From the NCBI GenBank assembly GCA_965209115.1, contig CBDBQD010000002.1:327890-391889 (forward strand): DNA of 64,000 bases, read 5' to 3'. The translations under genes were made by a program, and so were the position numbers. The DNA comes from Acidimicrobiales bacterium (GTDB taxonomy: Bacteria; Actinomycetota; Acidimicrobiia; Acidimicrobiales; CATQHL01). Below are positions 1-64,000 of this stretch, in pieces (within the stretch, counting starts at the first letter, position 1; each line of letters starts with the position of its first letter). The notes beneath the pieces were generated by a model. That model was given only the letters and a program-made list of their open reading frames with translations. It was not told the DNA's origin and searched no databases.

Positions 1-479
1 TCGACTGGCTGGCTCGCTGCCGCAGCGAGCTGCGCAACTCCCTGGCCCGCGGCCCTCGAGGGGCCGGGCCCGGCGGGCCGGCGACCCCCGCAGCCGCATT
101 CGGACCGCTGCCGCCTGTCGTGCCCGAGGCTGCCGTGGCGCTGGTGGACATACTGCTGTTCGAAGGAGTCATCGACGACGCCTGGGACGCGGCCGGCGAC
201 TACGGTTGCCGGGCGCAGACGTGGCTGACGCTCGCCCGGGCCCGCGAAGAGAGCCATCCGTTGGACGCCATCGCCGTTTACGAGTCGGCTTCGTTGGCGA
301 TCATCGACCGCAAGAAAGCCGACCAGTACCAGTCCGCGGTCGATCTGATGGTTCGCGTCCGCAGCCTGGCCGATTCGGCAGGCGAGCCGGGACGGTTCGA
401 GTCGCTGCTGGAGCGGGTGCGCACCGATCACAAGGCCAAGCGCAGGCTCAAGGCGCTGCTGGACGCCCAAGGCTGGTAG
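1..479 (+). CDS. hypothetical protein, C-terminal part (ORF open at window start)
   Basis: Frame 3 is open from the first bases to TAG 477-479. Third codon positions are strongly G/C, as in neighbouring genes. No motif recognised. Confidence 0.45.
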   Translation, partial: DWLARCRSELRNSLARGPRGAGPGGPATPAAAFGPLPPVVPEAAVALVDILLFEGVIDDAWDAAGDYGCRAQTWLTLARAREESHPLDAIAVYESASLAIIDRKKADQYQSAVDLMVRVRSLADSAGEPGRFESLLERVRTDHKAKRRLKALLDAQGW

Positions 480-494
480 TGGCCTCGCTGTTCG

Positions 495-584
495 CTCGTG
501 TCCTGAGTTGCGAGTTCATGGGGATATGACGTGTCCTCAACTGTTCGCTTTGGCGCGGAACCGCTGTTGAGAGCCTTGTCGACC
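495..584 (+). repeat. left inverted-repeat arm of the HNH unit
   Basis: Direct comparison with the reverse complement of 2112-2201. Confidence 0.75.
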
Positions 585-640
585 CCGCCGGCCGTCTTCC
601 CCGTCACCGGACGTCTTCCGCGAGCTAACGGCTCGGGACG

Positions 641-1966
641 CTAGAAGAGCGTCGCCGGCGCCCGGGGGCTGGGCGGGGCTCCGCGCCGGCGGGTTGCTCG
701 ACGGGAGGCGCGGTGGGGGTTGTGCGGTGGCGGGTGTGACGTGTCGGGGCTACCGGTGCCGACGGTCGGGGCCGGAGATGTCCGGTGCCGGGCGTGCGAT
801 GACAGGTGTGACGATGCGGGGCTCTCGGTGCCGGGGGTCGCTGTGTGGTGGGTTCGGTGGCGGTCGCCTGGCGGCGGGCGCGAGGGTGGCTCGGTGGTGT
901 GGGTGTCGCTTGGTGGTGTGAGGGTGAGTCGTCCGTCGGGGCGGCGGGTGATTTCTTCGCCGTGTCGGCGGACGCGTACTTGGTGGCAGCGCCAGCAGAG
1001 TAGGCAGGTGTTCTCGAGTGTGGTTTGGCCGCCGTGTTGCCAGTGGCGGATGTGGTGGACCTGGCAGATGTTGTGGTGGGCGCCGCAGCCGATGCAGGCG
1101 CCGTCGCGGGCGATGAGCTGCTTGCGAAGCCACGGGGGGACCTTGCGCTGGGAGCGTCCCAGCACGGCGTCGCCGGTGTGCTTGTTGAAGATGCCCGGCA
1201 GGATCTTGGCGTCACAGGCCACCGCCAGGGCTTCGGCCTCGGTGAGCCGGGTGCCGTCGGCCAGGCGGGCATTGGTGATCTCGTCGCGGACTTGGTCGTA
1301 GTCAGCGAGCACGATCAGCTCGACGCCTGCCGGCACGCCGTTGCCGTCGTTGTGGCAGTCGAGGTCAGCGAGGGCGTCGGCGAGGCGCTGCGGGTACGTG
1401 GGGCGGTTCCGGGAGTCCTCGCTGCGGAACAGCTCGTCGGACTTGGCCAGCAGGGCGTTGCGGACCTGATTGCCGACCAGCGGATCGAACTGGGCGAACA
1501 GGCGGAACATGCCGTCGGCCTCTTCGCTGATGGAGGCGCGCCGGCGGTGCCGCTGGCCCTCGCGGCGCCGTTCGAGTTCCTGCTCGCTGGTGCGCTCGTT
1601 CACGTGTTCGTTCAGGGTGCGGCGGAACAGGTCGTCGGGCTCGGACTCTGCGGCTTCGAGCAGGACACCGTGGTCCACCGGCGTCTCCCCGGCCGCATCC
1701 AGAATCAGGCTGGCGGCCTCAGGCGTTATCGCCCCCTCCGCCAGCTTCTCGGCGACACCCGGCGCCCACTCCAACTGCGCGGCGACCTTGACGGCCTTGC
1801 GGGCACCAGACCGGGGCCGCTTCTGCGTCCGCCGCAAAGTCTCCTCCGCCGCCGCTTCGCCCTCCCGGCGGGAGATCTCCGCGACCACGTCGGCCTCCAA
1901 AGCGGCCAGAGAGGCCCGCGCCCGGCCCATGAAGGCCAACCGCTCCTGCAACACCTCCAAGTCCAC
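641..1966 (-). CDS. HNH endonuclease, DUF222 (13E12-repeat) family
   Basis: HNH motif CIGCGAHHNICQVHHIRHWQHGGQTTLENTCLLCWRCH follows a DUF222-like helical region and precedes a Pro/Thr/His-rich tail. The track ORF runs to 2251, but that part lies in the inverted repeat. Plausible starts are GTG 1966, GTG 1954 and ATG 1930. Confidence 0.8.
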   Translation of the reverse strand: MDLEVLQERLAFMGRARASLAALEADVVAEISRREGEAAAEETLRRTQKRPRSGARKAVKVAAQLEWAPGVAEKLAEGAITPEAASLILDAAGETPVDHGVLLEAAESEPDDLFRRTLNEHVNERTSEQELERRREGQRHRRRASISEEADGMFRLFAQFDPLVGNQVRNALLAKSDELFRSEDSRNRPTYPQRLADALADLDCHNDGNGVPAGVELIVLADYDQVRDEITNARLADGTRLTEAEALAVACDAKILPGIFNKHTGDAVLGRSQRKVPPWLRKQLIARDGACIGCGAHHNICQVHHIRHWQHGGQTTLENTCLLCWRCHQVRVRRHGEEITRRPDGRLTLTPPSDTHTTEPPSRPPPGDRHRTHHTATPGTESPASSHLSSHARHRTSPAPTVGTGSPDTSHPPPHNPHRASRRATRRRGAPPSPRAPATLF

Positions 1967-2111
1967 CTTCCCCCGGAACCGCCGACAACTGACCTGGCCC
2001 GAATCAGTGGCGGGGCGACCCGGTCGCGCATTGCGTGACGGCGCCAGATGCCCCGCGACGTGCCGCTCGTCCAGTGTCCTGAGCCGTTCGTTCGTGGGAG
2101 ATGCCTGGTGA

Positions 2112-2201
2112 GGTCGACAAGTCCTCCAGCAGCGGTTCCGCGCCAAGGCGAACAGCCGAGGACACGCCGTGTACCCACGAACTTGCAACTCAGGACACGA
2201 G
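2112..2201 (-). repeat. right inverted-repeat arm of the HNH unit
   Basis: Direct comparison with 495-584. Confidence 0.75.
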
Positions 2202-2288
2202 GAGGGCTTGACCTGTAGTTGAAGACGGCTCGCGACACTCGAGATCTGCACATCGGGGCGGGCGCGGGGCGACCGGTAGGCTGGCCGC

Positions 2289-3683
2289 GTGACATCGCAC
2301 GATCTGATCGTGGTGGGCGGCGGCCCCGCCGGCTACGCCTCGGCGCTGTACGCGGCGAGCGCCGGGCTGGACGTGGGCCTCGTGGAGCGCTCCAAACTGG
2401 GCGGCACGTGCCTGCACGTCGGCTGCATCCCCGCCAAGGAACTGCTGGAGACCGCCGCGGTCTTCCAAGCGGTGGGCCACGCCGCCGAGTTCGGGGTCGG
2501 CACCTCGGCGCCCACGCTGGACATGGCGACCGCACAGGGCCGCAAGCAGGGCATCATCGACCGTCTCACGGGCGGTTTGGCCAAGCTGCTGGGCAGCCGC
2601 AAGGTGACCGTCTACGACGGCAGCGGCTCCCTGGGGGCGGGCCGCACGGTGACGGTGACCGGCGGCGACGGCAGCACCACGCTCACCGGCCGCCACGTCA
2701 TCCTGGCGACCGGCTCGGTGCCCCGGACGCTCCCCGGGTTCGCCGTCGACGGCGAGCGGGTGGTGACCTCCGACGAGCTGCTGTCCATCGAGGCCGTGCC
2801 GGCCGCCGCCACCGTCATCGGCGGCGGCGCCATCGGCTGCGAGTTCGCCTCGATGCTGTGCGACATGGGCAGCGAGGTGATGCTGCTGGAGGTCCTTCCG
2901 AGGCTGCTGGCCGGTGCCGATGACGAGGTGAGCAAGCAGGTCGAGCGATCCTTCAAGCGCCGGGGCATGAAGGTGCACACCGGCGTGAGCGTGGCCGGGG
3001 CGGAGCCCGACGGCGACTCGATGGTCGTGCGGTTCGGCGACGGCGACGAGGCGCGTGCCGACCTCGTGGTGCTGAGCGTGGGGCGCCGCCCCGTGACCGA
3101 GGGCCTGGGTCTGGAGGGCACCGGCGTGGAGATCGACGAGCGCGGCTTCGTGACCGTCGACGAGTACTGCCGCACCGGCGAGGACGGCGTCTACGCCGCC
3201 GGCGACGTCATCGCCACGCCGCAGCTGGCACACGTGGGCTTCGCCGAGGGCATCCTGGCGGTGCAGCACCTGCTGGGCGAGGATCCGGTGCCGATCTACT
3301 ACGCCGGTGTGCCCTGGTGCATCTACTGCCGTCCCGAGGTGGCCTTCGCCGGGCTCAGCGAGCAGCAGGCCGCCGACGCCGGGCTCGACGTGGCCGTCTC
3401 CAAGCACCGCTACGCCGCCAACGGCCGGGCGATGATCGTGGGCGACACCGACGGGTTCGTGAAGGTGGTGGCCGAGCGCGGCGCCGACGGCAACGCCGGG
3501 CGGCTGCTGGGCGTGCACCTCGTGGGGCCGTGGGCCACCGAGCAACTGGGACAGGGATACCTGGCGGTGAACTGGGAGGCGACGGTGGCCGACGTGGCGA
3601 GCCTCATCCAGCCGCACCCCACCCTCAGCGAACTGTTCGGCGAGACGGTGCTGTCGTTGACGGGCCGGTCGCTGCACGGCTAG
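2289..3683 (+). CDS. lpd: dihydrolipoyl dehydrogenase (E3)
   Basis: FAD motif VVGGGPAGY, redox disulfide GGTCLHVGCIPAK, C-terminal dimerisation HPTLSE. Confidence 0.95.
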   Translation: MTSHDLIVVGGGPAGYASALYAASAGLDVGLVERSKLGGTCLHVGCIPAKELLETAAVFQAVGHAAEFGVGTSAPTLDMATAQGRKQGIIDRLTGGLAKLLGSRKVTVYDGSGSLGAGRTVTVTGGDGSTTLTGRHVILATGSVPRTLPGFAVDGERVVTSDELLSIEAVPAAATVIGGGAIGCEFASMLCDMGSEVMLLEVLPRLLAGADDEVSKQVERSFKRRGMKVHTGVSVAGAEPDGDSMVVRFGDGDEARADLVVLSVGRRPVTEGLGLEGTGVEIDERGFVTVDEYCRTGEDGVYAAGDVIATPQLAHVGFAEGILAVQHLLGEDPVPIYYAGVPWCIYCRPEVAFAGLSEQQAADAGLDVAVSKHRYAANGRAMIVGDTDGFVKVVAERGADGNAGRLLGVHLVGPWATEQLGQGYLAVNWEATVADVASLIQPHPTLSELFGETVLSLTGRSLHG

Positions 3684-3738
3684 CGGGACCGCGGCGGACG
3701 GGAACGGCGACAGGACCGAGAGCACAAGGACGGGCGCA

Positions 3739-5079
3739 ATGGCCGACGTGGTTCTTCCGCAACTGGGCGAGACGGTGACCGAGGGCACCATCATTCGCTG
3801 GATCAAGCAGGTCGGCGACCAGGTGGATCGCGACGAGCCGCTCTTCGAGATCTCCACCGACAAGGTGGATTCCGAGGTGCCGTCGCCGGCGTCGGGAGTC
3901 CTGACGCAGGTCGTGGTGCCCGAGGGGGAGACGGTGGAGGTGGGCGCGCTGCTGGCGGTCATCTCCGACAGCGCGGAGGCGCCCGCGCCCGAGCCGCCGG
4001 CCAGTCCCGAACCAGAGCCGGAGCCGGCCCCTGAGCCGCCTGCGGCCGCGGCGCCCGCGCCCGAGCCGGTCCCCGCGCCCGAGCCGGATCCGCCCCCCGC
4101 GCCGCCCGAGCCCGAACCGTCGCCGGAGCCCGACGACGGGGAGCGGCCCCAGCCGCGGCTGCTGTCGCCGGTGGTGCGCAGGCTCGTCAACGAGCACGGC
4201 ATCGACGTGGCCGCCATCGAGGGCAGCGGCGTGGGCGGCCGCGTCACCCGGGCGGACGTGGAGCGCGTCATCCGCGAGCGCCGGAGCGCTCCGGGGGCGC
4301 CGACCCCGCAGCCGGCCGCCGCGGCCGCGCCGGCGCCGCCCGAGGACGGCGACACCGACCCCGGCGAGCCGCGGGTCGTCCCCCTCAGCAGCATCCGCAA
4401 GACGATCGGCCGGCACATGGTGGCCTCCAAGGCCACCTCGCCGCACGTGCTGACCGCTGTCGAGGTCGACTTCGAGGGCGTCGAAGAGGTCCGGCGCAAG
4501 GCCCGGGCGGCCTGGCGCTCCCAGGAGGGCTTCAGCCTCACCTACCTGCCGTTCATCGCCCGGGCGGCCTGCGACGCCATTGCCGATTTCCCCCACATCA
4601 ACGCCAGCATCGACGGCACCGACCTCGTCGTGCATCGCAGCGTGCACCTGGCGGTGGCCGTGGACCTCGACTTCCAGGGGCTGCTGGCCCCGGTCGTCCG
4701 GGACGCCGGGACCAAGCGCCTGCGGGCCATCGCCCGCGAGGTCGTGGACCTGGCGGCCCGAGCCCGCAGCAAGGATCTCTCGGCTGCGGAGGTCACCGGG
4801 GGAACCTTCACGATCACCAATCCCGGCCAGTACGGCACCCTCATGCAGTTCCCGATCATCAACCAGCCGCAGGTGGCGATCCTGTCCACCGACGGGATCA
4901 AGCGGCGGCCGGTCGTGGTGACCGGCGAGCGAGGCGACGAGGCGATCGCCATCCATTCGGTCGGCGTGCTGGCGCTGGCCTGGGACCACCGGGCCTTCGA
5001 CGGCGCCTATGTGGCCGCCTTCCTGGATCGCCTGCGCCACATCATCCAGACGCGGGACTGGGAAGCCGAGATCCTGTAG
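3739..5079 (+). CDS. sucB: 2-oxoacid dehydrogenase E2 (dihydrolipoamide acyltransferase)
   Basis: Lipoyl domain (EISTDKVDSEVPSP), Pro/Glu/Ala linkers, E3-binding domain (SPVVRRLVNEHGIDV), catalytic DHRAFDG motif. Confidence 0.93.
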   Translation: MADVVLPQLGETVTEGTIIRWIKQVGDQVDRDEPLFEISTDKVDSEVPSPASGVLTQVVVPEGETVEVGALLAVISDSAEAPAPEPPASPEPEPEPAPEPPAAAAPAPEPVPAPEPDPPPAPPEPEPSPEPDDGERPQPRLLSPVVRRLVNEHGIDVAAIEGSGVGGRVTRADVERVIRERRSAPGAPTPQPAAAAAPAPPEDGDTDPGEPRVVPLSSIRKTIGRHMVASKATSPHVLTAVEVDFEGVEEVRRKARAAWRSQEGFSLTYLPFIARAACDAIADFPHINASIDGTDLVVHRSVHLAVAVDLDFQGLLAPVVRDAGTKRLRAIAREVVDLAARARSKDLSAAEVTGGTFTITNPGQYGTLMQFPIINQPQVAILSTDGIKRRPVVVTGERGDEAIAIHSVGVLALAWDHRAFDGAYVAAFLDRLRHIIQTRDWEAEIL

Positions 5080-6896
5080 TGGCGCCGCAGGTGGCTGCCG
5101 CTCGTCCGGTGCCCGCACGGCGCACTGCCGGGGTCACCGCTCCCCGGCACCTGGCCGTTCGCTGGCTCGGCCGGGTCGGCTACGACGAGGCCTGGGCGTT
5201 GCAGCGGGGCCTGCACGCCCACAGCTCGCGCAACCACCTGCTCCTGCTCGAGCATCCCCATGTGGTCACGATGGGTCCGCGGGCCCCGGCGGCGCACGTG
5301 CTGATGGATCCCGCCGCCGCCGGGGCCGAGCTGTGCCGCACCGACCGGGGTGGTGACGTCACCTACCACGGTCCCGGACAACTCGTCGGGTACCCGATCC
5401 TGACCCTCGGCGGCCCCCGTGCCGGCGGGCTCGGGGCCGCCGCGGCCTACGTGGAGAGTCTGGAGGACCTGCTCATCGAGGTGCTGGAGGACTTGGGTCT
5501 GCCGGGTGCCGGCCGTCTCGACCGTCATCGGGGTGTGTGGCTGGACTTCGGCGGAGCCCGGCCCCGCAAGATCGCCGCCATCGGCGTGCGGGTGCGGCGC
5601 GGGCGCACCCTGCACGGGTTCGCCTTGAACGTGGATCCGGACCTCAGCTGGTTCGGCCGGATCGTGCCGTGCGGGATCCGCGAGCACCCGGTCACGTCAC
5701 TGGCGGCCGAGGGTGTGGCCGTCACGATGCCCGAGGTCGTCGACGCCGTCGCCGAGCGAGCCGCCCAGCGCTGGGGCGCAGCCGGCTGGGACCGGGCCGA
5801 CATCGCTGCAACCGGCCGGAGACAAGTACCGCAACCGGCGGACTCTGCGGTGATGGCCACCGCCGGCGCGGCTCCGGCGGCGGGGAGACCGCGCGGGGCA
5901 CGGCCGGTGCCCGTCACGTTCCCTGCCACCTCGGACGTGGAGCCTGCCGCCGCAGACGGTGGCGCGCAGCCCCAGCCAGTGCCGGCTCGGCTCGGCGGCG
6001 ACAACCCGGCGCCGGAGACTCCCGTCGCCGGCGGCCGCAAGCCGTCGTGGATGCGGGTGGTGGCTCGCACCGGGCCGGAGTTCCGCCGGATCAAGTCGGT
6101 CATGCGCGACCTCGACCTGGTGACCGTCTGCGAGGAGGCGGGCTGCCCGAACATCTACGAGTGCTGGGAGCAGGGCACGGCCACGTTCATGCTGGGCGGC
6201 GAGCGCTGCACCCGGTCCTGCGGCTTCTGCCTCATCGACACCCGCCGTCCCGAGCCCCTCGATCCCGCCGAGCCCGAGAGGGTCGCCGCCGCGGCCGCCC
6301 GCATGGGCCTCGAGCACGCCGTCGTCACCGCCGTGGCCCGCGACGACGTGGCTGACGGGGGCGCGGCCCACTTCGCGGCCTGCATCCGGGCGATCCGGGC
6401 GCTGTGCCCGTCGGTGACCGTCGAGGTGCTCATCCCCGACTGCAAGGGCGACCCCGCGGCGCTCTCGGTGGTCTTCGACGAGCGCCCCGACGTGCTGAAC
6501 CACAACATCGAGACGGTGGCCCGGCTGCAGCGTCTGGTGCGCCCCTCCGCCGGGTACGCCCGCAGCCTGGCGGTGCTGGCGAGGGCCAAGGACAGCGGGC
6601 TGGTGACCAAGTCCTCCATCATGGTGGGGCTGGGCGAGACCGCCGGCGAGGTGGCCGAAGCGCTGGGCGATCTGGCGGGCGTCGGTTGCGACATCGTCAC
6701 CATCGGGCAGTACCTGCGCCCCTCCAGCGCCCACCTGCCCGTGGAGCGATGGTGGCCCCCGGAGGACTTCGAGGCGCTGGGGAGGATCGGCACCGAGTTG
6801 GGCATCGGCCACGTCGAGTCCAGCCCGCTGACGCGCTCGAGCTACCACGCCGCAGGCGCGGCCCGCTCGGTCGGCGCGGCCGCCGGCGGTGCCTGA
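5079..6896 (+). CDS. lipB-lipA: fused octanoyltransferase LipB / lipoyl synthase LipA (single 605-aa ORF)
   Basis: N-terminal LipB motifs RGGDVTYHGPGQLVGYP, KIAAIGVRV, HGFALNV. A Pro/Ala linker of about 75 aa follows. C-terminal LipA motifs CEEAGCPNIYECW and radical-SAM CTRSCGFC. There is no in-frame stop between the halves. The GTG start overlaps the E2 stop. Confidence 0.85.
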   Translation: MAPQVAAARPVPARRTAGVTAPRHLAVRWLGRVGYDEAWALQRGLHAHSSRNHLLLLEHPHVVTMGPRAPAAHVLMDPAAAGAELCRTDRGGDVTYHGPGQLVGYPILTLGGPRAGGLGAAAAYVESLEDLLIEVLEDLGLPGAGRLDRHRGVWLDFGGARPRKIAAIGVRVRRGRTLHGFALNVDPDLSWFGRIVPCGIREHPVTSLAAEGVAVTMPEVVDAVAERAAQRWGAAGWDRADIAATGRRQVPQPADSAVMATAGAAPAAGRPRGARPVPVTFPATSDVEPAAADGGAQPQPVPARLGGDNPAPETPVAGGRKPSWMRVVARTGPEFRRIKSVMRDLDLVTVCEEAGCPNIYECWEQGTATFMLGGERCTRSCGFCLIDTRRPEPLDPAEPERVAAAAARMGLEHAVVTAVARDDVADGGAAHFAACIRAIRALCPSVTVEVLIPDCKGDPAALSVVFDERPDVLNHNIETVARLQRLVRPSAGYARSLAVLARAKDSGLVTKSSIMVGLGETAGEVAEALGDLAGVGCDIVTIGQYLRPSSAHLPVERWWPPEDFEALGRIGTELGIGHVESSPLTRSSYHAAGAARSVGAAAGGA

Positions 6897-6941
6897 GGCG
6901 CCGGCGGGAGCGGGTAGTCCCACACGGCTGCCGGCCCTGCC

Positions 6942-7793
6942 GTGAGCGAGGTCCACGCCGCAACCGTTCTGCTGCAGTGGGCTGCGGGAGGCCTGCTGTT
7001 CGGGTGGGTGACGACGCGCCGGCGCGAGGTCGGGCCGGGGTACGGATGGCTGCTGCGATCGGTGTATGCGGCCCTGGCCGCGCTCGCCGGCATCGTCGGT
7101 GCAGCCGCCGGGTTCCGCCCGGCACGCGACGTGGCCGCCCTGGTGGCAGCCGCCGTCGCCCTCGGCGTGCTCGTCGTGGCCTACCGGCGCCGCGCCGCGA
7201 CGCCGTCGGCGCAGGTCGCCGACGCCCAGCGCCGCCGCAACCGTGTGGCGGCGATGCTCGGCCGCCCGGCCGGCGAGCCCGCCGCAGCGGAGGGCCCGGG
7301 ATTCCCACCTGCGCTGGACCTCGCGGCCCCGCTGGCGGCATTCGCGGGCGTGATCGCCGGGGGTGTGGTGGCGGGCGGGCCGTTGGCGCTGTCGGTGGCC
7401 CGGGTGGTCGTCGGAGCGCTCTTCTTCGGGGCGGTCTCCGACGCCATGCTGCTCGGGCACTGGTACCTCGTGCAGCCGGGCCTGCGCCGCGCCCCCCTCG
7501 TCCAGCTCGTGCGCTGGAGCATGGTCATCTGGCTGGCCGAGACGGTGGTGCTGCTGTGGCCCACCGGCGTGGCCTCGATCCTCACGGGAACCGTGGACGA
7601 CGGTTTCGGCGGGTTGCTGGGCTGGTACTGGGTGATGTGCGCGGCGGGGAGCGCGGTGCTGCTGGGCGCCACCGAGGCGGCGCTGCGGGTCCGGCGCTAC
7701 GCCGCGGTGATGGCCGGCACCGGCCTGCTGTACCTGGCCATCATGACCGCTTTCGGGATGGACCTCATCGCGCGAGTGTCGCTGCGCCCGTGA
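6942..7793 (+). CDS. integral membrane protein, unknown function
   Basis: Multiple hydrophobic segments and good GC3 bias. Its position after lipA matches the actinobacterial arrangement of a membrane protein downstream of lipA. Confidence 0.7.
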   Translation: MSEVHAATVLLQWAAGGLLFGWVTTRRREVGPGYGWLLRSVYAALAALAGIVGAAAGFRPARDVAALVAAAVALGVLVVAYRRRAATPSAQVADAQRRRNRVAAMLGRPAGEPAAAEGPGFPPALDLAAPLAAFAGVIAGGVVAGGPLALSVARVVVGALFFGAVSDAMLLGHWYLVQPGLRRAPLVQLVRWSMVIWLAETVVLLWPTGVASILTGTVDDGFGGLLGWYWVMCAAGSAVLLGATEAALRVRRYAAVMAGTGLLYLAIMTAFGMDLIARVSLRP

Positions 7794-8721
7794 GTCGGAC
7801 CATGTCCCGGGCGAGGCGGCTGAGCGCGGCCACACGGGCGTCATCGGGGGCCGATTCCCGGCGCATCATGGCCAGCGGCCGGTGCGCCACGGCCTCGCCG
7901 AGAACGTCGACGAGTTCGGGGTCGTCGGCGCCCACCGCCTCGGGAAGCACCGTCCACGCCAGGCCCACCGCCGCCACCTGGCGAAGCACGTCAGGATTCT
8001 GGGAGGTGAGGGTCACGGCGGGTTCGATGCCTCGCTCCGCCAGGCCGGCTTCGATGAGCGCCCGGGTGCGCGATCCCTCCGGCGGCAGCGCCCACTCGAC
8101 CCCGGCGGCGGCCACCTCGGCCGTCGCCGGGGTCGAGTGGGCGTAGACGCGCAGCTCCTCGGTCCCCAGCACCTCGCCGGTCAGCCCCTCCGGCGGGGGG
8201 CCGACGGCGAAGATCAGGTCCAGGTCGTACCGCGCCAGCAGGTCGCAGAGAGCCGAGGTGGAGTCGACGACGAGTTGCAGCTCCACGCCCGGGTGCGTTT
8301 CGCGGAAGATCATCAGGGCGTCGGGGAGCAGGTACAGGGTGGCCGCGTCGGTGAGTCCGATGCGCAGCCTGCCGGCGTCGCCATCCTGCTGCGACCGGAT
8401 CCACGTCTCCAACTCGCCGGTGCGCCCGAGCACCTCGGCGGCGAAATCCGCCACCATCCGGCCGGCCTCGGTGAGGCGCCGGCGCCGCCCGTCCTGCTCG
8501 AACAGCACGACCCCCAGGCGCTGCTCCAGCTGCGAGAGACTCTGTGACAGTGCCGGCTGGCTGATCCCGAAGGTGCGGGCGGTCTCGGTGAAGGAGGACA
8601 GTTCCGCCACCTTCCGGAGGTAGGCGAGGGCGCGGGTGCTGACGTTCAGGGGCACCTGTTCATCTCCGGAGTGGTCCTTGGGATTCCCGCCGGGATGTCG
8701 CCGCCGCGTGGACGGGTCCAT
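7765..8721 (-). CDS. LysR family transcriptional regulator
   Basis: [42 protein letters not shown] plus a LysR substrate-binding-like remainder. GTG 8655 is an alternative start. Divergent from ino1. Confidence 0.88.
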
Positions 8722-8914
8722 GGGAGAATCCTATAACGAATTGCCTATCGAATCAGTTGCACCGTTCCGGGAATCGAATATATTGTGGCCGGCAACGGGG
8801 ACCGGACACACCGGAATCGACACGTCGATCCGCTCCGGGCCGGGCCCGCTGCCGATTCGGAACCGAACCACCGGCGCCACCACGACGGTGGCGGGCGCCG
8901 CAAGGAGGGAAACC

Positions 8915-9985
8915 ATGGCACAGATCAACGTGGCTATCGCCGGTGTCGGCAACTGCGCCTCGTCGCTCGTGCAGGGTGTCGAGTACTACCGCAACGCCGG
9001 CGCGGACGACGAGATCCCCGGCCTGATGCACCCGGTGCTCGGCGGCTACTCCATCGGCGACGTTCGCTTCACTGCCGCCTTCGACGTCGACGCCACGAAG
9101 GTCGGCGAGGATCTCGCCAAGGCCATCGGCAACGGCCAGAACAACACCGTGGCGTTCTGCGACGTGCCGACCTCCGGCGTGACCGTGCAGCGCGGTCCCA
9201 CCCTCGACGGCATCGGACGCTACCTCGCCGACGTCGTCGTGGAGTCGCCCCAAGCGCCGGTCGACGTCGCCCAGGTGCTGCGCGACACCGACACGCACGT
9301 GCTCGTCTCGTACCTCCCGGTGGGATCCGAGCAGGCGGCCCGCTTCTATGCGGAGCAGGCCCTCGAGGCCGGCTGCGCGCTGGTCAACTGCATGCCGGTC
9401 TTCATCGCCGGCGACGAGTCCTGGGCCGAGCGATTCCGGCGGCGCGGCGTGCCCATCGTGGGAGACGACATCAAGTCGCAGGTGGGCGCCACCATCGTGC
9501 ACCGCAACCTGGTCCGCCTCTTCCAGGACCGCGGGGTGCAGGTGGATCGCACCTACCAGCTCAACTTCGGCGGCAACACCGACTTCCTGAACATGCTGGA
9601 GCGCGACCGGCTGGAGTCCAAGAAGATCTCCAAGACCCAGGCCGTCACCAGCCAGCTGGAGTCCGAGCTGGCGGGCTCCGACGTGCACGTCGGTCCCTCC
9701 GACCACGTGCCCTGGCTCGAGGACCGCAAGTGGTGCCACATCCGCATCGAGGGCACGACCTTCGGCGACGTGCCGCTGAACGTGGAGTTGAAGCTGGAGG
9801 TGTGGGACAGCCCCAACTCCGCCGGCGTGGTCATCGACGCCATCCGCTGCGCCCGCCTGGGCCTCGACCGGGGCATCGGCGGCCCGCTGTACGAGACGTC
9901 CGCCTACTTCATGAAGTCGCCGCCCCGCCAGATGCGCGACGAGGACGCCCGCAACGCCGTCGAAGCCTTCATCGCCGGCTGCTAA
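8915..9985 (+). CDS. ino1: myo-inositol-1-phosphate synthase
   Basis: [26 protein letters not shown]-terminus with AAGGAGG 7 nt upstream of ATG 8915. The track ORF start at 8636 is an upstream extension. Confidence 0.92.
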
Positions 9986-10097
9986 CCGCTGTCCGGTCGG
10001 CGCCGCCGGCCGGCGGCCCCGCCCTCGGTTGGGCGTGCGCGCCGCTAGCGTGAGTCGGCGGCTTCGTCCCGCATTCCGCTGACAGAGGAGGAGCACT

Positions 10098-11585
10098 GTG
10101 AGTGTTTCCGTGACCCTTACTTCGACTGTTCCCGCCGGTGCCGATGTGACCGCTCTTGGCGTTTGTTCCGATCAGGTTGACTCGGAACCGCACGACTTGG
10201 ACTGGGGCCTGCTGCGCGGGCTCGGCTTCGAGGGAAAGGCGGGCCAGGTTCAGTTGGTGGCGGGACCCGACGGTCGTCCCGTGGCCGCTGTCGGGATGGG
10301 GCCGGCCGCAGACGTCACGCCGGCAGTCATCCGCCGCTCATCGGCGGCGCTGGCACGGGGGGTTCGCCGGCATCGCTGGCTCGGCTCGTCGTTACTCGAC
10401 ACCGTTGCCGACGGCGATGACCTCGCCGCCGCGGCCCAGGCACACGCCGAGGGGATCCTTCTGGGCGCCTACGGCTACGACGCCTACAAGAGTGACCCCG
10501 AGCCCAACTCCCTGCGGAAGCTGTCGGTCGTCGGCGCCGGGCGGGAGGTGCGTGATGCGCTGAGGCTCGGCACGGCCGTGGCGGGGGCCGTTTGCTTCGC
10601 GCGGGATCTCGTCAACGAGCCGGGCGGGTCGTTGACCCCGGAGAAGCTCGCCGCAGCGGCCCAGGCCATGGCCTCGGGCGAGGACGGGACCGACGGCGCC
10701 GCCTTGGAGATACAGGTCTCGGAGCGGGATGAGATAGTCGAGGCCGGGCTGGGCGGGCTCCTGGGGGTCAACCGGGGCTCGACGCAGCCTCCCCGGTTCG
10801 TCGAGATCACCTGGCGGCCGCCCGCGGACCCCGAAGGGTTCCTGGCCCTGGTGGGCAAGGGAATCACATTCGACTCCGGGGGGCTCTCCATCAAGCCCGC
10901 AACGGGCATGGAGACGATGAAGATCGACATGAGCGGCGCCGCCGCGGTGCTCGGGGCGATGCGGGTCGTCAAGGTGCTGGCGCCGCCGATCCGGGTGACC
11001 GGCTACATCCCCATCACCGACAACATGCTGGGCGGCGACGCCTCGCGGCCCGGCGACATCCTCACCATCCGCAACGGCAAGACCGTGGAGGTGCTGAACA
11101 CCGACGCCGAGGGGCGGCTGATCCTCGCCGACGCGCTCTCGCTCGCCAGCGAGGCCCGCCCGGACGCCATCGTGGACCTCGCCACCCTGACCGGCGCGTG
11201 CGTGGTGGCGCTCGGCACCAAGGTGGCGGGCCTCATGGGCAACCACGACGGTTGGATCGACGCCGTGGAGGCGGCGGCGGACCGGGCGGGAGAGCGGGTC
11301 TGGCACCTGCCGCTCCCGGCCGACTACCGCAAGCAGCTGGACTCCCCGGTCGCCGACCTCAAGAACATCGGCAACCGCTGGGGCGGCACCCTCACCGCGG
11401 CCCTGTTCCTGCAGGAGTTCGTGGCCGAGGGCATTCCCTGGGCGCATCTGGACATCGCCGGCCCCGCCTGGACCGACAGCGTCGACGGCGAGGCCGCCAA
11501 GGGCGGCACCGGCTTCGGCGTGCGCCTGCTCGTCGACCTGATCAGGAACTTCTCGCCGCCGGATGGCGGCTCGCCCGGAGTCTGA
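10098..11585 (+). CDS. pepA: leucyl aminopeptidase (M17)
   Basis: NTDAEGRLILADAL signature; GTG start preceded by GAGGAGGA. Confidence 0.93.
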   Translation: MSVSVTLTSTVPAGADVTALGVCSDQVDSEPHDLDWGLLRGLGFEGKAGQVQLVAGPDGRPVAAVGMGPAADVTPAVIRRSSAALARGVRRHRWLGSSLLDTVADGDDLAAAAQAHAEGILLGAYGYDAYKSDPEPNSLRKLSVVGAGREVRDALRLGTAVAGAVCFARDLVNEPGGSLTPEKLAAAAQAMASGEDGTDGAALEIQVSERDEIVEAGLGGLLGVNRGSTQPPRFVEITWRPPADPEGFLALVGKGITFDSGGLSIKPATGMETMKIDMSGAAAVLGAMRVVKVLAPPIRVTGYIPITDNMLGGDASRPGDILTIRNGKTVEVLNTDAEGRLILADALSLASEARPDAIVDLATLTGACVVALGTKVAGLMGNHDGWIDAVEAAADRAGERVWHLPLPADYRKQLDSPVADLKNIGNRWGGTLTAALFLQEFVAEGIPWAHLDIAGPAWTDSVDGEAAKGGTGFGVRLLVDLIRNFSPPDGGSPGV

Positions 11586-11604
11586 ACGAACCCGACAACC
11601 GGGC

Positions 11605-11838
11605 TCAGCCGCCTGTCACGGCCTCCTCGCGACCTTCGACGCGGGCAATCCGCTCTCCCTGCGATCGCATCAGGTTGCTGACGTCGTCGAAGCGCTCGTC
11701 CATGCGCTCGTTCATGCGGTCGAGTCGCCCCTCGATCCGGTCGAGGCGGGGGACGATCTCGGATCGGAGCCAGACGAAGCCGCCGGCGATGAGCATCCCG
11801 ACGAGACCGATGAGAGCGGCGACGATGGCGTCCATCAC
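11605..11838 (-). CDS. small membrane-anchored coiled-coil protein
   Basis: N-terminal TM segment (AIVAALIGLVGMLIAGGFVWL) then a heptad-like RLDRIEGRLDRMNERMDERF. GAGGAG RBS sits inside the 3-nt gap to the upstream gene. Confidence 0.6.
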   Translation of the reverse strand: MMDAIVAALIGLVGMLIAGGFVWLRSEIVPRLDRIEGRLDRMNERMDERFDDVSNLMRSQGERIARVEGREEAVTGG

Positions 11839-11841
11839 TCC

Positions 11842-12597
11842 TCAGTCTGCCACGCGGGCAGCGGGCTCAGCGGTGTCGGCATCGACCGCGCTCACCGCTG
11901 CCTTGGCCCGGGTGTGCTTCTCGGTCGCCCAGCGGGCGGCCTCGAAGGCCACGGCGGGATGGAACTGCCAGGTGTGCAGTTGCCGTTCCACCGAGTCGGG
12001 CTCGTCGCCGCACGCCAGCAGCGCCATCGCCAGGTGCCGGGCGCGCCCCAGCGTCTCGATCTCGGTCGGATCGGAAGCCTGTTGACGTCGCCAGGCATCG
12101 TGCGCCACACGCAGTTGCGGCGGCAGCCGCTCGGCCATGCGGCCGGTGAGGTCGGGGAGGCGGACACGGACGAACAGCGTGTTGTGGCGCCCGCGCTGCA
12201 TCAGACCGAAGCGGCAGCAGCGCTCGAAGGCTCTCTCGAAGGCGGTCTGGAGCGCTTGACGGCCACCCAGTCCGATCTCGCCGGCGATCTCCGCGGTATT
12301 CACCAGCACACCGCTCGGAGCCTCCTCCAGCCGTAGCGCCAGGCGCCGGATGAGCCAGGTGGACGACGGACCGAGCACGCCCAGCCAGAAGAGCTCCACG
12401 TAGGGCGACCGAGGGTGGTGACCCCGGTCGGCGTCGGGGCACAGGTCGTTCCAGGGTTCCACCCAGAGTTCGACGCCACCGGTCCGGCCGTTGGGTGCGG
12501 AACGCCGGGCCTGGGGCCGACCGGTCGCATCCGACGGCGCTGGTGCGTCGGTCGCCGGTGCCGGGGCGGGAGGGACGGTGACGAGTGGGATCTGCAT
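11842..12597 (-). CDS. hypothetical protein (possible winged-helix DNA-binding)
   Basis: Good codon bias. It sits directly upstream of the small membrane gene (3-nt gap, RBS in the gap). An AT-rich dyad lies about 75-95 nt upstream. Confidence 0.6.
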   Translation of the reverse strand: MQIPLVTVPPAPAPATDAPAPSDATGRPQARRSAPNGRTGGVELWVEPWNDLCPDADRGHHPRSPYVELFWLGVLGPSSTWLIRRLALRLEEAPSGVLVNTAEIAGEIGLGGRQALQTAFERAFERCCRFGLMQRGRHNTLFVRVRLPDLTGRMAERLPPQLRVAHDAWRRQQASDPTEIETLGRARHLAMALLACGDEPDSVERQLHTWQFHPAVAFEAARWATEKHTRAKAAVSAVDADTAEPAARVAD

Positions 12598-12663
12598 TGC
12601 GTTGCTCCTGCTGCAAGATGTGAACGTGGGGTGCCCATAGCGCCAAAATGCCCTACAGTGAGC

Positions 12664-12690
12664 GAATAGTTATCTATAGGGGAATAGATA
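12664..12690. promoter_or_regulatory. AT-rich dyad/direct-repeat element upstream of 11842..12597
   Basis: GAATAGttatctataggGGAATAGata; tatctat (12671-12677) is complementary to atagata (12684-12690). An isolated low-GC patch. Confidence 0.3.
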
Positions 12691-12766
12691 CGAGAAATGA
12701 ACGGGCTTGTCAAGGGGGGCAATCAGACGCGCAGGCGTGCGATGCGACGTGCTGTGAACCCGCGCC

Positions 12767-13951
12767 TTACCGCATCTGACCGAGGGCCGCGTAGCAGGCC
12801 CGCTCGATGCCGTCGAAGAGAGTGAACGAGCGTGGGTCGCCGAAGGGGAACTGCTGGCTGATGTAGGTGCCCGCCACGCCGTTCTGCACGTCGATCCAGT
12901 AGAAGGAGTTGGCCAGTCCGGCCCACATGAGACCGCCCGCCGGCCGCCCGGTGGCGAGGGGCTCCTCGTTGATCTGGAAGGTCAGGCCCCAGGACTTCTC
13001 GACCCCCGGATAGAACTCGACGTCGCCGGCCACGGCGCGTAGCGCCGCGGGCAGCGGCACCACCCGCAGGGATCCCATGTTGTTCACCGACATCTGATCC
13101 ACGGTCTCCGGGCGCAACACCTGCACCCCCTCGCGGCTGCCGCGCCCCAGGATCATCTGCAGGAAGCGGCTGTAGTCCTCCGCGGTGCTGTAGAGACCGG
13201 CGCCGCCGAGTTGCACCTCGGGCTCCTGGTCGATCTCGAACCGCATGGCGCCGAGCTCACCGTCGCCACCGCGGATGTGGACCGTGGCCAGCCTGGTCCG
13301 CATGTCGTCGCTGATACCGAAACCGGTGGATTCCATGCCCAGGGGGCCCAGGAGGTGTCGCTGCAGGTACTCGCCGAGTCGCATCCCCGACGCCGCCTCG
13401 ACCATCAGCCCGACGTGGTCGATGCTCGTGCCGTACAGCCAGCGCTCGCCGGGATCATGGAGCGCCGGGGCGTCCAGCGCGGCCCGCCGGCAGGTTCTGA
13501 TCGTGGGGGTGCCGGTCACCTCGTGGTAGCGGAGAAGGTCCTCGCTCCAGATCTCATAGGCGAATCCGGCCGTGTGGGTCAGCAGTTGGCGGAGTGTGAT
13601 CGGGCTCCGCGCCGGGCGAAGTTGCGGGTTGCCCTCCTCGTCGAAGCCTTCGAGCACGCCGACGGTGCCCAGATGCTCGAGCACCTCGGCGGCGGGCCTG
13701 TCGAGGTGGAGCCGCCCAGTCTCGGCGAGCTGCATCGCGGCGGCGCCGGTGACCGCCTTGGTCATGGAGGCGATCCAGCACACCGTGTCGGTGCTCATCG
13801 GCGCGGCGGTCTCGTCGTCGACGGCACGAACCCCGGCGGCGGCCGAGCACAGAACCTCGCCGGGGGAGACGATCTCGGCTACTGCGCCGGCGACGTCGCC
13901 ACGCGCCACACCGCCGTCGAGGATCGCCTGAACGTCGTCCTGCAGGGCCAT
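12767..13951 (-). CDS. serine hydrolase, beta-lactamase/esterase (class C-like) family
   Basis: SxxK motif in IASMTKAVTGAAAMQL; length and layout fit the family. Confidence 0.85.
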   Translation of the reverse strand: MALQDDVQAILDGGVARGDVAGAVAEIVSPGEVLCSAAAGVRAVDDETAAPMSTDTVCWIASMTKAVTGAAAMQLAETGRLHLDRPAAEVLEHLGTVGVLEGFDEEGNPQLRPARSPITLRQLLTHTAGFAYEIWSEDLLRYHEVTGTPTIRTCRRAALDAPALHDPGERWLYGTSIDHVGLMVEAASGMRLGEYLQRHLLGPLGMESTGFGISDDMRTRLATVHIRGGDGELGAMRFEIDQEPEVQLGGAGLYSTAEDYSRFLQMILGRGSREGVQVLRPETVDQMSVNNMGSLRVVPLPAALRAVAGDVEFYPGVEKSWGLTFQINEEPLATGRPAGGLMWAGLANSFYWIDVQNGVAGTYISQQFPFGDPRSFTLFDGIERACYAALGQMR

Positions 13952-13989
13952 GGGTGCCTCCCGCCGGGGCAGGATAGGGTCCGCGCCGG

Positions 13990-14787
13990 ATGACCACCGC
14001 TCACCTCGCCGAGCCCATCCGGCTGGCCCGCCAACTCGTGGACCGGGCCGAACGCATCGTGGTGCTCACCGGCGCGGGCATCTCCACCGACTCCGGGATT
14101 CCCGATTTCCGGGGCCCGCAGGGTGTCTGGACCCGCAATCCGGCGGCGGAGGCGAAGGCGCACATCGCCAACTACGTGAGCGACCCGGAGGTACGCAGGG
14201 AGGTGTGGCGGCAGCGCCTGGCCGAGCACAGCGTCGAGCGGCCGCGCCCCAACGCCGGTCACCGGGCGATCGTCACCCTGGAGCGGCGCGAGAAGCTGCA
14301 CACGCTCATCACCCAGAACGTGGACGGGCTGCACGCGGACGCCGGCACCTCACCGGGGAGGCTGGTGGAGATCCACGGCACCCGGCGCAGGGTCCGGTGC
14401 CTGAGCTGCGGGGAGGAGTGGCCCATGGAGCACGCCGTCGAGCGGCTGAGGGCCGGCGAGGAGGATCCCTCCTGCCACTCGTGCGGCGGTCTGCTGAAGT
14501 CGGCGACGGTGTCCTTCGGGCAGAATCTTGTGGTCGCCGACCTCGAGCGGGCCTCGGCGGCGGCGACGGGCTGCGATCTGATGCTGGCGGTGGGCAGCAC
14601 CCTGCAGGTTTACCCGATCGCCCAGGTGGTGCCCGTGGCCCGTGCCAACGGCGCCTCGCTCGTCATCCTGAACCGCGACCCGACGCCCTTCGACGACATT
14701 GCCGATGTCGTGCTGCACGAGTCCATCAGCGAGGTGTTGCCACCGGTGGTGGAGGCCACGGCGACGGGATCCGGCGACGATTCCTGA
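13990..14787 (+). CDS. cobB: NAD-dependent protein deacylase (Sir2 family)
   Basis: GAGISTDSGIPDFRG, QNVDGLH, zinc Cys pairs CLSCG and CHSCGG. Confidence 0.92.
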   Translation: MTTAHLAEPIRLARQLVDRAERIVVLTGAGISTDSGIPDFRGPQGVWTRNPAAEAKAHIANYVSDPEVRREVWRQRLAEHSVERPRPNAGHRAIVTLERREKLHTLITQNVDGLHADAGTSPGRLVEIHGTRRRVRCLSCGEEWPMEHAVERLRAGEEDPSCHSCGGLLKSATVSFGQNLVVADLERASAAATGCDLMLAVGSTLQVYPIAQVVPVARANGASLVILNRDPTPFDDIADVVLHESISEVLPPVVEATATGSGDDS

Positions 14788-14852
14788 CTAACTTGGTAGA
14801 CTTTTGAGCGGTGGGGGACCAGCCCCACCGAACCGCTCAAGGAGCCGAAGCG

Positions 14853-16031
14853 ATGGCCACGTTCCGCGACCTCCTCGTCGCCGCCAAGTCCAGGATCACC
14901 GAGATCGACACGGCCACCGGTGAACGGCTGCGCGATGCCGGCGCCGCCTTCTTGGACGTGCGCGAACCTGACGAGGTCACCCAAGGCGCCATCCCCGGCG
15001 CCATCCACATCCCGCGCGGCCACTTGGAGGCCAACATCGAGAACCGCATGCCGGGCCGCGAGACCCCGATCGTGGTCTTCTGCGCCGGCGGCGTGCGCTC
15101 GGCCTTCGCCGCCGAGACGCTGCAGGCGCTGGGGTACACGCAGGTGGCGTCCATGGACGGCGGCTTCAACAAGTGGAAGGACGAGGGCCGCTCCTGGGCC
15201 GTTCCGCGGGTGCTCAACGCCGAGCAGCGCAACCGCTACCACCGGCACCTGCTGCTCCCCGAGGTCGGCGAGGAGGGGCAGATCCGCCTGCTGGACTCCC
15301 GCGTCCTGTGCCTCGGCGCCGGGGGCTTGGGCTCGCCCGCGGCCCTGTACCTGGCCGCCGCCGGCGTGGGCACGCTGGGCATCGTGGACATGGACGTGGT
15401 CGACGCCTCCAACCTGCAGCGCCAGATCCTGCACAACGTGGACCGGGTGGGGGAGCGGAAGGTCGACTCGGCCAAGAAGACGCTCACCGCCCTCAATCCC
15501 GACGTGAACGTGGTCACCCACGACGTCCGCCTCGGGGCCGACAACATCCTCCAGGTCATCGACGGCTACGACGTGATCGTGGACGGCGCCGACAACTTCC
15601 CGGTGCGCTACATGCTGAACGACGCCTCGGTGAAGCTGGGAATCCCCGTCGTGCACGGGTCGATCTTCCGATTCGAGGGGATGGTCACCGTCTTCGATCC
15701 CCAGCAGGGACCCACCTACCGGGACATGGTGCCCGAACCTCCGCCCGCCGAGATGGCGCCCAGTTGCGCCGAGGCAGGGGTGCTGGGCGTGCTGCCGGGC
15801 ATCGTGGGCTCGATCCAGGCCCTCGAGGCGATCAAGATCGTCCTGGACTACGGCGACATGCTGCGGGGCCGGCTGCTGACCTTCGACGCCGCCGAGATGA
15901 GCTTCCGCGAGTACCGGGTGCGCACCGATCCGGCGAACGAGATCACGTGGGAGAACCGGGACCGCATCCAGGTCGTCGAACTCGACGGGCTCTGCGGTCC
16001 GGCGCCGCTGGAGGCTCCGCCGGCGGGCTGA
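14853..16031 (+). CDS. rhodanese-ThiF/MoeB adenylyltransferase (rhodanese N-terminal)
   Basis: Rhodanese active-site loop VFCAGGVRS at the N-terminus, then ThiF/MoeB LGAGGLGSPAALYLAAAGVG and the NLQRQ motif. ATG 14853 has AAGGAG upstream; the track start GTG 14811 is possible. Confidence 0.88.
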   Translation: MATFRDLLVAAKSRITEIDTATGERLRDAGAAFLDVREPDEVTQGAIPGAIHIPRGHLEANIENRMPGRETPIVVFCAGGVRSAFAAETLQALGYTQVASMDGGFNKWKDEGRSWAVPRVLNAEQRNRYHRHLLLPEVGEEGQIRLLDSRVLCLGAGGLGSPAALYLAAAGVGTLGIVDMDVVDASNLQRQILHNVDRVGERKVDSAKKTLTALNPDVNVVTHDVRLGADNILQVIDGYDVIVDGADNFPVRYMLNDASVKLGIPVVHGSIFRFEGMVTVFDPQQGPTYRDMVPEPPPAEMAPSCAEAGVLGVLPGIVGSIQALEAIKIVLDYGDMLRGRLLTFDAAEMSFREYRVRTDPANEITWENRDRIQVVELDGLCGPAPLEAPPAG

Positions 16032-16082
16032 CATCGCTGCCGGCACCCGGCAACGTCCGGGTACGGCGACCGCCGGACGGCG

Positions 16083-19000
16083 CTACCAGATGTCGAGGAG
16101 ATCGACGCCGGCCTCGTCGACGCGGTAGCGGCGCCGCCGCGTCGCCACGAGCAGCGCGGCGATCAGCACCAGCCCCACGGCGGCCAGCACGACCACCGCG
16201 GTGTCGGTGGTCACCGAGTCGTACCAGGTGCGCGTGCGGGTCGGGGCCTGCTGGGGAGCCGGGGCCGGAGCGGAGGCCGCTGCCGGCGCTCCCTGGTCGG
16301 TGACGGCCTCGCCGGGTGCTGCCCCGCTCGGCGGCGCGATCGTGGTGGCCGCCGTGGTGCCGGTGTCGCCGGCGGCGGCGTGCAGCGGGGTCGCCTGCGC
16401 GGACATCGGTGCCGGGGAGGCTCCCATCTCGTTGTTGGCCAGGATCGTGACCGTGTAGGCGGCGCCGCCGATGAGGCCGTCGATGGTATGGCTGGTGTGG
16501 GTCGTCTCGATGGAGGTGACCGCCCCGTCCGGCGCCACCCAGGTGAGGGTGTAGGACCGCACCGGCAGGCCTCCGTCGTCGGCCGGCGGTTCCCAGGACA
16601 CCAGCAGACTCTCGTGGCCGATGCCGATCTCGGCGTGAGCCAGGGGCCCGGGTGGCCGTGCCGGCGTGGCGCGGACCGGGTCGGCGGTGATCGAGGTGCC
16701 GATCTCGTTGGTGGCCGAGACGGTGATGCCGTAGGTGGTGCCGTTGCTGAGGCCGTCGATGGTGTGGCTGGTGGCGGTCGTCTCGGCGGAGCCGGTGGTC
16801 CCGTCGGGGGCCACCCAGAGCAGGGTGTAGCCGGTGACGCGCAGCCCGCCGTCGCTGGCGGGGGGATCCCAGCTCACGACGATCCGGGAGTCCTCGCGGA
16901 CGGTCCTGACCGCCACCGGGGCACCGGGGATGTGTGCCGGCGTCCCGCTGGCGGGCTGGCTGCCGGCCGAGGTGCCGATCTCGTTGGTGGCCACCACGGT
17001 GACGGTGTAGGTGGTGCCGTTGGCGAGCCCGTCGAAGGTGTGGGTCGTGGCGGTGGTGTCGGCCGATCCGGTGCTGCCGTCGGGCGCCGACCAGTTCACC
17101 GTGTAGCTCAGCACCGGTTTGCCGCCGTCGGCGGCGGGGGGCTGCCAGGTCACGTGGAGCCGCCCGTCGCCGCGGTCCACGGTCACCGCGCCCGGGGCGC
17201 CGGGCGCCGCGGCGGGAGTGGCGCTCGCCGAACCGCCCGCCGGCGACGTGCCGGCCTCGTTGACGGCGCTGACGGTGACGGTGTAGGTGGCGCCGTTGAG
17301 GAGGTTCTGCATGGTGTAGCCGGTGTCGCTGGTCTCGATGGTGCCGGTGGCGCCGGTGGAGGAGAGCCAGTCGATGACGTATGCGGAGATCGGGAGGCCG
17401 CCGTCGTTGAGCGGTGGCGACCAGGAGACCTCGACGATGCCGTTGCCGCGGGCGGCGCTGATGGCCACCGGGGCGGTCGGGATCGTGCCGGGTCTGAGAC
17501 TGGCGGGCGAGCTGTGCGACGAGGACCCGACCCTGTTGGTGGCGGTCACCGTGACCGAGTGCGTGGCGCCGTTGGTCAGCCCGCCGATGGTGTGTTGGGT
17601 TCCCTGTACCGACGCGGAGTCGGTGACGCCGTCCGGTCCGGTCCAGTGCACGGTGTAGGACTCCACGGGGATCCCGCCGTCGGCGGGGGGAGGCGACCAC
17701 GAGACACGCAGGACCCCGTCACCCCGTTGCAGCGACACGTTGGAGGGCGGGCCCGGGGTCCCCAGGGGCGTGGCGGTCACCGTGACAGCGCGCGAGGAGC
17801 CCCCCGCGTTGGCGGCCGCGACGCTGATGGTGTAGGTGGCGCCGTTGGCCAGGTTGCGCAGCGTGCGACTGGTCTCGGTGGTGGGGATCGTGCCGGAGGC
17901 GCCGGTGGAGGACAACCAGGTGATCAGGTAGCCCGTGATCGGGCCGCCGCCGCTGTTGGCGGGCGGCTGCCACGTCACGAGGATCTCGCGCGGGCCCGGC
18001 GTCAGCATCACCGCCTGAGGCTGGCCGGGCGGGGAGATCGACGGATTCGTGACGGGGGTGGTGGGCGCGATCGCCGGTGGCAGCGCCGTGCTCTCGCCGA
18101 GGACGAACTTGGTCGACAGCAGGTGACCCCCGCGGCCGTCGGCGTTCGGCATCGGGCCCCATCCCTCGGCCTCGAGACCCTTGTTCACCACGAATACGAA
18201 GCGCGAGCCCGACACGGACCTGGTTGCGGCGGTGCCGACGAGGCGAACCGTGGCACGGTCGATGCGTCCCGAGGCGCTGATGTTCCCCGACACCTCGATG
18301 CGCTGCAGGGTGCCGACGTTGGTGTCGGCCACTCTGGCGAGCCAGCGGCTGAGCCCGGCCACGCTGTAGGTGCGGGTCCACGGCGTGTAGGGATCGCCGG
18401 CGGTGAAGGGATCCGGGGCGGCCGCCAGGTAGGGGTGCTGCTCGTTGAAGACGTAGCCGCTGTTCTCGGTGTAGCCGCCGCCGGAGGTGGTGAACAGCGT
18501 CAGCGCCGGTTCCCCGCCGTAGGTCAGGACCTGCCCGGCAGTGTCGGCGATGGCCTGCAGCCACGGGCCGTTGTTCGCCGAGATCTCCCGCGTGTTGCCG
18601 CTGTAGACCTGGCTCATGGTGGTGGAGTAGAGGTCGAACGGCACGAGCCACGTGTCGCTGCTGCGGTTCTCGCGGGCGATGTGCACGGCGTAGGTCCGCG
18701 AGGCGATGGCCTGGGCGCGCAGCGCCTCCGCCGGCCAGGTGGGCGGGACCTCGGCAATGCCGCGGAGGTAGTGTTCGATGTCCAGATTCGTCAGCACGAT
18801 GCGGTACCAGGTGTTTCCGGGCATCTTGCTGAGGGTGATCTGCCCGTGCGAGTAGGAGTGACGGGTGGCGGAGGACTCCACCGCGACGCCGTCGGCGGTC
18901 CTGATCTGCAGGACGTTGCCGCTGCAGATCCCCCCGGGACAGAGCGAGCCTCCGTTGCTGGTCGTCGCGTTCCAGCCGTTGGCGGCGCGGCTGACGGTGA

Positions 19001-19580
19001 AGAGCTCGGTGGTCGAGGAGCTGTACACGGCCGTGCCGTCGAGCACCAACTCGAACGGGCCGCGGGGCCGGAAGCGGCTGCGGCTGGACGATGCCAGATG
19101 GACCCGGAGGTCGTTCATCGCCCACCCGCCGGTGAGCACCGTGCCGGGATAGTAGAAGCCCAGGATGGTCCCGGAGGTCTGACCCGCGGCGACCCGCGAC
19201 GGGAGGGACTGGTGGCTGATGCCCACGCCGTGACCCCAGCCGGCGCCGTTGAACGTGACGTAGTCGTCAGCGCCGAGGGCGGATGTGCTGTACCCGGTGC
19301 TCTGGGCGGCCGCCGGCCGGCTCGGTGGAACCCCCCAGACCGCCGCAACCAGCAGGACGAGCGCGAGGCCGGTCAGCGCGAGGCGGTAGACGGCCGGTCT
19401 GAGAGGAGCGGGCCACCGGCGCCGGTCGCTCGCCCGGGGACCCTCGGGTGCGAGGAAACGGACAGCCGGCGCGCCAAGTCGCCGGCCCATCCGGGATCCG
19501 GCGCGGCGCGCTCGCATGAAACGACGAACGACAAGAGGGCGACCGGCACGCAGCGCGCGCCGGAGACGATGTCTCATCAA
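16083..19580 (-). CDS. SpoIID/LytB-domain envelope protein with six Fn3 domains and a C-terminal TM anchor
   Basis: Signal/TM segment (YRLALTGLALVLLVAAVWG). SpoIID motifs AEALRAQAIASRTYAV and SQVYSG. Six repeats with W.PP..DGG...Y. C-terminal TM VVVLAAVGLVLIAALLVA followed by RRRR. Internal ATGs at 19517 and 19490 are alternative starts. Confidence 0.85.
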   Translation of the reverse strand: MMRHRLRRALRAGRPLVVRRFMRARRAGSRMGRRLGAPAVRFLAPEGPRASDRRRWPAPLRPAVYRLALTGLALVLLVAAVWGVPPSRPAAAQSTGYSTSALGADDYVTFNGAGWGHGVGISHQSLPSRVAAGQTSGTILGFYYPGTVLTGGWAMNDLRVHLASSSRSRFRPRGPFELVLDGTAVYSSSTTELFTVSRAANGWNATTSNGGSLCPGGICSGNVLQIRTADGVAVESSATRHSYSHGQITLSKMPGNTWYRIVLTNLDIEHYLRGIAEVPPTWPAEALRAQAIASRTYAVHIARENRSSDTWLVPFDLYSTTMSQVYSGNTREISANNGPWLQAIADTAGQVLTYGGEPALTLFTTSGGGYTENSGYVFNEQHPYLAAAPDPFTAGDPYTPWTRTYSVAGLSRWLARVADTNVGTLQRIEVSGNISASGRIDRATVRLVGTAATRSVSGSRFVFVVNKGLEAEGWGPMPNADGRGGHLLSTKFVLGESTALPPAIAPTTPVTNPSISPPGQPQAVMLTPGPREILVTWQPPANSGGGPITGYLITWLSSTGASGTIPTTETSRTLRNLANGATYTISVAAANAGGSSRAVTVTATPLGTPGPPSNVSLQRGDGVLRVSWSPPPADGGIPVESYTVHWTGPDGVTDSASVQGTQHTIGGLTNGATHSVTVTATNRVGSSSHSSPASLRPGTIPTAPVAISAARGNGIVEVSWSPPLNDGGLPISAYVIDWLSSTGATGTIETSDTGYTMQNLLNGATYTVTVSAVNEAGTSPAGGSASATPAAAPGAPGAVTVDRGDGRLHVTWQPPAADGGKPVLSYTVNWSAPDGSTGSADTTATTHTFDGLANGTTYTVTVVATNEIGTSAGSQPASGTPAHIPGAPVAVRTVREDSRIVVSWDPPASDGGLRVTGYTLLWVAPDGTTGSAETTATSHTIDGLSNGTTYGITVSATNEIGTSITADPVRATPARPPGPLAHAEIGIGHESLLVSWEPPADDGGLPVRSYTLTWVAPDGAVTSIETTHTSHTIDGLIGGAAYTVTILANNEMGASPAPMSAQATPLHAAAGDTGTTAATTIAPPSGAAPGEAVTDQGAPAAASAPAPAPQQAPTRTRTWYDSVTTDTAVVVLAAVGLVLIAALLVATRRRRYRVDEAGVDLLDIW
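16390..18040 (-). repeat. six tandem Fn3-coding repeats (about 276 bp each, diverged)
   Basis: Periodic recurrence of the ...SW.PP..DGG.P...Y...W coding blocks within the ORF. Confidence 0.7.
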
Positions 19581-19847
19581 GAGTGTTTTCCGAAGTCGTC
19601 ACCACCCCTTGCCACTGACATCATCGCCCACAATCACCACTTTCGCAACAGAAGCAACCGAACTAGGCTCTCGGTCCGGGCATCGATCCAGTCCCGGCAC
19701 GCCGAGAAGGCCGATCGCGACACTAGGCGGCGCCGCCCGCCGGCCCGCGACAATGCAGGCCGGATGGCCCGAGCCGGCGGGTCCCGTGCCGGCACCGGCG
19801 GTCCGGGCCGCCCGAGGCCCTGCCCCTGAGGCAAGTAGAATTCCCCC

Positions 19848-20822
19848 GTGCCAGTTGCACTCGTCACCGGTGTCACGGGTCAGGACGGCTCGTACCTTGC
19901 CGAATTCCTGCTGGCCAAGGGCTACGAGGTGCACGGCACCACGAGGCGCACGTCTCTGGACAACACCGCTCGGCTGCGGGGCGTCCTGGCCGATCCCGCC
20001 GCAGCGGAGCGGTTCCACCTGCACAACTCCGACATGACCGACGGGGCGTCGCTCGTGCGGCTCCTCGAGGCCACCCAGCCCGACGAGATCTACAACCTGG
20101 CGGCCCAGAGCCACGTGGCGGTGTCCTTCGAGGTGCCCGAGCAGACGATGCAGACCACGGGGCTGGGCCCGCTGCGCCTACTCGAGGGTCTGCGGTCCCT
20201 GGGCTCGACCGCTCGCTTCTACCAGGCCTCCTCCTCGGAGATGTTCGGATCGGCTGCGGTCCCCCAGAACGAGCACTCCCCGCTGCGACCCCGCTCGCCG
20301 TACGGCTGTGCCAAGGCTCTGGGGCACTGCCTCGTGAGCAGCTACCGGGAGGCGTACGGACTCTTCGCGGTCAGCGGCATCCTCTTCAACCACGAGAGCC
20401 CCCGGCGCGGCGAGACCTTCGTGACTCGCAAGATCACCCGGGGCGTGGCGGACATCCTGGCGGGCCTTACCGGCGAGTTGCGTCTGGGGAACCTCGACGC
20501 CCGGCGCGATTGGGGGTATGCCGGCGACTACGTCGAGGCGATGTGGTTGATGCTCCAGCAGGACGAGCCCGAGGACTACGTGGTCGGCACCGGGGTGGCG
20601 CATTCGGTGCGCGAGTTCTGCGAGCTGGCCTTCGAGCAGGCCGGCCTGCGCTGGCAGGACCACGTGCGAACCGATCCGCGGTTCGTGCGCCCGGCGGACC
20701 TGGACCACCTCGTCGCCGACCCCACGAAGGCGAACCGCGACCTCAGCTGGAAGCCCAAGGCGGACTTCGAGGGGCTCGTGTCGATGATGGTCGAGGCCGA
20801 CATCGGGCGAGCGCTGGTCTGA
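19848..20822 (+). CDS. gmd: GDP-mannose 4,6-dehydratase
   Basis: VTGVTGQDGSYLAEFLL, SSSEMFG, YGCAK and NHESPRRG motifs. Confidence 0.94.
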   Translation: MPVALVTGVTGQDGSYLAEFLLAKGYEVHGTTRRTSLDNTARLRGVLADPAAAERFHLHNSDMTDGASLVRLLEATQPDEIYNLAAQSHVAVSFEVPEQTMQTTGLGPLRLLEGLRSLGSTARFYQASSSEMFGSAAVPQNEHSPLRPRSPYGCAKALGHCLVSSYREAYGLFAVSGILFNHESPRRGETFVTRKITRGVADILAGLTGELRLGNLDARRDWGYAGDYVEAMWLMLQQDEPEDYVVGTGVAHSVREFCELAFEQAGLRWQDHVRTDPRFVRPADLDHLVADPTKANRDLSWKPKADFEGLVSMMVEADIGRALV

Positions 20823-20826
20823 AGCC

Positions 20827-22185
20827 GTGCGGGCGCTGCGATTCTGCATCGTTGGCGGCGGCCCGGCCGGCAACTCCTGCGCGTCGGTGGCCGCCCGGCT
20901 GGGTGCCGACGTCACCCTGATCGAGAAGGACATCCTCGGCGGCGCCGCCAACCTCTGGGACTGCATCCCGTCCAAGGCCATGATCGCCGCGGGCGGCGTG
21001 ATGTCGTTCGTCTCCCGCGCCACCGGTATGGGCCTGGACCCCGTGACACCGACCATGGACCTCGACGGTCTGCGGGAGTACATCGAGTCCACCCAGGAGC
21101 AGTTGAACCGGTCGCTCCGCCAGATGCTGGAGAGCCAGGGGGTGGCCATCGTCACCGGCACCGGGTCGCTGGTGGGGCCGAACGAGGTGGTCGCCGAGAC
21201 TCCCGACGGGCGGCGGGAGATCACCGCCGACGTGATCGTGCTGTCCACCGGCAGCCGTCCGCGAGTACCGGAGTGGTGCACGCCCGACGGTCAGCGCGTG
21301 CTCACCACCCGGCAGGCCTATCCGCCGCCGGAGGTCCCGCAGCATCTGGTGATCATCGGCTCGGGCGTGACCGGGGTGGAGTTCGTCCACATGTTCAAGA
21401 GCTTCGGCAGCGACGTGACGCTGATCGTGAGCCGCCAGCAGGTGCTGCCGGGCAAGGACCCCGAAGTGGCGGCGCTCCTCGAGGAGAGCTTCCTGGCCCG
21501 CAAGGTGAGTCTCTACAAGGGTGCCCGGGCCAATGCGGTGGACGTGGACGACGACGGCGTGGCGGTTCGCTGCAACGACGGGCGGGTCGCCAAGGGCACC
21601 CACGCCCTGCTGGCCGTCGGGGCGATCCCCAACTCCGAGGACCTGGGCCTGGCGGCGGCGGGCGTGGAGTCCACCGACGGCTACGTGACGATCGATCACA
21701 ACTGCCGGAGCTCGGTGCCGCACATCTATGCGGCCGGCGACCTCAGCGGCAAGGCGCTGCTCTCGTCGGTGGCGGCAATGCAGGGACGCAAGATCGCCGA
21801 GCACGCCATGGGGCTCCACAAGAACCGTCCGCACCGCCACATCGACTACAGCCAGGCCGCCTCCGCGGTGTTCACCGAGCCCGAGATCGCCGAGGTGGGC
21901 CTCACCGAGGCGGAGGCCACGGGACGGAAGATCCGGGTCACCAAGATGCCGTTCTCGGTCACCCCGAAGGCGCTCATCAACAACGACCCCCGGGGCTTCC
22001 TGAAACTGGTCTCGGACCCCGCCACGGGCGTGGTGCTGGGCGGATCCATCGTGGGCGGGCAGGCCGCCGAGCTGATCTCCGTGGTGGCGCTGGCCGTCAC
22101 CGCCCGCCTGACGGTGAGCGACATCTCCGAGACCCTCTTCGCCCACCCCACGCTCTCCGAAGCCCTCGGCGACGCCGCCGAGTAG
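20827..22185 (+). CDS. LpdA-like flavoprotein disulfide-reductase-family protein lacking the redox Cys pair (NAD(P)H quinone reductase type)
   Basis: IVGGGPAGN FAD motif. The site equivalent to GTCxxxGC reads GGAANLWDCIPSK, with only one Cys. HPTLSE at the C-terminus. Confidence 0.85.
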   Translation: MRALRFCIVGGGPAGNSCASVAARLGADVTLIEKDILGGAANLWDCIPSKAMIAAGGVMSFVSRATGMGLDPVTPTMDLDGLREYIESTQEQLNRSLRQMLESQGVAIVTGTGSLVGPNEVVAETPDGRREITADVIVLSTGSRPRVPEWCTPDGQRVLTTRQAYPPPEVPQHLVIIGSGVTGVEFVHMFKSFGSDVTLIVSRQQVLPGKDPEVAALLEESFLARKVSLYKGARANAVDVDDDGVAVRCNDGRVAKGTHALLAVGAIPNSEDLGLAAAGVESTDGYVTIDHNCRSSVPHIYAAGDLSGKALLSSVAAMQGRKIAEHAMGLHKNRPHRHIDYSQAASAVFTEPEIAEVGLTEAEATGRKIRVTKMPFSVTPKALINNDPRGFLKLVSDPATGVVLGGSIVGGQAAELISVVALAVTARLTVSDISETLFAHPTLSEALGDAAE

Positions 22186-22258
22186 CGTCCGCCCGAGCCC
22201 CGGCGTCACTACTGAGGTCGGACTCCCCGGACGCCTTCCGAGTTGCCGAGCCCCACCT

Positions 22259-22801
22259 ATGGCCGATCCGCCCCTCCCGAGCAGCACCCCGTCCGGCGAG
22301 TCCCCGAGTGAGGACCCCCGGACCGAGGAGCCCCGGGATGGCGAGCCCCAGGAATTCGTGCTGCAGGAGCCGCTCGGCTCGGTGCTGTCGCGGCTCGCCG
22401 CCCGGCTGTTCGACGCGGCGCTGATGTTGCTCGCCGTTCTGGCGAGCGCTCCGCTCCCCAACGGTGGACAGATCGCCTTTCTCGTGGCGGTGCCGATCCT
22501 CTACGAGACGATCATGGTGGCGACCGCCGGGCGGACGGCCGGCAAGATGATCATGGGGCTCCACGTGGTCCGGCGCTCCGACGGCGGCCGCCCCGAGTGG
22601 CTGCCGTCGCTGGCTCGAGGTGCTCCGGCGGGGATCCTGGCGGCCGGCGCGGTGCCGGCTGCAGTGGTCGTGGCGGTGTGCATTCTCCCGATGGTCGGTG
22701 ACGTCCGCCTGCAGCGCAGCCTGCAGGATCGCATCGCCCGCACCGTCGTCGTCCAGCGCCAGCGCCTCTGGGGTGCCGGGTCCGCCCCGGGCACGTCCTG
22801 A
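22259..22801 (+). CDS. RDD family membrane protein
   Basis: Acidic/Pro N-terminus, then TM segments around LAARLFDAALMLL and GRTAGKMIMGLHVVRRSDG. Confidence 0.75.
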   Translation: MADPPLPSSTPSGESPSEDPRTEEPRDGEPQEFVLQEPLGSVLSRLAARLFDAALMLLAVLASAPLPNGGQIAFLVAVPILYETIMVATAGRTAGKMIMGLHVVRRSDGGRPEWLPSLARGAPAGILAAGAVPAAVVVAVCILPMVGDVRLQRSLQDRIARTVVVQRQRLWGAGSAPGTS

Positions 22802-22861
22802 CTACCAGCCGGCAGGCCCGGCGACACGCTCCAGAGATGGCAGGCCCGGCGGCGCCGCGGC

Positions 22862-23767
22862 TCAGGCGTCGGTGTATTCGTGCTTCTGCGAGCCGAAGAT
22901 CGTGGGGCGACCCGTGCGAGCGAAGTCGGGGGCGCCGTGCATCCGGCGACCGTGGACGGTGAGCATCTGGGAGGCTACGCCGCCGCAGATACGCCCGCCG
23001 TGCGCGTCGAGGGCGTCGTTCAGGCCGATCTGGGCAATGGGGTAGGAGTCGATCGCCGAGTAGGTCTGCAGCAGCAGCGGGCGAGGCCGCGTCGAATTGT
23101 TCGGCAGCGAGCCGTGGATCATGCAGCAGTTGTGGACAGTGACCGACCCCGCAGGGCCGCCGAGGTACACGATCCGGTCGAGGTCCAGGCCCGCGACATC
23201 GGCATCGTTGATTGCGCCGGCCCAGGATCCGTCAGTTCCGTACAGGTCGTACAGCGGGCCGAGATGGCTGCCGGGGAGCACGCCCATCGGCGCCATGTCC
23301 TCGTCGACGTCACTGAGGTAGACGCCGATCGTGAGGGGCGTGTAGTCGGTGTGGGGCCAGAACTGGATGTCCTGATGCCACTTCACCTCCGCGCCGCCGC
23401 CGGACCACTTGAAGTTGAGCTTGGAGTGGTGATACCGCACCGGCCCGCCCAGCAGCGCCGCGGCGAGCTGCGCGGGCGGACCCTCGAAGGTGAACCGCGC
23501 ATACGTCGGATGCCGCTCGACCGGGTAGTTCAGGCGACGCAGTTTCGGGGTCTGCGCCGTATGCGAAGGTTCGAGGTCGAACTCCTCGCCCGAGGAGGTC
23601 TCCGATCGGCTGGCCTCCACGAACTCCGCGGTGACGGCGTTCAACTCGTCGAGCCACTCCTGTCCGACGAAGCCCAGCAGGCACAGGTAGCCGTTCTCCT
23701 CGTACTCGGCTCGTTGCGCGTCGGTGATGAGACCTGCGGTGTTCGGGGGTGCTTCTGCAAGCGTCAT
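22862..23767 (-). CDS. phytanoyl-CoA dioxygenase (PhyH) family Fe(II)/2OG oxygenase
   Basis: WHQDIQFW (HxD) and the later GSVTVHNCCMIHGS motif. ATG 23767 (MTLAEAPP). The track ORF extension to 24358 is antisense to fxsA and Arg/Pro/Ser-rich. Confidence 0.85.
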   Translation of the reverse strand: MTLAEAPPNTAGLITDAQRAEYEENGYLCLLGFVGQEWLDELNAVTAEFVEASRSETSSGEEFDLEPSHTAQTPKLRRLNYPVERHPTYARFTFEGPPAQLAAALLGGPVRYHHSKLNFKWSGGGAEVKWHQDIQFWPHTDYTPLTIGVYLSDVDEDMAPMGVLPGSHLGPLYDLYGTDGSWAGAINDADVAGLDLDRIVYLGGPAGSVTVHNCCMIHGSLPNNSTRPRPLLLQTYSAIDSYPIAQIGLNDALDAHGGRICGGVASQMLTVHGRRMHGAPDFARTGRPTIFGSQKHEYTDA

Positions 23768-23819
23768 GCCCAAACCATACCGGGCGAGTCTGCCTCGCAT
23801 CTCCGATGACCCGCCCCTA

Positions 23820-24380
23820 GTGCCTACGCTGAGGGTGGTGTTCATCGTCCTGTTGCTGGCGCTGCTGGGTATTCCGGTTGCGGAGATCTTCTTCATCATC
23901 CGGGTGGCTCGCGACCTGGGCATACCCGAGACCATCGGCCTGCTGGTGGCGGTGTCGCTCGTCGGGGCTTGGTTGGTGCGCCGCTCGGGCCTCGGCGTGC
24001 TGCGCCAGATCCAGGAGCGGCTCGCCCGGGGCGAGATCCCCGGGAAGGAGCTCGTGGACGGTCTGCTGATCCTCGTCGGTGGTGTGCTGATGCTGACGCC
24101 GGGCTTCCTGACCGACGCCGTGGGATTGCTGCTGCTCGTGCCACCGACACGGCTCGCGTTGAGGGCACTGCTGGTGCGCCGGTACAGCAAGAGGCTCCGG
24201 GTCGCCGGCTGGACTCCGGGCCAAGGATTCTTCGGCGGCTTCTCGGGCGGCGCCTTCGGCGGGTTCGGATCCGGGCCCGGTTCGGGCGGCGGGCCGGACC
24301 GGGGTGACGTTCGCGACGTCCGGGAGCCGCGAGCCCTGCGCAAGGGCCGACGACGCAAGGGGAGACCCGACTACAGCTAG
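23820..24380 (+). CDS. fxsA: FxsA family membrane protein
   Basis: LLALLGIPVAEIFFIIRVA...LVGGVLMLTPGFLTDAVGLLLLVPPTR is typical FxsA, followed by a Gly-rich tail. GTG starts at 23820, 23835 and 23838. Confidence 0.8.
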   Translation: MPTLRVVFIVLLLALLGIPVAEIFFIIRVARDLGIPETIGLLVAVSLVGAWLVRRSGLGVLRQIQERLARGEIPGKELVDGLLILVGGVLMLTPGFLTDAVGLLLLVPPTRLALRALLVRRYSKRLRVAGWTPGQGFFGGFSGGAFGGFGSGPGSGGGPDRGDVRDVREPRALRKGRRRKGRPDYS

Positions 24381-24382
24381 AT

Positions 24383-24456
24383 GCGCACATAGCGCTTCGG
24401 TGCGCCGCTCGCTCCCTCAGGATCCGAACGCGGGCAACTCGAAGCGCATAGTGCGC
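24383..24456. other. long imperfect hairpin between convergent fxsA and the metE-like gene
   Basis: gcgcacatagcgcttcg (24383-24399) pairs with cgaagcgcatagtgcgc (24440-24456) as 6 bp + 3-nt bubble + 8 bp, with a loop of about 40 nt. Confidence 0.3.
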
Positions 24457-24491
24457 CGGGCGATGCCGGCGCAGCCTTCCTGAGTTGCCCT

Positions 24492-25529
24492 TCAGGCTCC
24501 CAGTTCCGCTCGCACGATGGCCGCCCCCGCGGCAAGCGCCGACAGCTTGGCGAATGCGACCTCGCGTGACAGGTACTTCATGCCGCAGTCGGGTGCGGGG
24601 ATCAGCCGCTCCGGCGACGTGTGTCGCAGGGCGGCGCGTATCCGCTGCGCCACCGTCTCCGGGTCCTCCACCTCGTCGTTACCGTTGTCGATCACGCCGA
24701 GCACCACGGTCTTGTCGGGCAGCCGCTCCAGGATGTCCAGTTCGATGCCGGGCTGCGCGGCCTCGATGGAGATCTGATCGATCGCGCTGACGTTCAGCTC
24801 CGGCAGGAAGGCGTAGGCGTCCGGTTTCCCGAGCCCCCGCCAGGCGTGGATGGCGGCGTACCCGAAGCACATGTGCAGCACCGTCGTCCCGGTGACCCCG
24901 TCGAGCGCCTCGTCGAGCACCTCGACCGCGTACTGGAGGGCCTGCTCTGGACGGGCCTGCATGTACGGCTCGTCGAGTTGCACCACGTCGGCCCCGGCGT
25001 CGAACAGGTCCTTGAGCTCCCGGTTGACCACCTTGGCGTAGGCCGACGCCGCCTTCCGCTCGTCCCCGTAGTGATCGTCCTGGGCCTGCTGGATCAGCGT
25101 GAACGGTCCGGGCAGGGTCAGCTTGACGGTGCGGGTGCTGTGGGCCCGCAGCAACTCCAGGTCGCGCACACAGATGGGCTCGGGCCGGCGTATCGGCCCG
25201 GCGATGCGAGGCACCGGGTTCGGCTTGCCGGTGCGGTCCATGGCGCTGCCGTGGCGCTCGAGATCGATGCCCCCCAGAGCGGTGGCGAAGTGGTTGGAGT
25301 AGCTCTCGCGCCGGATCTCGCCGTCGGTGATGATGTCCACGCCGCTGCGTTCCATCTCCCCGATCGCCACGATGGTGGCGTCGTCCTGGGCCTCGGCGAG
25401 GCGTTCCGGCGGGATCCGCCAGAGTTCCCGCGCCCGCACCCGCGGCGGCAGTCGCGTGCACAGCGCGGGCCGGTCGATCAGCCAGTCAGGCTGCGGATAG
25501 CTCCCCACCACGGCTGTCGGCAGCAGCAC
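24492..25529 (-). CDS. cobalamin-independent methionine synthase-like (MetE C-terminal domain family) methyltransferase
   Basis: LLPTAVVGSYPQPDWL, ITDGEIRRESY, and a C-terminal PDCGMKY zinc-ligand region. Confidence 0.85.
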   Translation of the reverse strand: MLLPTAVVGSYPQPDWLIDRPALCTRLPPRVRARELWRIPPERLAEAQDDATIVAIGEMERSGVDIITDGEIRRESYSNHFATALGGIDLERHGSAMDRTGKPNPVPRIAGPIRRPEPICVRDLELLRAHSTRTVKLTLPGPFTLIQQAQDDHYGDERKAASAYAKVVNRELKDLFDAGADVVQLDEPYMQARPEQALQYAVEVLDEALDGVTGTTVLHMCFGYAAIHAWRGLGKPDAYAFLPELNVSAIDQISIEAAQPGIELDILERLPDKTVVLGVIDNGNDEVEDPETVAQRIRAALRHTSPERLIPAPDCGMKYLSREVAFAKLSALAAGAAIVRAELGA

Positions 25530-25595
25530 GTCGCGGAGCCTAACGGACGCGCCCGCCCTGCCCGGCCCCCAAGCACCAATGGCTGCCGGAGCAGT

Positions 25596-26567
25596 TCAAT
25601 CGAAGAGGGTCGGCGCGGACGTAGGTGATAGCTGTTCTGGGAGGAGTCTCTCGCCGCTGGCAGATTTCGCGGGTTCCAGCACCGCCGCCTCGAGTTCCTC
25701 GAGCGACGTGACCGGCACGGCACCACGCTCAACCAGCTTCGCATTCCCCGGACCCTCGCCCGGCCCTCGCCACACGGCGACCTGTCCGAGGCCGCGCCTG
25801 AGGGCCTCCGTTGCACCGGACCATGTGCCGCCCGTGTCAATGTCGGCGGTGACCACCAGTGTCACAGCCGACAGGGCATAGATCAGCTTGTTGCGCCCCA
25901 TGGCGTTGCCCACGCTGAAGGGCGCCTCGGGGCTGTACGGCGTGCACATCACGGTGCGCCCCTCGTGGATCGCCCGGCGCACGTCGGCACTACGGAGCTT
26001 GCGTGCCAACGACTCCGCCAGTACCCCCACTACCGATCCGCCGGCCTGGAATGCTGCGTTCATGGCGGTCTGATCGATGCCACGCGCGCCACCGGACACC
26101 ACCGGCAGACCCAGCCGGGCCGTCAGTTCGGCCGCCGCCGTGGCGAGATCAGCCCCCTCGGGCGACACGTCTCGGCTGCCTACAACCCCTACGCCTGGCT
26201 CGTCGAGCGACTCGACGGTGCCAGCCGCATACAGCAGTGCCGGCGCGGTCGCACCCAGCAGGTCGATGAACCGACGCGGGTAGTGATCCTCGAACGGGGT
26301 GAGTGTCGAGATCCCGGTCTGATCGAGACGGTCCAACTCGAGGGCCATTCCCATCGCCCGATCCAGCAGTGTCGCGATCCGGACCGCTAGGTCTCCCGCA
26401 AGCCCGTGCTCGGCTGCGAGCTGCTCGACTCCCAATCCCAGCAGCGCGCTCGGCTTTGCGACCCGATTGCAGAGGTCCCAGAACTCCGGTGCCTTGAGCG
26501 GCTTGACAGGCTCGTCGCGCAGCCGACCGACCAGCAGGATCGTCGCCAGCGAATCTTCGTTCACCAT
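25596..26567 (-). CDS. DprA-like (SMF/SLOG Rossmann) protein
   Basis: Core GVGVVGSRDVSPEG...LPVVSGGARGIDQTAMNAA...GNAMGRNKLIYALS...TGGTWSGATEAL matches the DprA fold motifs. GTG 26600 is an alternative start. Confidence 0.8.
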   Translation of the reverse strand: MVNEDSLATILLVGRLRDEPVKPLKAPEFWDLCNRVAKPSALLGLGVEQLAAEHGLAGDLAVRIATLLDRAMGMALELDRLDQTGISTLTPFEDHYPRRFIDLLGATAPALLYAAGTVESLDEPGVGVVGSRDVSPEGADLATAAAELTARLGLPVVSGGARGIDQTAMNAAFQAGGSVVGVLAESLARKLRSADVRRAIHEGRTVMCTPYSPEAPFSVGNAMGRNKLIYALSAVTLVVTADIDTGGTWSGATEALRRGLGQVAVWRGPGEGPGNAKLVERGAVPVTSLEELEAAVLEPAKSASGERLLPEQLSPTSAPTLFD

Positions 26568-26634
26568 TTCAGCGGCTTCCCCGACGATGCCGGCCGGCAC
26601 CGGTCGAAGGATGGACGGACTCGGGTGCTGGTGC

Positions 26635-28755
26635 TCATTGCACCGACCTCCCGGCTGTGTCGGTGAGGGCGAACGGGAACACCGGGCCGGCGCCAGCCTC
26701 CCGAAGCTCCGTGCCGACAACGGCCAACGTCCACCGGGAGTCGACGATGTCGTCCACGAGCAGGACCGGCCCGGCAGGGACGTCCGCGCGGACCTCGAAG
26801 GCGTTCTGAACATTGCGGTACTGCTGGGGACTGTTCTGCATCGTCTTCTGTGGCTTGGTGTCCCGGATTTTCGCGATGACATCTTCACACGGGAGGCCGA
26901 GCGATGCGGCGAGCCGCCCCGCGAAGTCCGCGACCAGTCCGGGATTCTGCCGCGACGGCACGAAGGTGACCCAGGTCGGTGACGGCTCCGGGTCCCATCG
27001 GTTCCTGATCAGATCCGCCGCGGCGCTCACGAGCTGATCTTCGAACCGCCCGGCCTCCTCCTTCCCTGCCCGGACGAGGTTCCCCCATCCGCCGTCCCCC
27101 CAGACACTCAGCGATCGGCCTTGCTCGTGACGCCGGTCGATGGGGATGATTCCGCCGACGGGCAATCGCTGGCGAGGTTCGATGATCCGTTCGCCTCGGC
27201 GAAGATGGTCGACCGCTCGCTGCACGGTTTCGGGATCGAGCGGAACTTCGAAGCCGCTGCCCGAGCAGTTGTCGCAGATGCCGCACGGCTCGGAGGTCTG
27301 ATCGTCGAGGTAGGAGCCCAGGAGTTGCATCCTGCACCAGTCGGTGGCGACGTACTCGAGCATCTCTTCCTGCTCGGCGACCCGCAGAGCAGTCACCGAC
27401 TCGACACGCTCGTGGTCGTACGACCACTGGCGCAGTGTCCTGGTCCAGCGACTGCCGACGCGCTCGATGGCACCATCGACCTCCAGGTTCTTGAGGAGGG
27501 ATGCGATCTGGCTGGGCCGAACGTTGAACGACTCGAGCAGGTCGCTCCTGGTCATCGGTACGGCGCGTTCGGCGAGGCGTGCGACGACCTGTTCGGCGAG
27601 GTCGGCCGGCGGAAACGCGGAACGGATGAAGAAGTCCTGGATGTCGGCGTCCTCGCTGCCGCGGAGCAGGATCCCCCATGACTCGCTTAGCCCTCGTCCG
27701 GCTCGACCGACCTGCTGGTAGTACGCAATCGGCGACCCCGGTGACTGGTAGTGGATGACGAAGGAGAGATCAGGCTTGTCGAAGCCCATGCCGAGAGCAG
27801 AGGTTGCCACGACCACCTTCACGTCGTTCGAAAGAAGGTCCTGCTCGGTCTCGATGCGCTCGTCGGAGTCTGTCGAGCCGCTATAGGCGACGGCCACGAT
27901 CCTGGCCGACTTCAACCACTCGGCCACGCGTTCGGTGTCAGCGATCGTGAGGCAGTAGACGATGCCCGTGCCTGGCAGCATGGGGATCACATGGGCAAGC
28001 CAAGTCAGGCGCTGTGCTTGACTCGGCATTTCGAGCGCGTGGAGCCGGAGCCCGGACCGTCGCAGCGGTCCCCGCACGGGGCCGAGGCTTGAACCCAGTT
28101 GGTTGGTTACGTCGTCGATGACGCGATCGTTCGCGGTTGCCGTGCAGCACAGGATGGGCACTCCGGCGGGGAGGAGTTCTAGAACCCGTCTGATCCGCCG
28201 GTAGTCCGGACGGAAGTCGTGGCCCCAGTCGGAGATGCAGTGCGCCTCGTCGACCACCAGCAGACCACTGCGACTCCCGATCTTGGGCAGCACCTCGGAG
28301 CGAAAGTCGGGGTTGGCCAAGCGCTCAGGTGAGATCAGCAGCAGATCGACGGCCCCCCGGTCGAGTCCGTCCAGCACCCGAGGCCAGTCCTCGCGGTTGG
28401 CGCTGTTGATCGTCTCGGCCTGCACGTCCATCCGGCGGGCTGCGTCGATCTGGTTGCGCATGAGCGCCAGCAGCGGAGACACCAGCAGGGTCGGGCCGTT
28501 GCCCCGGTCGCGCAGCATGCGGGTGGCGATGAAGTACACGGCGCTCTTGCCCCACCCGGTCCGCTGAACGAGCAGCACTCGCTCCCGCCGTCCCACGAGC
28601 CGTTCGATCGTCTCCAATTGGTTCGGGCGGAAGTCCGATCCCGGATCTCCGGTGAGCCTCCGCAGCAAGCCCAGCGCCTCGCCGGCGAGCGATGGCTCCG
28701 CGGTTGGATGGCCGTCTGATCCCGGTCCTGGTGAGCCATCCGTCATGATGTGCAC
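26635..28755 (-). CDS. RecQ-family SF2 helicase fused to a C-terminal ComFC/phosphoribosyltransferase-like domain
   Basis: QRTGWGKS, VVDEAHCISDWGHDFRPDY, ATSALGMGFDKPD and QQVGRAGR helicase motifs. A Cys cluster CGICDNC. The C-terminus ends in the PRPP-loop-like VLLVDDIVDSRWT. Confidence 0.85.
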   Translation of the reverse strand: MHIMTDGSPGPGSDGHPTAEPSLAGEALGLLRRLTGDPGSDFRPNQLETIERLVGRRERVLLVQRTGWGKSAVYFIATRMLRDRGNGPTLLVSPLLALMRNQIDAARRMDVQAETINSANREDWPRVLDGLDRGAVDLLLISPERLANPDFRSEVLPKIGSRSGLLVVDEAHCISDWGHDFRPDYRRIRRVLELLPAGVPILCCTATANDRVIDDVTNQLGSSLGPVRGPLRRSGLRLHALEMPSQAQRLTWLAHVIPMLPGTGIVYCLTIADTERVAEWLKSARIVAVAYSGSTDSDERIETEQDLLSNDVKVVVATSALGMGFDKPDLSFVIHYQSPGSPIAYYQQVGRAGRGLSESWGILLRGSEDADIQDFFIRSAFPPADLAEQVVARLAERAVPMTRSDLLESFNVRPSQIASLLKNLEVDGAIERVGSRWTRTLRQWSYDHERVESVTALRVAEQEEMLEYVATDWCRMQLLGSYLDDQTSEPCGICDNCSGSGFEVPLDPETVQRAVDHLRRGERIIEPRQRLPVGGIIPIDRRHEQGRSLSVWGDGGWGNLVRAGKEEAGRFEDQLVSAAADLIRNRWDPEPSPTWVTFVPSRQNPGLVADFAGRLAASLGLPCEDVIAKIRDTKPQKTMQNSPQQYRNVQNAFEVRADVPAGPVLLVDDIVDSRWTLAVVGTELREAGAGPVFPFALTDTAGRSVQ

Positions 28756-28845
28756 CCTACGAGGGGGCTGTGACAGAGCCGCCAGGGCCCGTCCTCGTGA
28801 CCGCGTGTTGTGACCAGCCGGTGGTCGTTTGGGAGGAGCGATAGG

Positions 28846-29388
28846 TCAGACGAGTGCGCGGATGGCCATCACCGACCGGTAGTTGCGGGCCGTCGTCTCG
28901 GCGCCGATGAAGCGGTGCAATCGCTCGACCAGCTTGGACCGGCCGAACCCGTTGGGAGTGTGGAGGTAGAAGACCCCATCGGTCAGCACGAACTCCTCGG
29001 CTCGTGTGGCCAATTCCCGCAGGCCGTCCAGATCGGCGGTCGGATCGGGTTCGGCGAGGAAGAAGAAGTGCACCGCCTTCGGGTCTTGCTCGCCCTGGGG
29101 GAACGGGTTGGCGGCGATGGCCGCATCGAAGGCGTCGACGTCGAGAGCGAACGTGTGAGGAGCGAACCCGAAGCGCCCTTCGATGGCGTCCCGGATCGAG
29201 CGGGCAACGGAGTCACGGTCACTGTCCGCCGAGTCGAGAACGATGTTGCCGCTCTGGATGTACGTCCGGACGTTCTCGAAGCCCACGTCGGCGAGCAGCT
29301 CGCGAAGCGCAGCCATCGGCAGCTTGTGACGGCCGCCGACGTTCACACCGCGCAGCAACACGATCCAGGTCGTCATGGCCACCAGCAT
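28846..29388 (-). CDS. DUF1697 domain protein
   Basis: WIVLLRGVNVGGRHKLPMAALRELL...NVRTYIQSGNIVL is the DUF1697 signature. ATG 29388 or 29376. The track ORF extension to 29991 is rejected. Confidence 0.8.
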   Translation of the reverse strand: MLVAMTTWIVLLRGVNVGGRHKLPMAALRELLADVGFENVRTYIQSGNIVLDSADSDRDSVARSIRDAIEGRFGFAPHTFALDVDAFDAAIAANPFPQGEQDPKAVHFFFLAEPDPTADLDGLRELATRAEEFVLTDGVFYLHTPNGFGRSKLVERLHRFIGAETTARNYRSVMAIRALV

Positions 29389-29571
29389 CCCACGGCCCTC
29401 TCGCCAACACCTGCCGAGCGGTGCTGGCAGCCGAGCCCAACGCACCAGATGACGCACGCTCGATGTACAAATTGCGCGCCAGTCGATGTACCAGATGTCG
29501 GACGTTCGACGACCCAGGTGTCGAGATCCCTCTACGCGGCCGCCTGGCGCGCCAGCGATAGCGTCGTCGAC

Positions 29572-30144
29572 ATGGAGGATCACGGGCTCGACATCGACCG
29601 CTTCCGGCGCTGGGCGTTGGGAAATCTCGTCTGGAACACGAACCGCGGCATCTTCGCCGAGTGGCTCGTTGGCCAAGCACTCGGAGCGATTGGCGAGGAT
29701 GAGGCTCGGGACGAGTGGGGCGAGTGCGACCTCTACTACCGCGGCGTCAAGATCGAAGTGAAGACGTCCGGCCGGGGCCAGGCCTGGAAGCAAGACCGGC
29801 CGTCGACGCCGGAGTTCGGCGTCCGACCCCTGAAGCAGACATGGGACAAGCGCACTAACGAGTGGACGGATCACGTTCCGCGGGCGAGAGTCGCCGGCGT
29901 CTACGTGTTCTGCCTCCACGAGCCATTTCCGGCGACGGACGACAACGTCCGCGACCTGGCATCTTGGAAGTTCTGGGTCGGCTCGAAGCAAGCTCTCGAC
30001 GACCAGCTTGGACCACAGGAGAGGATCGGCCTCTCAAGGCTGAGAGACCTCATGGCGTCGGGGCCAGTCGGGTGGTCCGAGATCAAGGCCGAGGTCGACC
30101 GATGCGCCAACCTGGCAGAGAGTGAGGCCGCCTCCGCGACATAG
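29572..30144 (+). CDS. hypothetical protein with a PD-(D/E)xK nuclease-like motif
   Basis: IFAEWLV...ECDLYYRGVKIEVKTS fits the E...D...ExK pattern. ATG 29572. The upstream part of the track ORF is antisense to the DUF1697 gene. Confidence 0.6.
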   Translation: MEDHGLDIDRFRRWALGNLVWNTNRGIFAEWLVGQALGAIGEDEARDEWGECDLYYRGVKIEVKTSGRGQAWKQDRPSTPEFGVRPLKQTWDKRTNEWTDHVPRARVAGVYVFCLHEPFPATDDNVRDLASWKFWVGSKQALDDQLGPQERIGLSRLRDLMASGPVGWSEIKAEVDRCANLAESEAASAT

Positions 30145-30226
30145 CCTGGCTCGATTCTGTGACCGGGAGGGTCGGCTTGAGTCTGACCGTGTCTCGACTG
30201 TCGCTCTAAGTGGCGCCGGGTGCCTT

Positions 30227-31018
30227 CTACGCGACGGCGGCAGGCATCTCGTCGTAGTACATGCCGTCGAGGTCGCGACCGTTGGCTTTGGGGGTTCGGC
30301 CTCCCCATTGCTTGAAGAAGAACGCCACGTCGGCCGCTCTGCATTGGTCGCGGAGGTCGCGTACCCACACTTCGTTCATGCGGCGCGCCCGGGGGCCGCT
30401 CTCGCCTCCCGCGATCAGCCAGTCAATTCCGGTGAGGTCTAGGTCGGGGAGCGCTCCGAGGAGCGGCTCGGCGCTCACGAAGCGGACCTTGGCGCCGACT
30501 TGGCGGAGGTGGTCGATCCGGAACGCGTAGTGGTCGGTCTCCACGCTGACCCCTATCCAGACGTTGTGGGGCCAGTCGAGGTCGTCGGAGAGGTTGCGGA
30601 GCCGCCGGGAGCGCTTCGTGAGGATCTGGTAGGTGTGCTGCGGTGTGTCAGCCATGACCTCGAATACGCGGCGGATGAAGTCGAGCGGCACGTCGGGATG
30701 GAAGAGATCGCTCATCGAGTTGAAGAGATCGCTCATCGAGTTGACGAACACCAGCCGCGGCGAGCGCCACGTGTAGGGGATGGACAGGGTGTCCTCGTGG
30801 AGGGTCAGCGCGAAGCCGGGGCCGCTGGTGCGGGTGTCGCCGTCGTTGCGGTACTTGGGCTGGCCCATGGCCTTGAGCCGCTTGGCCAGCGCGAGCGCGT
30901 AACAGTTGTCGCAGCCCGGTGAGGTCTGGTCGCAACCCGTGGTCGGGTTCCACGTCGTCTCGGTCCACTCGATGCCCGAACGGTCGGCCACGGCCCTCCT
31001 CGCAACTCGGTTATCCAC
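30227..31018 (-). CDS. DUF5131 (phage Gp37/Gp68) family protein
   Basis: IEWTETTWNPTTGCDQTSPGCDNCYA three-Cys N-terminal motif, and ...IAGGESGP...FFFKQWGG. Contains an in-frame 7-aa duplication. Confidence 0.85.
   Translation of the reverse strand: MDNRVARRAVADRSGIEWTETTWNPTTGCDQTSPGCDNCYALALAKRLKAMGQPKYRNDGDTRTSGPGFALTLHEDTLSIPYTWRSPRLVFVNSMSDLFNSMSDLFHPDVPLDFIRRVFEVMADTPQHTYQILTKRSRRLRNLSDDLDWPHNVWIGVSVETDHYAFRIDHLRQVGAKVRFVSAEPLLGALPDLDLTGIDWLIAGGESGPRARRMNEVWVRDLRDQCRAADVAFFFKQWGGRTPKANGRDLDGMYYDEMPAAVA
30701..30742. repeat. perfect 21-bp tandem duplication inside the DUF5131 gene
   Basis: gaagagatcgctcatcgagtt occurs twice back to back and encodes NSMSDLF NSMSDLF. Confidence 0.9.
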
Positions 31019-31168
31019 AGCCCCGAGCGTACGAGCGGGGTGTGTCAGCCTTGTCGAGCATCGGCGTCCGGATCAATCGGGACATATAGGCAACGTGCAG
31101 AGTTCCGTGGTTGGGCGTGCGGAGGGCGTTACGCTGCAGTAGATGTCCCGGATCCCACCGCAGGTTCT

Positions 31169-32002
31169 GTGAGCGACATCCGCCTCCCGGACTTTGCTGA
31201 CCCGCCGGTTGTGGAGACTGTGCTCGGTGTCAGTTTCCTTGAGGTGCCTCAGTTGACGTCGACCCAGATCGTGCGCTTCTGGGCGCGACATCTTGCGGAT
31301 GCTCTACCGAGCGACGCGGAGCGTGCTCCCTACGACGTGCCGGTCGAGCGCTTCCCCGCGCCGCCACCGAGGGAGGAATTATCTGTGAGGCTTCGTGTTG
31401 AGCCTCCACCGACAAGGTTCATGTTTTCTGCCGAGAATCATCTGGTCCAGATCCAGTCCGACTGGTTCGCGTACAACTGGCGTAAGACTCCGGCGCGGCC
31501 TGACTACGAGCGATACGAAGCCGGCCGCGAGCGGTTCCAGTCCCACCTTGAGCAGTTCAGCGCATTCCTCGACGCGGATCTAGAGGCGCGTCTACAACCC
31601 GTCCAGTGCGAGATCACCTACGTGAACCACATCGCTCTGCCGGGCCCGACTGACGGAGCGGGACCTCTGGGAGCGGTTCTGCGCGACGTCCAGCCCGCCG
31701 CCGGCGTGTACCTCCCCGAGCCGCATCATGCCGAGTTCTCAAGCCAGTACGAAATGCACGCGGAAGACGTTGTCGGGCGACTCCACGTGTCTGCGCGTAC
31801 CGCGACAGTCGACCGCGACTCGGGCGCCCCGCGAGTCGTCCTGACGCTGACAGCGCGTGGTGCACCCCCATCAGGTGATCTTTTTGGCGTGCTTCGATTC
31901 CTAGACGCCGGACGGGTGTGGATCGTCTGCGGCTTCAAGGATCTGACGACCCCACAGATGCAGGAACGGTGGGGCCAGAAGTCGAAGGGAGAGTCTCCAT
32001 GA
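31169..32002 (+). CDS. TIGR04255-like family protein (unknown function)
   Basis: N-terminus ...FADPPVVETVLGVSF... and overall length resemble the TIGR04255 family as I recall it. GTG 31169 is preferred over the track start at 31040. Confidence 0.65.
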   Translation: MSDIRLPDFADPPVVETVLGVSFLEVPQLTSTQIVRFWARHLADALPSDAERAPYDVPVERFPAPPPREELSVRLRVEPPPTRFMFSAENHLVQIQSDWFAYNWRKTPARPDYERYEAGRERFQSHLEQFSAFLDADLEARLQPVQCEITYVNHIALPGPTDGAGPLGAVLRDVQPAAGVYLPEPHHAEFSSQYEMHAEDVVGRLHVSARTATVDRDSGAPRVVLTLTARGAPPSGDLFGVLRFLDAGRVWIVCGFKDLTTPQMQERWGQKSKGESP

Positions 32003-32490
32003 CACCGCCAACGGGAGCAGTGCTTGCCGAGTCGTCTCCTGGACAGCCGCTGCGCCGGGCGGCGTCGCAGAGCGCGGCTCAATCGGGTGGTCGCTCGCAG
32101 GTGTACGTGCTCTCCGAGATGCATTGGGCCGCAGAGTGGCGAGACGAGACGCTGAGGCGAATCAGAAACCTCCGGTGGCTGGACGCAGGCTGGGACGGCC
32201 CAGGATCGCCGGCTATGGAAGACACAACGCTGGCTGCGGCCTCGCGGTTGGTCGAACAACTCGCTGGGAGTTTGGCGGGCCTGCGGCCACCGGCGATCGT
32301 GCCGACACCAGACGCTGGCGTGTTCATCGAGTGGTACGACGCGACGCACAGCATCGGCTTCACCGTGCGGGATCGTGGTTACGTCGAAGTCTGTTACGAG
32401 GACGCTGCGCTAGGAGTCGAGTGGGAGGGACACGTCGGGAATCTGCCAAACGAGGACTGGCTCCGGATCCTCCTGACCCACCAGCGCTAG
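31999..32490 (+). CDS. hypothetical protein, translationally coupled to the TIGR04255-like gene
   Basis: ATG 31999 overlaps the upstream TGA (ATGA). Contains the motif LRWLDAGWDGPGSPA...PAIVPTPDAGVFIEW. Confidence 0.65.
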   Translation: MTPPTGAVLAESSPGQPLRRAASQSAAQSGGRSQVYVLSEMHWAAEWRDETLRRIRNLRWLDAGWDGPGSPAMEDTTLAAASRLVEQLAGSLAGLRPPAIVPTPDAGVFIEWYDATHSIGFTVRDRGYVEVCYEDAALGVEWEGHVGNLPNEDWLRILLTHQR

Positions 32491-32521
32491 CCACGGCTCA
32501 CCGTTCCGTTGAGCAGCAGTC

Positions 32522-32983
32522 GTGCCGAGCGGACACTATGCAGATGACCTCGAAGGCGTCTCTCCGGGCTCGCAACTCATTCGGCGGATCAATCCGGACT
32601 ACTGCGTCTGGAGCGAGCCCAACGAACAGGGAATGCCACGTATCAACCGCCAAGCCATTCAGTTCTATCGTCCGGAAGAAGCACAGCGACTGGGATGTCC
32701 AGGTCCTGCGGCGTCCTTTCATTTGGAACAGCTGCTGGAGTCGGTGGATGCCCTCCGGCAAGACCACCCCGGTTATGGCTTCGCGCGCATCAACGCGGAC
32801 GCCGTGCGGAGTGGCGGAGTACTCGGCATACAGCCCTGGCCGACCGACCAGAACCCGGAGCACGTTGTCGTGTTCCGTAACGATGGCGGTGTGAGATTGC
32901 AAGAGGCCCAACGCAAGCGCCTTGCCGAGCACCTCACCCGTGATTGGATCGTTCTGCCCGATCCCCCTGATGCCATAGGCTGA
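32522..32983 (+). CDS. hypothetical protein
   Basis: GTG start 31 nt after the upstream stop. Plus-frame codon usage (gac/ctc/ggc/atc) looks more gene-like than the competing minus ORF 32498..33019. Lower GC than the core. Confidence 0.5.
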   Translation: MPSGHYADDLEGVSPGSQLIRRINPDYCVWSEPNEQGMPRINRQAIQFYRPEEAQRLGCPGPAASFHLEQLLESVDALRQDHPGYGFARINADAVRSGGVLGIQPWPTDQNPEHVVVFRNDGGVRLQEAQRKRLAEHLTRDWIVLPDPPDAIG

Positions 32984-33008
32984 CACACCGCTCGAAGGGG
33001 CTCGTCTG

Positions 33009-34463
33009 TTAGTCGCCAATCTCGCCGTCGTAGATCCCCGGAGTCGCGGCGAGGCTGTCGGCGAGGGTTTGGATTTCTTCTAGGGCGGCTTGGAGGTCTT
33101 CGGCGATTTCGGCGGCGAGGACGGCGGGGGGTGGGAGGTCGTCGGTGTCGGTGAGGCTGTCGTCGCGGAGCCAGAAGATGTCGAGGCTGACCTTGTCGCG
33201 GGCCAGCAGTTCGTCGTAGGTGAAGCGCTTGAAGCGTTCGGAGGGCTCGCGGCGGTGGGGTTCGCCGGGGCGGTAGCAGGCGACGAAGTCGTCGAGGTCG
33301 GCGCGGCGGAGGGGGTTCTGTTTGCGGGTGAAGTGCTTGTTGGTGCGCAGGTCGTAGACCCACAGCTCGCGGGTCCAGGCCGCCTCGGCGCCGGGGCGGC
33401 GGCGGAAGAACAAGACGTTGGCCTTGACGCCCTGGGCGTAGAAGATGCCCGTCGGCAGGCGCAGGAGGGTGTGGACCTCGCAGTCGGCCAGGAGGCGGCG
33501 GCGGATGGTCTCGCCGGCGCCGGCCTCGAAGAGCACGTTGTCGGGCACCACGACCGCGGCGGTCCCGTCGATGCGCAGCAGGCCCACCACGTGCTGCACG
33601 AAGTTGAGTTGCTTGTTGCGGGTGGCGGCCCAGAAGTCCTCCCGCTCGTAGCTGTCGGTGGAGGACCGCCCGAACGGCGGGTTCGTGAGCACCATGTCGA
33701 AGCGGGCGGCGGGCCGCTCCCGCAGCGCGTCGTCGACGCGGATCGGCGAGTCGGACTCGGGGCTCTCGATGCCGTGCAGCAGCAGGTTCATGGCGCACAG
33801 CCGCGCCGGCAGATCCGCGATCTCCCAACCGGTGAACGCCCCCGACCGCAGGTGCGCGGTCTGGTGCGGCTCGAGGTGGGGGAAGCGCTGGAGGATTGAC
33901 TGGTAGGCGCCGAGGAAGAAGCCGCCGGTGCCGCACGCCGGGTCGCAGACGCGGTCATCGGGGCCCGGCCGCATCACGTCGACGATCGCCGAGATGAGCG
34001 CCCGCGGCGTGAAGTACTGGCCCGCCCCGCGGGCGCCCTCCTGGGCGGTCTTCTCGATCAGACCCTCGTAGGCGTCGCCCTTCAGGTCGGCGTCGAGGCT
34101 CAGCCACTCGTGGCGGTCCACGAACTCCTTGATGAGCCGCTCCAGCTTCGCCGGGTCCTGCACCCGATTGCGGGCCTTGCGAAACACGACGCCCAGCATG
34201 TTCTCGCCGGCGCCGAGCTCTTCGAGGACCGTGCTGTAGTGCTGCTCCAACTCGACGCCCGAGCGCCGCAGCAGCGACGCCCAGCCGAACCCCGCGGGCA
34301 CCACCCGCTGCCCGCCGAGCTGCTCGAACTGCTCGTCGGCCATCTTCAGGAACAGCAGGTAGGTGAGCTGCTCCAGGTACTCGCCGTACGACAACCCGTC
34401 ATCACGCAGGACGTCGCAGAAATCCCACAGCCGCTGCACCAGGGCCCTCGGATCGGCGGTCAT
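33009..34463 (-). CDS. hsdM: type I restriction-modification system methyltransferase subunit
   Basis: HsdM N-terminal domain (LWDFCDVLRDDGLSYGEYLEQLTYLLFLKM), the SAM motif DPACGTGGF, and the catalytic NPPFG. Confidence 0.93.
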   Translation of the reverse strand: MTADPRALVQRLWDFCDVLRDDGLSYGEYLEQLTYLLFLKMADEQFEQLGGQRVVPAGFGWASLLRRSGVELEQHYSTVLEELGAGENMLGVVFRKARNRVQDPAKLERLIKEFVDRHEWLSLDADLKGDAYEGLIEKTAQEGARGAGQYFTPRALISAIVDVMRPGPDDRVCDPACGTGGFFLGAYQSILQRFPHLEPHQTAHLRSGAFTGWEIADLPARLCAMNLLLHGIESPESDSPIRVDDALRERPAARFDMVLTNPPFGRSSTDSYEREDFWAATRNKQLNFVQHVVGLLRIDGTAAVVVPDNVLFEAGAGETIRRRLLADCEVHTLLRLPTGIFYAQGVKANVLFFRRRPGAEAAWTRELWVYDLRTNKHFTRKQNPLRRADLDDFVACYRPGEPHRREPSERFKRFTYDELLARDKVSLDIFWLRDDSLTDTDDLPPPAVLAAEIAEDLQAALEEIQTLADSLAATPGIYDGEIGD

Positions 34464-34615
34464 GGCCGGAGACGGCGCGGCCGGTTGCGGCCGGAATGGT
34501 CAGTGTGTGGAGTCACCGGCCGGAGGGTACTCAGAGGACGAGAGCGGTGTGGGCCTCGATCTGGTGCGGTCCGATTGGCGGCGGTCGCGTGGTCGCGACG
34601 CCTTGCCGGGCAGGA

Positions 34616-35191
34616 TCAGCGTCCGGGACCGGCTTGTGTGGAGTCGTCGCTGGCGCCAACCGCTGCCAGCCAGGCTTCGATGGGGATCTCGGGAATCGGA
34701 CGTTCAATGCGGTCGGACTGGTCCGCGAAGGCGCGTAGGCCGTCGCGGGTGGTGGCTCGGGGGACGAGTCTGTGATCGCCGGCGGCTTCGAGTTCGTCCG
34801 CGAGGCGGAGGATGGCGTCGCGGTTCGGTCCCGGACGGCGGTCGTCGGCCTCGCGGCGCAGTTTCGGCGGCAGCCTGACGTGTATCGGCTCGAGTTCTCG
34901 GGGGGGTTCCCTCAACCGTTCTCTCGCTTTGGCTTCAGCTGCTGCCAGGCAGGCTTCGATGGGGATCTCGGGAATCGGACGTTCGATGCGGTCGGACCAG
35001 TCGGCGAGGGCGCGTAGGCCGTCGCGGGTGGTGGCTCGGGGGACGAGTCTGTGATCGCCGGCGGCTTCGAGTTCGTCCGCGAGGCGGAGGATGGCGTCGC
35101 GGTTCGGTCCCGGATGGCGGTCGTCGGCCTCGCGGCGCAGTTTCGGCGGCAGGCTGACGTATACCTGCTCGAGCGGCTCTGGCGCTGTCAC
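34616..35191 (-). CDS. hypothetical protein built from two tandem 93-aa repeats
   Basis: Two copies of LPPKLRREADDR.PGPNRDAILRLADELEAAGDHRLVPRATTRDGLRA.AD.SDRIERPIPEIPIEA. The GTG start overlaps the upstream stop (GTGA). Confidence 0.6.
   Translation of the reverse strand: MTAPEPLEQVYVSLPPKLRREADDRHPGPNRDAILRLADELEAAGDHRLVPRATTRDGLRALADWSDRIERPIPEIPIEACLAAAEAKARERLREPPRELEPIHVRLPPKLRREADDRRPGPNRDAILRLADELEAAGDHRLVPRATTRDGLRAFADQSDRIERPIPEIPIEAWLAAVGASDDSTQAGPGR
34662..35173. repeat. 279-bp-period tandem duplication (two copies, few mismatches)
   Basis: 34662-34894 and 34941-35173 are near identical. Track ORFs at 34772 and 35051 begin with identical peptides. Confidence 0.9.
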
Positions 35192-35469
35192 GTCGTGGTG
35201 CCTCCCTCGGCGTCCAGAGTATCAAGGACGTCGCCCAGTGCCTGAGACACCTCCTGAGCCAAGCCTCCGGCGTCCTCCGCGTGCCTGGCGGCGGTTTCGG
35301 CGTGTCTCGCTGCGATATCGACCAGCACGGCTGCGGCGTTCGCCGCGGCAAGGGCCACCCGTGCCGCGCGTGCTGAGGCATGAGCGTCCACCGCGGCGTC
35401 CGATGCTTTGAAACCCTCCGCCTCGACTGCGGCATAGGCGTCGGTGAGCGGGCGATCTGGTTCTGTCAT
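35188..35469 (-). CDS. Ala-rich helical hypothetical protein
   Basis: ATG 35469 lies downstream of an AT-rich promoter-like patch. It is translationally coupled to the next gene. Confidence 0.5.
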   Translation of the reverse strand: MTEPDRPLTDAYAAVEAEGFKASDAAVDAHASARAARVALAAANAAAVLVDIAARHAETAARHAEDAGGLAQEVSQALGDVLDTLDAEGGTTT

Positions 35470-35479
35470 GCGGCGAGTG

Positions 35480-35560
35480 TAGCACGATCCGATAGATTAT
35501 AATGAGTTTCCATTAGTGTCGATAAGTTCTGTGACGATTGTCAATCGACACCGCCTGCTG
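35480..35560 (-). promoter_or_regulatory. AT-rich promoter-like patch with TATAAT and a 13-bp palindrome
   Basis: On the minus strand, ...tcgattgacaatcg...cattataatctatcggatcg... precedes ATG 35469. The palindrome cgattgtcaatcg is at 35535-35547. The flanks are about 70% GC. Confidence 0.4.
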
Positions 35561-35649
35561 ACCGCTACGCGGCCGACCCAGCGGTGCGCGCCCCGCCGAC
35601 CGGGAGTCGGCGACGCGCTCGAGGAGCACCGAGGCCCTCGGATCGGCGA

Positions 35650-36975
35650 TCACGTTCTCGCCCTCCGGCGCGCTGGCTTCGCCGGCTGGGAGGCGGCGAT
35701 CCGCTCGAGGAGCACCGACGCAGGCTCATCGTCAGGATCCTGCGGCACCAGCCGACCGGAGAACGCAGCAGCGAGCACCGACCGGCGGAGTGCAGCAATG
35801 CGGTCGAAGGCGAGGCTGAGTGTTGCCCGCGATTGCTCGACTGCCTGCATCCGTTGGTCGATCCGTGCAACCACATCGTCTTGGACCGCCAGCGGCGCGA
35901 CCGGAATCGGGAAACGGGCAAGCCCTTGCTTGCCAAGGTGGCGGATGTTGACCCCGCGTCCAGCCTCACCGAACGCACCGCGTAGTGCGGAAAGGTAGCA
36001 ATACCAATAGAGATAGCGAAGACTGACGGCTCTTGGCCGCAGCCGGAGCAGAGTGTTCTGAAAGCAGCAGTTCGCGATCTGTCCGTCCCAGATTGCTGGC
36101 TTGCCGACTTCGTTAGGACTGCCAGAAGCCTCGTTGAGCAACAGATCTCCTCGGGTCAGCCGGTACTTCTCGAAGTCAGCACCGCCAAAGTTCATTGTCT
36201 TCACGTCATCGAGAACGATGCCCTCCCAGGAAACGTTGGCGGATCTCAAGTACGGGCGCATTTGCTCACCAGAATGATGCTGAGGCGAACGCTGCCGACC
36301 AAGCTGTACGCTGGCGACCTGCGAGATTGTCATCTCCCGCCAGCCATCGGGAAGTTGGCGCTGGGCGTGGAAGGCCTCGGCGAGGATCGATGATCTGAGG
36401 CTGTCGAGTCGGGTCAGGCTCTGGCGTAACGTGGCCTCGGCGGCGTCGAGGCGGGAGAAGTGCTCTTCGATGGCAGCAACGATCCGCTTCTGCTCCGCAC
36501 CAGGGGCAATCGGGATCGGGAATCGGGCGAGGCCTTGCTTGCCGAGATGCCTGATGTTCACGCCCCGACCAGCATCGCCGAAGCGACCACCTCGGGCCGA
36601 TAGATGGCAGTACCAGTACACGTATCCTCGATCGAGTTCGTGCGTCTGAAGGCGCAGCAGCGTGTTCTGGAAGCAGCAGCCGTCGATCTCGCCGCGCCAA
36701 ATCGCGGGCTTGCCGACCTCATTCGGGCTGCCTGACGCCTCATTGAGCAGGAGGTCGCCAGCCCGGAGCCGGTACTTCTCAAAGTCAGCATCGTCGAAGT
36801 TCATTTCCTTGACGTCGCCAAGGTCGATCCCGCTCCAAGTGACGTTGGCCGATCGGAGGTACGGGCGCATCTGATCACCCGTGTGGTGTTGCGGGGAACG
36901 CTGGCGGCCCAGCTGTACTTCAGCAACGTCGGACATGTTCGCCCATGCCCAGCCGGAGGGCAGCGCGTCGCTCAC
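35650..36975 (-). CDS. hsdS: type I R-M specificity subunit with two closely similar target-recognition halves
   Basis: Two halves share LGRQRSPQHH.G.QMRPYLRSANV.W...DLLLNEASGSPNEVGKPAIW...CCFQNTLLRL...GVNIRHLGKQGLARFPIP. GTG 36975 overlaps the hsdR stop (GTGA). Confidence 0.88.
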   Translation of the reverse strand: MSDALPSGWAWANMSDVAEVQLGRQRSPQHHTGDQMRPYLRSANVTWSGIDLGDVKEMNFDDADFEKYRLRAGDLLLNEASGSPNEVGKPAIWRGEIDGCCFQNTLLRLQTHELDRGYVYWYCHLSARGGRFGDAGRGVNIRHLGKQGLARFPIPIAPGAEQKRIVAAIEEHFSRLDAAEATLRQSLTRLDSLRSSILAEAFHAQRQLPDGWREMTISQVASVQLGRQRSPQHHSGEQMRPYLRSANVSWEGIVLDDVKTMNFGGADFEKYRLTRGDLLLNEASGSPNEVGKPAIWDGQIANCCFQNTLLRLRPRAVSLRYLYWYCYLSALRGAFGEAGRGVNIRHLGKQGLARFPIPVAPLAVQDDVVARIDQRMQAVEQSRATLSLAFDRIAALRRSVLAAAFSGRLVPQDPDDEPASVLLERIAASQPAKPARRRART

Positions 36976-39791
36976 GCCACCAGTACCTCCATCAGTTCGT
37001 CCATCAGGGGCGTGAGTTCTTCTCCGAAGAGTTGGAGGGCGCGGCCGTAGCCGCCGTGGGTGCTGAACGGAGGGTTCCTGAAGTCGTACGGGGCGATCAT
37101 CAGGCTCGTTGCCAGGTGATCGCGGATCAGGCGGAGGTAGGCGACCTGCTCGTCTGTGAATGCACGGCCGGCGTTTCGCTGCTGCTGAAGCCACGCCTCG
37201 AAGCGCTCGTTGACCAGGTCGGGGTAGGCGACCAACTCATCGGTCCGGCCGAGCGCGTAGCGGACGAGGCTGACGAGGTCGGTGTTCACGCGGTGGCCTG
37301 AGCCGCGCACCTTGTTGGCGTCGAGGCTCTCGTAGGCGGCCCATAGGTCTTTGGTGGTCCAGCGGTGGGGTGGGCGGGCGATGGCGTTGGCCAGTTCCTT
37401 GACGTCGGTATAGGTGAACCCGCCACGGGGTTGGCCATAGAGCACCTGGAGGGCGGTGATCTGGTCGCGGTTCTCTTCGATGAACTTTCGGAACGACTCG
37501 ACTTGGCGGCGGGCCCTGTCGGTGGCGTCGACGGAGAACCCTTCGGAGATGACCGTATCGGGTGAGGCCGAGTCGATCATCTGCTCGTAGCTTCGGCGGA
37601 CCTCGATCAGCTTCTGCCGCAACTCCGGGTTGCCGGCCAGCGGCTCCAGGGCCTGGCGGACGATCCTCTCTCGGGCGGCGGCGACCTGCTCGACGGAGGG
37701 ATCATCGGTGCCGACGGCCTCGGCGGCGGCTTCGATGTGCCGGTCGGGGTCGAGCGCCTCCACCAGTTGATGGGCCAAAGCGCTGAGGCTCATGCCGGCG
37801 ATCTTCTCCACTTCGGCGCGGTCTTCGGCGGTCATGCGCTGGTCGAGTCGGGCGAGGCGTGACGCCACCGACGACACGGTGGCCTCGTCGGTGGAGCCGA
37901 GACCGATGCGGGCCAGGAGTTGGTCGAAGCTCTCGTGGCGGTTGCGTTCGAGCGGCACGGTCTCGGGCAGGTCGTCGTCGGTCACGCCGACGGCGTCGAC
38001 GAGCACGAAGCGGTCCTTGACGGTGGCGTCGGGGGTGACGGCCCGGAGGTCGTTGGGGTCGATGACCCGCACGCCGCGGCCCTTCATCTGCTCGAAGTAG
38101 TTGCGGCTGCGCACCCGGCGCATGAACACCACGCACTCGATGGGTTTCACGTCGGTGCCGGTGGCGATGAGGTCCACGGTCACCGCGATGCGGGGGTTGT
38201 AGGCGTTGCGGAACTGCGCCAGCAGGTCCTCGGGGCGGTGGCCGGCGTCGCCGGAGCGGTAGGTGATCTTCACCGCGCTCTCGTTGCCGAGACCGAACTC
38301 CTCGCGCACGATCTGGACGATGTCATCGGCGTGGCTGTCGTCCTTGGCGAAGATCAGCGTCTTGGGGACGTGACGCAGCCTCCCGTCCGAGCGCCGCTCG
38401 CGGTCACCGAACATCGTCGGCAGCGAATCCCGCAACGTCGCCACAATTGTGCGGATCTGGTCGGGCGCCACCACCCGGCGGTCCAACTCGGCGGCGTCGT
38501 AGTCCACATCCTCATCGACGAGCTCGAGGCGCTGGGAGCGGGTCAGGCGGTCGCGGAACTCCGTGACGAACCCGGCGCGCACGGTGCCGCCGCCCTCGCT
38601 GATCTCGGTGCGGATCCGGAACACGTCGAAGTCCACGTTCACCCGGTCCGCCACCGCCTCCGCGTGGCCGTACTCGGTGACCAGGTTCTGCTCGAAGAAC
38701 GCGAAGGTCTGGATGCCCGGCGTGGCGGTCAGGCCGACGATGAACGCGTCGAAGTACTCCAGCACCTGCCGCCACACCCCGTAGATGGAGCGGTGGCACT
38801 CGTCGACGACGATCACGTCGTAGGACTCGACGGGCACCGCCGGGTTGTACACCACCTCCACCGGCTGCTCCGGCGCCACCTCGAAACCGGACCGCTCGTC
38901 GACGGCCTCGTCGATCTCCTCGCCCCCCAGCAGCGAGTGCAGCCGCTGGATCGTCGAGACGTGCACCTTCGTGGCCCCCTCGGTCGCCATGTCGAGGCGC
39001 GAGGAGGTGAGCCGGCGCACGTTGTACAACTCGGTGAACTTCCGGCCGTCATCAGGCGTGTCGAAACCCTCGAACTCCCGCACGGCCTGGCGGCCCAGAT
39101 TCGCCCGATCCACCAGGAACAGCACACGCCGCGCCCCGGCATGGCGCACCAGCCGATAGATGGCATTGACGGCCGTGAAGGTCTTCCCCGCACCCGTGGC
39201 CATCTGGATCAGCGCCCGCTGCCGGTTGTCCCCCAGTGACACCTCGAGGCTTCGGACCGCCTCGGCCTGGGCGGGCCACAGCCCTCGGAGATCCAACTCG
39301 GGCAGCAACCGCAGGCCGGCGCGCAACGTACCGGCGCCAGTCTCCACGTGGTCGATGACCCACCGGGCCAGCGTCTCCGGCCGGTGGAAGCCGAACACCC
39401 GCCGGGACGTCGGCACCGGATCCAGGCCGCACGTGAACCGGGTCTCGACGCCGGTGGACTCGTAACCGAACGGCAAAACGCCGTCCACCTGGAAACTCGG
39501 CAACTCTCCGGGATACGACTGCTGGTATCCCAAAGTCTGCGCCTCCACGCCCGTCAGCGTCGTCCCCACAGGCTTGGCCTCGATCACCCCCACCGCCTGG
39601 CAGTCCACGAACAGCACATAATCCGCCCGCCCCGCACCGACCGGCACCTCCCTCACCGCCACCCCCCGAGCCGCAGCCACCGCCGCAGACTTGTGATCCT
39701 GCACCACCCAACCACACGCCGCCAACTGCGCGTCAATGTCCCGCCGAGCCTCCTGCTCCGGCGTGAGCCCGCCCGCGGAATGGTCAGTCAT
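36972..39791 (-). CDS. hsdR: type I restriction enzyme R subunit
   Basis: N-terminal EQEARRDIDAQLAACGW, Walker A MATGAGKTFTAV, DEAH-type VVDECHRS, and a long helical C-terminal domain. ATG 39791 (MTDHSAGG) is preferred over the track start at 39875. Confidence 0.92.
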   Translation of the reverse strand: MTDHSAGGLTPEQEARRDIDAQLAACGWVVQDHKSAAVAAARGVAVREVPVGAGRADYVLFVDCQAVGVIEAKPVGTTLTGVEAQTLGYQQSYPGELPSFQVDGVLPFGYESTGVETRFTCGLDPVPTSRRVFGFHRPETLARWVIDHVETGAGTLRAGLRLLPELDLRGLWPAQAEAVRSLEVSLGDNRQRALIQMATGAGKTFTAVNAIYRLVRHAGARRVLFLVDRANLGRQAVREFEGFDTPDDGRKFTELYNVRRLTSSRLDMATEGATKVHVSTIQRLHSLLGGEEIDEAVDERSGFEVAPEQPVEVVYNPAVPVESYDVIVVDECHRSIYGVWRQVLEYFDAFIVGLTATPGIQTFAFFEQNLVTEYGHAEAVADRVNVDFDVFRIRTEISEGGGTVRAGFVTEFRDRLTRSQRLELVDEDVDYDAAELDRRVVAPDQIRTIVATLRDSLPTMFGDRERRSDGRLRHVPKTLIFAKDDSHADDIVQIVREEFGLGNESAVKITYRSGDAGHRPEDLLAQFRNAYNPRIAVTVDLIATGTDVKPIECVVFMRRVRSRNYFEQMKGRGVRVIDPNDLRAVTPDATVKDRFVLVDAVGVTDDDLPETVPLERNRHESFDQLLARIGLGSTDEATVSSVASRLARLDQRMTAEDRAEVEKIAGMSLSALAHQLVEALDPDRHIEAAAEAVGTDDPSVEQVAAARERIVRQALEPLAGNPELRQKLIEVRRSYEQMIDSASPDTVISEGFSVDATDRARRQVESFRKFIEENRDQITALQVLYGQPRGGFTYTDVKELANAIARPPHRWTTKDLWAAYESLDANKVRGSGHRVNTDLVSLVRYALGRTDELVAYPDLVNERFEAWLQQQRNAGRAFTDEQVAYLRLIRDHLATSLMIAPYDFRNPPFSTHGGYGRALQLFGEELTPLMDELMEVLVA

Positions 39792-39914
39792 GGTGCCGAT
39801 CCGGGAGACGGTAGTGGCTGCTCCGGAATGACTCTCATGCTGCAAGGGATGCCGCCGGTGGTGGGTCCGAGACAATGGAATGCCGGCCGGGTTGCCCTGC
39901 GCGCGATCACTAGG

Positions 39915-40178
39915 TCAACTCGGTCGGTAGATGTCCCGGCGGGGTTGGATGCGGTGCACGATCACGAGTCGTTCTCTCTCGTCGATCTCGTAGATGATGC
40001 GGTAATCGCCTCGACGGGCGACTCGGAGACCTTCGAGCCGGCCGCCAAGCTGCTTGCCGAGCCTCTGGGGGTTCTCTGCGAGCGGGCCGGAGATGGTCGC
40101 TACGACGGCGGGGCGCACCTTGGCGGGGAGCCGGTCCAGCGAGCGCGCGCCTTCGGGAGTGATCTTGAGCTGATACAC
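39915..40178 (-). CDS. parE: ParE/RelE family type II toxin
   Basis: 87 aa with ...GDYRIIYEIDERERLVIVHRIQPRRDIY, typical of the family. It follows a Phd-type gene after a 9-nt gap. Confidence 0.85.
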   Translation of the reverse strand: MYQLKITPEGARSLDRLPAKVRPAVVATISGPLAENPQRLGKQLGGRLEGLRVARRGDYRIIYEIDERERLVIVHRIQPRRDIYRPS

Positions 40179-40187
40179 CCCGTCGAC

Positions 40188-40442
40188 TCAGAGAAGATCG
40201 CGCAGTGGAAGCAGCTGCCCTTCAGCGGCCTCGAGACGCGACTTGCGAAGCGAGTCGATCAACTCGTCGTCGCTGAGTATCTCGATGGTCTCCTCGAGGG
40301 ACTCCAGATCGTCGGGACTCACGAGGACGAACGAGGGTCGGCCGTTGCGGGTGACAAGGATGCGATCGTGCTGGCGTTCCACCCGGTCGGCCAACTCGGA
40401 TAGATGCGCCTTGGCCTCGGAGAAGGGAAGTGTGTCGCTCAC
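40188..40442 (-). CDS. phd: Phd/YefM family antitoxin
   Basis: FSEAKAHLSELADRVERQHDRILVTRNGRPSFVLVSPDDLESLEETIEIL matches the Phd/YefM pattern. Confidence 0.88.
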   Translation of the reverse strand: MSDTLPFSEAKAHLSELADRVERQHDRILVTRNGRPSFVLVSPDDLESLEETIEILSDDELIDSLRKSRLEAAEGQLLPLRDLL

Positions 40443-40590
40443 GACGCGAGTATAGGTCAGATATTTGACCTATACCTTCCCCGCCGGGCCGGGGCCCGAT
40501 GTCGGATGAAACGCCCCGAGTCCGATCACCGCCACCGACCATGCAGCGTCTCGGCGAGGACTGTCGCATGCCACGTCTATCGTCGGCGAC

Positions 40591-40887
40591 ATGACCGAAC
40601 CGCGACGGACTGCACGCCGGGGCGACTGGGAGGCGCACCCGCTCACGGCGCCGGAGACGATTCCGCCGCCCGTTCGGGTTTGGACATCGGAGGAGATGGA
40701 GCGGATCCGGCGCGGCTACATCCCCAGCATCATGGAGGAGAAGTGGTTCATCTTCGTGGAGGAGGACCGCCTGTTCGCGCATCGCAGTTGGACGGGTCTG
40801 GGCGTGTATGAGGCGATCTTCGCTCGTGTCGAAGGCGGCTATGCCTTCAACCAGGAAACCTTCGACGCTTACGCCGAATTCGGCTGA
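40591..40887 (+). CDS. hypothetical protein
   Basis: 98-aa ORF with reasonable codon bias; no motif recognised. Confidence 0.45.
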   Translation: MTEPRRTARRGDWEAHPLTAPETIPPPVRVWTSEEMERIRRGYIPSIMEEKWFIFVEEDRLFAHRSWTGLGVYEAIFARVEGGYAFNQETFDAYAEFG

Positions 40888-40970
40888 GAGAGGTTCGTTC
40901 GAGCCATGAATGCCCCGGGCACTTTGCCACCTGAACCGAGTCTCGCCGTTCACTCTGGAGAGGGTCAGCC

Positions 40971-41453
40971 ATGACTACGCCCTCGGAGTTCCCTCCGGCG
41001 CCCGAGTTGGCGATCAGCCGCTGGTTCAACACGGACGACACCCCGACTCTGGCCGGCCTCCGGGGCGAGGTCGTGGTGATCGAGGCGTTCCAGATGCTCT
41101 GCCCGGGCTGCGTCTCCCACGGGCTGCCCCTGGCCCAGCGCATCCATCAGACATTCGGCGACGACCTCACCGTGCTGGGGCTGCACTGCGTTTTCGAGCA
41201 CCACGAGGCCATGACCCCGGTCTCGCTCGAAGCGTTCCTCTACGAGTACCGCATCACGTTCCCTGTGGGCGTCGATGCCCATGACCCCGGTGACGCCACA
41301 CCCATCACGATGGGCCGCTACCAGCTGAGGGGTACACCGAGTCTGGTGGTCGTCGACCGGGCCGGGCGCATCCGCGTCAACGCGCTCGGCCGGGCGGACG
41401 ACATCGTGGTCGGCGCAACCCTGGCCCGCCTCATCGACGAGCCGCGTCCCTGA
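40971..41453 (+). CDS. thioredoxin-fold thiol-disulfide oxidoreductase (TlpA/redoxin-like)
   Basis: CPGC active site in VVIEAFQMLCPGCVSHG; cis-Pro region GTPSLVVVD. Confidence 0.8.
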   Translation: MTTPSEFPPAPELAISRWFNTDDTPTLAGLRGEVVVIEAFQMLCPGCVSHGLPLAQRIHQTFGDDLTVLGLHCVFEHHEAMTPVSLEAFLYEYRITFPVGVDAHDPGDATPITMGRYQLRGTPSLVVVDRAGRIRVNALGRADDIVVGATLARLIDEPRP

Positions 41454-41697
41454 CCGACGGCGGGCCGTCCCCGGACATCCCCGGACATCAGGTGCGCCGC
41501 GGCTACCGCTGAGTGTTGCGGCGCAGTGACGCCCGATGGTCCGGTCGTTACACCGAACTGCATGGGTGCCTCCACTTTCTCGGCACCGGTGCAGCCGACA
41601 AGAGCGAGCAACCTGGGCCGCGATGAACAGTCGGTGCACGATGACCGCGCGCCGATACACCGCTTCTTCGGGTTTCTTCGCTGCTGTGATGTTATGA

Positions 41698-41711
41698 TGC
41701 GCATATGCGCA
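41698..41711. promoter_or_regulatory. perfect 14-bp palindrome spanning the vapB start codon
   Basis: tgcgcatatgcgca, with ATG 41705 at its centre. Candidate autoregulatory operator. Confidence 0.4.
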
Positions 41712-41941
41712 CTACGGTGTCAATCGATGACGAGGTCTACGAGGAAGCCCGCCGGATAGCGTTCGATTCGCGCCGGACGCTTGGCGAGGTCATCAATGAA
41801 CTGCTCGCCGAGGGGCTCAAGCTCGTTTCCCCACCACCGGAGCGTCGTCGTCTCGGACAGCTTCGAGGCACGATCACGATCGCCGACGACTTCGACGACA
41901 CGCCCCGTGAGGTGTTGGACTCGCTCGACGCCGCGCTCTGA
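41705..41941 (+). CDS. vapB: VapB-type antitoxin
   Basis: MRTTVSIDDEVYEEARRIA N-terminus typical of VapB/DUF2191-type antitoxins. Its stop overlaps the vapC ATG (TGATG). Confidence 0.85.
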   Translation: MRTTVSIDDEVYEEARRIAFDSRRTLGEVINELLAEGLKLVSPPPERRRLGQLRGTITIADDFDDTPREVLDSLDAAL

Positions 41942-42321
41942 TGGCGACACTCCTGCTCGACACCCACGTCCTGCTCTGGGCCAACGAGGCGCCGGAGCGG
42001 CTCTCGGCCGAAGCGGTCGCCGCGCTGGAGGACCCGGCGAACGACCTGCTGGTGTCGTCGGTCTCGGTCGCCGAGATCGAGATCAAGCGACGGCTCGGCA
42101 AGCTGGCCATGGAGCACAGCTGCGACACACTCAGATCACGGCTCGGCGCGACCTGGCTGGACCTGACCGCTACTCATGCCATGAAGCTGCGCACTCTGCC
42201 CAGTCTCCATGCCGATCCGTTCGACCGGCTCCTCATCGCCCAAGCACTGACCGAGAAGTGCACGCTCGTCACCGCCGATGACACGATCCTCGCCTACCCG
42301 CTAATGACGCTATCCGCGTAG
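41941..42321 (+). CDS. vapC: PIN-domain toxin VapC
   Basis: LLLDTHVLLW N-terminal acidic motif; ...DPFDRLLIAQAL...LVTAD C-terminal PIN motifs. Confidence 0.88.
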   Translation: MATLLLDTHVLLWANEAPERLSAEAVAALEDPANDLLVSSVSVAEIEIKRRLGKLAMEHSCDTLRSRLGATWLDLTATHAMKLRTLPSLHADPFDRLLIAQALTEKCTLVTADDTILAYPLMTLSA

Positions 42322-42401
42322 CGACGGGTCAGACCATCACTTCGAACACGATCCGCGGCGTCTACCCGCTGTTGACGCTCGTCGCGTGACGCCGGGCCGG
42401 C

Positions 42402-44174
42402 CTACGCCGGCTCGATCAGCACCACCAGGTCGCCGCCGCCGACCAGATCCCCGGCTGCCACCCGCACCTCGCTGACGGTGCCGTTGCAGGCGGCGAGGAG
42501 GTTGTTCTCCATCTTCATGGCCTCCAGCACCACGACCGGGTCGCCGGCTGCCACGGTGCCGCCCACGGTCACCAGCACCTTCACGACGGTGCCCTGCATG
42601 GGGGTGCGCACCTCGCCGCCGCCCCCGCCGGTCCCCGAGCCGCTCCCGGAGGTCCGCCGCGGCCGGCGGCCGGGTCGCTGATCCGCCGCCGGTGCTGCTG
42701 CCGCGGCTCCCGGCGGCATCCAGAGCTTCACCTTGTAGCGCTTGGAGTTGACCTCCACGTCGATGGTGTGGTGCACCTTCTCGCTGTCGCCTGTCAGCGC
42801 CAACTCCTCGGCCACCTGCATCGGCATCAGGCCCGAGAGGTCCAACTCGTCGGTCACCCAGCGGGTGGAGTGCGTCACCGCCGCGAAGTCAGGATGCGAG
42901 AGGATGGCCTCGTCGGCGGCGATGGTGGTGGCGACACCCTCCACCTCCATCTCCCCGAGCGCTCGCAGCGTGCGGCGGATGGCCGCGGGACGGTCGGCGC
43001 CCCAGCAGATGAGCTTGCCGATCAGGTTGTCGTAGAGCGGGCTGATCTCGTCGCCGGCCTCGTAGCCCGTGTCGAAGCGGGTGCCGAAACCGTCGGGAAC
43101 CACCAGCTTGGAGATGCGACCCGGCGAGGGCAGGAAGTGCCCGCCCGCGGGATCCTCGGCGTTGATGCGCACCTCGATGGCGTGTCCCCGCAGCTCCACG
43201 TCACTCTGGTCGAAGCCCAGCGGCTCGCCGGCCGCCACCCGGAGTTGCTGCTCCACCAGGTCGAGGCCGCAGATCATCTCGGTGGCGGGGTGCTCCACCT
43301 GCAGGCGCGTGTTCATCTCCAGGTACCAGAACTCCCCGTCCTGGTACAGGAACTCCACCGTGCCGGCGTTCACGTAGCCGCAGCCCCGCGCCACGGTCAC
43401 GGCCGACTCCCCCATGGCGGCGGCCACGTCGGCCGGGATGTCGGGGGCGGGCGCCTCCTCGATCAGCTTCTGGTGGCGGCGCTGCGCCGAGCAGTCACGA
43501 GTGCCCAGGTAGACGCAGTTGCCGTGCGCGTCGGCCAGGACCTGCACCTCCACGTGGCGCGGCCGGGGCAGGTAGCGCTCCAGGTACAGCTCGTCACGCC
43601 CGAAATAGGCGAGCGCCTCGCGCCGGGCCGAGTCCAGTGCCGCGTCGATCTCGCCGGCGGCGTGCACCACCTTCATGCCCCGCCCGCCGCCGCCGTAGGC
43701 GGCCTTGACCGCAATCGGGTAGCCGTGCTCGCCGGCGAAAGCCGAAACGTCCGCGGCGGTCTCCACCAGCGGCGTGCCCGGCACGCTGTGCACCCCCACG
43801 GTCTCGGCGGCCCGGCGGGCGGAGATCTTGTCGCCCATCACCTCGATCGCCTCCGGCGGCGGGCCGATGAAGGTGACGCCCATCTCCACGATGCGCCGGG
43901 CGAAGTCGGCGTTCTCGCTGAAGAACCCGTAACCGGGATGCACCGCTTCGGCGCCGCTGGCCTCGATGGCGGCGAGGATTGCGGGCACGTTGAGGTAGCT
44001 CTCCTCGCTGGACTGCCCCCCGAGGGCGTACGCCTCGTCGGCCAGACGCACGTGCAGGGCGTCGCGGTCGGGCTCGGAGTAGACGGCGATCGCCCTGATG
44101 CCCATCTCCCGGCACGTCCGGATCACCCGGACCGCTATCTCGCCGCGGTTGGCGATCAGAACCGAAGAAAACAC
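42402..44174 (-). CDS. accA: acyl-CoA carboxylase alpha subunit (biotin carboxylase + BCCP)
   Basis: LIANRGEIAVRVIR, the ATP-grasp region, and the biotin site EAMKMEN. GTG 44174 (VFSSVLIANRG). The track extension to 44456 overlaps birA. Confidence 0.92.
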   Translation of the reverse strand: MFSSVLIANRGEIAVRVIRTCREMGIRAIAVYSEPDRDALHVRLADEAYALGGQSSEESYLNVPAILAAIEASGAEAVHPGYGFFSENADFARRIVEMGVTFIGPPPEAIEVMGDKISARRAAETVGVHSVPGTPLVETAADVSAFAGEHGYPIAVKAAYGGGGRGMKVVHAAGEIDAALDSARREALAYFGRDELYLERYLPRPRHVEVQVLADAHGNCVYLGTRDCSAQRRHQKLIEEAPAPDIPADVAAAMGESAVTVARGCGYVNAGTVEFLYQDGEFWYLEMNTRLQVEHPATEMICGLDLVEQQLRVAAGEPLGFDQSDVELRGHAIEVRINAEDPAGGHFLPSPGRISKLVVPDGFGTRFDTGYEAGDEISPLYDNLIGKLICWGADRPAAIRRTLRALGEMEVEGVATTIAADEAILSHPDFAAVTHSTRWVTDELDLSGLMPMQVAEELALTGDSEKVHHTIDVEVNSKRYKVKLWMPPGAAAAAPAADQRPGRRPRRTSGSGSGTGGGGGEVRTPMQGTVVKVLVTVGGTVAAGDPVVVLEAMKMENNLLAACNGTVSEVRVAAGDLVGGGDLVVLIEPA

Positions 44175-44266
44175 GCCATATCGTGCCAGATCGTGAAGCC
44201 GATTACGCCCGAGCACCCGATCGGCGCCGCCGGGGGGCCGATCGCCGCAGGCGGGAACGCCGACCG

Positions 44267-45100
44267 ATGACACCCGACGAGGTGCGTGACTTCCTGGTGG
44301 GAACCGTCTTCGGCCCCGTCCGGTTCGTGGGCGACACCGGCTCGACCAACGCCGATCTTCTGGCCGAGGCCCGCGCCGGCGCACCCGAAGGGCTCGTGCT
44401 CGTGGCCGACCACCAGACGGCCGGGCGGGGTCGCCGCGGCAGGTCGTGGATGGCACCTGCCGGCTCGGCGCTGCTGGCCTCGGTGCTGCTGCGGCCGCGA
44501 CGGGCGGGCGGTTCCACGGCGCTGCTGTCTCCCGCGACGGCGCTGGCGGTGCGCGAGGCCTGCGCTGCGGCCGGCGCGGACGTACACCTGAAGTGGCCCA
44601 ACGACGTGATCGCCACCGCTCCGCGCGAGGCGAAGCTGGCGGGCGTGCTGGCGGAACTCCAGGCCGGACCCGACGGCGACGTGGCCGTGGTGGCGGGCTT
44701 CGGCGTCAATCTGCGGTCGCACGCGGCGCTGGCTCCGGCCGTGGCGGCGGACGCGGCTGCCGAGCCCGAGAGCGGCTTCGCGCCGCTGCCGCCCGTGGCC
44801 CTGGAGGCGATCACGGACCACGCACCGCACCGCAACGAGTTGCTGGTGTCGGTGTTGCTGCGTCTCGACGCCTGGTACCGGCGCCTGCGCGAGCCCGCCG
44901 GGGAGCGCGACCTGCTGGACGAACTCCGCAGCAACAGCGCCACGCTGGGACGCCACGTGCGCGTGCTGACACCAGCGGGCGCCATTGCCGGCCGGGCCGA
45001 GGACCTCACCGCCGACGGGCACCTCGTCGTCGTCACTGGCGCCGGCCCCGTGACTGTGTCCGCCGGCGACTGCCATCACCTGCGCGTCCAGCACCCCTGA
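44267..45100 (+). CDS. birA: biotin--[acetyl-CoA-carboxylase] ligase
   Basis: GRGRRGRSW motif. ATG 44267. Divergent from accA. Confidence 0.88.
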   Translation: MTPDEVRDFLVGTVFGPVRFVGDTGSTNADLLAEARAGAPEGLVLVADHQTAGRGRRGRSWMAPAGSALLASVLLRPRRAGGSTALLSPATALAVREACAAAGADVHLKWPNDVIATAPREAKLAGVLAELQAGPDGDVAVVAGFGVNLRSHAALAPAVAADAAAEPESGFAPLPPVALEAITDHAPHRNELLVSVLLRLDAWYRRLREPAGERDLLDELRSNSATLGRHVRVLTPAGAIAGRAEDLTADGHLVVVTGAGPVTVSAGDCHHLRVQHP

Positions 45101-45184
45101 GACGTCGGCGCGGCCTGCCCGCCGTTCTCTCGGCGAAACTACTATTCGGGCGAGTCGCATCGCATCGCTCCAAGGAGGTCGGAC

Positions 45185-54344: not shown

Positions 54345-55538
54345 TCACGGCGCGGTTGGAAGTGCCGGGACGGCTCGTTTGAGGTATTCGTCGAACTTGG
54401 GGACGGTGAAGGCGGCGTAGCCGTGGCCGGCTGCGTACAGGAGCCCCTTGTCGATGAGTTGTCGTCGGGTGGGGCCGCACTGCGTCGACGACCGGGCGAG
54501 CCGCCCGGCCACGTCTCGGGCGAGTTGCGGTCCGGGGCCCAGTTCGGCCATTGCTCGCAGGTAGGTTCTCTGCAGTTCGGTGGCGCGGTCGAGGCGGACC
54601 TTGAAGAACCCGGAGTCGAGTTTGTCCTCGACGACCGCCGTGGCGATCTCGGCGTCGCGTTCGACTACGGGGCTGCGGGCCGCGGTGGCCCACACGGCCT
54701 GCCCGAATTCCTGCAGGAAGTAGGGGTAGCCCTCGGAGAAATCCAAGCCTCGATTCACGGCGGCATCACTGAATTCGACGCCGTGCTGCGCTGCCGGCTC
54801 GCGCAGCACGCGCGCCGCATCATCGGAGTCGAGGCGGCCGAGTTCGGGGAACACGAACAGTCGCTCGGCGTAGGTCTTGGCGTTGCCGACGAGTTCGTGG
54901 ATCTGCGGCAGGCCCGCGGCGGCGACCGTGATAGGCAGGGCGTGCTGAACGGTTCGATGAAGTGCGGCTATGAGGGCTTCCATCTGCCTGCTGCTCAGAT
55001 AGTGGAGTTCGTCGAGCAGCAGGACCACGCCTGTCCCCCGGTCCCGCGCCCCCTCGCCGAGGCTCACGAGCAGGTCGGTCAGGTCGGCGTTGAGGTCCCC
55101 GCTGTCAGCCAAGCCCGCCGACGGGTCTACGTCGAGCCCCACGGTCAGGAGCCCTTCCGGGTCGATTCGCAGCGTGAACGACCGCAACGTCCCCGCGGCC
55201 CGCTTCAACGCTTCGGTCCATCTTCCGGCGAAGGCGAGTTGGTGCAGCACCCGGCGGACTTCTCGCGCCAGTCCGGCGCGGAACTCCGAATCATCCCACT
55301 TGGCCACCTCGAGCTCCACCGAGCGCCATCCCAGGTCGAGAGCGAGCCGGCGGAACTCGCCGAGCAGGACCGTCTTACCGACACCGCGCAGCCCCACGAC
55401 GATCAGCGACTGTTCGGTGTGACCTGCGGCCAGTCGGCTCAGGAGAACGTCGAACGCGGCGATTTCACCGTCCCGACCGACGAGGACGGGCGGCTTGGCC
55501 CCGGCGTTGGGGGTGTAGGGATTGGTTCGGGGATCCAC
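54345..55538 (-). CDS. orphan AAA/STAND-like ATPase with a C-terminal winged-helix region
   Basis: Walker A GLRGVGKT, Walker B VVLLLDELH, C-terminal ...RTYLRAMAELGPGP...LIDKGLLY. Confidence 0.8.
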   Translation of the reverse strand: MDPRTNPYTPNAGAKPPVLVGRDGEIAAFDVLLSRLAAGHTEQSLIVVGLRGVGKTVLLGEFRRLALDLGWRSVELEVAKWDDSEFRAGLAREVRRVLHQLAFAGRWTEALKRAAGTLRSFTLRIDPEGLLTVGLDVDPSAGLADSGDLNADLTDLLVSLGEGARDRGTGVVLLLDELHYLSSRQMEALIAALHRTVQHALPITVAAAGLPQIHELVGNAKTYAERLFVFPELGRLDSDDAARVLREPAAQHGVEFSDAAVNRGLDFSEGYPYFLQEFGQAVWATAARSPVVERDAEIATAVVEDKLDSGFFKVRLDRATELQRTYLRAMAELGPGPQLARDVAGRLARSSTQCGPTRRQLIDKGLLYAAGHGYAAFTVPKFDEYLKRAVPALPTAP

Positions 55539-55654
55539 AGCACGACCAACTGTAGCGCAGTGTGAGGGCTGTGAACAGGAATTTATCGTCGTTATCTTAG
55601 TTTATTCCTAACGCATAAATCGCACTAAAGATGATAAAGCCAAGGGCGGCGGCG

Positions 55655-56232
55655 TCAGGCGTTCACGACGGCGTCCATCCAGTCGGCCACGAAGGCCGGG
55701 CCGTCGGCCGCCGAGCAGACCCGCATGTTGGGGCGGCGCTCGGGGTGGTCGATGGTGCGGAGGATCTGCCCCTCGTACTCGACGGCGATGCTTGCGTTCC
55801 GCAGGGTGGCGTGGGCGCCGCCGAGGGCGACGTGCACGGCGAGCGGGTCGTGGAGGTAGGTGCGCTCGTCGAAGTGCGAGCCGTCCAGGCCGTACTTCGC
55901 CGCGAAGTCACCGAACGGGTCGCGCATCTCCTCGATGAGCCGGACCAGCTTCTGGGAGACGGGGCCGCCGTCGCCGGCTAGGCGGTCCCGGTCGGCACGG
56001 TCGAGGTAGACCTGCAGGGTCACCTCCAAGGGCACGAGCGTGATGTCCAGCCCCGACCCCAACACGATGGCGGCGGCGAGCGGGTCGGAGTTGAGGTTCG
56101 TCTCGAAGCTCGCCGGCCAGGCGACCATGTGCCGCTCCACGATCCCGCCCATGATCGTCACCGGGCCGAGTGCGCCGGCCAGCCCGGGTTCCATCTGCAG
56201 CGCCAGCGCCAGGTTCGTGACCGGCCCGACCG
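55655..56232. repeat. direct repeat copy 1 (identical to 63423-64000)
   Basis: By-eye comparison finds no mismatch. Identity begins exactly at the stop codon of the hydrolase gene and runs to the window end. Confidence 0.85.
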
Positions 56233-56614
56233 TCAGCACCGCCAACGGGTCTCGGGTCCCTTCGGCGGCATCGATGATGAACCGGGCCGCGTCCTCGCGG
56301 GTCGGCTCGTCGTCGGGCACCTGCCGCTCGGCGTCGGTCAGCACGCCGGCGCCCTCATGGCCCCACATCTCGTTCCAGTGGAAGCCGTCGACGCTGCTGC
56401 GGCGCAGCGGTGTCGAGCGCCCGGCCACGACAGGCACATGCCGCTTGTCGGACACCTCGAGCAGCGATCGGGCGATGGCGGCCCGCAGCGGGGCGTGACC
56501 GTGGACGGTCGTCACCCCGACCAGATCCGCATCCGGCCGGGCAATCAGCAGCGCCAGCGCCAGCGCATCGTCCGCATCGGTGCCGATGTCGGTGTCGAGC
56601 AGCACTTCGGCCAT
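55655..56614 (-). CDS. nucleoside hydrolase (IunH/Rih family), copy 1
   Basis: DTDIGTDADDALALALL N-terminal Asp cluster; full length 319 aa. Confidence 0.9.
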   Translation of the reverse strand: MAEVLLDTDIGTDADDALALALLIARPDADLVGVTTVHGHAPLRAAIARSLLEVSDKRHVPVVAGRSTPLRRSSVDGFHWNEMWGHEGAGVLTDAERQVPDDEPTREDAARFIIDAAEGTRDPLAVLTVGPVTNLALALQMEPGLAGALGPVTIMGGIVERHMVAWPASFETNLNSDPLAAAIVLGSGLDITLVPLEVTLQVYLDRADRDRLAGDGGPVSQKLVRLIEEMRDPFGDFAAKYGLDGSHFDERTYLHDPLAVHVALGGAHATLRNASIAVEYEGQILRTIDHPERRPNMRVCSAADGPAFVADWMDAVVNA

Positions 56615-56663
56615 GGCGAGACGCCCTTTCGTTTGGTGACAACTTACGTGACTAGTTGAGCTT

Positions 56664-57283
56664 TGAATCGCACTGGGTTTGGTGGAGACTCGGTTTATTG
56701 GTTTCCAACCGGTTCACGGTCGGTCTGTTGGGCAGCGTAGGCCGCCTCGAATTCTGCCGGGGGTATGTCGCCGAGGTGGCCGTGGAGGCGCTGGGTGTTG
56801 TGCCAGTGCACCCAGGCGAGGGTGGCGAGTTCGACGTCGCCGACGCTGCGCCGAGGGCCCCCGGTGGGGCCGCGGATCAGTTCGGTCATCACACCAGTGG
56901 CGGTCGAGCTCCGCCGCGAAGAAAGCCGAAGCCGACTTCAAGATCGCGTTCGCCCGGCGCAGCTCCCGGTTCTCCTGCTCGAGTTCTCTGATCCTCTGAC
57001 GATCCTCCGTCGTCAGACCCGCCGCGGCGCCGTCGTCGATGTCGGCCTGTGCGACCCACTTGCGCACCGACTCGACGCCGACGCTTGACTGGTCCGCCAC
57101 CCGCCGCACCGTCCCGCGGCTCGCGCCCAGCTCGGCGCGCAACGCCCGCACCAACCGCACCGCCTGGGCCTTCTCCACCTCCGAATACCGGCGCGAAGAC
57201 CCCCTACCTGCTGAATGTCCAGATGCTATGACCCCATTCTCGCTTCCAAGCTCAGGAGCCTCCACCGAACCCAGTGCGAATCA
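56664..57283. mobile_element. internally deleted IS3-family element with both terminal inverted repeats
   Basis: Ends are TGAATCGCACTGGGTTTGGTGGAGACTC (56664-56691) and the reverse complement of 57256-57283 (TGATTCGCACTGGGTTCGGTGGAGGCTC). Inside are an OrfA-like HTH/leucine-zipper ORF and only the last 60 aa or so of OrfB. Confidence 0.8.
56714..57265 (-). pseudogene. IS3 OrfA joined to the residual OrfB C-terminus
   Basis: RRYSEVEKAQAVRLV...VESVRKWVAQA...RIRELEQENRELRRANAILKSASAFFAAELDR (OrfA). A separate frame at 56695..56892 encodes LATLAWVHWHNTQRLHGHLGDIPPAEFEAAY (integrase C-terminus). Confidence 0.75.
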
Positions 57284-57342
57284 TGGGAGCCGTGCGGTCG
57301 GGCTGGTCGGTGGGGCGTTCGCGCGGCTGTGGCGCGCGGTGC

Positions 57343-57371
57343 TTGACATCCCCGGGGGGGGGGGGATACTT
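57343..57371 (+). promoter_or_regulatory. promoter-like TTGACA - G12 tract - GATACT upstream of the large secreted-protein gene
   Basis: TTGACA at 57343-57348. The spacer tcccc + G-run places G12 at 57354-57365. GATACT is at 57365-57370 (16-nt spacer), or ATACTT with a 17-nt spacer. The element is about 95 nt before ATG 57465. Confidence 0.45.
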
Positions 57372-57464
57372 TCCCGCCCGGTCGGCCGGAAGGGTGTCGT
57401 GTCGGCCGCGTCCGGCTCCGCCTGCGGGCCGCGCCCAAGCCGACCTGACGGAGCGCACGTTGCC

Positions 57465-60398
57465 ATGAACTGCCGGATCCGCTTCGTCGCGGTGGTCGTG
57501 GCTGCGGTGCTGGCCGGGTCGTTGGCGCCGGCGGCGGCTTCCTCGCCGGCGGCGGCGCAGGAGCAGACGTCCTGGTATGTGAACGACGATCCGGTCCTGA
57601 ACGGGCCGTCGCGGTACTGGTACCGGGGTGAGGCCGGTCACGGGTTCGGGTCGAACGGCTACGTGTACACCTACGGGATCGCGGGGGAGTCGAGCGCGGA
57701 CAACTGGGCGCGCTGGTCGATGGGCCGCCGGGTGGGCCGCCAGGAGATCCAGGCGTACGTGCCGAGCAATCACGCCACGGCCACGGTGACCTACCGGATC
57801 GACGTCGGCGGCCGGGAGCACACGCGGCGGGTGGCGCAGCGCGACGTCTCCGGTTGGACGTCCCTGGGCGGCTACGACGCCGACGGGGCGCTGGTGACGG
57901 TCACCGTCCGGGACAACGAGGCGTCTCAGCACCACGCTCGCCACGGGCTCGCCGCGAGCCGCATCGGCGTGGACGCCATCCGGATGCGCTGCATCAGTCG
58001 CTGCGGTTCCGCCTCGCCCCCGCCGCCCGATCTGCCGCCCGCGCAGCCCGCTCCGCCGCCGTCTTCGCCGCGGTCCGGGTCGTCGCCGTACTGCGATGTG
58101 ATCTCGGCGGGCACCTTCGGCGGCGTGCAGAACCAGTCGGGTTTCTTCGCCGGTGGCTCCTGGTCCGATCATCATTGGCCCCATGATCATTGTTCACCCG
58201 TGAACGTTTCGGGCCGCCTCACGCAATTGTTCGAGTTCTCTCTGTCCTCCGAGGATGAGGTCACGATCGGTCTGGAGTCCTCCGACGCCGACACGTCCCT
58301 GTCCTTGTCCGACGCCCGGGGTCGGGTGATCGCAATCGACGACGACGGCGGTTCGGGCACGAACTCGCGCATCACGGCAACTCTCGCCGCCGGCACGTAT
58401 CTGGTCGAGGCCGCCTTCGACATCGAGAGCGAATCCGGGGGCTACCAATTCTCCATTGAGACCGGGCCAGGGACTCGTTCGTCGGCTCGCCCGGCCTCGC
58501 GGCAGCAGGATCCCGGGCCGTCTTCGGGGCAATCCGGGCCTGTGGCTGGCTGCGGTGTGATGCACCTCGGCACAATTGGTCCGGAACTCGGCGTTTTCGT
58601 CGATTCGGCCAATGGTCCTTGTCCGTCGGGGAACCAGACCTACCCTCACACGGGCGTGTTCGAGTTCGCACTCGCCGCCGAGTTCAAAGTCGATATCTCT
58701 CTGGAGACCCAGGAGGGTGATGAAAGGCACTTGTCACTGTCGGACGCAGAGGGTCAGGTCCTAGCGACCGGTGAAGTCGGCGGTTTCCAGGATGGCACTT
58801 GGTTGCCGTTGCTGAACTATTCGTCTATTTGGATGACGCTCCCCGCCGGCACGTATCGTATCGAGGCCGCGTCTTCGGAGTCTGCCGCGCCCTACGACAG
58901 TTATCCCGACGGCGGGGGTGGATTCTTGCTCGGGATCTACGTCTATGCGACCAACGAGCAGAACGACGACGGCCGTCGCTCACCGGACTCTGACGCGGAC
59001 GCCGGCCGAGCCACCGACCCGCCGCCGACTCCTCAACCAATGCCGCAGCGCACTGACTGGGTCGCGGAAATCCTTCAGTCTCTGCGTGAGTCCTTGCGTG
59101 AGTTCCTTGAGTTCACCGGTTCGCAACCAGAACCGGAAGACACCGACTGCGACAAGCCGCCTGGCAACAAGTATGAACGCAAGAGAGACGGTGAAGGCTG
59201 GTGGGGGGCTCTCACTGCCGAGCACCGCGTCTTCGCCCTGCAGACCTTCACGACAATTGACGGCGCTCGCGTGGAGGCTGGGACGAAGGGCGGAGAGGTG
59301 CAGCACAATCACACAAATCTCTCACAATCGGGCTGCTCGTGGATCGCCCTCGGTGCGAAGGCGAATACCAAAACGAGAGTCTCGGGGAATGCTCTCGTGA
59401 AGGGAAAGGCTGAAGTGCTGGATCGGGCAAAGGTCTACGGGAACGCTCAGGTGTACGGCGATTCCAGGGTAGTCGACGATGCCCGGGTCTACGGGAACGC
59501 TCAGGTGTACGGTGAAGCCAAGGTCTACAAGAATGCGGAAATCTATGGCGACGCTGCCATTCGTGATAGGGCACGAATTTATGGAAACGCCAAGGTGCAC
59601 GAAAATGCAAGGGTGACCGGTAACGCACGAGTCTACGGTTTGGCCGAGGTCACTGGAAGTGTGAGTTGCATAAACATAAACATAAACAACGAGAGGATCT
59701 ATGAGAGGGCAGATTGTCGGGGCGATGAGATCAAAATCGAGCCTGTGGTGACCGACGATGCTCGCGTTTACGGGAACGCGAAGGTTTCGGGTAGTGCGCG
59801 AATCGTCGGGAACGCTAAGGTTTTCGGAGACGCGGAAGTAACTGGCACAGCATTAATATTTGGCGATATGGAGATTGACTCAGACGTCTACGACGGAACC
59901 CAAGAGTACAGAAGAATCGCAGAAGAGATATTCAATAATGTCTATGCTGAGCTACACTCACAGCTCAAAGAGGATTGTCCAAAAGAAATTTCTGAAGATG
60001 ATCTCACGAACCTTACAATGTCTCTCCTGAAGGGCACTAAATCTGGTTCTGTCGAGGAGGCGATCAATTCCGGTTGTGAAAGGAATAAGTTCATTAATGC
60101 TGCTGGGAGAGCTTTGCTGCCGAGCGCGTGGGAATTTTTCGCCGAGCTAGCTCTTCCTTTGGTGAAAGCCTCGAACCTCAAAAGGCTCGAGCAGGTTGCA
60201 GATCTATTGGAGCTAGCGAAGCTGGCGCATGATGCTCGTGAAGTCGGCAAATTAGCTGACACCGTTGAGACCTTGGATGAGACCTTGGAAAAATTGGATG
60301 AGACCTTGGAAAAATGGGGCATTTCGGAGGCAGAGTTAGAGTCATACAACAATAAGGTTCGTGAAGAATACGAAAGACTGTTGGAGGCCGGCGGATAA
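57465..60398 (+). CDS. large secreted multidomain protein: conserved N-terminal module, 2 PPC-like domains, hexapeptide beta-helix, helical C-terminus
   Basis: Signal peptide MNCRIRFVAVVVAAVLAGSLAPAAASSPAAAQ. PPC-like blocks (...TIGLESSDADTSLSLSDARGRVIA...AGTYLVEA...YQFSI, and a second). 13+7 hexads of A.VYGN type at about 59379-59880. GGAG lies 12 nt before the ATG. The track start at 57039 crosses the IS end. Confidence 0.8.
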   Translation: MNCRIRFVAVVVAAVLAGSLAPAAASSPAAAQEQTSWYVNDDPVLNGPSRYWYRGEAGHGFGSNGYVYTYGIAGESSADNWARWSMGRRVGRQEIQAYVPSNHATATVTYRIDVGGREHTRRVAQRDVSGWTSLGGYDADGALVTVTVRDNEASQHHARHGLAASRIGVDAIRMRCISRCGSASPPPPDLPPAQPAPPPSSPRSGSSPYCDVISAGTFGGVQNQSGFFAGGSWSDHHWPHDHCSPVNVSGRLTQLFEFSLSSEDEVTIGLESSDADTSLSLSDARGRVIAIDDDGGSGTNSRITATLAAGTYLVEAAFDIESESGGYQFSIETGPGTRSSARPASRQQDPGPSSGQSGPVAGCGVMHLGTIGPELGVFVDSANGPCPSGNQTYPHTGVFEFALAAEFKVDISLETQEGDERHLSLSDAEGQVLATGEVGGFQDGTWLPLLNYSSIWMTLPAGTYRIEAASSESAAPYDSYPDGGGGFLLGIYVYATNEQNDDGRRSPDSDADAGRATDPPPTPQPMPQRTDWVAEILQSLRESLREFLEFTGSQPEPEDTDCDKPPGNKYERKRDGEGWWGALTAEHRVFALQTFTTIDGARVEAGTKGGEVQHNHTNLSQSGCSWIALGAKANTKTRVSGNALVKGKAEVLDRAKVYGNAQVYGDSRVVDDARVYGNAQVYGEAKVYKNAEIYGDAAIRDRARIYGNAKVHENARVTGNARVYGLAEVTGSVSCINININNERIYERADCRGDEIKIEPVVTDDARVYGNAKVSGSARIVGNAKVFGDAEVTGTALIFGDMEIDSDVYDGTQEYRRIAEEIFNNVYAELHSQLKEDCPKEISEDDLTNLTMSLLKGTKSGSVEEAINSGCERNKFINAAGRALLPSAWEFFAELALPLVKASNLKRLEQVADLLELAKLAHDAREVGKLADTVETLDETLEKLDETLEKWGISEAELESYNNKVREEYERLLEAGG
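57554..57920. repeat. dispersed repeat shared with 52127-52492 (diverged in patches)
   Basis: Long identical runs, e.g. gtgaacgacgatccggtcctgaacgggccgtcgcggtactggtaccggggtga and gggatcgcgggggagtcgagcgcgga. Confidence 0.8.
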
Positions 60399-61016
60399 TC
60401 GCCGCGGACCGGCGCCGACCATGGCCGGTCCGGTCAGGGGCAGGTACACGTGCCGGAAGACCCGCCAGGCGCCGGCGCCGTCGATGGACGCGGCCTCGGC
60501 GAGCTCCGCGGGGATGTCGAGGTAGAACTGGCGCAGCAGGAAGATCGCCAGCCCGTTGCCCACCCCCGGCAGGATCAGGCCGATGTAGCTGTTGTCCAGC
60601 CCCACATCGCGCGCGGCGTCGGCCAGGGGGATCGCCAGCGCCTCGAACGGCACCATGAAGGCCAGCACGACCAGGGCGAAGACGAACCCGCGGCCTCTGA
60701 AGCGGAACGCCGTCAGCCCGTAGGCCGCCATGGCGGATATCAGCACGCCCACGGCGACCGTGGCGCCCGCCACGATCAGCGAGTTGAGAATGGCGCGCCC
60801 CAGCGTGCCGTGGGCGACCGCCGCCACGTTCTCGGCGGTGACCGCGTCGGGGATGAACGTGCGCCACTCCAGGCCCCGGAAGGACTGGAACACGGCGTTG
60901 GCGGGGCGGAGCCCGGAGGCCACGGTCCAGGCCAGCGGCGCCAGCCACAGGATCGCGAAGACGGGCACGAGCACCACCAGGGGCGCCCGGCCCCAGCGCG
61001 GCATGTCAAGACGCAT
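60399..61016 (-). pseudogene. 3'-truncated carbohydrate ABC transporter permease (MalG-like)
   Basis: Has the EAA-loop region EAASIDGAGAWRVFRHVYLPL but lacks the last TM segments. The reading frame runs into the AT-rich 3' end of the large gene. Confidence 0.7.
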
Positions 61017-61023
61017 GGCGTAG

Positions 61024-61347
61024 GGGCTCGGTGGGGCCGCGCATCAGCCGGAACTGCACGGCCACGAGCTCAAGGCCGCGTTCTGGGAGATCTTCAACCC
61101 GCCCGAAGACATCGACCCAGGCGAGGCGGCCGTCGGTGCGGCGCAGGCCAACATCGACTCCTTCGCCCGCCGATATGAGCGCGAGTTGCCCGCCGCCGCC
61201 AAGTGCCTTCTCACCGATCGGCGGGCCCTCAACGCCTACATGAGGTTCCCTCCTGCGCACTGGAAACGCATCCGCCACACCAACCTCATAGAGCGCACCT
61301 TCGGCGAGACCCGACGACGGGTCAAAGTCATGGGAAGACGAAGCTGA
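61024..61347 (+). pseudogene. IS256-family transposase fragment (truncated at both ends)
   Basis: My translation gives ...CLLTDRRALNAYMRFPPAHWKRIRHTNLIERTFGETRRRVKVMG, the conserved C-terminal IS256 block. There is no start codon and the stop is premature. Confidence 0.7.
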
Positions 61348-61416
61348 GGAGCCAGTACCGGAGCTGCCGACACCCGGCGGCGATTAGGACGGTTGGTTCC
61401 GCTGCCGCGCGAGAAT

Positions 61417-62757
61417 TCATGCCTCCCACAGGTATGACAGCGGCAGGGCGCCGATCCGATCGGAGAGCCTGTGCGGATGCTGGCCGGCGTAGAGCACGAT
61501 GCCGACGTCGAAGCGGTCGCCGATGAGATCACGCAGCCACACGAGCCAGCGGGCGTCGGAGGGGCGGGCGGTGGCACCGGCCTTGGTCTCCACCGCGATG
61601 ACTCGCCCGTCGGGGCGCTCCATCAGCAGATCCACCTCACGGCCCCGGGAGTCGCGGTAGTGGCAGAAGCGCAGCTCCGGCGCGAGCGCGGAGGCCTGCC
61701 GACGGAGCTCGTTGAAGACGAACGTCTCATGCAGTGGTCCGCGGTGGGCAGCAGCCGGGTCGCTCAACGACTCGGTATCGACACCCAGCACGGCAGCGGC
61801 CAGTCCGGTGTCGGTGAGGTGGATCTTCGAGCGGCGCTTGGCTCTCGTCGCCGCGCCCGGGGCCCAGCCCTCCAGCCGGGCCACGAGGTGGGTCATCTCC
61901 AAGTACGACAGGTAGTCCGCGGTGGTGCCGATGCTGCCGAATCCCACATCACGGTGAAGGTCCTGTACGACAAGCTCCCCGGCGGTGCGAGCCGCCACCG
62001 CGTGCAGCAGTCGAGGCAACTCGCTCGATCGCCTTGCCCCCGTCAGCTCGACGATGTCACGAGTCACGGCTGTGTGGACATACGCCCGGAACCACAGCTG
62101 CCGGTCAGCGTCCGGCAGGCCGATCACCTCCGGGTAGCCGCCCCGGCACACCCGCTCGGCGTACTGGGAGCGGCTGAGCGCCGACGGCGGCGACCGCAGC
62201 AGGTCACTCAAGGCGGCGCGCGGCTCATCGAGCAGCCGCGCCAGCAGCCCGTCGCCGCCGTCATCCATCTCAACCTGCGAGAATGGGGTGAGCTCGAAGA
62301 ACACGGCCCGTCCGGCCAGCGACTCCGACAGCACCGGGACATGCAGGAAGCCGGCCGAGCCGGTGAGCAGGAACCGGCCGGGCACCGGGTCGGCGTCGAC
62401 GGCCAGCTTGATCGCCCGCACCAGGTCGTCGCCGCCGCGCTGCACCTCGTCGATGACGGTGGGGCGGGGCCGGTCGGACACGAACCCCGCCGGATCGTCG
62501 CGAGCCAGCGCCGCCAGAGTCGGATCGTCAAGACTCAGGAACGCCCGGTCAAGACTGATGGGCTTGCCGTCAAGGCTGAGAAGCCTGCCGTCAAGAGTCA
62601 GGAATGCTCCGTCGGCCGCGATCCGGTGTGCCAGCGTGGTCTTGCCCGACTGGCGCGGCCCCTGCAGGACCACCACCCGGAACGTGTCGAGCGCGCGTCG
62701 CAGCACCGGCTCTATCTGACGCTGCACCAGCGCCTGTCGCTCCTGCCTAAGTGGCAC
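61417..62757 (-). CDS. AAA_14/DUF4143-type ATPase
   Basis: Walker A GPRQSGKTT, Walker B VIDEVQ, C-terminal DUF4143-like ...EVDLLMERPDGRVIAVETK. Confidence 0.82.
   Translation of the reverse strand: MPLRQERQALVQRQIEPVLRRALDTFRVVVLQGPRQSGKTTLAHRIAADGAFLTLDGRLLSLDGKPISLDRAFLSLDDPTLAALARDDPAGFVSDRPRPTVIDEVQRGGDDLVRAIKLAVDADPVPGRFLLTGSAGFLHVPVLSESLAGRAVFFELTPFSQVEMDDGGDGLLARLLDEPRAALSDLLRSPPSALSRSQYAERVCRGGYPEVIGLPDADRQLWFRAYVHTAVTRDIVELTGARRSSELPRLLHAVAARTAGELVVQDLHRDVGFGSIGTTADYLSYLEMTHLVARLEGWAPGAATRAKRRSKIHLTDTGLAAAVLGVDTESLSDPAAAHRGPLHETFVFNELRRQASALAPELRFCHYRDSRGREVDLLMERPDGRVIAVETKAGATARPSDARWLVWLRDLIGDRFDVGIVLYAGQHPHRLSDRIGALPLSYLWEA
62527..62610. repeat. four imperfect in-frame 21-bp tandem repeats inside the DUF4143 ATPase gene
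   Basis: Units are gtcaagactcaggaacgcccg / gtcaagactgatgggcttgcc / gtcaaggctgagaagcctgcc / gtcaagagtcaggaatgctcc. They encode FLTLDG RLLSLDG KPISLDR AFLSLDD. Confidence 0.8.
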
Positions 62758-62949
62758 AGATCAATGCTATCAGTATTTTTACCTGGCAGCTACTAGTAGT
62801 GCTACCGCAGCTCTACCAGATCATTCCCAACGAACTTGCTGCTAACCCGGCACCTGCCCGGACCGTCACAGAACACCGCAGCGCTCGCAGCGCTTCGATG
62901 GGACCGGGGGCGGTGACCAGGGCCCTGCCGATGAGCACGGCATCGTAAC

Positions 62950-64000: not shown

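Follow-up and report, generated by a model that had tools for sequence, protein, structure and literature searches.

Does the stretch at 25596-29388 encode a new three-gene defense system, or a known module with an unrelated neighbor? We asked this of a 64,000-nucleotide stretch of DNA (hereafter, the window) from an uncultured Acidimicrobiia-type actinobacterium, for which an initial annotation had proposed a candidate new system made up of a DUF1697 protein, a RecQ helicase fused to a ComFC-like PRTase, and a DprA-like protein. Three minus-strand ORFs are indeed present at these coordinates, co-directional and separated by the approximately 90-nt and 67-nt gaps first described (90 nt and 67 nt when computed from the coordinates). 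With a probability of roughly 0.85, we assign 26635-28755 and 25596-26567, by homology, to a two-gene PsyrTA (RqlHI) toxin-antitoxin and anti-phage module. The features of the locus are as follows, listed in the direction of transcription.

28846-29388, minus strand: DUF1697 gene, 180 aa (Pfam DUF1697 E 1.6e-43)
28756-28845, minus strand: 90-nt spacer upstream of psyrT, putative promoter of the pair
26635-28755, minus strand: psyrT / rqlH, predicted toxin gene, RecQ-like helicase fused to a ComF-like PRTase, 706 aa from GTG 28755
27658-28638, minus strand: SF2 helicase core, residues 40-366 (Pfam DEAD and Helicase_C; RecQ structure matches)
27256-27402, minus strand: RecQ-type tetracysteine zinc-binding module, residues 452-500 (Pfam RecQ_Zn_bind)
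26638-27243, minus strand: C-terminal ComF-like type I PRTase domain, residues ~505-706 (AlphaFold2 and Foldseek)
26728-26766, minus strand: PRPP-binding loop VLLVDDIVDSRWT, residues 664-676 (motif position)
25596-26567, minus strand: psyrA / rqlI, predicted DprA-like antitoxin gene, 323 aa, short form without the C-terminal wHTH
25599-25676, minus strand: disordered C-terminal tail of the antitoxin, residues 298-323 (AlphaFold2 pLDDT)

The helicase gene likely starts at ATG 28746, which would give 703 aa; a homologue 99% identical to the psyrT product (P0001) is also 703 aa long, in agreement with this start. All of the motifs quoted for the 706-aa protein were found: QRTGWGKS (residues 64-71), VVDEAHCISDWGHDF (167-181), ATSALGMGFDKPD (317-329), QQVGRAGR (347-354), CGICDNC (491-497) and the PRPP loop. 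The ATPase motifs are intact, with Walker A GWGKS (K70), DEAH at 169-172 and QQVGRAGR as motif VI, and the tetracysteine consists of C474 and the Cys cluster C491, C494 and C497. Pfam matches to this protein included DEAD (E 1.6e-21), Helicase_C (E 2.5e-17) and RecQ_Zn_bind (E 4.9e-07), with Pribosyltran falling just below its cut-off (E 1.6e-05; 24.7 bits vs 26.3 bits) and no HRDC domain among the matches at E up to 0.01. The helicase core matches the solved RecQ structures 4q47 (E 2e-56) and 1oyw (E 3e-53), the zinc module aligns with the Zn domain of D. radiodurans RecQ, and the score against NCBIfam recQ_fam (229.3 bits) lies above the 219.8-bit cut-off. For the C-terminal domain, the AlphaFold2 model (pLDDT 85.6) has a type I PRTase fold, bearing out the suspected PRTase identity: Foldseek against the PDB returned H. 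pylori ComF 7p0h first, followed by APRT, PurF and ShosT 8zvb/8zvd, all with probability 1.00. Its PRPP loop, with the acidic pair D668/D669 and a third aspartate at D672, is identical in the E. coli homologue, and the DIVD motif, the equivalent of the PRPP loop, is needed for the toxicity of E. coli RqlH (PMC4670107). We predict that this ComF-like PRTase is the toxic module.

The 323-aa product of the downstream gene carries the DprA-like motifs reported for it, VVGSRDVSPEG (128-138), VVSGGARGIDQ (156-166) and GNAMGRNKLIYALS (220-233), and it matches Pfam DNA_processg_A (E 2.6e-35) and SLOG cluster4 (E 4.4e-08). Its AlphaFold2 model (pLDDT 86.6) has a helical domain at the N-terminus (1-83) followed by a Rossmann domain (87-297), and a Foldseek search with the model returned DprA 3maj, ShosA 8zva and DprA 3uqz, identifying a DprA/ShosA fold. 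The N-terminal extension, described at first as non-canonical, models as a helical SAM-like domain common to DprA and ShosA, with Foldseek alignments spanning 309-325 columns. A C-terminal HTH as in E. coli RqlI is not present, and the protein stops at residue 323 after a disordered tail. Because the C-terminal wHTH is dispensable for the function of E. coli RqlI (PMC4670107), and because antitoxins of this short kind occur often (320-339 aa in 102 of the 120 nearest homologues), the HTH is not defining for PsyrTA. Pfam, AlphaFold and Foldseek support all three original domain assignments for the pair: RecQ-like SF2 helicase, ComF-like PRTase and a partner with a DprA/SLOG fold.

The initial annotation proposed a candidate new system and asked for confirmation that existing defense models miss it, but PADLOC calls both genes end to end. 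The 706-aa protein is matched by the PsyrT model at E 1.2e-267, with residues 26-702 aligned to positions 7-686 of the 689-position profile, and the 323-aa protein by the PsyrA model at E 6.8e-81, with residues 2-290 aligned to positions 3-297 of 398. For want of the wHTH, the PsyrA alignment covers only approximately 74% of its profile. The window pair shares 48% (PsyrT, full length) and 35% (PsyrA) identity with an E. coli plasmid pair, which itself scored 1018.9 bits for PsyrT and E 6.1e-174 for PsyrA. Since current PADLOC models already call psyrT and psyrA, the locus is not one to be pursued as a new defense system. The architecture also has a published history: a 2012 paper described the RecQ-like helicase that carries a ComF-like PRTase as its C-domain (PMC3378886), and the role of the DprA-like partner as the RqlH antitoxin was shown in 2013-2015 and published in 2015 (PMC4670107). 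In that work, RqlH toxicity was PRTase dependent and neutralized by RqlI, with which RqlH co-immunoprecipitated (PMC4670107). Phage defense by PsyrTA was published in 2022, in a study in which a psyrA deletion could not be transformed (bioRxiv 10.1101/2022.05.11.491447); a later study of PsyrTA from an E. coli isolate found no detectable protection (bioRxiv 10.1101/2024.12.20.629700). In a 2015 orthologue survey, RqlI was reported as nearly absent from Gram-positive bacteria; the coverage rule used there would probably have missed the short RqlI form. The present locus documents a paired RqlH-RqlI with a short antitoxin in Acidimicrobiia-type Actinomycetota.

We carried out a genomic neighborhood survey of 83 related loci, which included 80 species-level loci and had L081, L082 and L083 among the nearest relatives. 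In 63 of the 83, the gene immediately after the helicase, on the same strand, encodes a DprA-like homologue; these paired loci span Actinomycetota, Chloroflexota, Cyanobacteria, Pseudomonadota, Clostridia and others. In the window, toxin precedes antitoxin on the same strand, and the pair sits in a variable island of lower GC content together with type I HsdM, HsdS and HsdR, ParE, a PIN protein and a PDC-M41B homologue, so the defense island with restriction-modification and toxin-antitoxin neighbors that had been noted is real. Elsewhere, the pair was found on plasmids and within a type I R-M operon, and L082 carries a 90% identical copy in an unrelated genomic context. Across phyla the two genes stay together, and they change genomic context as a unit.

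In the two nearest genomes, L081 and L083, the pair occupies the same chromosomal site beside core genes, a position that also fits vertical inheritance of a housekeeping DNA repair and recombination module, in which the RqlH helicase would act with a DprA-like recombination mediator and have no toxin-antitoxin or defense role in this lineage. In M. smegmatis, RqlH is a genuine 3'-5' helicase and has been described as standing in for RecQ (PMC3378886), RqlH occurs alone in many Actinomycetota, and ShosA binds RecA and promotes recombination (PMC11961720, PMC12961424). The patchy distribution across phyla, the plasmid, R-M operon and relocated copies, and the variable island all argue against such a role, as does the state of the PRPP loop. 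Of 62 alignable paired loci, 61 retain the third PRPP-loop aspartate as part of DDxxDS, as does the window protein, whereas it has been lost from 11 of 16 partner-less RqlH loci, in at least 3 independent events. An intact PRPP loop goes with having the partner, which is what one would predict if an active PRTase needs the partner to restrain it. The frequent degeneration of the loop in partner-less RqlH lends comparative support to the PRTase as the activity that needs the antitoxin, and we consider a housekeeping role improbable.

The same survey separated the DUF1697 gene from the pair. The expected co-occurrence held for the RecQ-PRTase and the DprA-like gene and failed for DUF1697, which was found within 6 kb of the helicase in 0 of 80 species-level loci and is present solely in the nearest relatives of the locus. 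Its product, 176 aa if read from an ATG at 29376 that is conserved in relatives, has no PADLOC match. Functional membership of DUF1697 in a three-gene system was suggested by the co-directional genes and short gaps, and the relatives add to this in part: the gene is at the same position in L081, and in L082 a homology block running from the DUF1697 start codon to the DprA-like stop codon indicates that in this narrow lineage the three genes formerly lay side by side and travelled as a block. In L081, however, the gene is frameshifted by two 1-nt deletions while psyrT-psyrA is intact; in L082 it is reduced to approximately 22 codons beside two intact pair genes (87-90% identity); and in L083 it is absent and the pair is kept. 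The characterized E. coli and Pseudomonas systems, moreover, function with two genes. These conservation data largely refute a three-gene system, making a functional third component highly improbable; on comparative sequence evidence, DUF1697 is a lineage-specific neighbor and no component of the psyrT-psyrA system.

That the genes instead form a competence-type module for single-stranded DNA uptake, an analogue of ComFA/ComFC/DprA in natural transformation, is scarcely credible despite the best structural match of the PRTase domain to H. pylori ComF, the DprA fold of the partner and weak NCBIfam matches to ComF and GntX, as the scores fall well short of the equivalog cut-offs (comF 17.6 vs 233.55 bits; GntX 21.9 vs 304; dprA 95.5 vs 191.15), the helicase is of RecQ and not ComFA type, the distribution is accessory with island and plasmid contexts, and characterized homologues act as a toxin-antitoxin pair. 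The initial preference for defense over competence agrees with both these scores and the literature.

The two-gene PsyrTA module probably has its own promoter in the spacer at 28756-28845. The last ~73 nt of this spacer accompany the pair into its different genomic context in L082. A TAGGGT hexamer 7 nt before ATG 28746 suggests a leaderless mRNA; a sigma-70 consensus scan gave no match.

By analogy with characterized homologues, PsyrT would be a 3'-5' DNA helicase whose C-terminal PRTase, with PRPP, would be genotoxic, leading to SOS induction, filamentation and growth arrest. PsyrA would use its N-terminal and DprA-like domains to bind PsyrT and would restrain it. Phage infection may then upset this balance, for example by loss of the antitoxin or its titration by phage ssDNA or replication intermediates, and the freed PRTase activity would halt replication of both cell and phage. 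A PRTase/SLOG nucleotide-derived signal, which had been raised as another mode of action, found no support: where homologues have been characterized, toxicity comes from the PRTase and the DprA-like protein acts as antitoxin.

The antitoxin family carries a C-terminal motif, Q-x-[ST]-L-F-[DE], that resembles a beta-clamp-binding motif. In the window protein the local version is APTLFD (25599-25616), at the end of a tail in which residues 301-321 have pLDDT < 50; L321 and F322 show conservation of 90% or more. The motif is present in 98 of the 120 nearest antitoxin homologues vs 0 of 120 controls, and it is enriched among diverse homologues (29/62 vs 6.2 expected). It lies either at the end of the disordered tail or, in long antitoxin forms, immediately N-terminal to the wHTH. 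We tentatively suggest that PsyrA-type antitoxins, and possibly ShosA, carry it as a putative beta sliding-clamp (DnaN) binding motif, although this is doubtful. The RqlI and ShosA papers that we searched for the term do not mention the clamp. Alternatively, the tail may be a degron controlling how fast the antitoxin is turned over; the C-terminus of ShosA confers instability (PMC11961720, PMC12961424). The clamp-binding-like motif is a lead on antitoxin positioning or turnover; if the clamp reading is true, clamps on replicating DNA would tether the antitoxin, alone or in complex with the toxin, and toxin release would be coupled to replisome or clamp status in phage infection.

Finally, we compared the pair with known systems. 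DpdF, of the Dpd 7-deazaguanine DNA-modification system, shares the RecQ-like core and gave partial PADLOC matches up to E 1.1e-89, but its main models (PDLC02864, PDLC02870, PDLC02861) cover the helicase and zinc-binding part only, and the best full-length match is PsyrT; a DpdF identity was rejected, with the NCBIfam DpdF score at 131.8 bits vs a 550-bit cut-off. The ComFA-ComFC-DprA trio likewise combines a helicase or translocase with proteins of the ComF-type PRTase and DprA folds; here, the helicase is of the RecQ family, the PRTase is fused to it and the locus is accessory and island-borne. ShosTA, a sister system whose mechanism has been described (PMC11961720, PMC12961424), also pairs a PRTase-domain toxin with a DprA-like antitoxin, and our PRTase and antitoxin models match ShosT 8zvb/8zvd and ShosA 8zva, respectively. 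ShosT, however, has an N-terminal pyrophosphatase or hydrolase domain in place of the RecQ helicase, and ShosT and ShosA form a type IV pair, with no binding between them, unlike the co-immunoprecipitating RqlH and RqlI. No ShosT model was among the 25 best PADLOC matches listed, out of 40 families matched, and for the 323-aa protein PsyrA (E 6.8e-81) far outscored ShosA (E 1.4e-28); given this and the RecQ helicase of the toxin, a ShosTA identity was rejected. M. smegmatis RqlH (MSMEG_5935) resembles the window protein in its organization of helicase, Zn module and ComF-like domain and in its actinobacterial host, but has no DprA-like partner. The closest system is PsyrTA/RqlHI itself (P. syringae psyrTA; E. 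coli F11 rqlHI). Its antitoxins are ~400-460 aa vs 323 aa here, where the protein lacks the C-terminal wHTH and stops just after the Qx[ST]LF-type motif, and the present host is a high-GC Acidimicrobiia-type actinobacterium. In common with them, the window pair has a RecQ-like ATPase with a tetracysteine Zn module and without HRDC, a ComF-like PRTase at the C-terminus whose PRPP loop contains DDIVDS, and a DprA-like partner directly downstream, with PADLOC models matching both proteins.

The locus is a further member of the known PsyrTA/RqlHI system, and it comprises two genes rather than three. PsyrTA and RqlHI are one system under two names, the founding paper of PsyrTA reportedly being Sberro 2013. 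In a search against the PADLOC models, PsyrT (RqlH, the toxin) matched the 706-aa protein (E value 1.2e-267; protein residues 26-702 align to positions 7-686 of the 689 in the profile), and PsyrA (RqlI, the antitoxin) matched the 323-aa protein (E value 6.8e-81; protein residues 2-290 align to positions 3-297 of the 398 in the profile), while the DUF1697 protein matched none. The initial annotation had proposed a new system of DUF1697, a RecQ helicase fused to a ComFC-like PRTase and a DprA-like protein, and had asked for a check that existing defense models do not call it; PADLOC calls both PsyrT and PsyrA, components that have already been described. What the annotation reported of gene positions, gaps and motifs was confirmed throughout by ORF coordinates, a motif check and Pfam. 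The three genes are co-directional, with spacers of 90 and 67 nt:

28846-29388, minus strand: DUF1697 gene (Pfam DUF1697)
26635-28755, minus strand: RecQ-like protein, 706 aa (Pfam DEAD, Helicase_C, RecQ_Zn_bind and a borderline Pribosyltran)
25596-26567, minus strand: DprA-like protein, 323 aa (Pfam DNA_processg_A with SLOG cluster4)

We modeled both proteins of the pair. The C-terminal 207 residues of the RecQ-like protein gave a confident model (pLDDT 85.6) that matched type I PRTases in the PDB, with H. pylori ComF best, followed by APRT, PurF and ShosT, the PRTase-domain toxin of the sister system ShosTA. Model and structure matches thus bear out the guess of a ComF-like PRTase fold, which is already in the literature: in 2012, M. 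smegmatis RqlH was defined as a RecQ-like ATPase with a tetracysteine Zn module and a ComF-like PRTase C-domain, with residues 1-505 carrying the 3'-5' helicase activity (PMC3378886). A PDB sequence search found no solved structure of a PsyrT/RqlH C-domain. In the model of the DprA-like protein (pLDDT 86.6), residues 1-83 form a helical N-domain, 87-297 a Rossmann domain and 301-321 a disordered tail, and it matched DprA (3maj, 3uqz) and ShosA (8zva), the DprA-like partner of ShosT, across almost its full length. Against the ComF, DprA and DpdF models of NCBIfam, both proteins of the pair stayed below the equivalog cut-offs. The closest named relatives of the window proteins are Acidimicrobiia and Acidimicrobiales MAGs, and window GC is high (0.60-0.75). 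Scanning 25300-29700 for sigma-70 promoters and intrinsic terminators found none, using a consensus that is uninformative for a high-GC actinobacterium.

Gene content was compared across 83 loci, of which 80 were species-level loci taken with 6 kb on either side and three came from contigs of close relatives. A DprA-like gene followed the helicase on the same strand, mostly within ~50 nt, in 63 of the 83 loci; 4 were cut by contig ends and 16 were without a partner. DUF1697 was found in 0 of the 80 species-level loci and is limited to the nearest relatives of the window locus. Among the close relatives, L081 (87% identity) carries a DUF1697 gene with two 1-nt deletions, L082 (90% identity, in an unrelated AraC/PTE context) retains ~22 of its codons, fused to the upstream spacer of the helicase, and L083 lacks it. 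As the L082 junctions show, all three genes were once contiguous and relocated jointly. The toxin/antitoxin pair is intact in these relatives without a functional DUF1697; DUF1697 is a lineage-specific neighbor, not the third component that had been proposed.

E. coli RqlH is genotoxic via the PRPP loop of its PRTase (DIVD motif), and the downstream DprA-like RqlI neutralizes RqlH and co-immunoprecipitates with it, the C-terminal HTH of RqlI being dispensable (PMC4670107). PsyrTA functions in resistance to phages; a deletion of psyrA was not transformable (bioRxiv 10.1101/2022.05.11.491447). In the proposed mechanism, the PRTase would be the toxic effector, the DprA-like protein would be the antitoxin restraining it, and targeting or modulating PRTase activity on DNA is the probable role of the helicase. 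A nucleotide second messenger from the PRTase and SLOG domains was dropped, with no support in the homologue literature or locus anatomy. In a small sample without phylogenetic correction, 61 of the 62 alignable paired loci retained the third Asp of the DDxxDS PRPP loop, and 11 of the 16 loci lacking a partner had another residue there (L015, L017, L027, L031, L049, L051, L072, L075, L076, L047 and L057; for example DDIRFS, DDRRHS and DDTVNS). Average-linkage clustering on identities suggests at least three independent losses (a Solirubrobacterales clade, a planctomycete and a haloarchaeon). This conservation pattern suggests that partner loss accompanies PRTase inactivation and supports a putative coupling of PRTase and antitoxin. 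No conserved alternative partner was present 3' of the 16 partner-less RqlH genes, whose downstream genes are mutually unrelated.

PsyrA-type antitoxins carry a variable disordered linker followed by a terminal Q-x-[ST]-L-F-[DE] (Q in 96/115, S or T in 93/115, D or E in 71/115). This motif lies within the last 15 residues of 98/120 nearest homologues, compared with 0/120 helicase controls, and in the post-Rossmann tail of 29/62 diverse partners from other phyla, compared with 6.2 expected by shuffling. Long antitoxin forms often have it at ~residue 320, directly before the wHTH, and Pseudomonas copies have a C-terminal QLGLGL. The tail observation is listed for the window and for L001, L002, L011, L014, L041, L043, L077 and L023/L032/L052; the window tail (25599-25676) ends in APTLFD. 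The motif agrees with Q-phi-x-[LM]-[FL], the consensus for beta-clamp binding, after which a negative charge is common (PMC11139829), and with the clamp motif QESLF of M. smegmatis DinB1, used as a beta-clamp deletion. We hypothesize that the tail binds the beta sliding clamp; binding by the window copy should be weaker, as its tail lacks the Gln. Since the C-terminus of ShosA is reported to confer instability, it is equally plausible that the tail acts as a degron. The RqlI and ShosA papers searched for the term "clamp" do not mention it.

A 2015 survey found almost no Gram-positive bacteria with RqlI orthologues. Paired systems with a short antitoxin do occur in Gram-positives, as the window pair and many Acidimicrobiia relatives show; antitoxin length is 320-339 aa in 102 of the 120 nearest homologues. 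Because alignment of the window antitoxin to the long E. coli partner spans just 283 of 462 residues, we infer that short antitoxins probably escaped the 75% coverage rule of that survey.

From 25596 to ~42400, the window has lower GC, and this stretch is a variable defense island. Genes for type I R-M, ParE and a PIN toxin lie here together with a PDC-M41B/DUF5131 gene and one of the TIGR04255 family. The pair occupies the same site in L081 and L083, adjoining Meth_synt_2, FxsA and PhyH genes, and the opposite side varies between genomes. The defense-island setting seen initially holds. The R-M genes and three co-directional genes between DUF5131 and hsdM (31040-32983, plus strand) are as follows:

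31040-32002, plus strand: TIGR04255-family protein
31918-32490, plus strand: 190-aa ORF with a weak PDC-M32A match
32522-32983, plus strand: 153-aa ORF without a match
33009-34463, minus strand: type I R-M hsdM
within 35650-37194, minus strand: type I R-M hsdS
36972-39875, minus strand: type I R-M hsdR

Between hsdS and hsdM, ~1.2 kb (34464-35649) has no assigned gene, and the L083 equivalent has two small unannotated ORFs. The DUF5131 protein (30227-31018, minus strand) matches the PADLOC candidate-system component PDC-M41B (E value 9.9e-111); PDC-M41A, which adjoins it in L081 (5543-6478) and L083, is missing in the window, so this candidate system looks incomplete here. Divergent from DUF1697, a 190-aa ORF (29572-30144, plus strand) has no Pfam, NCBIfam or PADLOC match, and its DNA is kept at ~84% in L081. 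Repeats around the three genes were limited to matches of 14-30 nt, with no flanking repeats. Rfam (gathering thresholds) and tRNA scans of the whole window gave no matches and thus no tRNA-linked integration site.

The initial observation is sound but concerns a known system, beyond which the tail motif and the PRPP-loop loss are two small leads. The phage collection contained generic RecQ-like helicases but no full-length PsyrT, and just three weak DprA-like matches, one of them in a ShosTA-like pair. This pair, in the P2-like Salmonella phage SopEPhi (L085, 11098-12646), consists of a ShosT-like protein of 193 aa and a ShosA-like protein of 325 aa, both annotated merely as "unknown"; the latter terminates in NTSLL, similar to the PsyrA-family tail motif. 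On a conjugative E. coli IncF plasmid (L084, NZ_OX030731.1, 37352-40869), a type I R-M operon carries a PsyrTA pair inserted between its hsdS and hsdR genes. This plasmid pair (PADLOC PsyrT 1018.9 bits, PsyrA E value 6.1e-174) shares 48% and 35% identity with the window pair, and the PRPP loop is identical.

Follow-up and report, generated by a model that had tools for sequence, protein, structure and literature searches.

An uninterrupted run of 12 G in the window, that is, in the whole 64,000-nucleotide stretch of DNA analysed here, is probably the hypermutable spacer of a housekeeping-sigma promoter, and slipped-strand changes in its length would act as an on/off or rheostat switch of the downstream gene for a secreted protein. 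An earlier reading of this DNA (the sequence-only reading) had proposed a candidate switch for phase variation, with the homopolymer determining the distance between the −35 and −10 elements. That proposal is supported in those of its parts that sequence comparison can address: the hexamers are invariant, the G tract is pure and varies in length, and a second promoter is built alike.

Promoter anatomy and the poly-G tract

The segment 57343–57371 reads TTGACATCCCCGGGGGGGGGGGGATACTT and contains TTGACA at 57343–57348 and an uninterrupted G12 at 57354–57365, both where the sequence-only reading had placed them. The tract is the sole homopolymer longer than 7 nt in the 64-kb window, the next longest being two G7 runs and one C7 run, which agrees with the claim that runs this long are otherwise absent from it. 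The window has a G+C content of 68.8%, and in 64 kb G runs of at least 12 nt are expected 0.03 times by a first-order Markov model and 0.15 times by an independent-base model. A consensus scan of positions 55000–61500 returned three sigma-70-like sites as against 0.8 ± 0.8 in shuffled sequences, and the top-ranked site is the TTGACA/G12 promoter, with 10 of 12 matches.

Three overlapping hexamers are candidates for the −10 element: GATACT (57365–57370), ATACTT (57366–57371) and TACTTT (57367–57372), at 16, 17 and 18 nt from TTGACA, respectively. The first two, with a spacer of 16–17 nt, had been proposed earlier and are present as stated, but the conserved hexamer is TACTTT and the earlier spacer is off by 1–2 nt. 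TACTTT is taken as the working −10 element, with a spacer of 18 nt, because it is the only one of the three that is conserved across the relatives. Its TAnnnT form is typical of actinobacterial housekeeping promoters. The predicted transcription start would lie at about 57379–57381, and the start codon ATG 57465 begins 99 nt past the G tract. The elements of the promoter, the gene that it precedes and the neighbouring insertion-sequence relic are as follows (L-numbers denote compared loci and contigs).

56664..57283, minus strand: IS3-type element, internally deleted, 620 bp, with an orfA HTH_Tnp_1 remnant and 28-nt TG...CA inverted repeats; also present in L017
57339..57349, plus strand: −35 block GTGCTTGACAT, with the hexamer TTGACA (57343–57348) a perfect consensus match; invariant in 5 of 5 homologous promoters, with diverging sequence upstream
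57350..57353, plus strand: non-G part of the spacer, T57349 followed by CCCC; relatives have TGC or TCACGC instead, 3–6 nt across genomes
57354..57365, plus strand: G12, the length-variable part of the spacer; G8 in L017, G9 in L010, G11 in L007, G13 in L006, G16 in L008/L009, contig end in L018 and L019
57367..57372, plus strand: −10 hexamer TACTTT (TAnnnT type), 18 nt after TTGACA; invariant in the 5 aligned promoters and in L017
57373..57464, plus strand: predicted 5' leader, moderately conserved, with a GGAG Shine-Dalgarno sequence at 57450–57453
57465..60398, plus strand: gene for a 977-aa secreted modular protein: signal peptide, weakly Golvesin_C-like N-domain, two PPC domains, YdcK-type beta-solenoid, C-terminal module of low G+C content

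The earlier placement of the element, about 95 nt upstream of ATG 57465 and about 60 nt from the end of the IS3 relic, holds, the relic ending 59 nt 5' of TTGACA. The promoter is thus outside the relic. An IS-borne or hybrid outward promoter was considered and rejected, since 59 nt separate it from the inverted repeat and genomes without an IS at this place have the same conserved promoter. The integrase part of the relic is deleted, and a weak rve_3 fragment is called in L017. The Rfam family ALIL, an IS3-family frameshift pseudoknot, matches 56852–56927 on the minus strand below threshold, scoring 25.7 bits where the gathering cut-off is 50, which is consistent with IS3 ancestry.

An Rfam search of the leader (57373..57464) gave no match to a known cis-regulatory RNA. 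A conserved fold of the leader has no covariation support, the covariation term being unfavourable and compensatory pairs numbering 1 of 25. No further copies of the promoter module were found in the window, and matches to the −10/discriminator motif occur in it at chance level.

Conservation of the promoter in homologous loci

The loci compared, P0002/L006, P0005/L007, P0003/L008 (= L009) and P0006/L010, come from related Acidimicrobiia-type metagenome genomes. At the protein level the homologues show about 50% identity, and all four genes are preceded by a matching architecture about 95–100 nt 5' of the ATG. The locus L007 is syntenic, with the SUF operon, Pterin_4a, the secreted-protein gene, a nucleoside hydrolase and ABC permeases. 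The promoters of the five loci are built as follows.

L006: TTGACA-TGC-G13-T-TACTTT; tract G13, spacer 17 nt
L007: TTGACA-TGC-G11-CG-TACTTT; tract G11, spacer 16 nt
L008/L009: TTGACA-TGC-G16-TACTTT; tract G16, spacer 19 nt
L010: TTGACA-TCACGC-G9-TACTTT; tract G9, spacer 15 nt
Window: TTGACA-TCCCC-G12-A-TACTTT; tract G12, spacer 18 nt

The only invariant islands in the upstream alignment of these five promoters are GTGCTTGACAT and TACTTT. Upstream of the −35 block alignment is essentially impossible, and conservation ends abruptly there. The G tract is pure in every species compared, at lengths of 9, 11, 12, 13 and 16 nt. A shorter tract goes together with a longer non-G part, 6 nt with G9 in L010 and 3 nt with G13 in L006, and this partial compensation of tract length by the rest of the spacer is as expected if the total spacing is under selection.

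A CCCC/GGGG hairpin that can be drawn in the window was rejected as a conserved feature, as the relatives carry TGC at this place. At about 9700–9800 of L006, 90–190 nt 5' of its promoter, a unit of about 24 nt (GCCGGTGCACTGTTCAGCAGTTT) occurs four times in tandem; the other loci lack it.

Tract length in closely related strains

The closest comparison is provided by L017, a JGI contig from another metagenome which carries P0057, a cluster-mate of the closest homologue, and which has the same IS relic, upstream sequence and signal peptide as the window. Over 1.4 kb (56600–58000 of the window) the two differ at one SNP (57864), in a small patch within the relic and in the length of the tract, G8 in L017 and G12 in the window, and in nothing else; the 200 nt on each side of the tract are identical. 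The spacer in L017 is 14 nt long. A change from G8 to G12 amid 1.4 kb of near-identical sequence indicates that the tract changed far faster than its flanks, and per site it would therefore have been altered orders of magnitude faster. Comparison of tract length among strains, named in the sequence-only reading as a check on the switch, thus comes out in its favour, with G12 against G8 at a near-identical locus and lengths of 8–16 across the relatives.

Two more contigs from short-read assemblies, L018 (NCBI MAG contig) and L019 (ENA scaffold), apparently share the source sample SAMN13943206, and each of them breaks off within the homologous tract or just past it. L018 begins with G15AG7 followed by G/C-biased miscalls, which occur after both of its tracts, and L019 begins just past the −10 hexamer. 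Breaks at this position are suggestive, as a homopolymer that is long or heterogeneous would be expected to cause them.

Homopolymer lengths are error-prone in assemblies, especially in those from long reads. Independent assemblies of one sample give an identical tract length in two cases, L008 versus L009 and L020 versus L022, and this reproducibility, together with the range of 8–16 nt, argues that the length differences are real. That G12 itself is an artefact of sequencing or assembly, either two-colour Illumina poly-G or a joined contig end, is hardly credible. Poly-G artefacts do exist, and two contigs end at the homologous tract, as would also be seen with such an origin. However, the tract occupies the same position between the same hexamers in independent assemblies from several samples and pipelines, ranging from short scaffolds to contigs of 2.1–3.7 Mb, and in the window it is embedded within a contig with unique sequence on both sides. 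Conservation of the tract across assemblies effectively refutes an artefact.

A second promoter of the same design

A second G run is present in L008/L009 at 23216–23242, where the sequence is GTTGCTTGACATC-G11-TACGTT. The promoter GTTGCTTGACATC-G(n)-TACGTT lies 92–107 nt 5' of a gene for a 548–553-aa protein with S-layer homology (SLH) domains; it is also found at 9466–9580 of L020 and in L021–L026, and is divergent from a PIN/antitoxin pair. Its tract is G11 in four mutually 100%-identical contigs from different assemblies or samples (L020, L024, L025 and L026); the strain in sample SAMN13943206, which is 98% identical, has G14. The constancy of G11 among the identical contigs implies that the consensus tract length is stable within that strain.

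Similarity between the two promoter types extends over about 20 nt 3' of the −10 hexamer, TACTTTGCCGCCCGG in the secreted-protein promoter and TACGTTGTCGCCCCGG in the SLH promoter, suggesting that a reused module reaches into the initially transcribed region. Every G run of at least 8 nt in the window and the related loci, about 170 kb in all, sits in this promoter context. A scan of genome contigs with TTGACATCCCC-N(4-24)-ATACTTTCCC produced only four unrelated, promoter-like chance matches, in Dehalococcoidia, Ruminococcus, Clostridiaceae and Saprospiraceae. A scan of metagenome contigs with GCTTGACAT-N(0-8)-G8-N(0-14)-TACKTT produced six unrelated low- or mid-GC contigs and no further related copies.

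With both promoters at hand, the reading as an ordinary constitutive promoter can be weighed. Its spacer would be G-rich by chance, the tract would drift neutrally in length without any switching, and some of the differences would be assembly miscalls. The uniform G11 of identical-strain contigs from different assemblies fits such a promoter, as do the errors beside the tract in L018 and the known weakness of assemblies in homopolymers. A homopolymer free of constraint should nevertheless decay by substitution, yet in all seven alleles, from two loci, the tract is G throughout, with proteins that are only about 50% identical. Moreover, spacers of 14–19 nt cannot all give equal activity with both hexamers perfectly conserved, and the 4-nt difference between G8 and G12, like the range of 9–16 nt, exceeds typical miscalls. 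Neutral drift is therefore considered unlikely.

It is somewhat less likely still that the G tract acts other than through spacing, for example as a regulator site, through non-B DNA such as a G-quadruplex in the non-template strand, or within an RNA leader transcribed from an upstream start. The resemblance past the −10 hexamer of the two promoter types speaks for such a role, the module being larger than a minimal promoter and thus able to include an operator. So does the common SLH allele, as G11 leaves a spacer of only 13 nt, a poor fit to simple spacing logic: either the SLH promoter is 'off' in most samples, or its −10 hexamer is wrongly assigned or the spacing logic incomplete. Against the particular forms of this alternative, a protein-binding site would not tolerate lengths from 8 to 16, and a canonical intramolecular quadruplex of three tetrads needs a longer stretch than a single run of 8–16 G. 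An upstream start is at odds with the abrupt end of conservation just 5' of the −35 block, and an RNA leader with the lack of an Rfam match and of leader covariation.

The secreted-protein gene and rearrangement of the locus

The 977-aa product begins with a typical signal peptide (MNCRIRFVAVVVAAVLAGSLAPAAASSPAAAQEQ...), in line with the earlier description of the product as secreted, and the homologues of this protein also carry signal peptides. The head of the family is conserved, comprising the signal peptide, a 150-aa weakly Golvesin_C-like N-domain and PPC repeats, while the C-terminal modules are swapped among the homologues. The G+C fraction is 0.55 at 59001–60000. One homologue, P0004, is called from an internal ATG.

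The window is rearranged relative to its syntenic relatives. At the ancestral position after Pterin_4a, where L007 has the intact promoter and gene, the window contains a headless copy of the N-domain followed by orphan modules.

52127..52532, plus strand: headless paralogous N-domain copy (ORF 52152..52532), 87% identical to 57554–57922, 41 nt after the Pterin_4a stop, without promoter, G tract or signal peptide

The intact gene and its promoter are found on the far side of the nucleoside hydrolase, beside the IS relic and abutting a truncated ABC permease ORF. This arrangement suggests that loss or relocation of the head, made of promoter plus signal peptide, may be a second route by which the gene is silenced. 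In the JGI contig L001 (1–450) the same headless junction is fused to a full-length gene body.

The orphan C-terminal modules, of low G+C content (about 50–62%), are at 52496–53332 and 53502–54300. The ORFs 52427..53332 and 53521..54300 resemble the variable C-termini of the family, the latter being like the C-terminus of P0004, and a signal-peptide fragment, MKSRIHLV, is encoded at TTG 53502. In its layout the region is similar to the orphan cassettes arrayed at polymorphic toxin loci, but neither a toxin domain nor an immunity gene was recognised.

Segment 55655–56232 is repeated with 100% identity over 578 nt at 63423–64000, where the repeat runs off the end of the window; the repeated sequence corresponds to the 3' portion of the gene for the inosine-uridine nucleoside hydrolase. 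Either a segment was duplicated very recently or the repeat arose in assembly, and a second hydrolase-IS-promoter unit could follow beyond 64000. The truncated ABC permease ORF (60342–61016, minus strand), which corresponds to positions 1–119 of the 184 of the BPD_transp_1 profile, overlaps the 3' end of the secreted-protein gene, suggesting that insertion of the gene may have disrupted a permease operon that is intact in the relatives.

The homologues with organism names are from 'Acidimicrobiia bacterium' MAGs, Candidatus Poriferisocius and Candidatus Poriferisodalis (Acidimicrobiales). From the organism names of these related matches, and from them only, we infer a sponge habitat.

Proposed mechanism

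In the favoured reading, the G tract as a variable spacer, RNA polymerase with a housekeeping sigma factor of the sigma-70/SigA-HrdB type would use TTGACA (57343–57348) as the −35 and TACTTT (57367–57372) as the −10 element and transcribe the 977-aa gene from about 57380. Slipped-strand mispairing during replication would add or remove G's. Their number would set both the distance and the rotational phasing between the hexamers, for which the observed spacers of 13–19 nt compare with an optimum of about 17 ± 1, and expression would thereby depend on tract length. Lineages would shift, heritably and reversibly, between strong, weak and absent transcription of a protein that is secreted or exposed on the surface, presumably with frequent change within populations, and intermediate tract lengths would give rheostat-like levels. 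On this scale the promoters of the window (18 nt), L006 (17 nt) and L007 (16 nt) are predicted to be 'on' or near it, while those of L017 (14 nt), L010 (15 nt) and L008 (19 nt) and the G11 allele of the SLH promoter (13 nt) would be low or off. To our knowledge, Actinobacteria are without MutS/MutL, and their NucS pathway has been reported not to correct indels; tract instability would be favoured under these conditions.

Promoter-spacer phase variation by simple sequence repeats is recognised by a repeat of at least about 8 nt, which is G12 here and G8–G16 in the relatives. The repeat separates the −35 from the −10 element in the promoter of the gene that is switched, as it does here by in silico assignment only, and its length differs among close strains with conserved flanks, as for G12/G8 in the window and L017 and for G11/G14 at the SLH promoter. 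A surface-exposed or secreted product, typical of such systems and not strictly defining, is indicated here by the signal peptides and SLH domains. The class also involves frequent, reversible length change within a clonal population, for which the contig breaks at the tract are no more than suggestive, and transcription that depends on repeat length, with which spacers of 14–19 nt, on either side of the usual optimum of 16–18 nt, are consistent. The class of mechanism is already known, and the lineage and the target genes are new; membership of the class is supported by those features that can be read from sequence.

Comparison with known systems

Homopolymer switches in promoter spacers are textbook knowledge in a few host-adapted pathogens (Bordetella, Neisseria, Mycoplasma). 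In Neisseria meningitidis the poly-G of porA and the poly-C of opc and fetA lie between the −35 and −10 elements, and spacer length determines high, intermediate or no expression of the outer-surface protein; these tracts are documented to change in length within clones, at rates of roughly 1e-3 to 1e-4 per generation. The homopolymer described here has the same place in the spacer, in a different phylum, and its differences are between strains only.

The poly-A spacers of Mycoplasma hyorhinis vlp and the TA repeats of Haemophilus influenzae hifA/hifB are likewise simple repeats between −35 and −10, which switch variable surface proteins. As in vlp, one promoter design is reused before several surface-protein genes. 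Unlike in vlp and hif, the repeat unit is G rather than A or TA, and the genome is of 69% GC rather than AT-rich; in addition, vlp has repeat variation in the coding region.

The C-stretch promoters of Bordetella fim were reportedly described by Willems et al. in 1990. The present promoters are similar to those of fim2, fim3, fimX and fimN of Bordetella pertussis and B. bronchiseptica in that a long G:C homopolymer (7–20 nt in Bordetella) is located in the promoter of a surface protein, is polymorphic among strains and belongs to a design common to several paralogous promoters (Gogol et al. 2007, PMC1891110). The C-stretch lengths are polymorphic at 10–15 nt in fim2, 13–18 nt in fim3 and 7–8 nt in fimX and set the transcript level, and in fimX a single-base change alters the transcript about fourfold (PMC1891110). 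The fim promoters, however, are activated by BvgA, have a 'fim box' and belong to a Gram-negative pathogen, whereas the tract described here is between a perfect TTGACA and a TAnnnT −10 hexamer in an uncultured high-GC actinobacterium known from sequence alone. The targets differ as well, being here a modular PPC/beta-solenoid secreted protein and an SLH protein.

Within the same phylum, Actinomycetota, homopolymer indels in the Mycobacterium tuberculosis complex are reversible adaptive variants, some of them intergenic and transcription-altering, with glpK and the poly-A upstream of espA as examples (Vargas et al. 2023, PMC10334774). These tracts are about 7 nt long and mostly coding, and the espA tract, proposed to be an UP element about 48 bp 5' of the start site (PMC10334774), is not a −35/−10 spacer; no G spacer of 8–16 nt has been described for M. 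tuberculosis. A literature search for phase variation or homopolymeric tracts together with sponge symbionts or Acidimicrobiia found nothing relevant.

Implications

A wider proposal is more tentative than that for the single promoter, its chances being judged close to balanced. Uncultured, probably sponge-associated Acidimicrobiia may possess lineage-wide contingency promoters, made of GCTTGACAT-G(8-16)-TAC(T/G)TT and a conserved initial transcribed region, before genes for cell-surface and secreted proteins, both the modular PPC/beta-solenoid proteins with swappable C-termini and the SLH proteins. Pressure from host or phage might then turn their populations into mosaics of expression states.

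Contigs tend to break at these promoters, and surface-protein genes in MAGs may often lose their 5' ends or promoters. If the switch is confirmed, GCTTGACAT-Gn-TACKTT would be a conserved signature for finding such genes, and existing metagenomic reads could tell, for each sponge and without cultivation, which of these genes are on or off. Should the wider proposal hold, a promoter-spacer system of phase variation would be seen for the first time in Acidimicrobiia and in a marine invertebrate symbiont, and confirmation would show contingency loci at work in varying the surface and the secretome of uncultured marine invertebrate symbionts.

What the first reader, a model, noticed from the sequence alone, without database searches (positions are those of the whole stretch)
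57465..60398. Chimeric large secreted protein: host-GC N-terminus, progressively AT-richer PPC domains, hexapeptide beta-helix and helical tail
Seen: the protein has a signal peptide and the shared N-terminal module (to about 57920). It then has a Pro-rich linker and two PPC-like domains (about 58218-58460 and 58650-58950). An acidic/Pro linker follows, then two blocks of strict six-residue repeats (AKVYGN AQVYGD SRVVDD ARVYGN AQVYGE AKVYKN AEIYGD ..., 13+7 hexads, about 59379-59880). The tail is Lys/Glu-rich and helical, about 170 aa, with a tandem TLDETLEK repeat. Codon composition changes visibly along the gene: GC-rich like the host up to about 58.1 kb, intermediate to about 59.3 kb, then many aaa/gaa/att/tta codons to the stop. 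The AT-rich end abuts a truncated permease gene directly. Established: hexad repeats of this type form left-handed beta-helices, and PPC domains are accessory domains of secreted proteases and adhesins. Inference: the gene was assembled by grafting foreign 3' sequence onto a resident 5' module, as in polymorphic toxin or adhesin families. No catalytic domain or immunity gene is recognisable, so the function is open (fibre, adhesin, effector).
Basis: partly seen in the sequence, partly recalled or inferred. Interest (0 to 1): 0.7.

Follow-up and report, generated by a model that had tools for sequence, protein, structure and literature searches.

The report
Variable modular secreted protein gene
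This is a real, intact gene for a large secreted multi-domain binding protein of a sponge-associated actinobacterium; its AT-rich 3' end is a strain-variable cassette exchanged by recombination and its promoter carries a slippery run of 12 G, so it looks like a variable surface protein and not a toxin.

Summary
The gene 57465-60398 encodes 977 aa: signal peptide, shared N-terminal module, two PPC domains, a hexad beta-helix and a helical tail. Third-position GC (GC3) falls from 0.94 to 0.75, 0.64 and 0.51, against 0.81-0.93 in neighbouring genes. The 3' end directly abuts a truncated permease gene.

The gene is modular and recombining. In a strain 99% identical upstream, the last ~600 nt are an old, divergent allele (dS about 0.5-1 against 0.01). 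However, the same GC3 decline occurs in six other family genes whose C-terminal modules are only 28-48% identical. No close foreign donor was found. The cap, solenoid and tail form one conserved unit (80 clusters in 1.84 billion proteins). A single recent foreign graft is therefore unlikely.

There is no toxin domain and no co-varying immunity gene.

New here:
- The N-module folds like a CBM6/35 lectin domain.
- The solenoid is YdcK-like.
- A G12 tract sits in the promoter spacer. G9-G21 tracts (C23 in one locus) precede family genes in six other loci, which suggests phase-variable expression.

Best reading: a lineage-specific, variable surface or adhesion protein family. Function is inferred, not shown.

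The parts
57343..57372 (+). Sigma-70-like promoter: TTGACA (57343-57348), a spacer containing the G12 tract, and -10-like GATACT/TACTTT
   Evidence: Best promoter match of the region, 10 of 12 positions. The same TTGACAT...G(n)...TACTTT..GCCCGG context stands upstream of orthologues in L004 and L005.
57354..57365 (+). G12 homopolymer in the promoter spacer; candidate slipped-strand switch
   Evidence: It is the only homopolymer of 8 or more in the 64 kb. G9-G21 tracts (C23 in L006) precede family genes in L002, L004, L005 (two), L006, L009 and L011 (two). No other G or C run of 9 or more occurs in 185 kb.
57465..60398 (+). Coding sequence, 977 aa plus stop
57465..57554 (+). Sec signal peptide (residues 1-30)
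   Evidence: Sequence features and hydrophobicity. Conserved in homologues such as P0002.
57555..57998 (+). N-module (residues 31-178): CBM6/CBM35-like beta-sandwich, weakly Golvesin_C-like; GC3 0.94
   Evidence: AlphaFold2 pLDDT 92. Top Foldseek hits are CBM35 and CBM6, E 8e-5 and TM 0.57-0.62. Golvesin_C matches below threshold in homologues. Shared by about 45 proteins.
57999..58076 (+). Cys/Pro-rich linker (residues 179-204)
   Evidence: Read from the translation
58221..58409 (+). PPC domain 1 (residues 253-315)
   Evidence: PF04151, 30.9 bits against a cut-off of 25.9
58620..58871 (+). PPC domain 2 (residues 386-469), divergent
   Evidence: Internal repeat of PPC1: 44% identity, E 2e-13
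58947..59159 (+). Acidic/Pro-rich linker with a short helix (residues 495-565)
   Evidence: Translation. This segment differs in haplotype L007.
59160..59378 (+). YdcK-type N-terminal cap of the solenoid (residues 566-638)
   Evidence: phmmer to PDB 2f9c/2pig, E 1.2e-13. NF040481 YdcK_fam residues 587-801, E 3e-15. pLDDT 85-94.
59379..59666 (+). Left-handed beta-helix, block 1: 16 hexads (residues 639-734)
   Evidence: The number of repeats differs between strains.
59667..59753 (+). 29-aa loop with two Cys that interrupts the solenoid (residues 735-763)
   Evidence: low pLDDT
59754..59864 (+). Left-handed beta-helix, block 2: about 6 hexads (residues 764-800)
   Evidence: (PF18836 at residues 766-779)
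59865..60395 (+). Helical tail domain with two invariant Cys (residues 801-977); GC3 0.51
   Evidence: Alignment A3 has invariant G, E, C and C. There are 80 representative clusters in 1.84e9 proteins. The domain is always C-terminal and, where the upstream part of the protein is on record, preceded by cap and solenoid. No sequence match in the PDB.
59798..60394 (+). Allelic cassette: allele A (window, L008) against allele B (L001, L007)
   Evidence: Nucleotide identity is 58-92% inside the cassette. It is at least 95% between 59558 and 59797, 100% over most of 59000-59491 (a hexad indel lies at 59492-59557), and 95-100% downstream. dS is 0.47-1.08 inside against 0.01 upstream.
60342..61016 (-). 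Truncated ABC-transporter permease gene abutting the stop codon
   Evidence: BPD_transp_1 positions 1-119 of 184. The junction is the same in L001, L007 and L008.
52127..52532 (+). Paralogous N-module fragment: no signal peptide, last beta-strands missing, directly after the pterin dehydratase gene
   Evidence: The same structure is present in L012-L014.
52427..53332 (+). Second AT-rich ORF (301 aa, GC3 0.54) following that fragment in another frame; orphan
   Evidence: The only homologue is P0236 from the same sample series.
56714..57265 (-). IS3-type transposase (HTH_Tnp_1) fragment upstream of the promoter
   Evidence: Strain L012 carries a different IS-type sequence from 57274 onward.

Best explanation
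**What it is.** The gene encodes a Sec-exported, non-enzymatic, modular binding protein. The host is a sponge-associated member of Acidimicrobiales. The protein belongs to a lineage-specific family defined by an N-terminal CBM6/35-like lectin module.

**Architecture.** Behind that module the protein carries two PPC beta-sandwich domains. A fixed C-terminal unit follows: a YdcK-type cap, a left-handed beta-helix rod and a helical tail with two invariant cysteines, inferred to form a disulfide.

**How the gene evolves (shown).**
- It is a mosaic kept in flux by homologous recombination.
- The N-module is homogenised with paralogues and has host-like GC3.
- The solenoid changes its repeat number between strains.
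- The last ~0.6 kb segregates in the population as two old alleles within an otherwise ~99% identical locus.
- The 5'-to-3' fall in GC3 is a property of the whole family, not the scar of one recent import.

**Why the 3' end is AT-rich (inferred).** The fast-evolving or repeatedly exchanged 3' modules escape the forces that keep GC3 high in this genome. Alternatively, they circulate in a lower-GC gene pool.

**Expression (inferred).** Transcription probably starts at a promoter whose spacing depends on a G12 tract. Slipped-strand changes would then switch or tune expression.

**Function (inferred).** The protein is a surface or matrix adhesin-like molecule. Its exposed variable end is under frequency-dependent selection from phage, host cells or neighbouring bacteria.
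For: **Domains**
- (YdcK-like solenoid).
- (N-module with CBM6/35 fold).
- (second PPC domain and hexads).
- Golvesin-type domains are grouped with CBM6/35/36-like lectin domains in PMC9166713.

**Family**
- The N-module occurs with many partner domains.
- The tail occurs only as cap-solenoid-tail, in 80 clusters, 22 of them also with the N-module and others with FN3, RCC1 or LRR.
- Sponge Acidimicrobiia are reported to be enriched in fn3 and LRR proteins (PMC11706023).

**Composition**
-.
- The same gradient appears in 7 of 7 family genes examined.

**Recombination**
- Sharp block of divergence at 59798-60394.
- dS 0.47-1.08 inside against 0.011-0.021 upstream; dN/dS 0.59 in the tail.
- Allele A is recovered in L008. 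Allele B is recovered in L001 and L007, on two different upstream haplotypes.
- Sites in the L001 N-module match the paralogue, with dS 0.08 there.
- Orthologues at a syntenic locus (P0007 and P0008) are 78% identical in the N-module but 36-48% downstream.

**Promoter**
-.
- Spacers to the conserved TACTTT are 15, 17, 18 and 19 nt in four related genes.
- In L011, two paralogues have G9 and G11 between identical 25-nt flanks.
- There is precedent in an actinobacterium for homopolymer tracts in promoter spacers (PMC4746626).

**Coding status**
- The AT-rich part is kept open, P 6e-9 by chance.
Against: - Function is untested, and no partner or ligand is known.
- The last ~90 residues of the tail are modelled poorly (pLDDT below 50).
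- dN/dS in the tail is below 1. Positive selection is therefore not shown; only old divergence and weak constraint are shown.
- The two alleles could come from a related species rather than from balancing selection within one species.
- No second sequence of this gene's own promoter was found, so length variation of this particular G tract is not shown.
- Homopolymer lengths in assemblies are error-prone.
- Strain L001 carries the gene without promoter and signal peptide. The gene may therefore be dispensable or inactive in part of the population.
- The cause of the low GC3 is not resolved.
Confidence: 0.5

Rival explanations
1. One reading: a resident GC-rich 5' module received a recent graft of foreign low-GC DNA by horizontal transfer. 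This would give a one-off chimera of the polymorphic-toxin type.
For: - GC3 is 0.5 in the tail against about 0.9 in host genes.
- The 3' composition boundary falls exactly where a permease gene is truncated.
- The locus holds IS fragments and duplicated or truncated genes.
- A second N-module in the window is also followed by AT-rich orphan DNA.
- Cap-and-solenoid relatives are common in phages of low-GC hosts: phrog_7964 at 2e-64 and 71 phage records.
Against: - The same gradient is seen in six other family genes with C-modules only 28-48% identical. The low GC3 is therefore old and recurrent.
- Both tail alleles are AT-rich.
- The nearest relatives of the module are in the same clade. Outside hits are 31-46% identical and never include the tail.
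- N-module and C-module co-occur in 22 clusters.
- The GC3 steps (about 58.0 kb and about 59.5 kb) do not coincide with the recombination breakpoint at 59.8 kb.
Confidence: 0.2
2. The cap-solenoid-tail unit is not an exposed variable tip. It is a shared C-terminal oligomerisation or cell-envelope attachment domain that displays diverse passenger domains, as sorting or anchor domains do in other bacteria.
For: - The unit is always at the extreme C-terminus, behind very different N-terminal parts (FN3, RCC1, LRR, PPC).
- Left-handed beta-helices commonly trimerise (established for the LpxA type; my own knowledge).
- The tail has a conserved hydrophobic helix after a P..W motif.
- Other family members end in true transmembrane-like segments: P0002 2.39 and P0022 2.32.
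Against: - The hydrophobic helix of this tail type is too weak for a membrane span (1.06 here, 0.7-1.7 in relatives).
- An anchor would be expected to be conserved. Here it is the most divergent part between strains.
- The N-terminal lectin-like module is an equally good candidate for the attachment end.
Confidence: 0.2
3. It is a polymorphic toxin. The variable helical tail would be a cryptic toxin, for example a membrane-active one, with the immunity gene elsewhere.
For: - Conserved N-terminal part and variable AT-rich C-terminal part.
- A fragmentary paralogue resembles an orphan module.
- Alleles are swapped by recombination.
- There is one invariant Glu and an amphipathic or hydrophobic helix in the tail.
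Against: - No toxin family is hit in Pfam, NCBIfam or PADLOC.
- No ORF follows the stop codon. The flank is a permease remnant that does not co-vary with the tail allele.
- There are no Rhs/YD, PAAR, LXG, WXG or CdiA-type elements. Export is by a plain Sec signal.
- Neighbours of relatives are CAP-domain or housekeeping genes.
Confidence: 0.07
4. It is a decaying gene. The AT-richness of the 3' part would reflect relaxed selection and AT-biased mutation in a pseudogene-to-be.
For: - Strain L001 lacks the promoter and signal peptide.
- The neighbouring family copies are frameshifted or truncated.
- dN/dS in the tail is raised, at 0.59-0.78.
Against: - 339 AT-rich codons contain no stop, P 6e-9 by chance; the other two frames of the tail have 7 and 17 stops.
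- The invariant G, E, C and C residues are kept in both alleles.
- The end of the solenoid has dN/dS 0.02 despite saturated dS.
- The module is conserved in 80 clusters.
Confidence: 0.05

Closest known systems
YdcK (Salmonella/E. coli; PDB 2F9C, 2PIG; Pfam PF18836, NCBIfam NF040481)
   Same: Residues 566-800 share the characteristic N-terminal cap and the left-handed hexapeptide beta-helix. YdcK is the top hit both by sequence (E 1e-13) and by fold.
   Different: YdcK is a 326-aa stand-alone cytoplasmic protein of unknown function; no functional paper was found. Here the domain is the C-terminal part of a secreted 977-aa protein and is followed by a helical tail with two invariant Cys that YdcK lacks. 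The match scores 55.8 bits against the family cut-off of 350.
Rhs / CdiA-type polymorphic toxins
   Same: - A conserved 5' part with host-like composition and a variable AT-rich 3' end.
- Exchange of the 3' end by recombination.
- Fragmentary paralogues nearby.

That Rhs tips are AT-rich is from my own knowledge.
   Different: No toxin domain, no immunity gene, and no YD, PAAR or haemagglutinin repeats. Export is by a plain Sec signal. The variable end belongs to one conserved structural family.
Contingency loci with a homopolymer in the promoter spacer (Neisseria, Haemophilus and Bordetella fimbrial or outer-membrane genes; Cutibacterium acnes HPT_37)
   Same: - A G tract lies between the -35 and -10 hexamers of a surface-protein gene.
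- Tract length differs between related copies, giving spacers of 15-19 nt.
- The actinobacterial precedent is PMC4746626.
   Different: The host is an uncultured sponge-associated Acidimicrobiales. Switching has not been observed. The tract marks a whole paralogous family in several genomes.
CBM6/CBM35-type and golvesin-type lectin modules (for example Clostridium thermocellum CBM35, PDB 2W1W; Bacteroides Cbeg4/5)
   Same: The N-module has the same beta-sandwich fold (TM 0.57-0.62), and homologues match Golvesin_C weakly.
   Different: Sequence identity is 9-15%. No PDB hit was found by sequence profile. Sugar-binding residues and ligand are unknown. The module is N-terminal and attached to non-enzymatic partners.
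Eukaryotic-like repeat proteins (fn3, LRR, cadherin) of sponge symbionts
   Same: The lineage and habitat are the same. Family members carry FN3, LRR and RCC1 arrays behind a signal peptide. Enrichment in sponge Acidimicrobiia is reported in PMC11706023.
   Different: This member has PPC domains instead of FN3. The N-module, the C-module, the poly-G promoters and the composition gradient did not turn up in my searches of the open literature held here.

Membership tests
Polymorphic toxin systems (Rhs, CdiA, LXG and similar) | Conserved N-terminal region with a variable C-terminal domain that differs between strains | tested here: met
   The tail is 58% identical in protein between strains that are 99% identical in DNA upstream.
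Polymorphic toxin systems (Rhs, CdiA, LXG and similar) | The C-terminal domain is a recognisable or demonstrable toxin | tested here: not met
   No toxin family in Pfam, NCBIfam, PADLOC or the PDB. The tail is one conserved helical family. Activity itself cannot be tested here.
Polymorphic toxin systems (Rhs, CdiA, LXG and similar) | Immunity gene directly downstream that co-varies with the toxin allele | tested here: not met
   The stop codon abuts a permease remnant on the other strand, which is 95-100% identical between alleles A and B.
Polymorphic toxin systems (Rhs, CdiA, LXG and similar) | Trafficking elements of a dedicated secretion system (YD repeats, PAAR, haemagglutinin repeats, LXG/WXG) | tested here: not met
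   Only a Sec signal peptide was found, and none of these families.
YdcK family (NF040481 / PF18836) | YdcK-type cap plus hexapeptide left-handed beta-helix | tested here: met
   PF18836 at 37.3 bits against a cut-off of 30. phmmer to 2f9c at 1.2e-13. Top Foldseek hits are 2f9c and 2pig.
YdcK family (NF040481 / PF18836) | Full-length equivalence to YdcK (NCBIfam equivalog cut-off of 350 bits) | tested here: not met
   55.8 bits, covering profile positions 22-243 of 326. The protein shares a domain with YdcK and is not an orthologue.
PPC (PF04151) domain proteins | PPC beta-sandwich domain above the gathering score | tested here: met
   PPC1 scores 30.9 bits against 25.9. PPC2 is detected only as an internal repeat, E 2e-13.
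CBM6/35-like or Golvesin_C lectin domains | The fold | tested here: met
   pLDDT 92. CBM35 and CBM6 are the top hits, with TM 0.57-0.62 and E 8e-5.
CBM6/35-like or Golvesin_C lectin domains | Sequence membership (Pfam gathering score) | tested here: not met
   No hit for the query. Homologues score 24.8 and 17.8 bits against a cut-off of 31.6.
CBM6/35-like or Golvesin_C lectin domains | Carbohydrate binding | not testable with these tools
   Needs glycan arrays or binding assays.
Phase-variable contingency locus (simple-sequence repeat in the promoter) | Long homopolymer between the -35 and -10 elements of the gene's promoter | tested here: met
   G12 at 57354-57365 lies inside TTGACA-N16/18-GATACT/TACTTT. 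It is the only run of 8 or more in 64 kb.
Phase-variable contingency locus (simple-sequence repeat in the promoter) | Tract length varies between closely related copies while the flanks stay the same | tested here: met
   L011 has G9 and G11 between identical 25-nt flanks. Orthologues carry G9, G11, G12 and G13 in the same promoter context. This is shown for relatives, not for this locus.
Phase-variable contingency locus (simple-sequence repeat in the promoter) | Length heterogeneity within a population and an on/off change in expression | not testable with these tools
   No reads and no second contig cover 57275-57553.
Diversity-generating retroelement target | Template repeat and reverse transcriptase near a variable region | tested here: not met
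   The tail has no repeat elsewhere in the window. The differences between alleles include indels and are spread over 600 nt.

The most novel reading that the evidence does not exclude
The N-module genes would be a lineage-wide contingency-gene system of an uncultured, probably mutualistic sponge symbiont. It would have two parts. First, poly-G promoter switches act on many paralogues. Second, AT-rich 3' cassettes recombine and are kept as old balanced alleles. This would amount to programmed surface variation of the kind known from pathogens. The low GC3 of the cassettes would itself be maintained, for example because divergent alleles escape GC-biased gene conversion, or because AT-rich DNA recruits an Lsr2-type silencer. 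The cap-solenoid-tail unit would be a new kind of exposed recognition module.
Probability: 0.3. Interest if true: 0.75.

Novelty: new variant of a known kind. Interest (0 to 1): 0.55.

Why it matters
- **Sponge symbiosis.** Sponge-associated Acidimicrobiia are uncultured, and how they deal with host cells and phages is largely inferred from domain counts. This locus gives concrete, testable features: a secreted lectin-like protein family with slippery promoters, strain-specific C-terminal alleles, and an undescribed C-terminal domain (80 clusters among 1.84 billion representative proteins).
- **Stochastic surface variation.** If the poly-G tracts switch expression, such variation would extend to a non-pathogenic marine actinobacterial symbiont.
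- **Genome evolution.** The family-wide intragenic GC3 gradient (0.94 to 0.5 within 3 kb, repeated in relatives only 28-48% identical in the C-terminal module) is a clean natural case. It can be used to ask what keeps GC high in GC-rich genomes and what lets some segments escape.
- **Annotation.** A GC discontinuity inside a gene need not mean a recent foreign graft.

Tried and rejected
- **Assembly chimera:** rejected. Contigs from JGI samples 3300009928, 3300009929, 3300009936 and 3300009939 reproduce the gene, both tail alleles and the permease junction.
- **Amino-acid composition as the cause of AT-richness:** rejected. The shift is at third codon positions.
- **Search for a donor lineage:**
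  - Homologue search with residues 540-977 gave 1586 hits. The best outside the clade are 29-45% identical and cover the solenoid only.
  - The phage collection gave 71 records at 31-46% identity, none covering the tail.
  - The genome scan gave only two partial relatives, both Acidimicrobiales MAGs.
  - Two metagenome scans found nothing.
  - The exact protein is not on record.
- **Tail fold:** the sequence profile against the PDB gave nothing significant. The AlphaFold2 model is good for residues 813-885 and poor after that. Fold searches of the C-module model return only YdcK and LpxA-type helices.
- **Tail as a transmembrane anchor:** hydrophobicity of 1.06 is too low.
- **DGR:** no template repeat.
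- **Defence or toxin libraries:** no hit for the protein.
- **RNA genes and tRNA integration sites:** none in the window.
- **Immunity-like neighbour in relatives:** the neighbours are CAP-domain or housekeeping genes.
- **Literature:** nothing on YdcK function, and nothing on this family.

Full report

Yes. The mechanical ORF runs 57039-60398. The likely start is ATG 57465, preceded by GGAG, and gives 977 aa.

Residues 1-30 are a Sec-type signal peptide.

Nucleotides 57554-57853 repeat 52127-52426 at 87% identity.

Pfam calls one PPC domain (residues 253-315). The second is a divergent internal repeat (residues 386-469; 44% identity, E 2e-13).

- 16 in-register hexads at residues 639-734;
- a 29-aa loop with two Cys;
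- about 6 more hexads to residue 800.

The tail is helical in the model and carries the LDETLEK duplication.

GC3 is 0.92-0.98 for residues 1-175, 0.66-0.88 for residues 176-675, and 0.44-0.64 for residues 676-977. Neighbouring genes have GC3 0.81-0.93.

I scanned the window in 300-nt steps for the best-phase GC. The mean is 0.85 and the first percentile 0.57. The two lowest segments of the whole 64 kb are this gene's 3' part (0.51) and 52.4-53.7 kb (0.53), which follows the other N-module.

The shift is at synonymous positions, so amino-acid composition does not explain it. The AT-rich part is still coding: 339 codons contain no stop (P 6e-9 from composition), while the other two frames of the tail have 7 and 17 stops.

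The permease ORF 60342-61016(-) covers only positions 1-119 of 184 of its Pfam profile, and it overlaps the stop codon.

**2. What the parts are**

*N-module (residues 31-178).*
- With an alignment of 23 relatives it gives a confident model (pLDDT 92).
- The best structural matches are CBM35 and CBM6 carbohydrate-binding modules (E 8e-5, TM 0.57-0.62).
- Homologues match Pfam Golvesin_C below threshold. One paper places golvesin in a CBM6/35/36-like lectin group (PMC9166713).

*Residues 566-800.* These are a YdcK-type cap plus a left-handed beta-helix:
- PF18836 above threshold, and NF040481 at E 3e-15;
- phmmer to PDB 2f9c at 1e-13;
- 2f9c and 2pig as the top Foldseek hits.

YdcK itself has no known function.

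*Tail (residues 801-977).*
- It has no match in Pfam, NCBIfam or the PDB.
- It is nevertheless a conserved domain. An alignment of 14 tails has invariant G, E, C and C.
- A profile search of 1.84 billion representative proteins finds only 80 clusters.
- In those clusters the domain is always at the extreme C-terminus. Where the upstream part of the protein is on record, cap and solenoid precede it.
- So cap, solenoid and tail form one evolutionary unit, which I call the C-module.
- Its hydrophobic helix (LLPSAWEFFAELALPLV, score 1.06) is too weak for a membrane span.

**3. The family**

About 45 proteins share the N-module. They come from Acidimicrobiia or Acidimicrobiales MAGs, and one is named Candidatus Poriferisocius. 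Their partner domains include FN3, PPC, CHAP, amidase_3 and cutinase.

Twenty-two of the 80 C-module clusters also carry the N-module. Others carry FN3, RCC1 or LRR arrays.

Sponge-associated Acidimicrobiia are reported to be enriched in fn3 and LRR proteins (PMC11706023).

The closest N-module+PPC relatives are P0002-P0006, at 47-55% identity over residues 1-530. They end in other C-terminal modules.

The exact architecture N-module, two PPC domains and C-module was found only in the window and in one near-identical strain, P0001 on contig L001.

**4. The gradient belongs to the family**

In all seven family genes for which I obtained DNA, GC3 falls from 5' to 3':

| Segment | GC3 range |
|---|---|
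| N-module | 0.74-0.94 |
| Middle | 0.55-0.75 |
| Cap + solenoid | 0.50-0.67 |
| Tail | 0.47-0.60 |

The flanks have 60-70% GC.

The C-modules of these genes are only 28-48% identical to each other.

P0002 shows the same drop in a completely different C-terminal module.

P0007 and P0008 sit at syntenic loci whose flanking genes are 81-87% identical in DNA. The two proteins are 78% identical in the N-module, but 36% in the middle and 45-48% in the C-module.

The low GC3 is therefore old and recurrent. This argues against one recent graft from a foreign donor.

I found no donor:
- the best hits outside the clade are 29-45% identical and cover the solenoid only;
- phage proteins of PHROG families 7964 and 5070 share the cap and solenoid (E 2e-64);
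- in the phage collection the matches are 31-46% identical, and they never include the tail.

**5. Strain-level mosaic**

Contig L001 (JGI 3300009936) is 99.1% identical to the window over 1971 nt. In the 59-60.8 kb alignment the pattern is as follows:

| Region | Window against L001 |
|---|---|
| 59000-59491 | 100% (apart from alignment-edge gaps at the start) |
| 59492-59557 | 90-100%, with an indel of hexad repeats |
| 59558-59797 | 95-100% |
| 59798-60394 (ends at the stop codon) | 58-92%, with an indel in the LDETLEK repeat |
| Permease remnant downstream | 95-100% |

Further points on the alleles:
- L008 (sample 3300009929) carries the window's allele at 99.4%.
- L007 (sample 3300009928) carries the L001 tail at 98-100%, behind a third, divergent linker, cap and solenoid with fewer hexads.
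- Synonymous divergence is 0.011-0.021 for residues 179-778 and jumps to 0.47-1.08 from residue 779 onward.
- dN/dS is 0.02 at the solenoid end and 0.59 in the tail.

This is the signature of an old pair of alleles moved by homologous recombination. The exchange used the solenoid and the permease remnant as flanks, so it occurred between allelic loci.

Whether the alleles are held by balancing selection within one species, or are imported from a sister species, cannot be decided here.

**6. The locus**

The window holds a second, broken family copy:
- Its N-module starts at 52127, directly after the pterin-4a-carbinolamine dehydratase gene. It has no signal peptide and lacks the last beta-strands.
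- It is followed in another frame by a 301-aa AT-rich orphan ORF.
- The frame break is the same in three metagenome contigs.

ORF 53521-54300 resembles the C-termini of other family members: P0022, P0004 and P0026. A signal-peptide-like start at 53502 precedes it in another frame.

L001 joins the dehydratase flank directly to the window's 57.5-kb copy:
- This equals a 5.4-kb deletion between the two N-modules.
- The deletion removes the promoter and signal peptide.
- A few sites in the L001 N-module match the 52-kb paralogue, and dS there is 0.08. This fits gene conversion between paralogues.

An IS3-type fragment lies at 56714-57265, and strain L012 has a different IS-type sequence from 57274 onward.

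The nucleoside hydrolase gene is duplicated at 100% identity: 55655-56232 equals 63423-64000.

**7. Promoter**

Ninety-five nucleotides upstream of the ATG lies the best sigma-70-like match of the region: TTGACA, 16 nt, GATACT (or 18 nt to TACTTT).

Its spacer contains G12 at 57354-57365. This is the only homopolymer of 8 or more in the window.

The same context (TTGACAT, G tract, TACTTT, ..GCCCGG) stands upstream of related genes:

| Gene | Tract | Spacer to TACTTT |
|---|---|---|
| Window | G12 | 18 |
| P0002 in L004 | G13 | 17 |
| L005, first family gene | G9 | 19 |
| L005, second family gene | G11 | 15 |

Other loci have tracts in other promoter contexts:
- L011 has G9 and G11 upstream of two family genes, between identical 25-nt flanks.
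- L009 has G12.
- L002 has G21.
- L006 has C23.

All lie upstream of family genes. No other G or C run of 9 or more occurs in the 185 kb examined.

Homopolymer tracts in promoter spacers that alter expression are documented in an actinobacterium (PMC4746626). Switching at this locus is inferred, not shown.

**8. Most likely mechanism**

*Shown:*
- The protein is exported, multi-domain and non-enzymatic, with a lectin-like N-module, two PPC domains, a rigid beta-helix and a C-terminal helical domain whose two invariant cysteines suggest a disulfide.
- The 3' end is exchanged between strains by recombination.
- The family has G tracts in its promoters.

*Inferred:*
- The protein binds glycans, and possibly matrix proteins. 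PPC-containing C-terminal segments of some collagenases bind collagen, according to the abstract of PMC6168687.
- It is displayed or released at the cell surface.
- Its variable end is under frequency-dependent pressure.
- Its expression is stochastic.

*Cause of the low GC3.* I consider two candidates:
- escape of fast-diverging cassettes from GC-biased conversion or selection, under AT-biased mutation;
- repeated exchange with a lower-GC pool.

Neither was tested.

**9. Comparison with known systems**

- **Rhs- or CdiA-type polymorphic toxins.** The resemblance lies in the conserved 5' part, the variable AT-rich 3' part, recombination and fragmentary paralogues. It fails on toxin domain, immunity gene and trafficking elements.
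- **YdcK.** The protein contains a YdcK-like domain but is not a YdcK orthologue (55.8 against 350 bits).
- **Promoter-repeat contingency loci.** The sequence criteria are met. The population and expression criteria could not be tested.

**10. Verdict**

The finding is not a one-off chimera. It is one member of an uncharacterised, recombining and probably phase-variable family of secreted proteins in sponge-associated Acidimicrobiales.

I rate it a new variant of a known kind (variable surface-protein or contingency genes), of moderate interest.

**11. Dead ends**

- The exact protein is not on record.
- Two metagenome scans returned nothing.
- The genome scan gave two partial relatives.
- There are no RNA or tRNA genes in the window.
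- Viral and PDB fold searches of the C-module gave only beta-helix proteins.
- No literature on YdcK function or on this family was found.

Noticed in passing
window 57354-57365; L002 4785-4805; L004 5888-5900; L005 1474-1482 and 7889-7899; L006 7893-7915; L009 2319-2330; L011 3964-3972 and 8076-8086: Poly-G tracts (G9-G21; C23 in L006) lie 70-470 nt upstream of genes of the N-module family in every locus that has upstream DNA. They occur nowhere else in 185 kb. Four related promoters have spacers of 15, 17, 18 and 19 nt to a conserved TACTTT. This looks like family-wide phase-variable promoters.
   Followed up: partly
L001 1-120 against window 52046-52145 and 57554: In one strain the gene is joined directly to the 3' flank of the pterin dehydratase gene. 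This equals a 5.4-kb deletion between the two N-modules, and it removes the promoter and signal peptide. The N-module there lies in frame with the dehydratase stop codon TGA, and the first possible start is the GTG of 'VNDDP'.
   Followed up: partly
window 52427-53332: An AT-rich 301-aa ORF (GC3 0.54; chance of staying open 7e-7) follows the truncated N-module. It has two hydrophobic helices near its end. Its only homologue among 5.8 billion proteins is P0236, from the same sample series.
   Followed up: partly
window 53502-54300: A start resembling the family's signal peptides (MKSRIHLV...) plus an FN3-like piece lie in one frame. In another frame (GC3 about 0.87) there is a C-terminal region similar to the ends of P0022, P0004 and P0026. 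This is probably a frameshifted family gene.
   Followed up: partly
window 55655-56232 and 63423-64000: The nucleoside hydrolase gene is duplicated at 100% identity from its stop codon to the end of the window. The two copies bracket the IS fragment, the gene studied here, the permease remnant, an AAA_14/DUF4143 gene and an ABC ATPase fragment (62971-63339). This is either a very recent duplication or an assembly repeat.
   Followed up: partly
window 61417-62757 (-); L004 4406-5674; L010 898-2493: An AAA_14/DUF4143 ATPase matches the PADLOC candidate defence family PDC-S01 (E 2e-133). A gene of this type lies near family genes in three of the loci examined.
   Followed up: no
window 57274 against L012 5165-5402: Strain L012 matches the window from 52111 to 57274 at 98.6% and then continues into a different IS3-type transposase gene. 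The DNA just upstream of the promoter is therefore an insertion hot spot.
   Followed up: no
window 34500-39875: A type I restriction-modification system: an HsdR-like gene at 36975-39875(-) and a specificity subunit at 35653-37194(-). Direct repeats of 244 and 197 nt lie in and next to the specificity gene (34651-35173, 36158-36963).
   Followed up: no
window 16086-19598 (-): A 1171-aa protein with a SpoIID domain and six FN3 repeats (276-nt tandem repeats at 16364-17972). It is another large repeat protein of the fn3 class enriched in sponge symbionts, but it lacks the N-module.
   Followed up: no
L002 and L009: The P0007 and P0008 genes lie at a syntenic locus (Fic, [amidase with N-module], family gene, CAP-domain protein, acetyl-CoA synthetase). 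Family genes there are tandem neighbours and diverge far faster than their flanks.
   Followed up: partly
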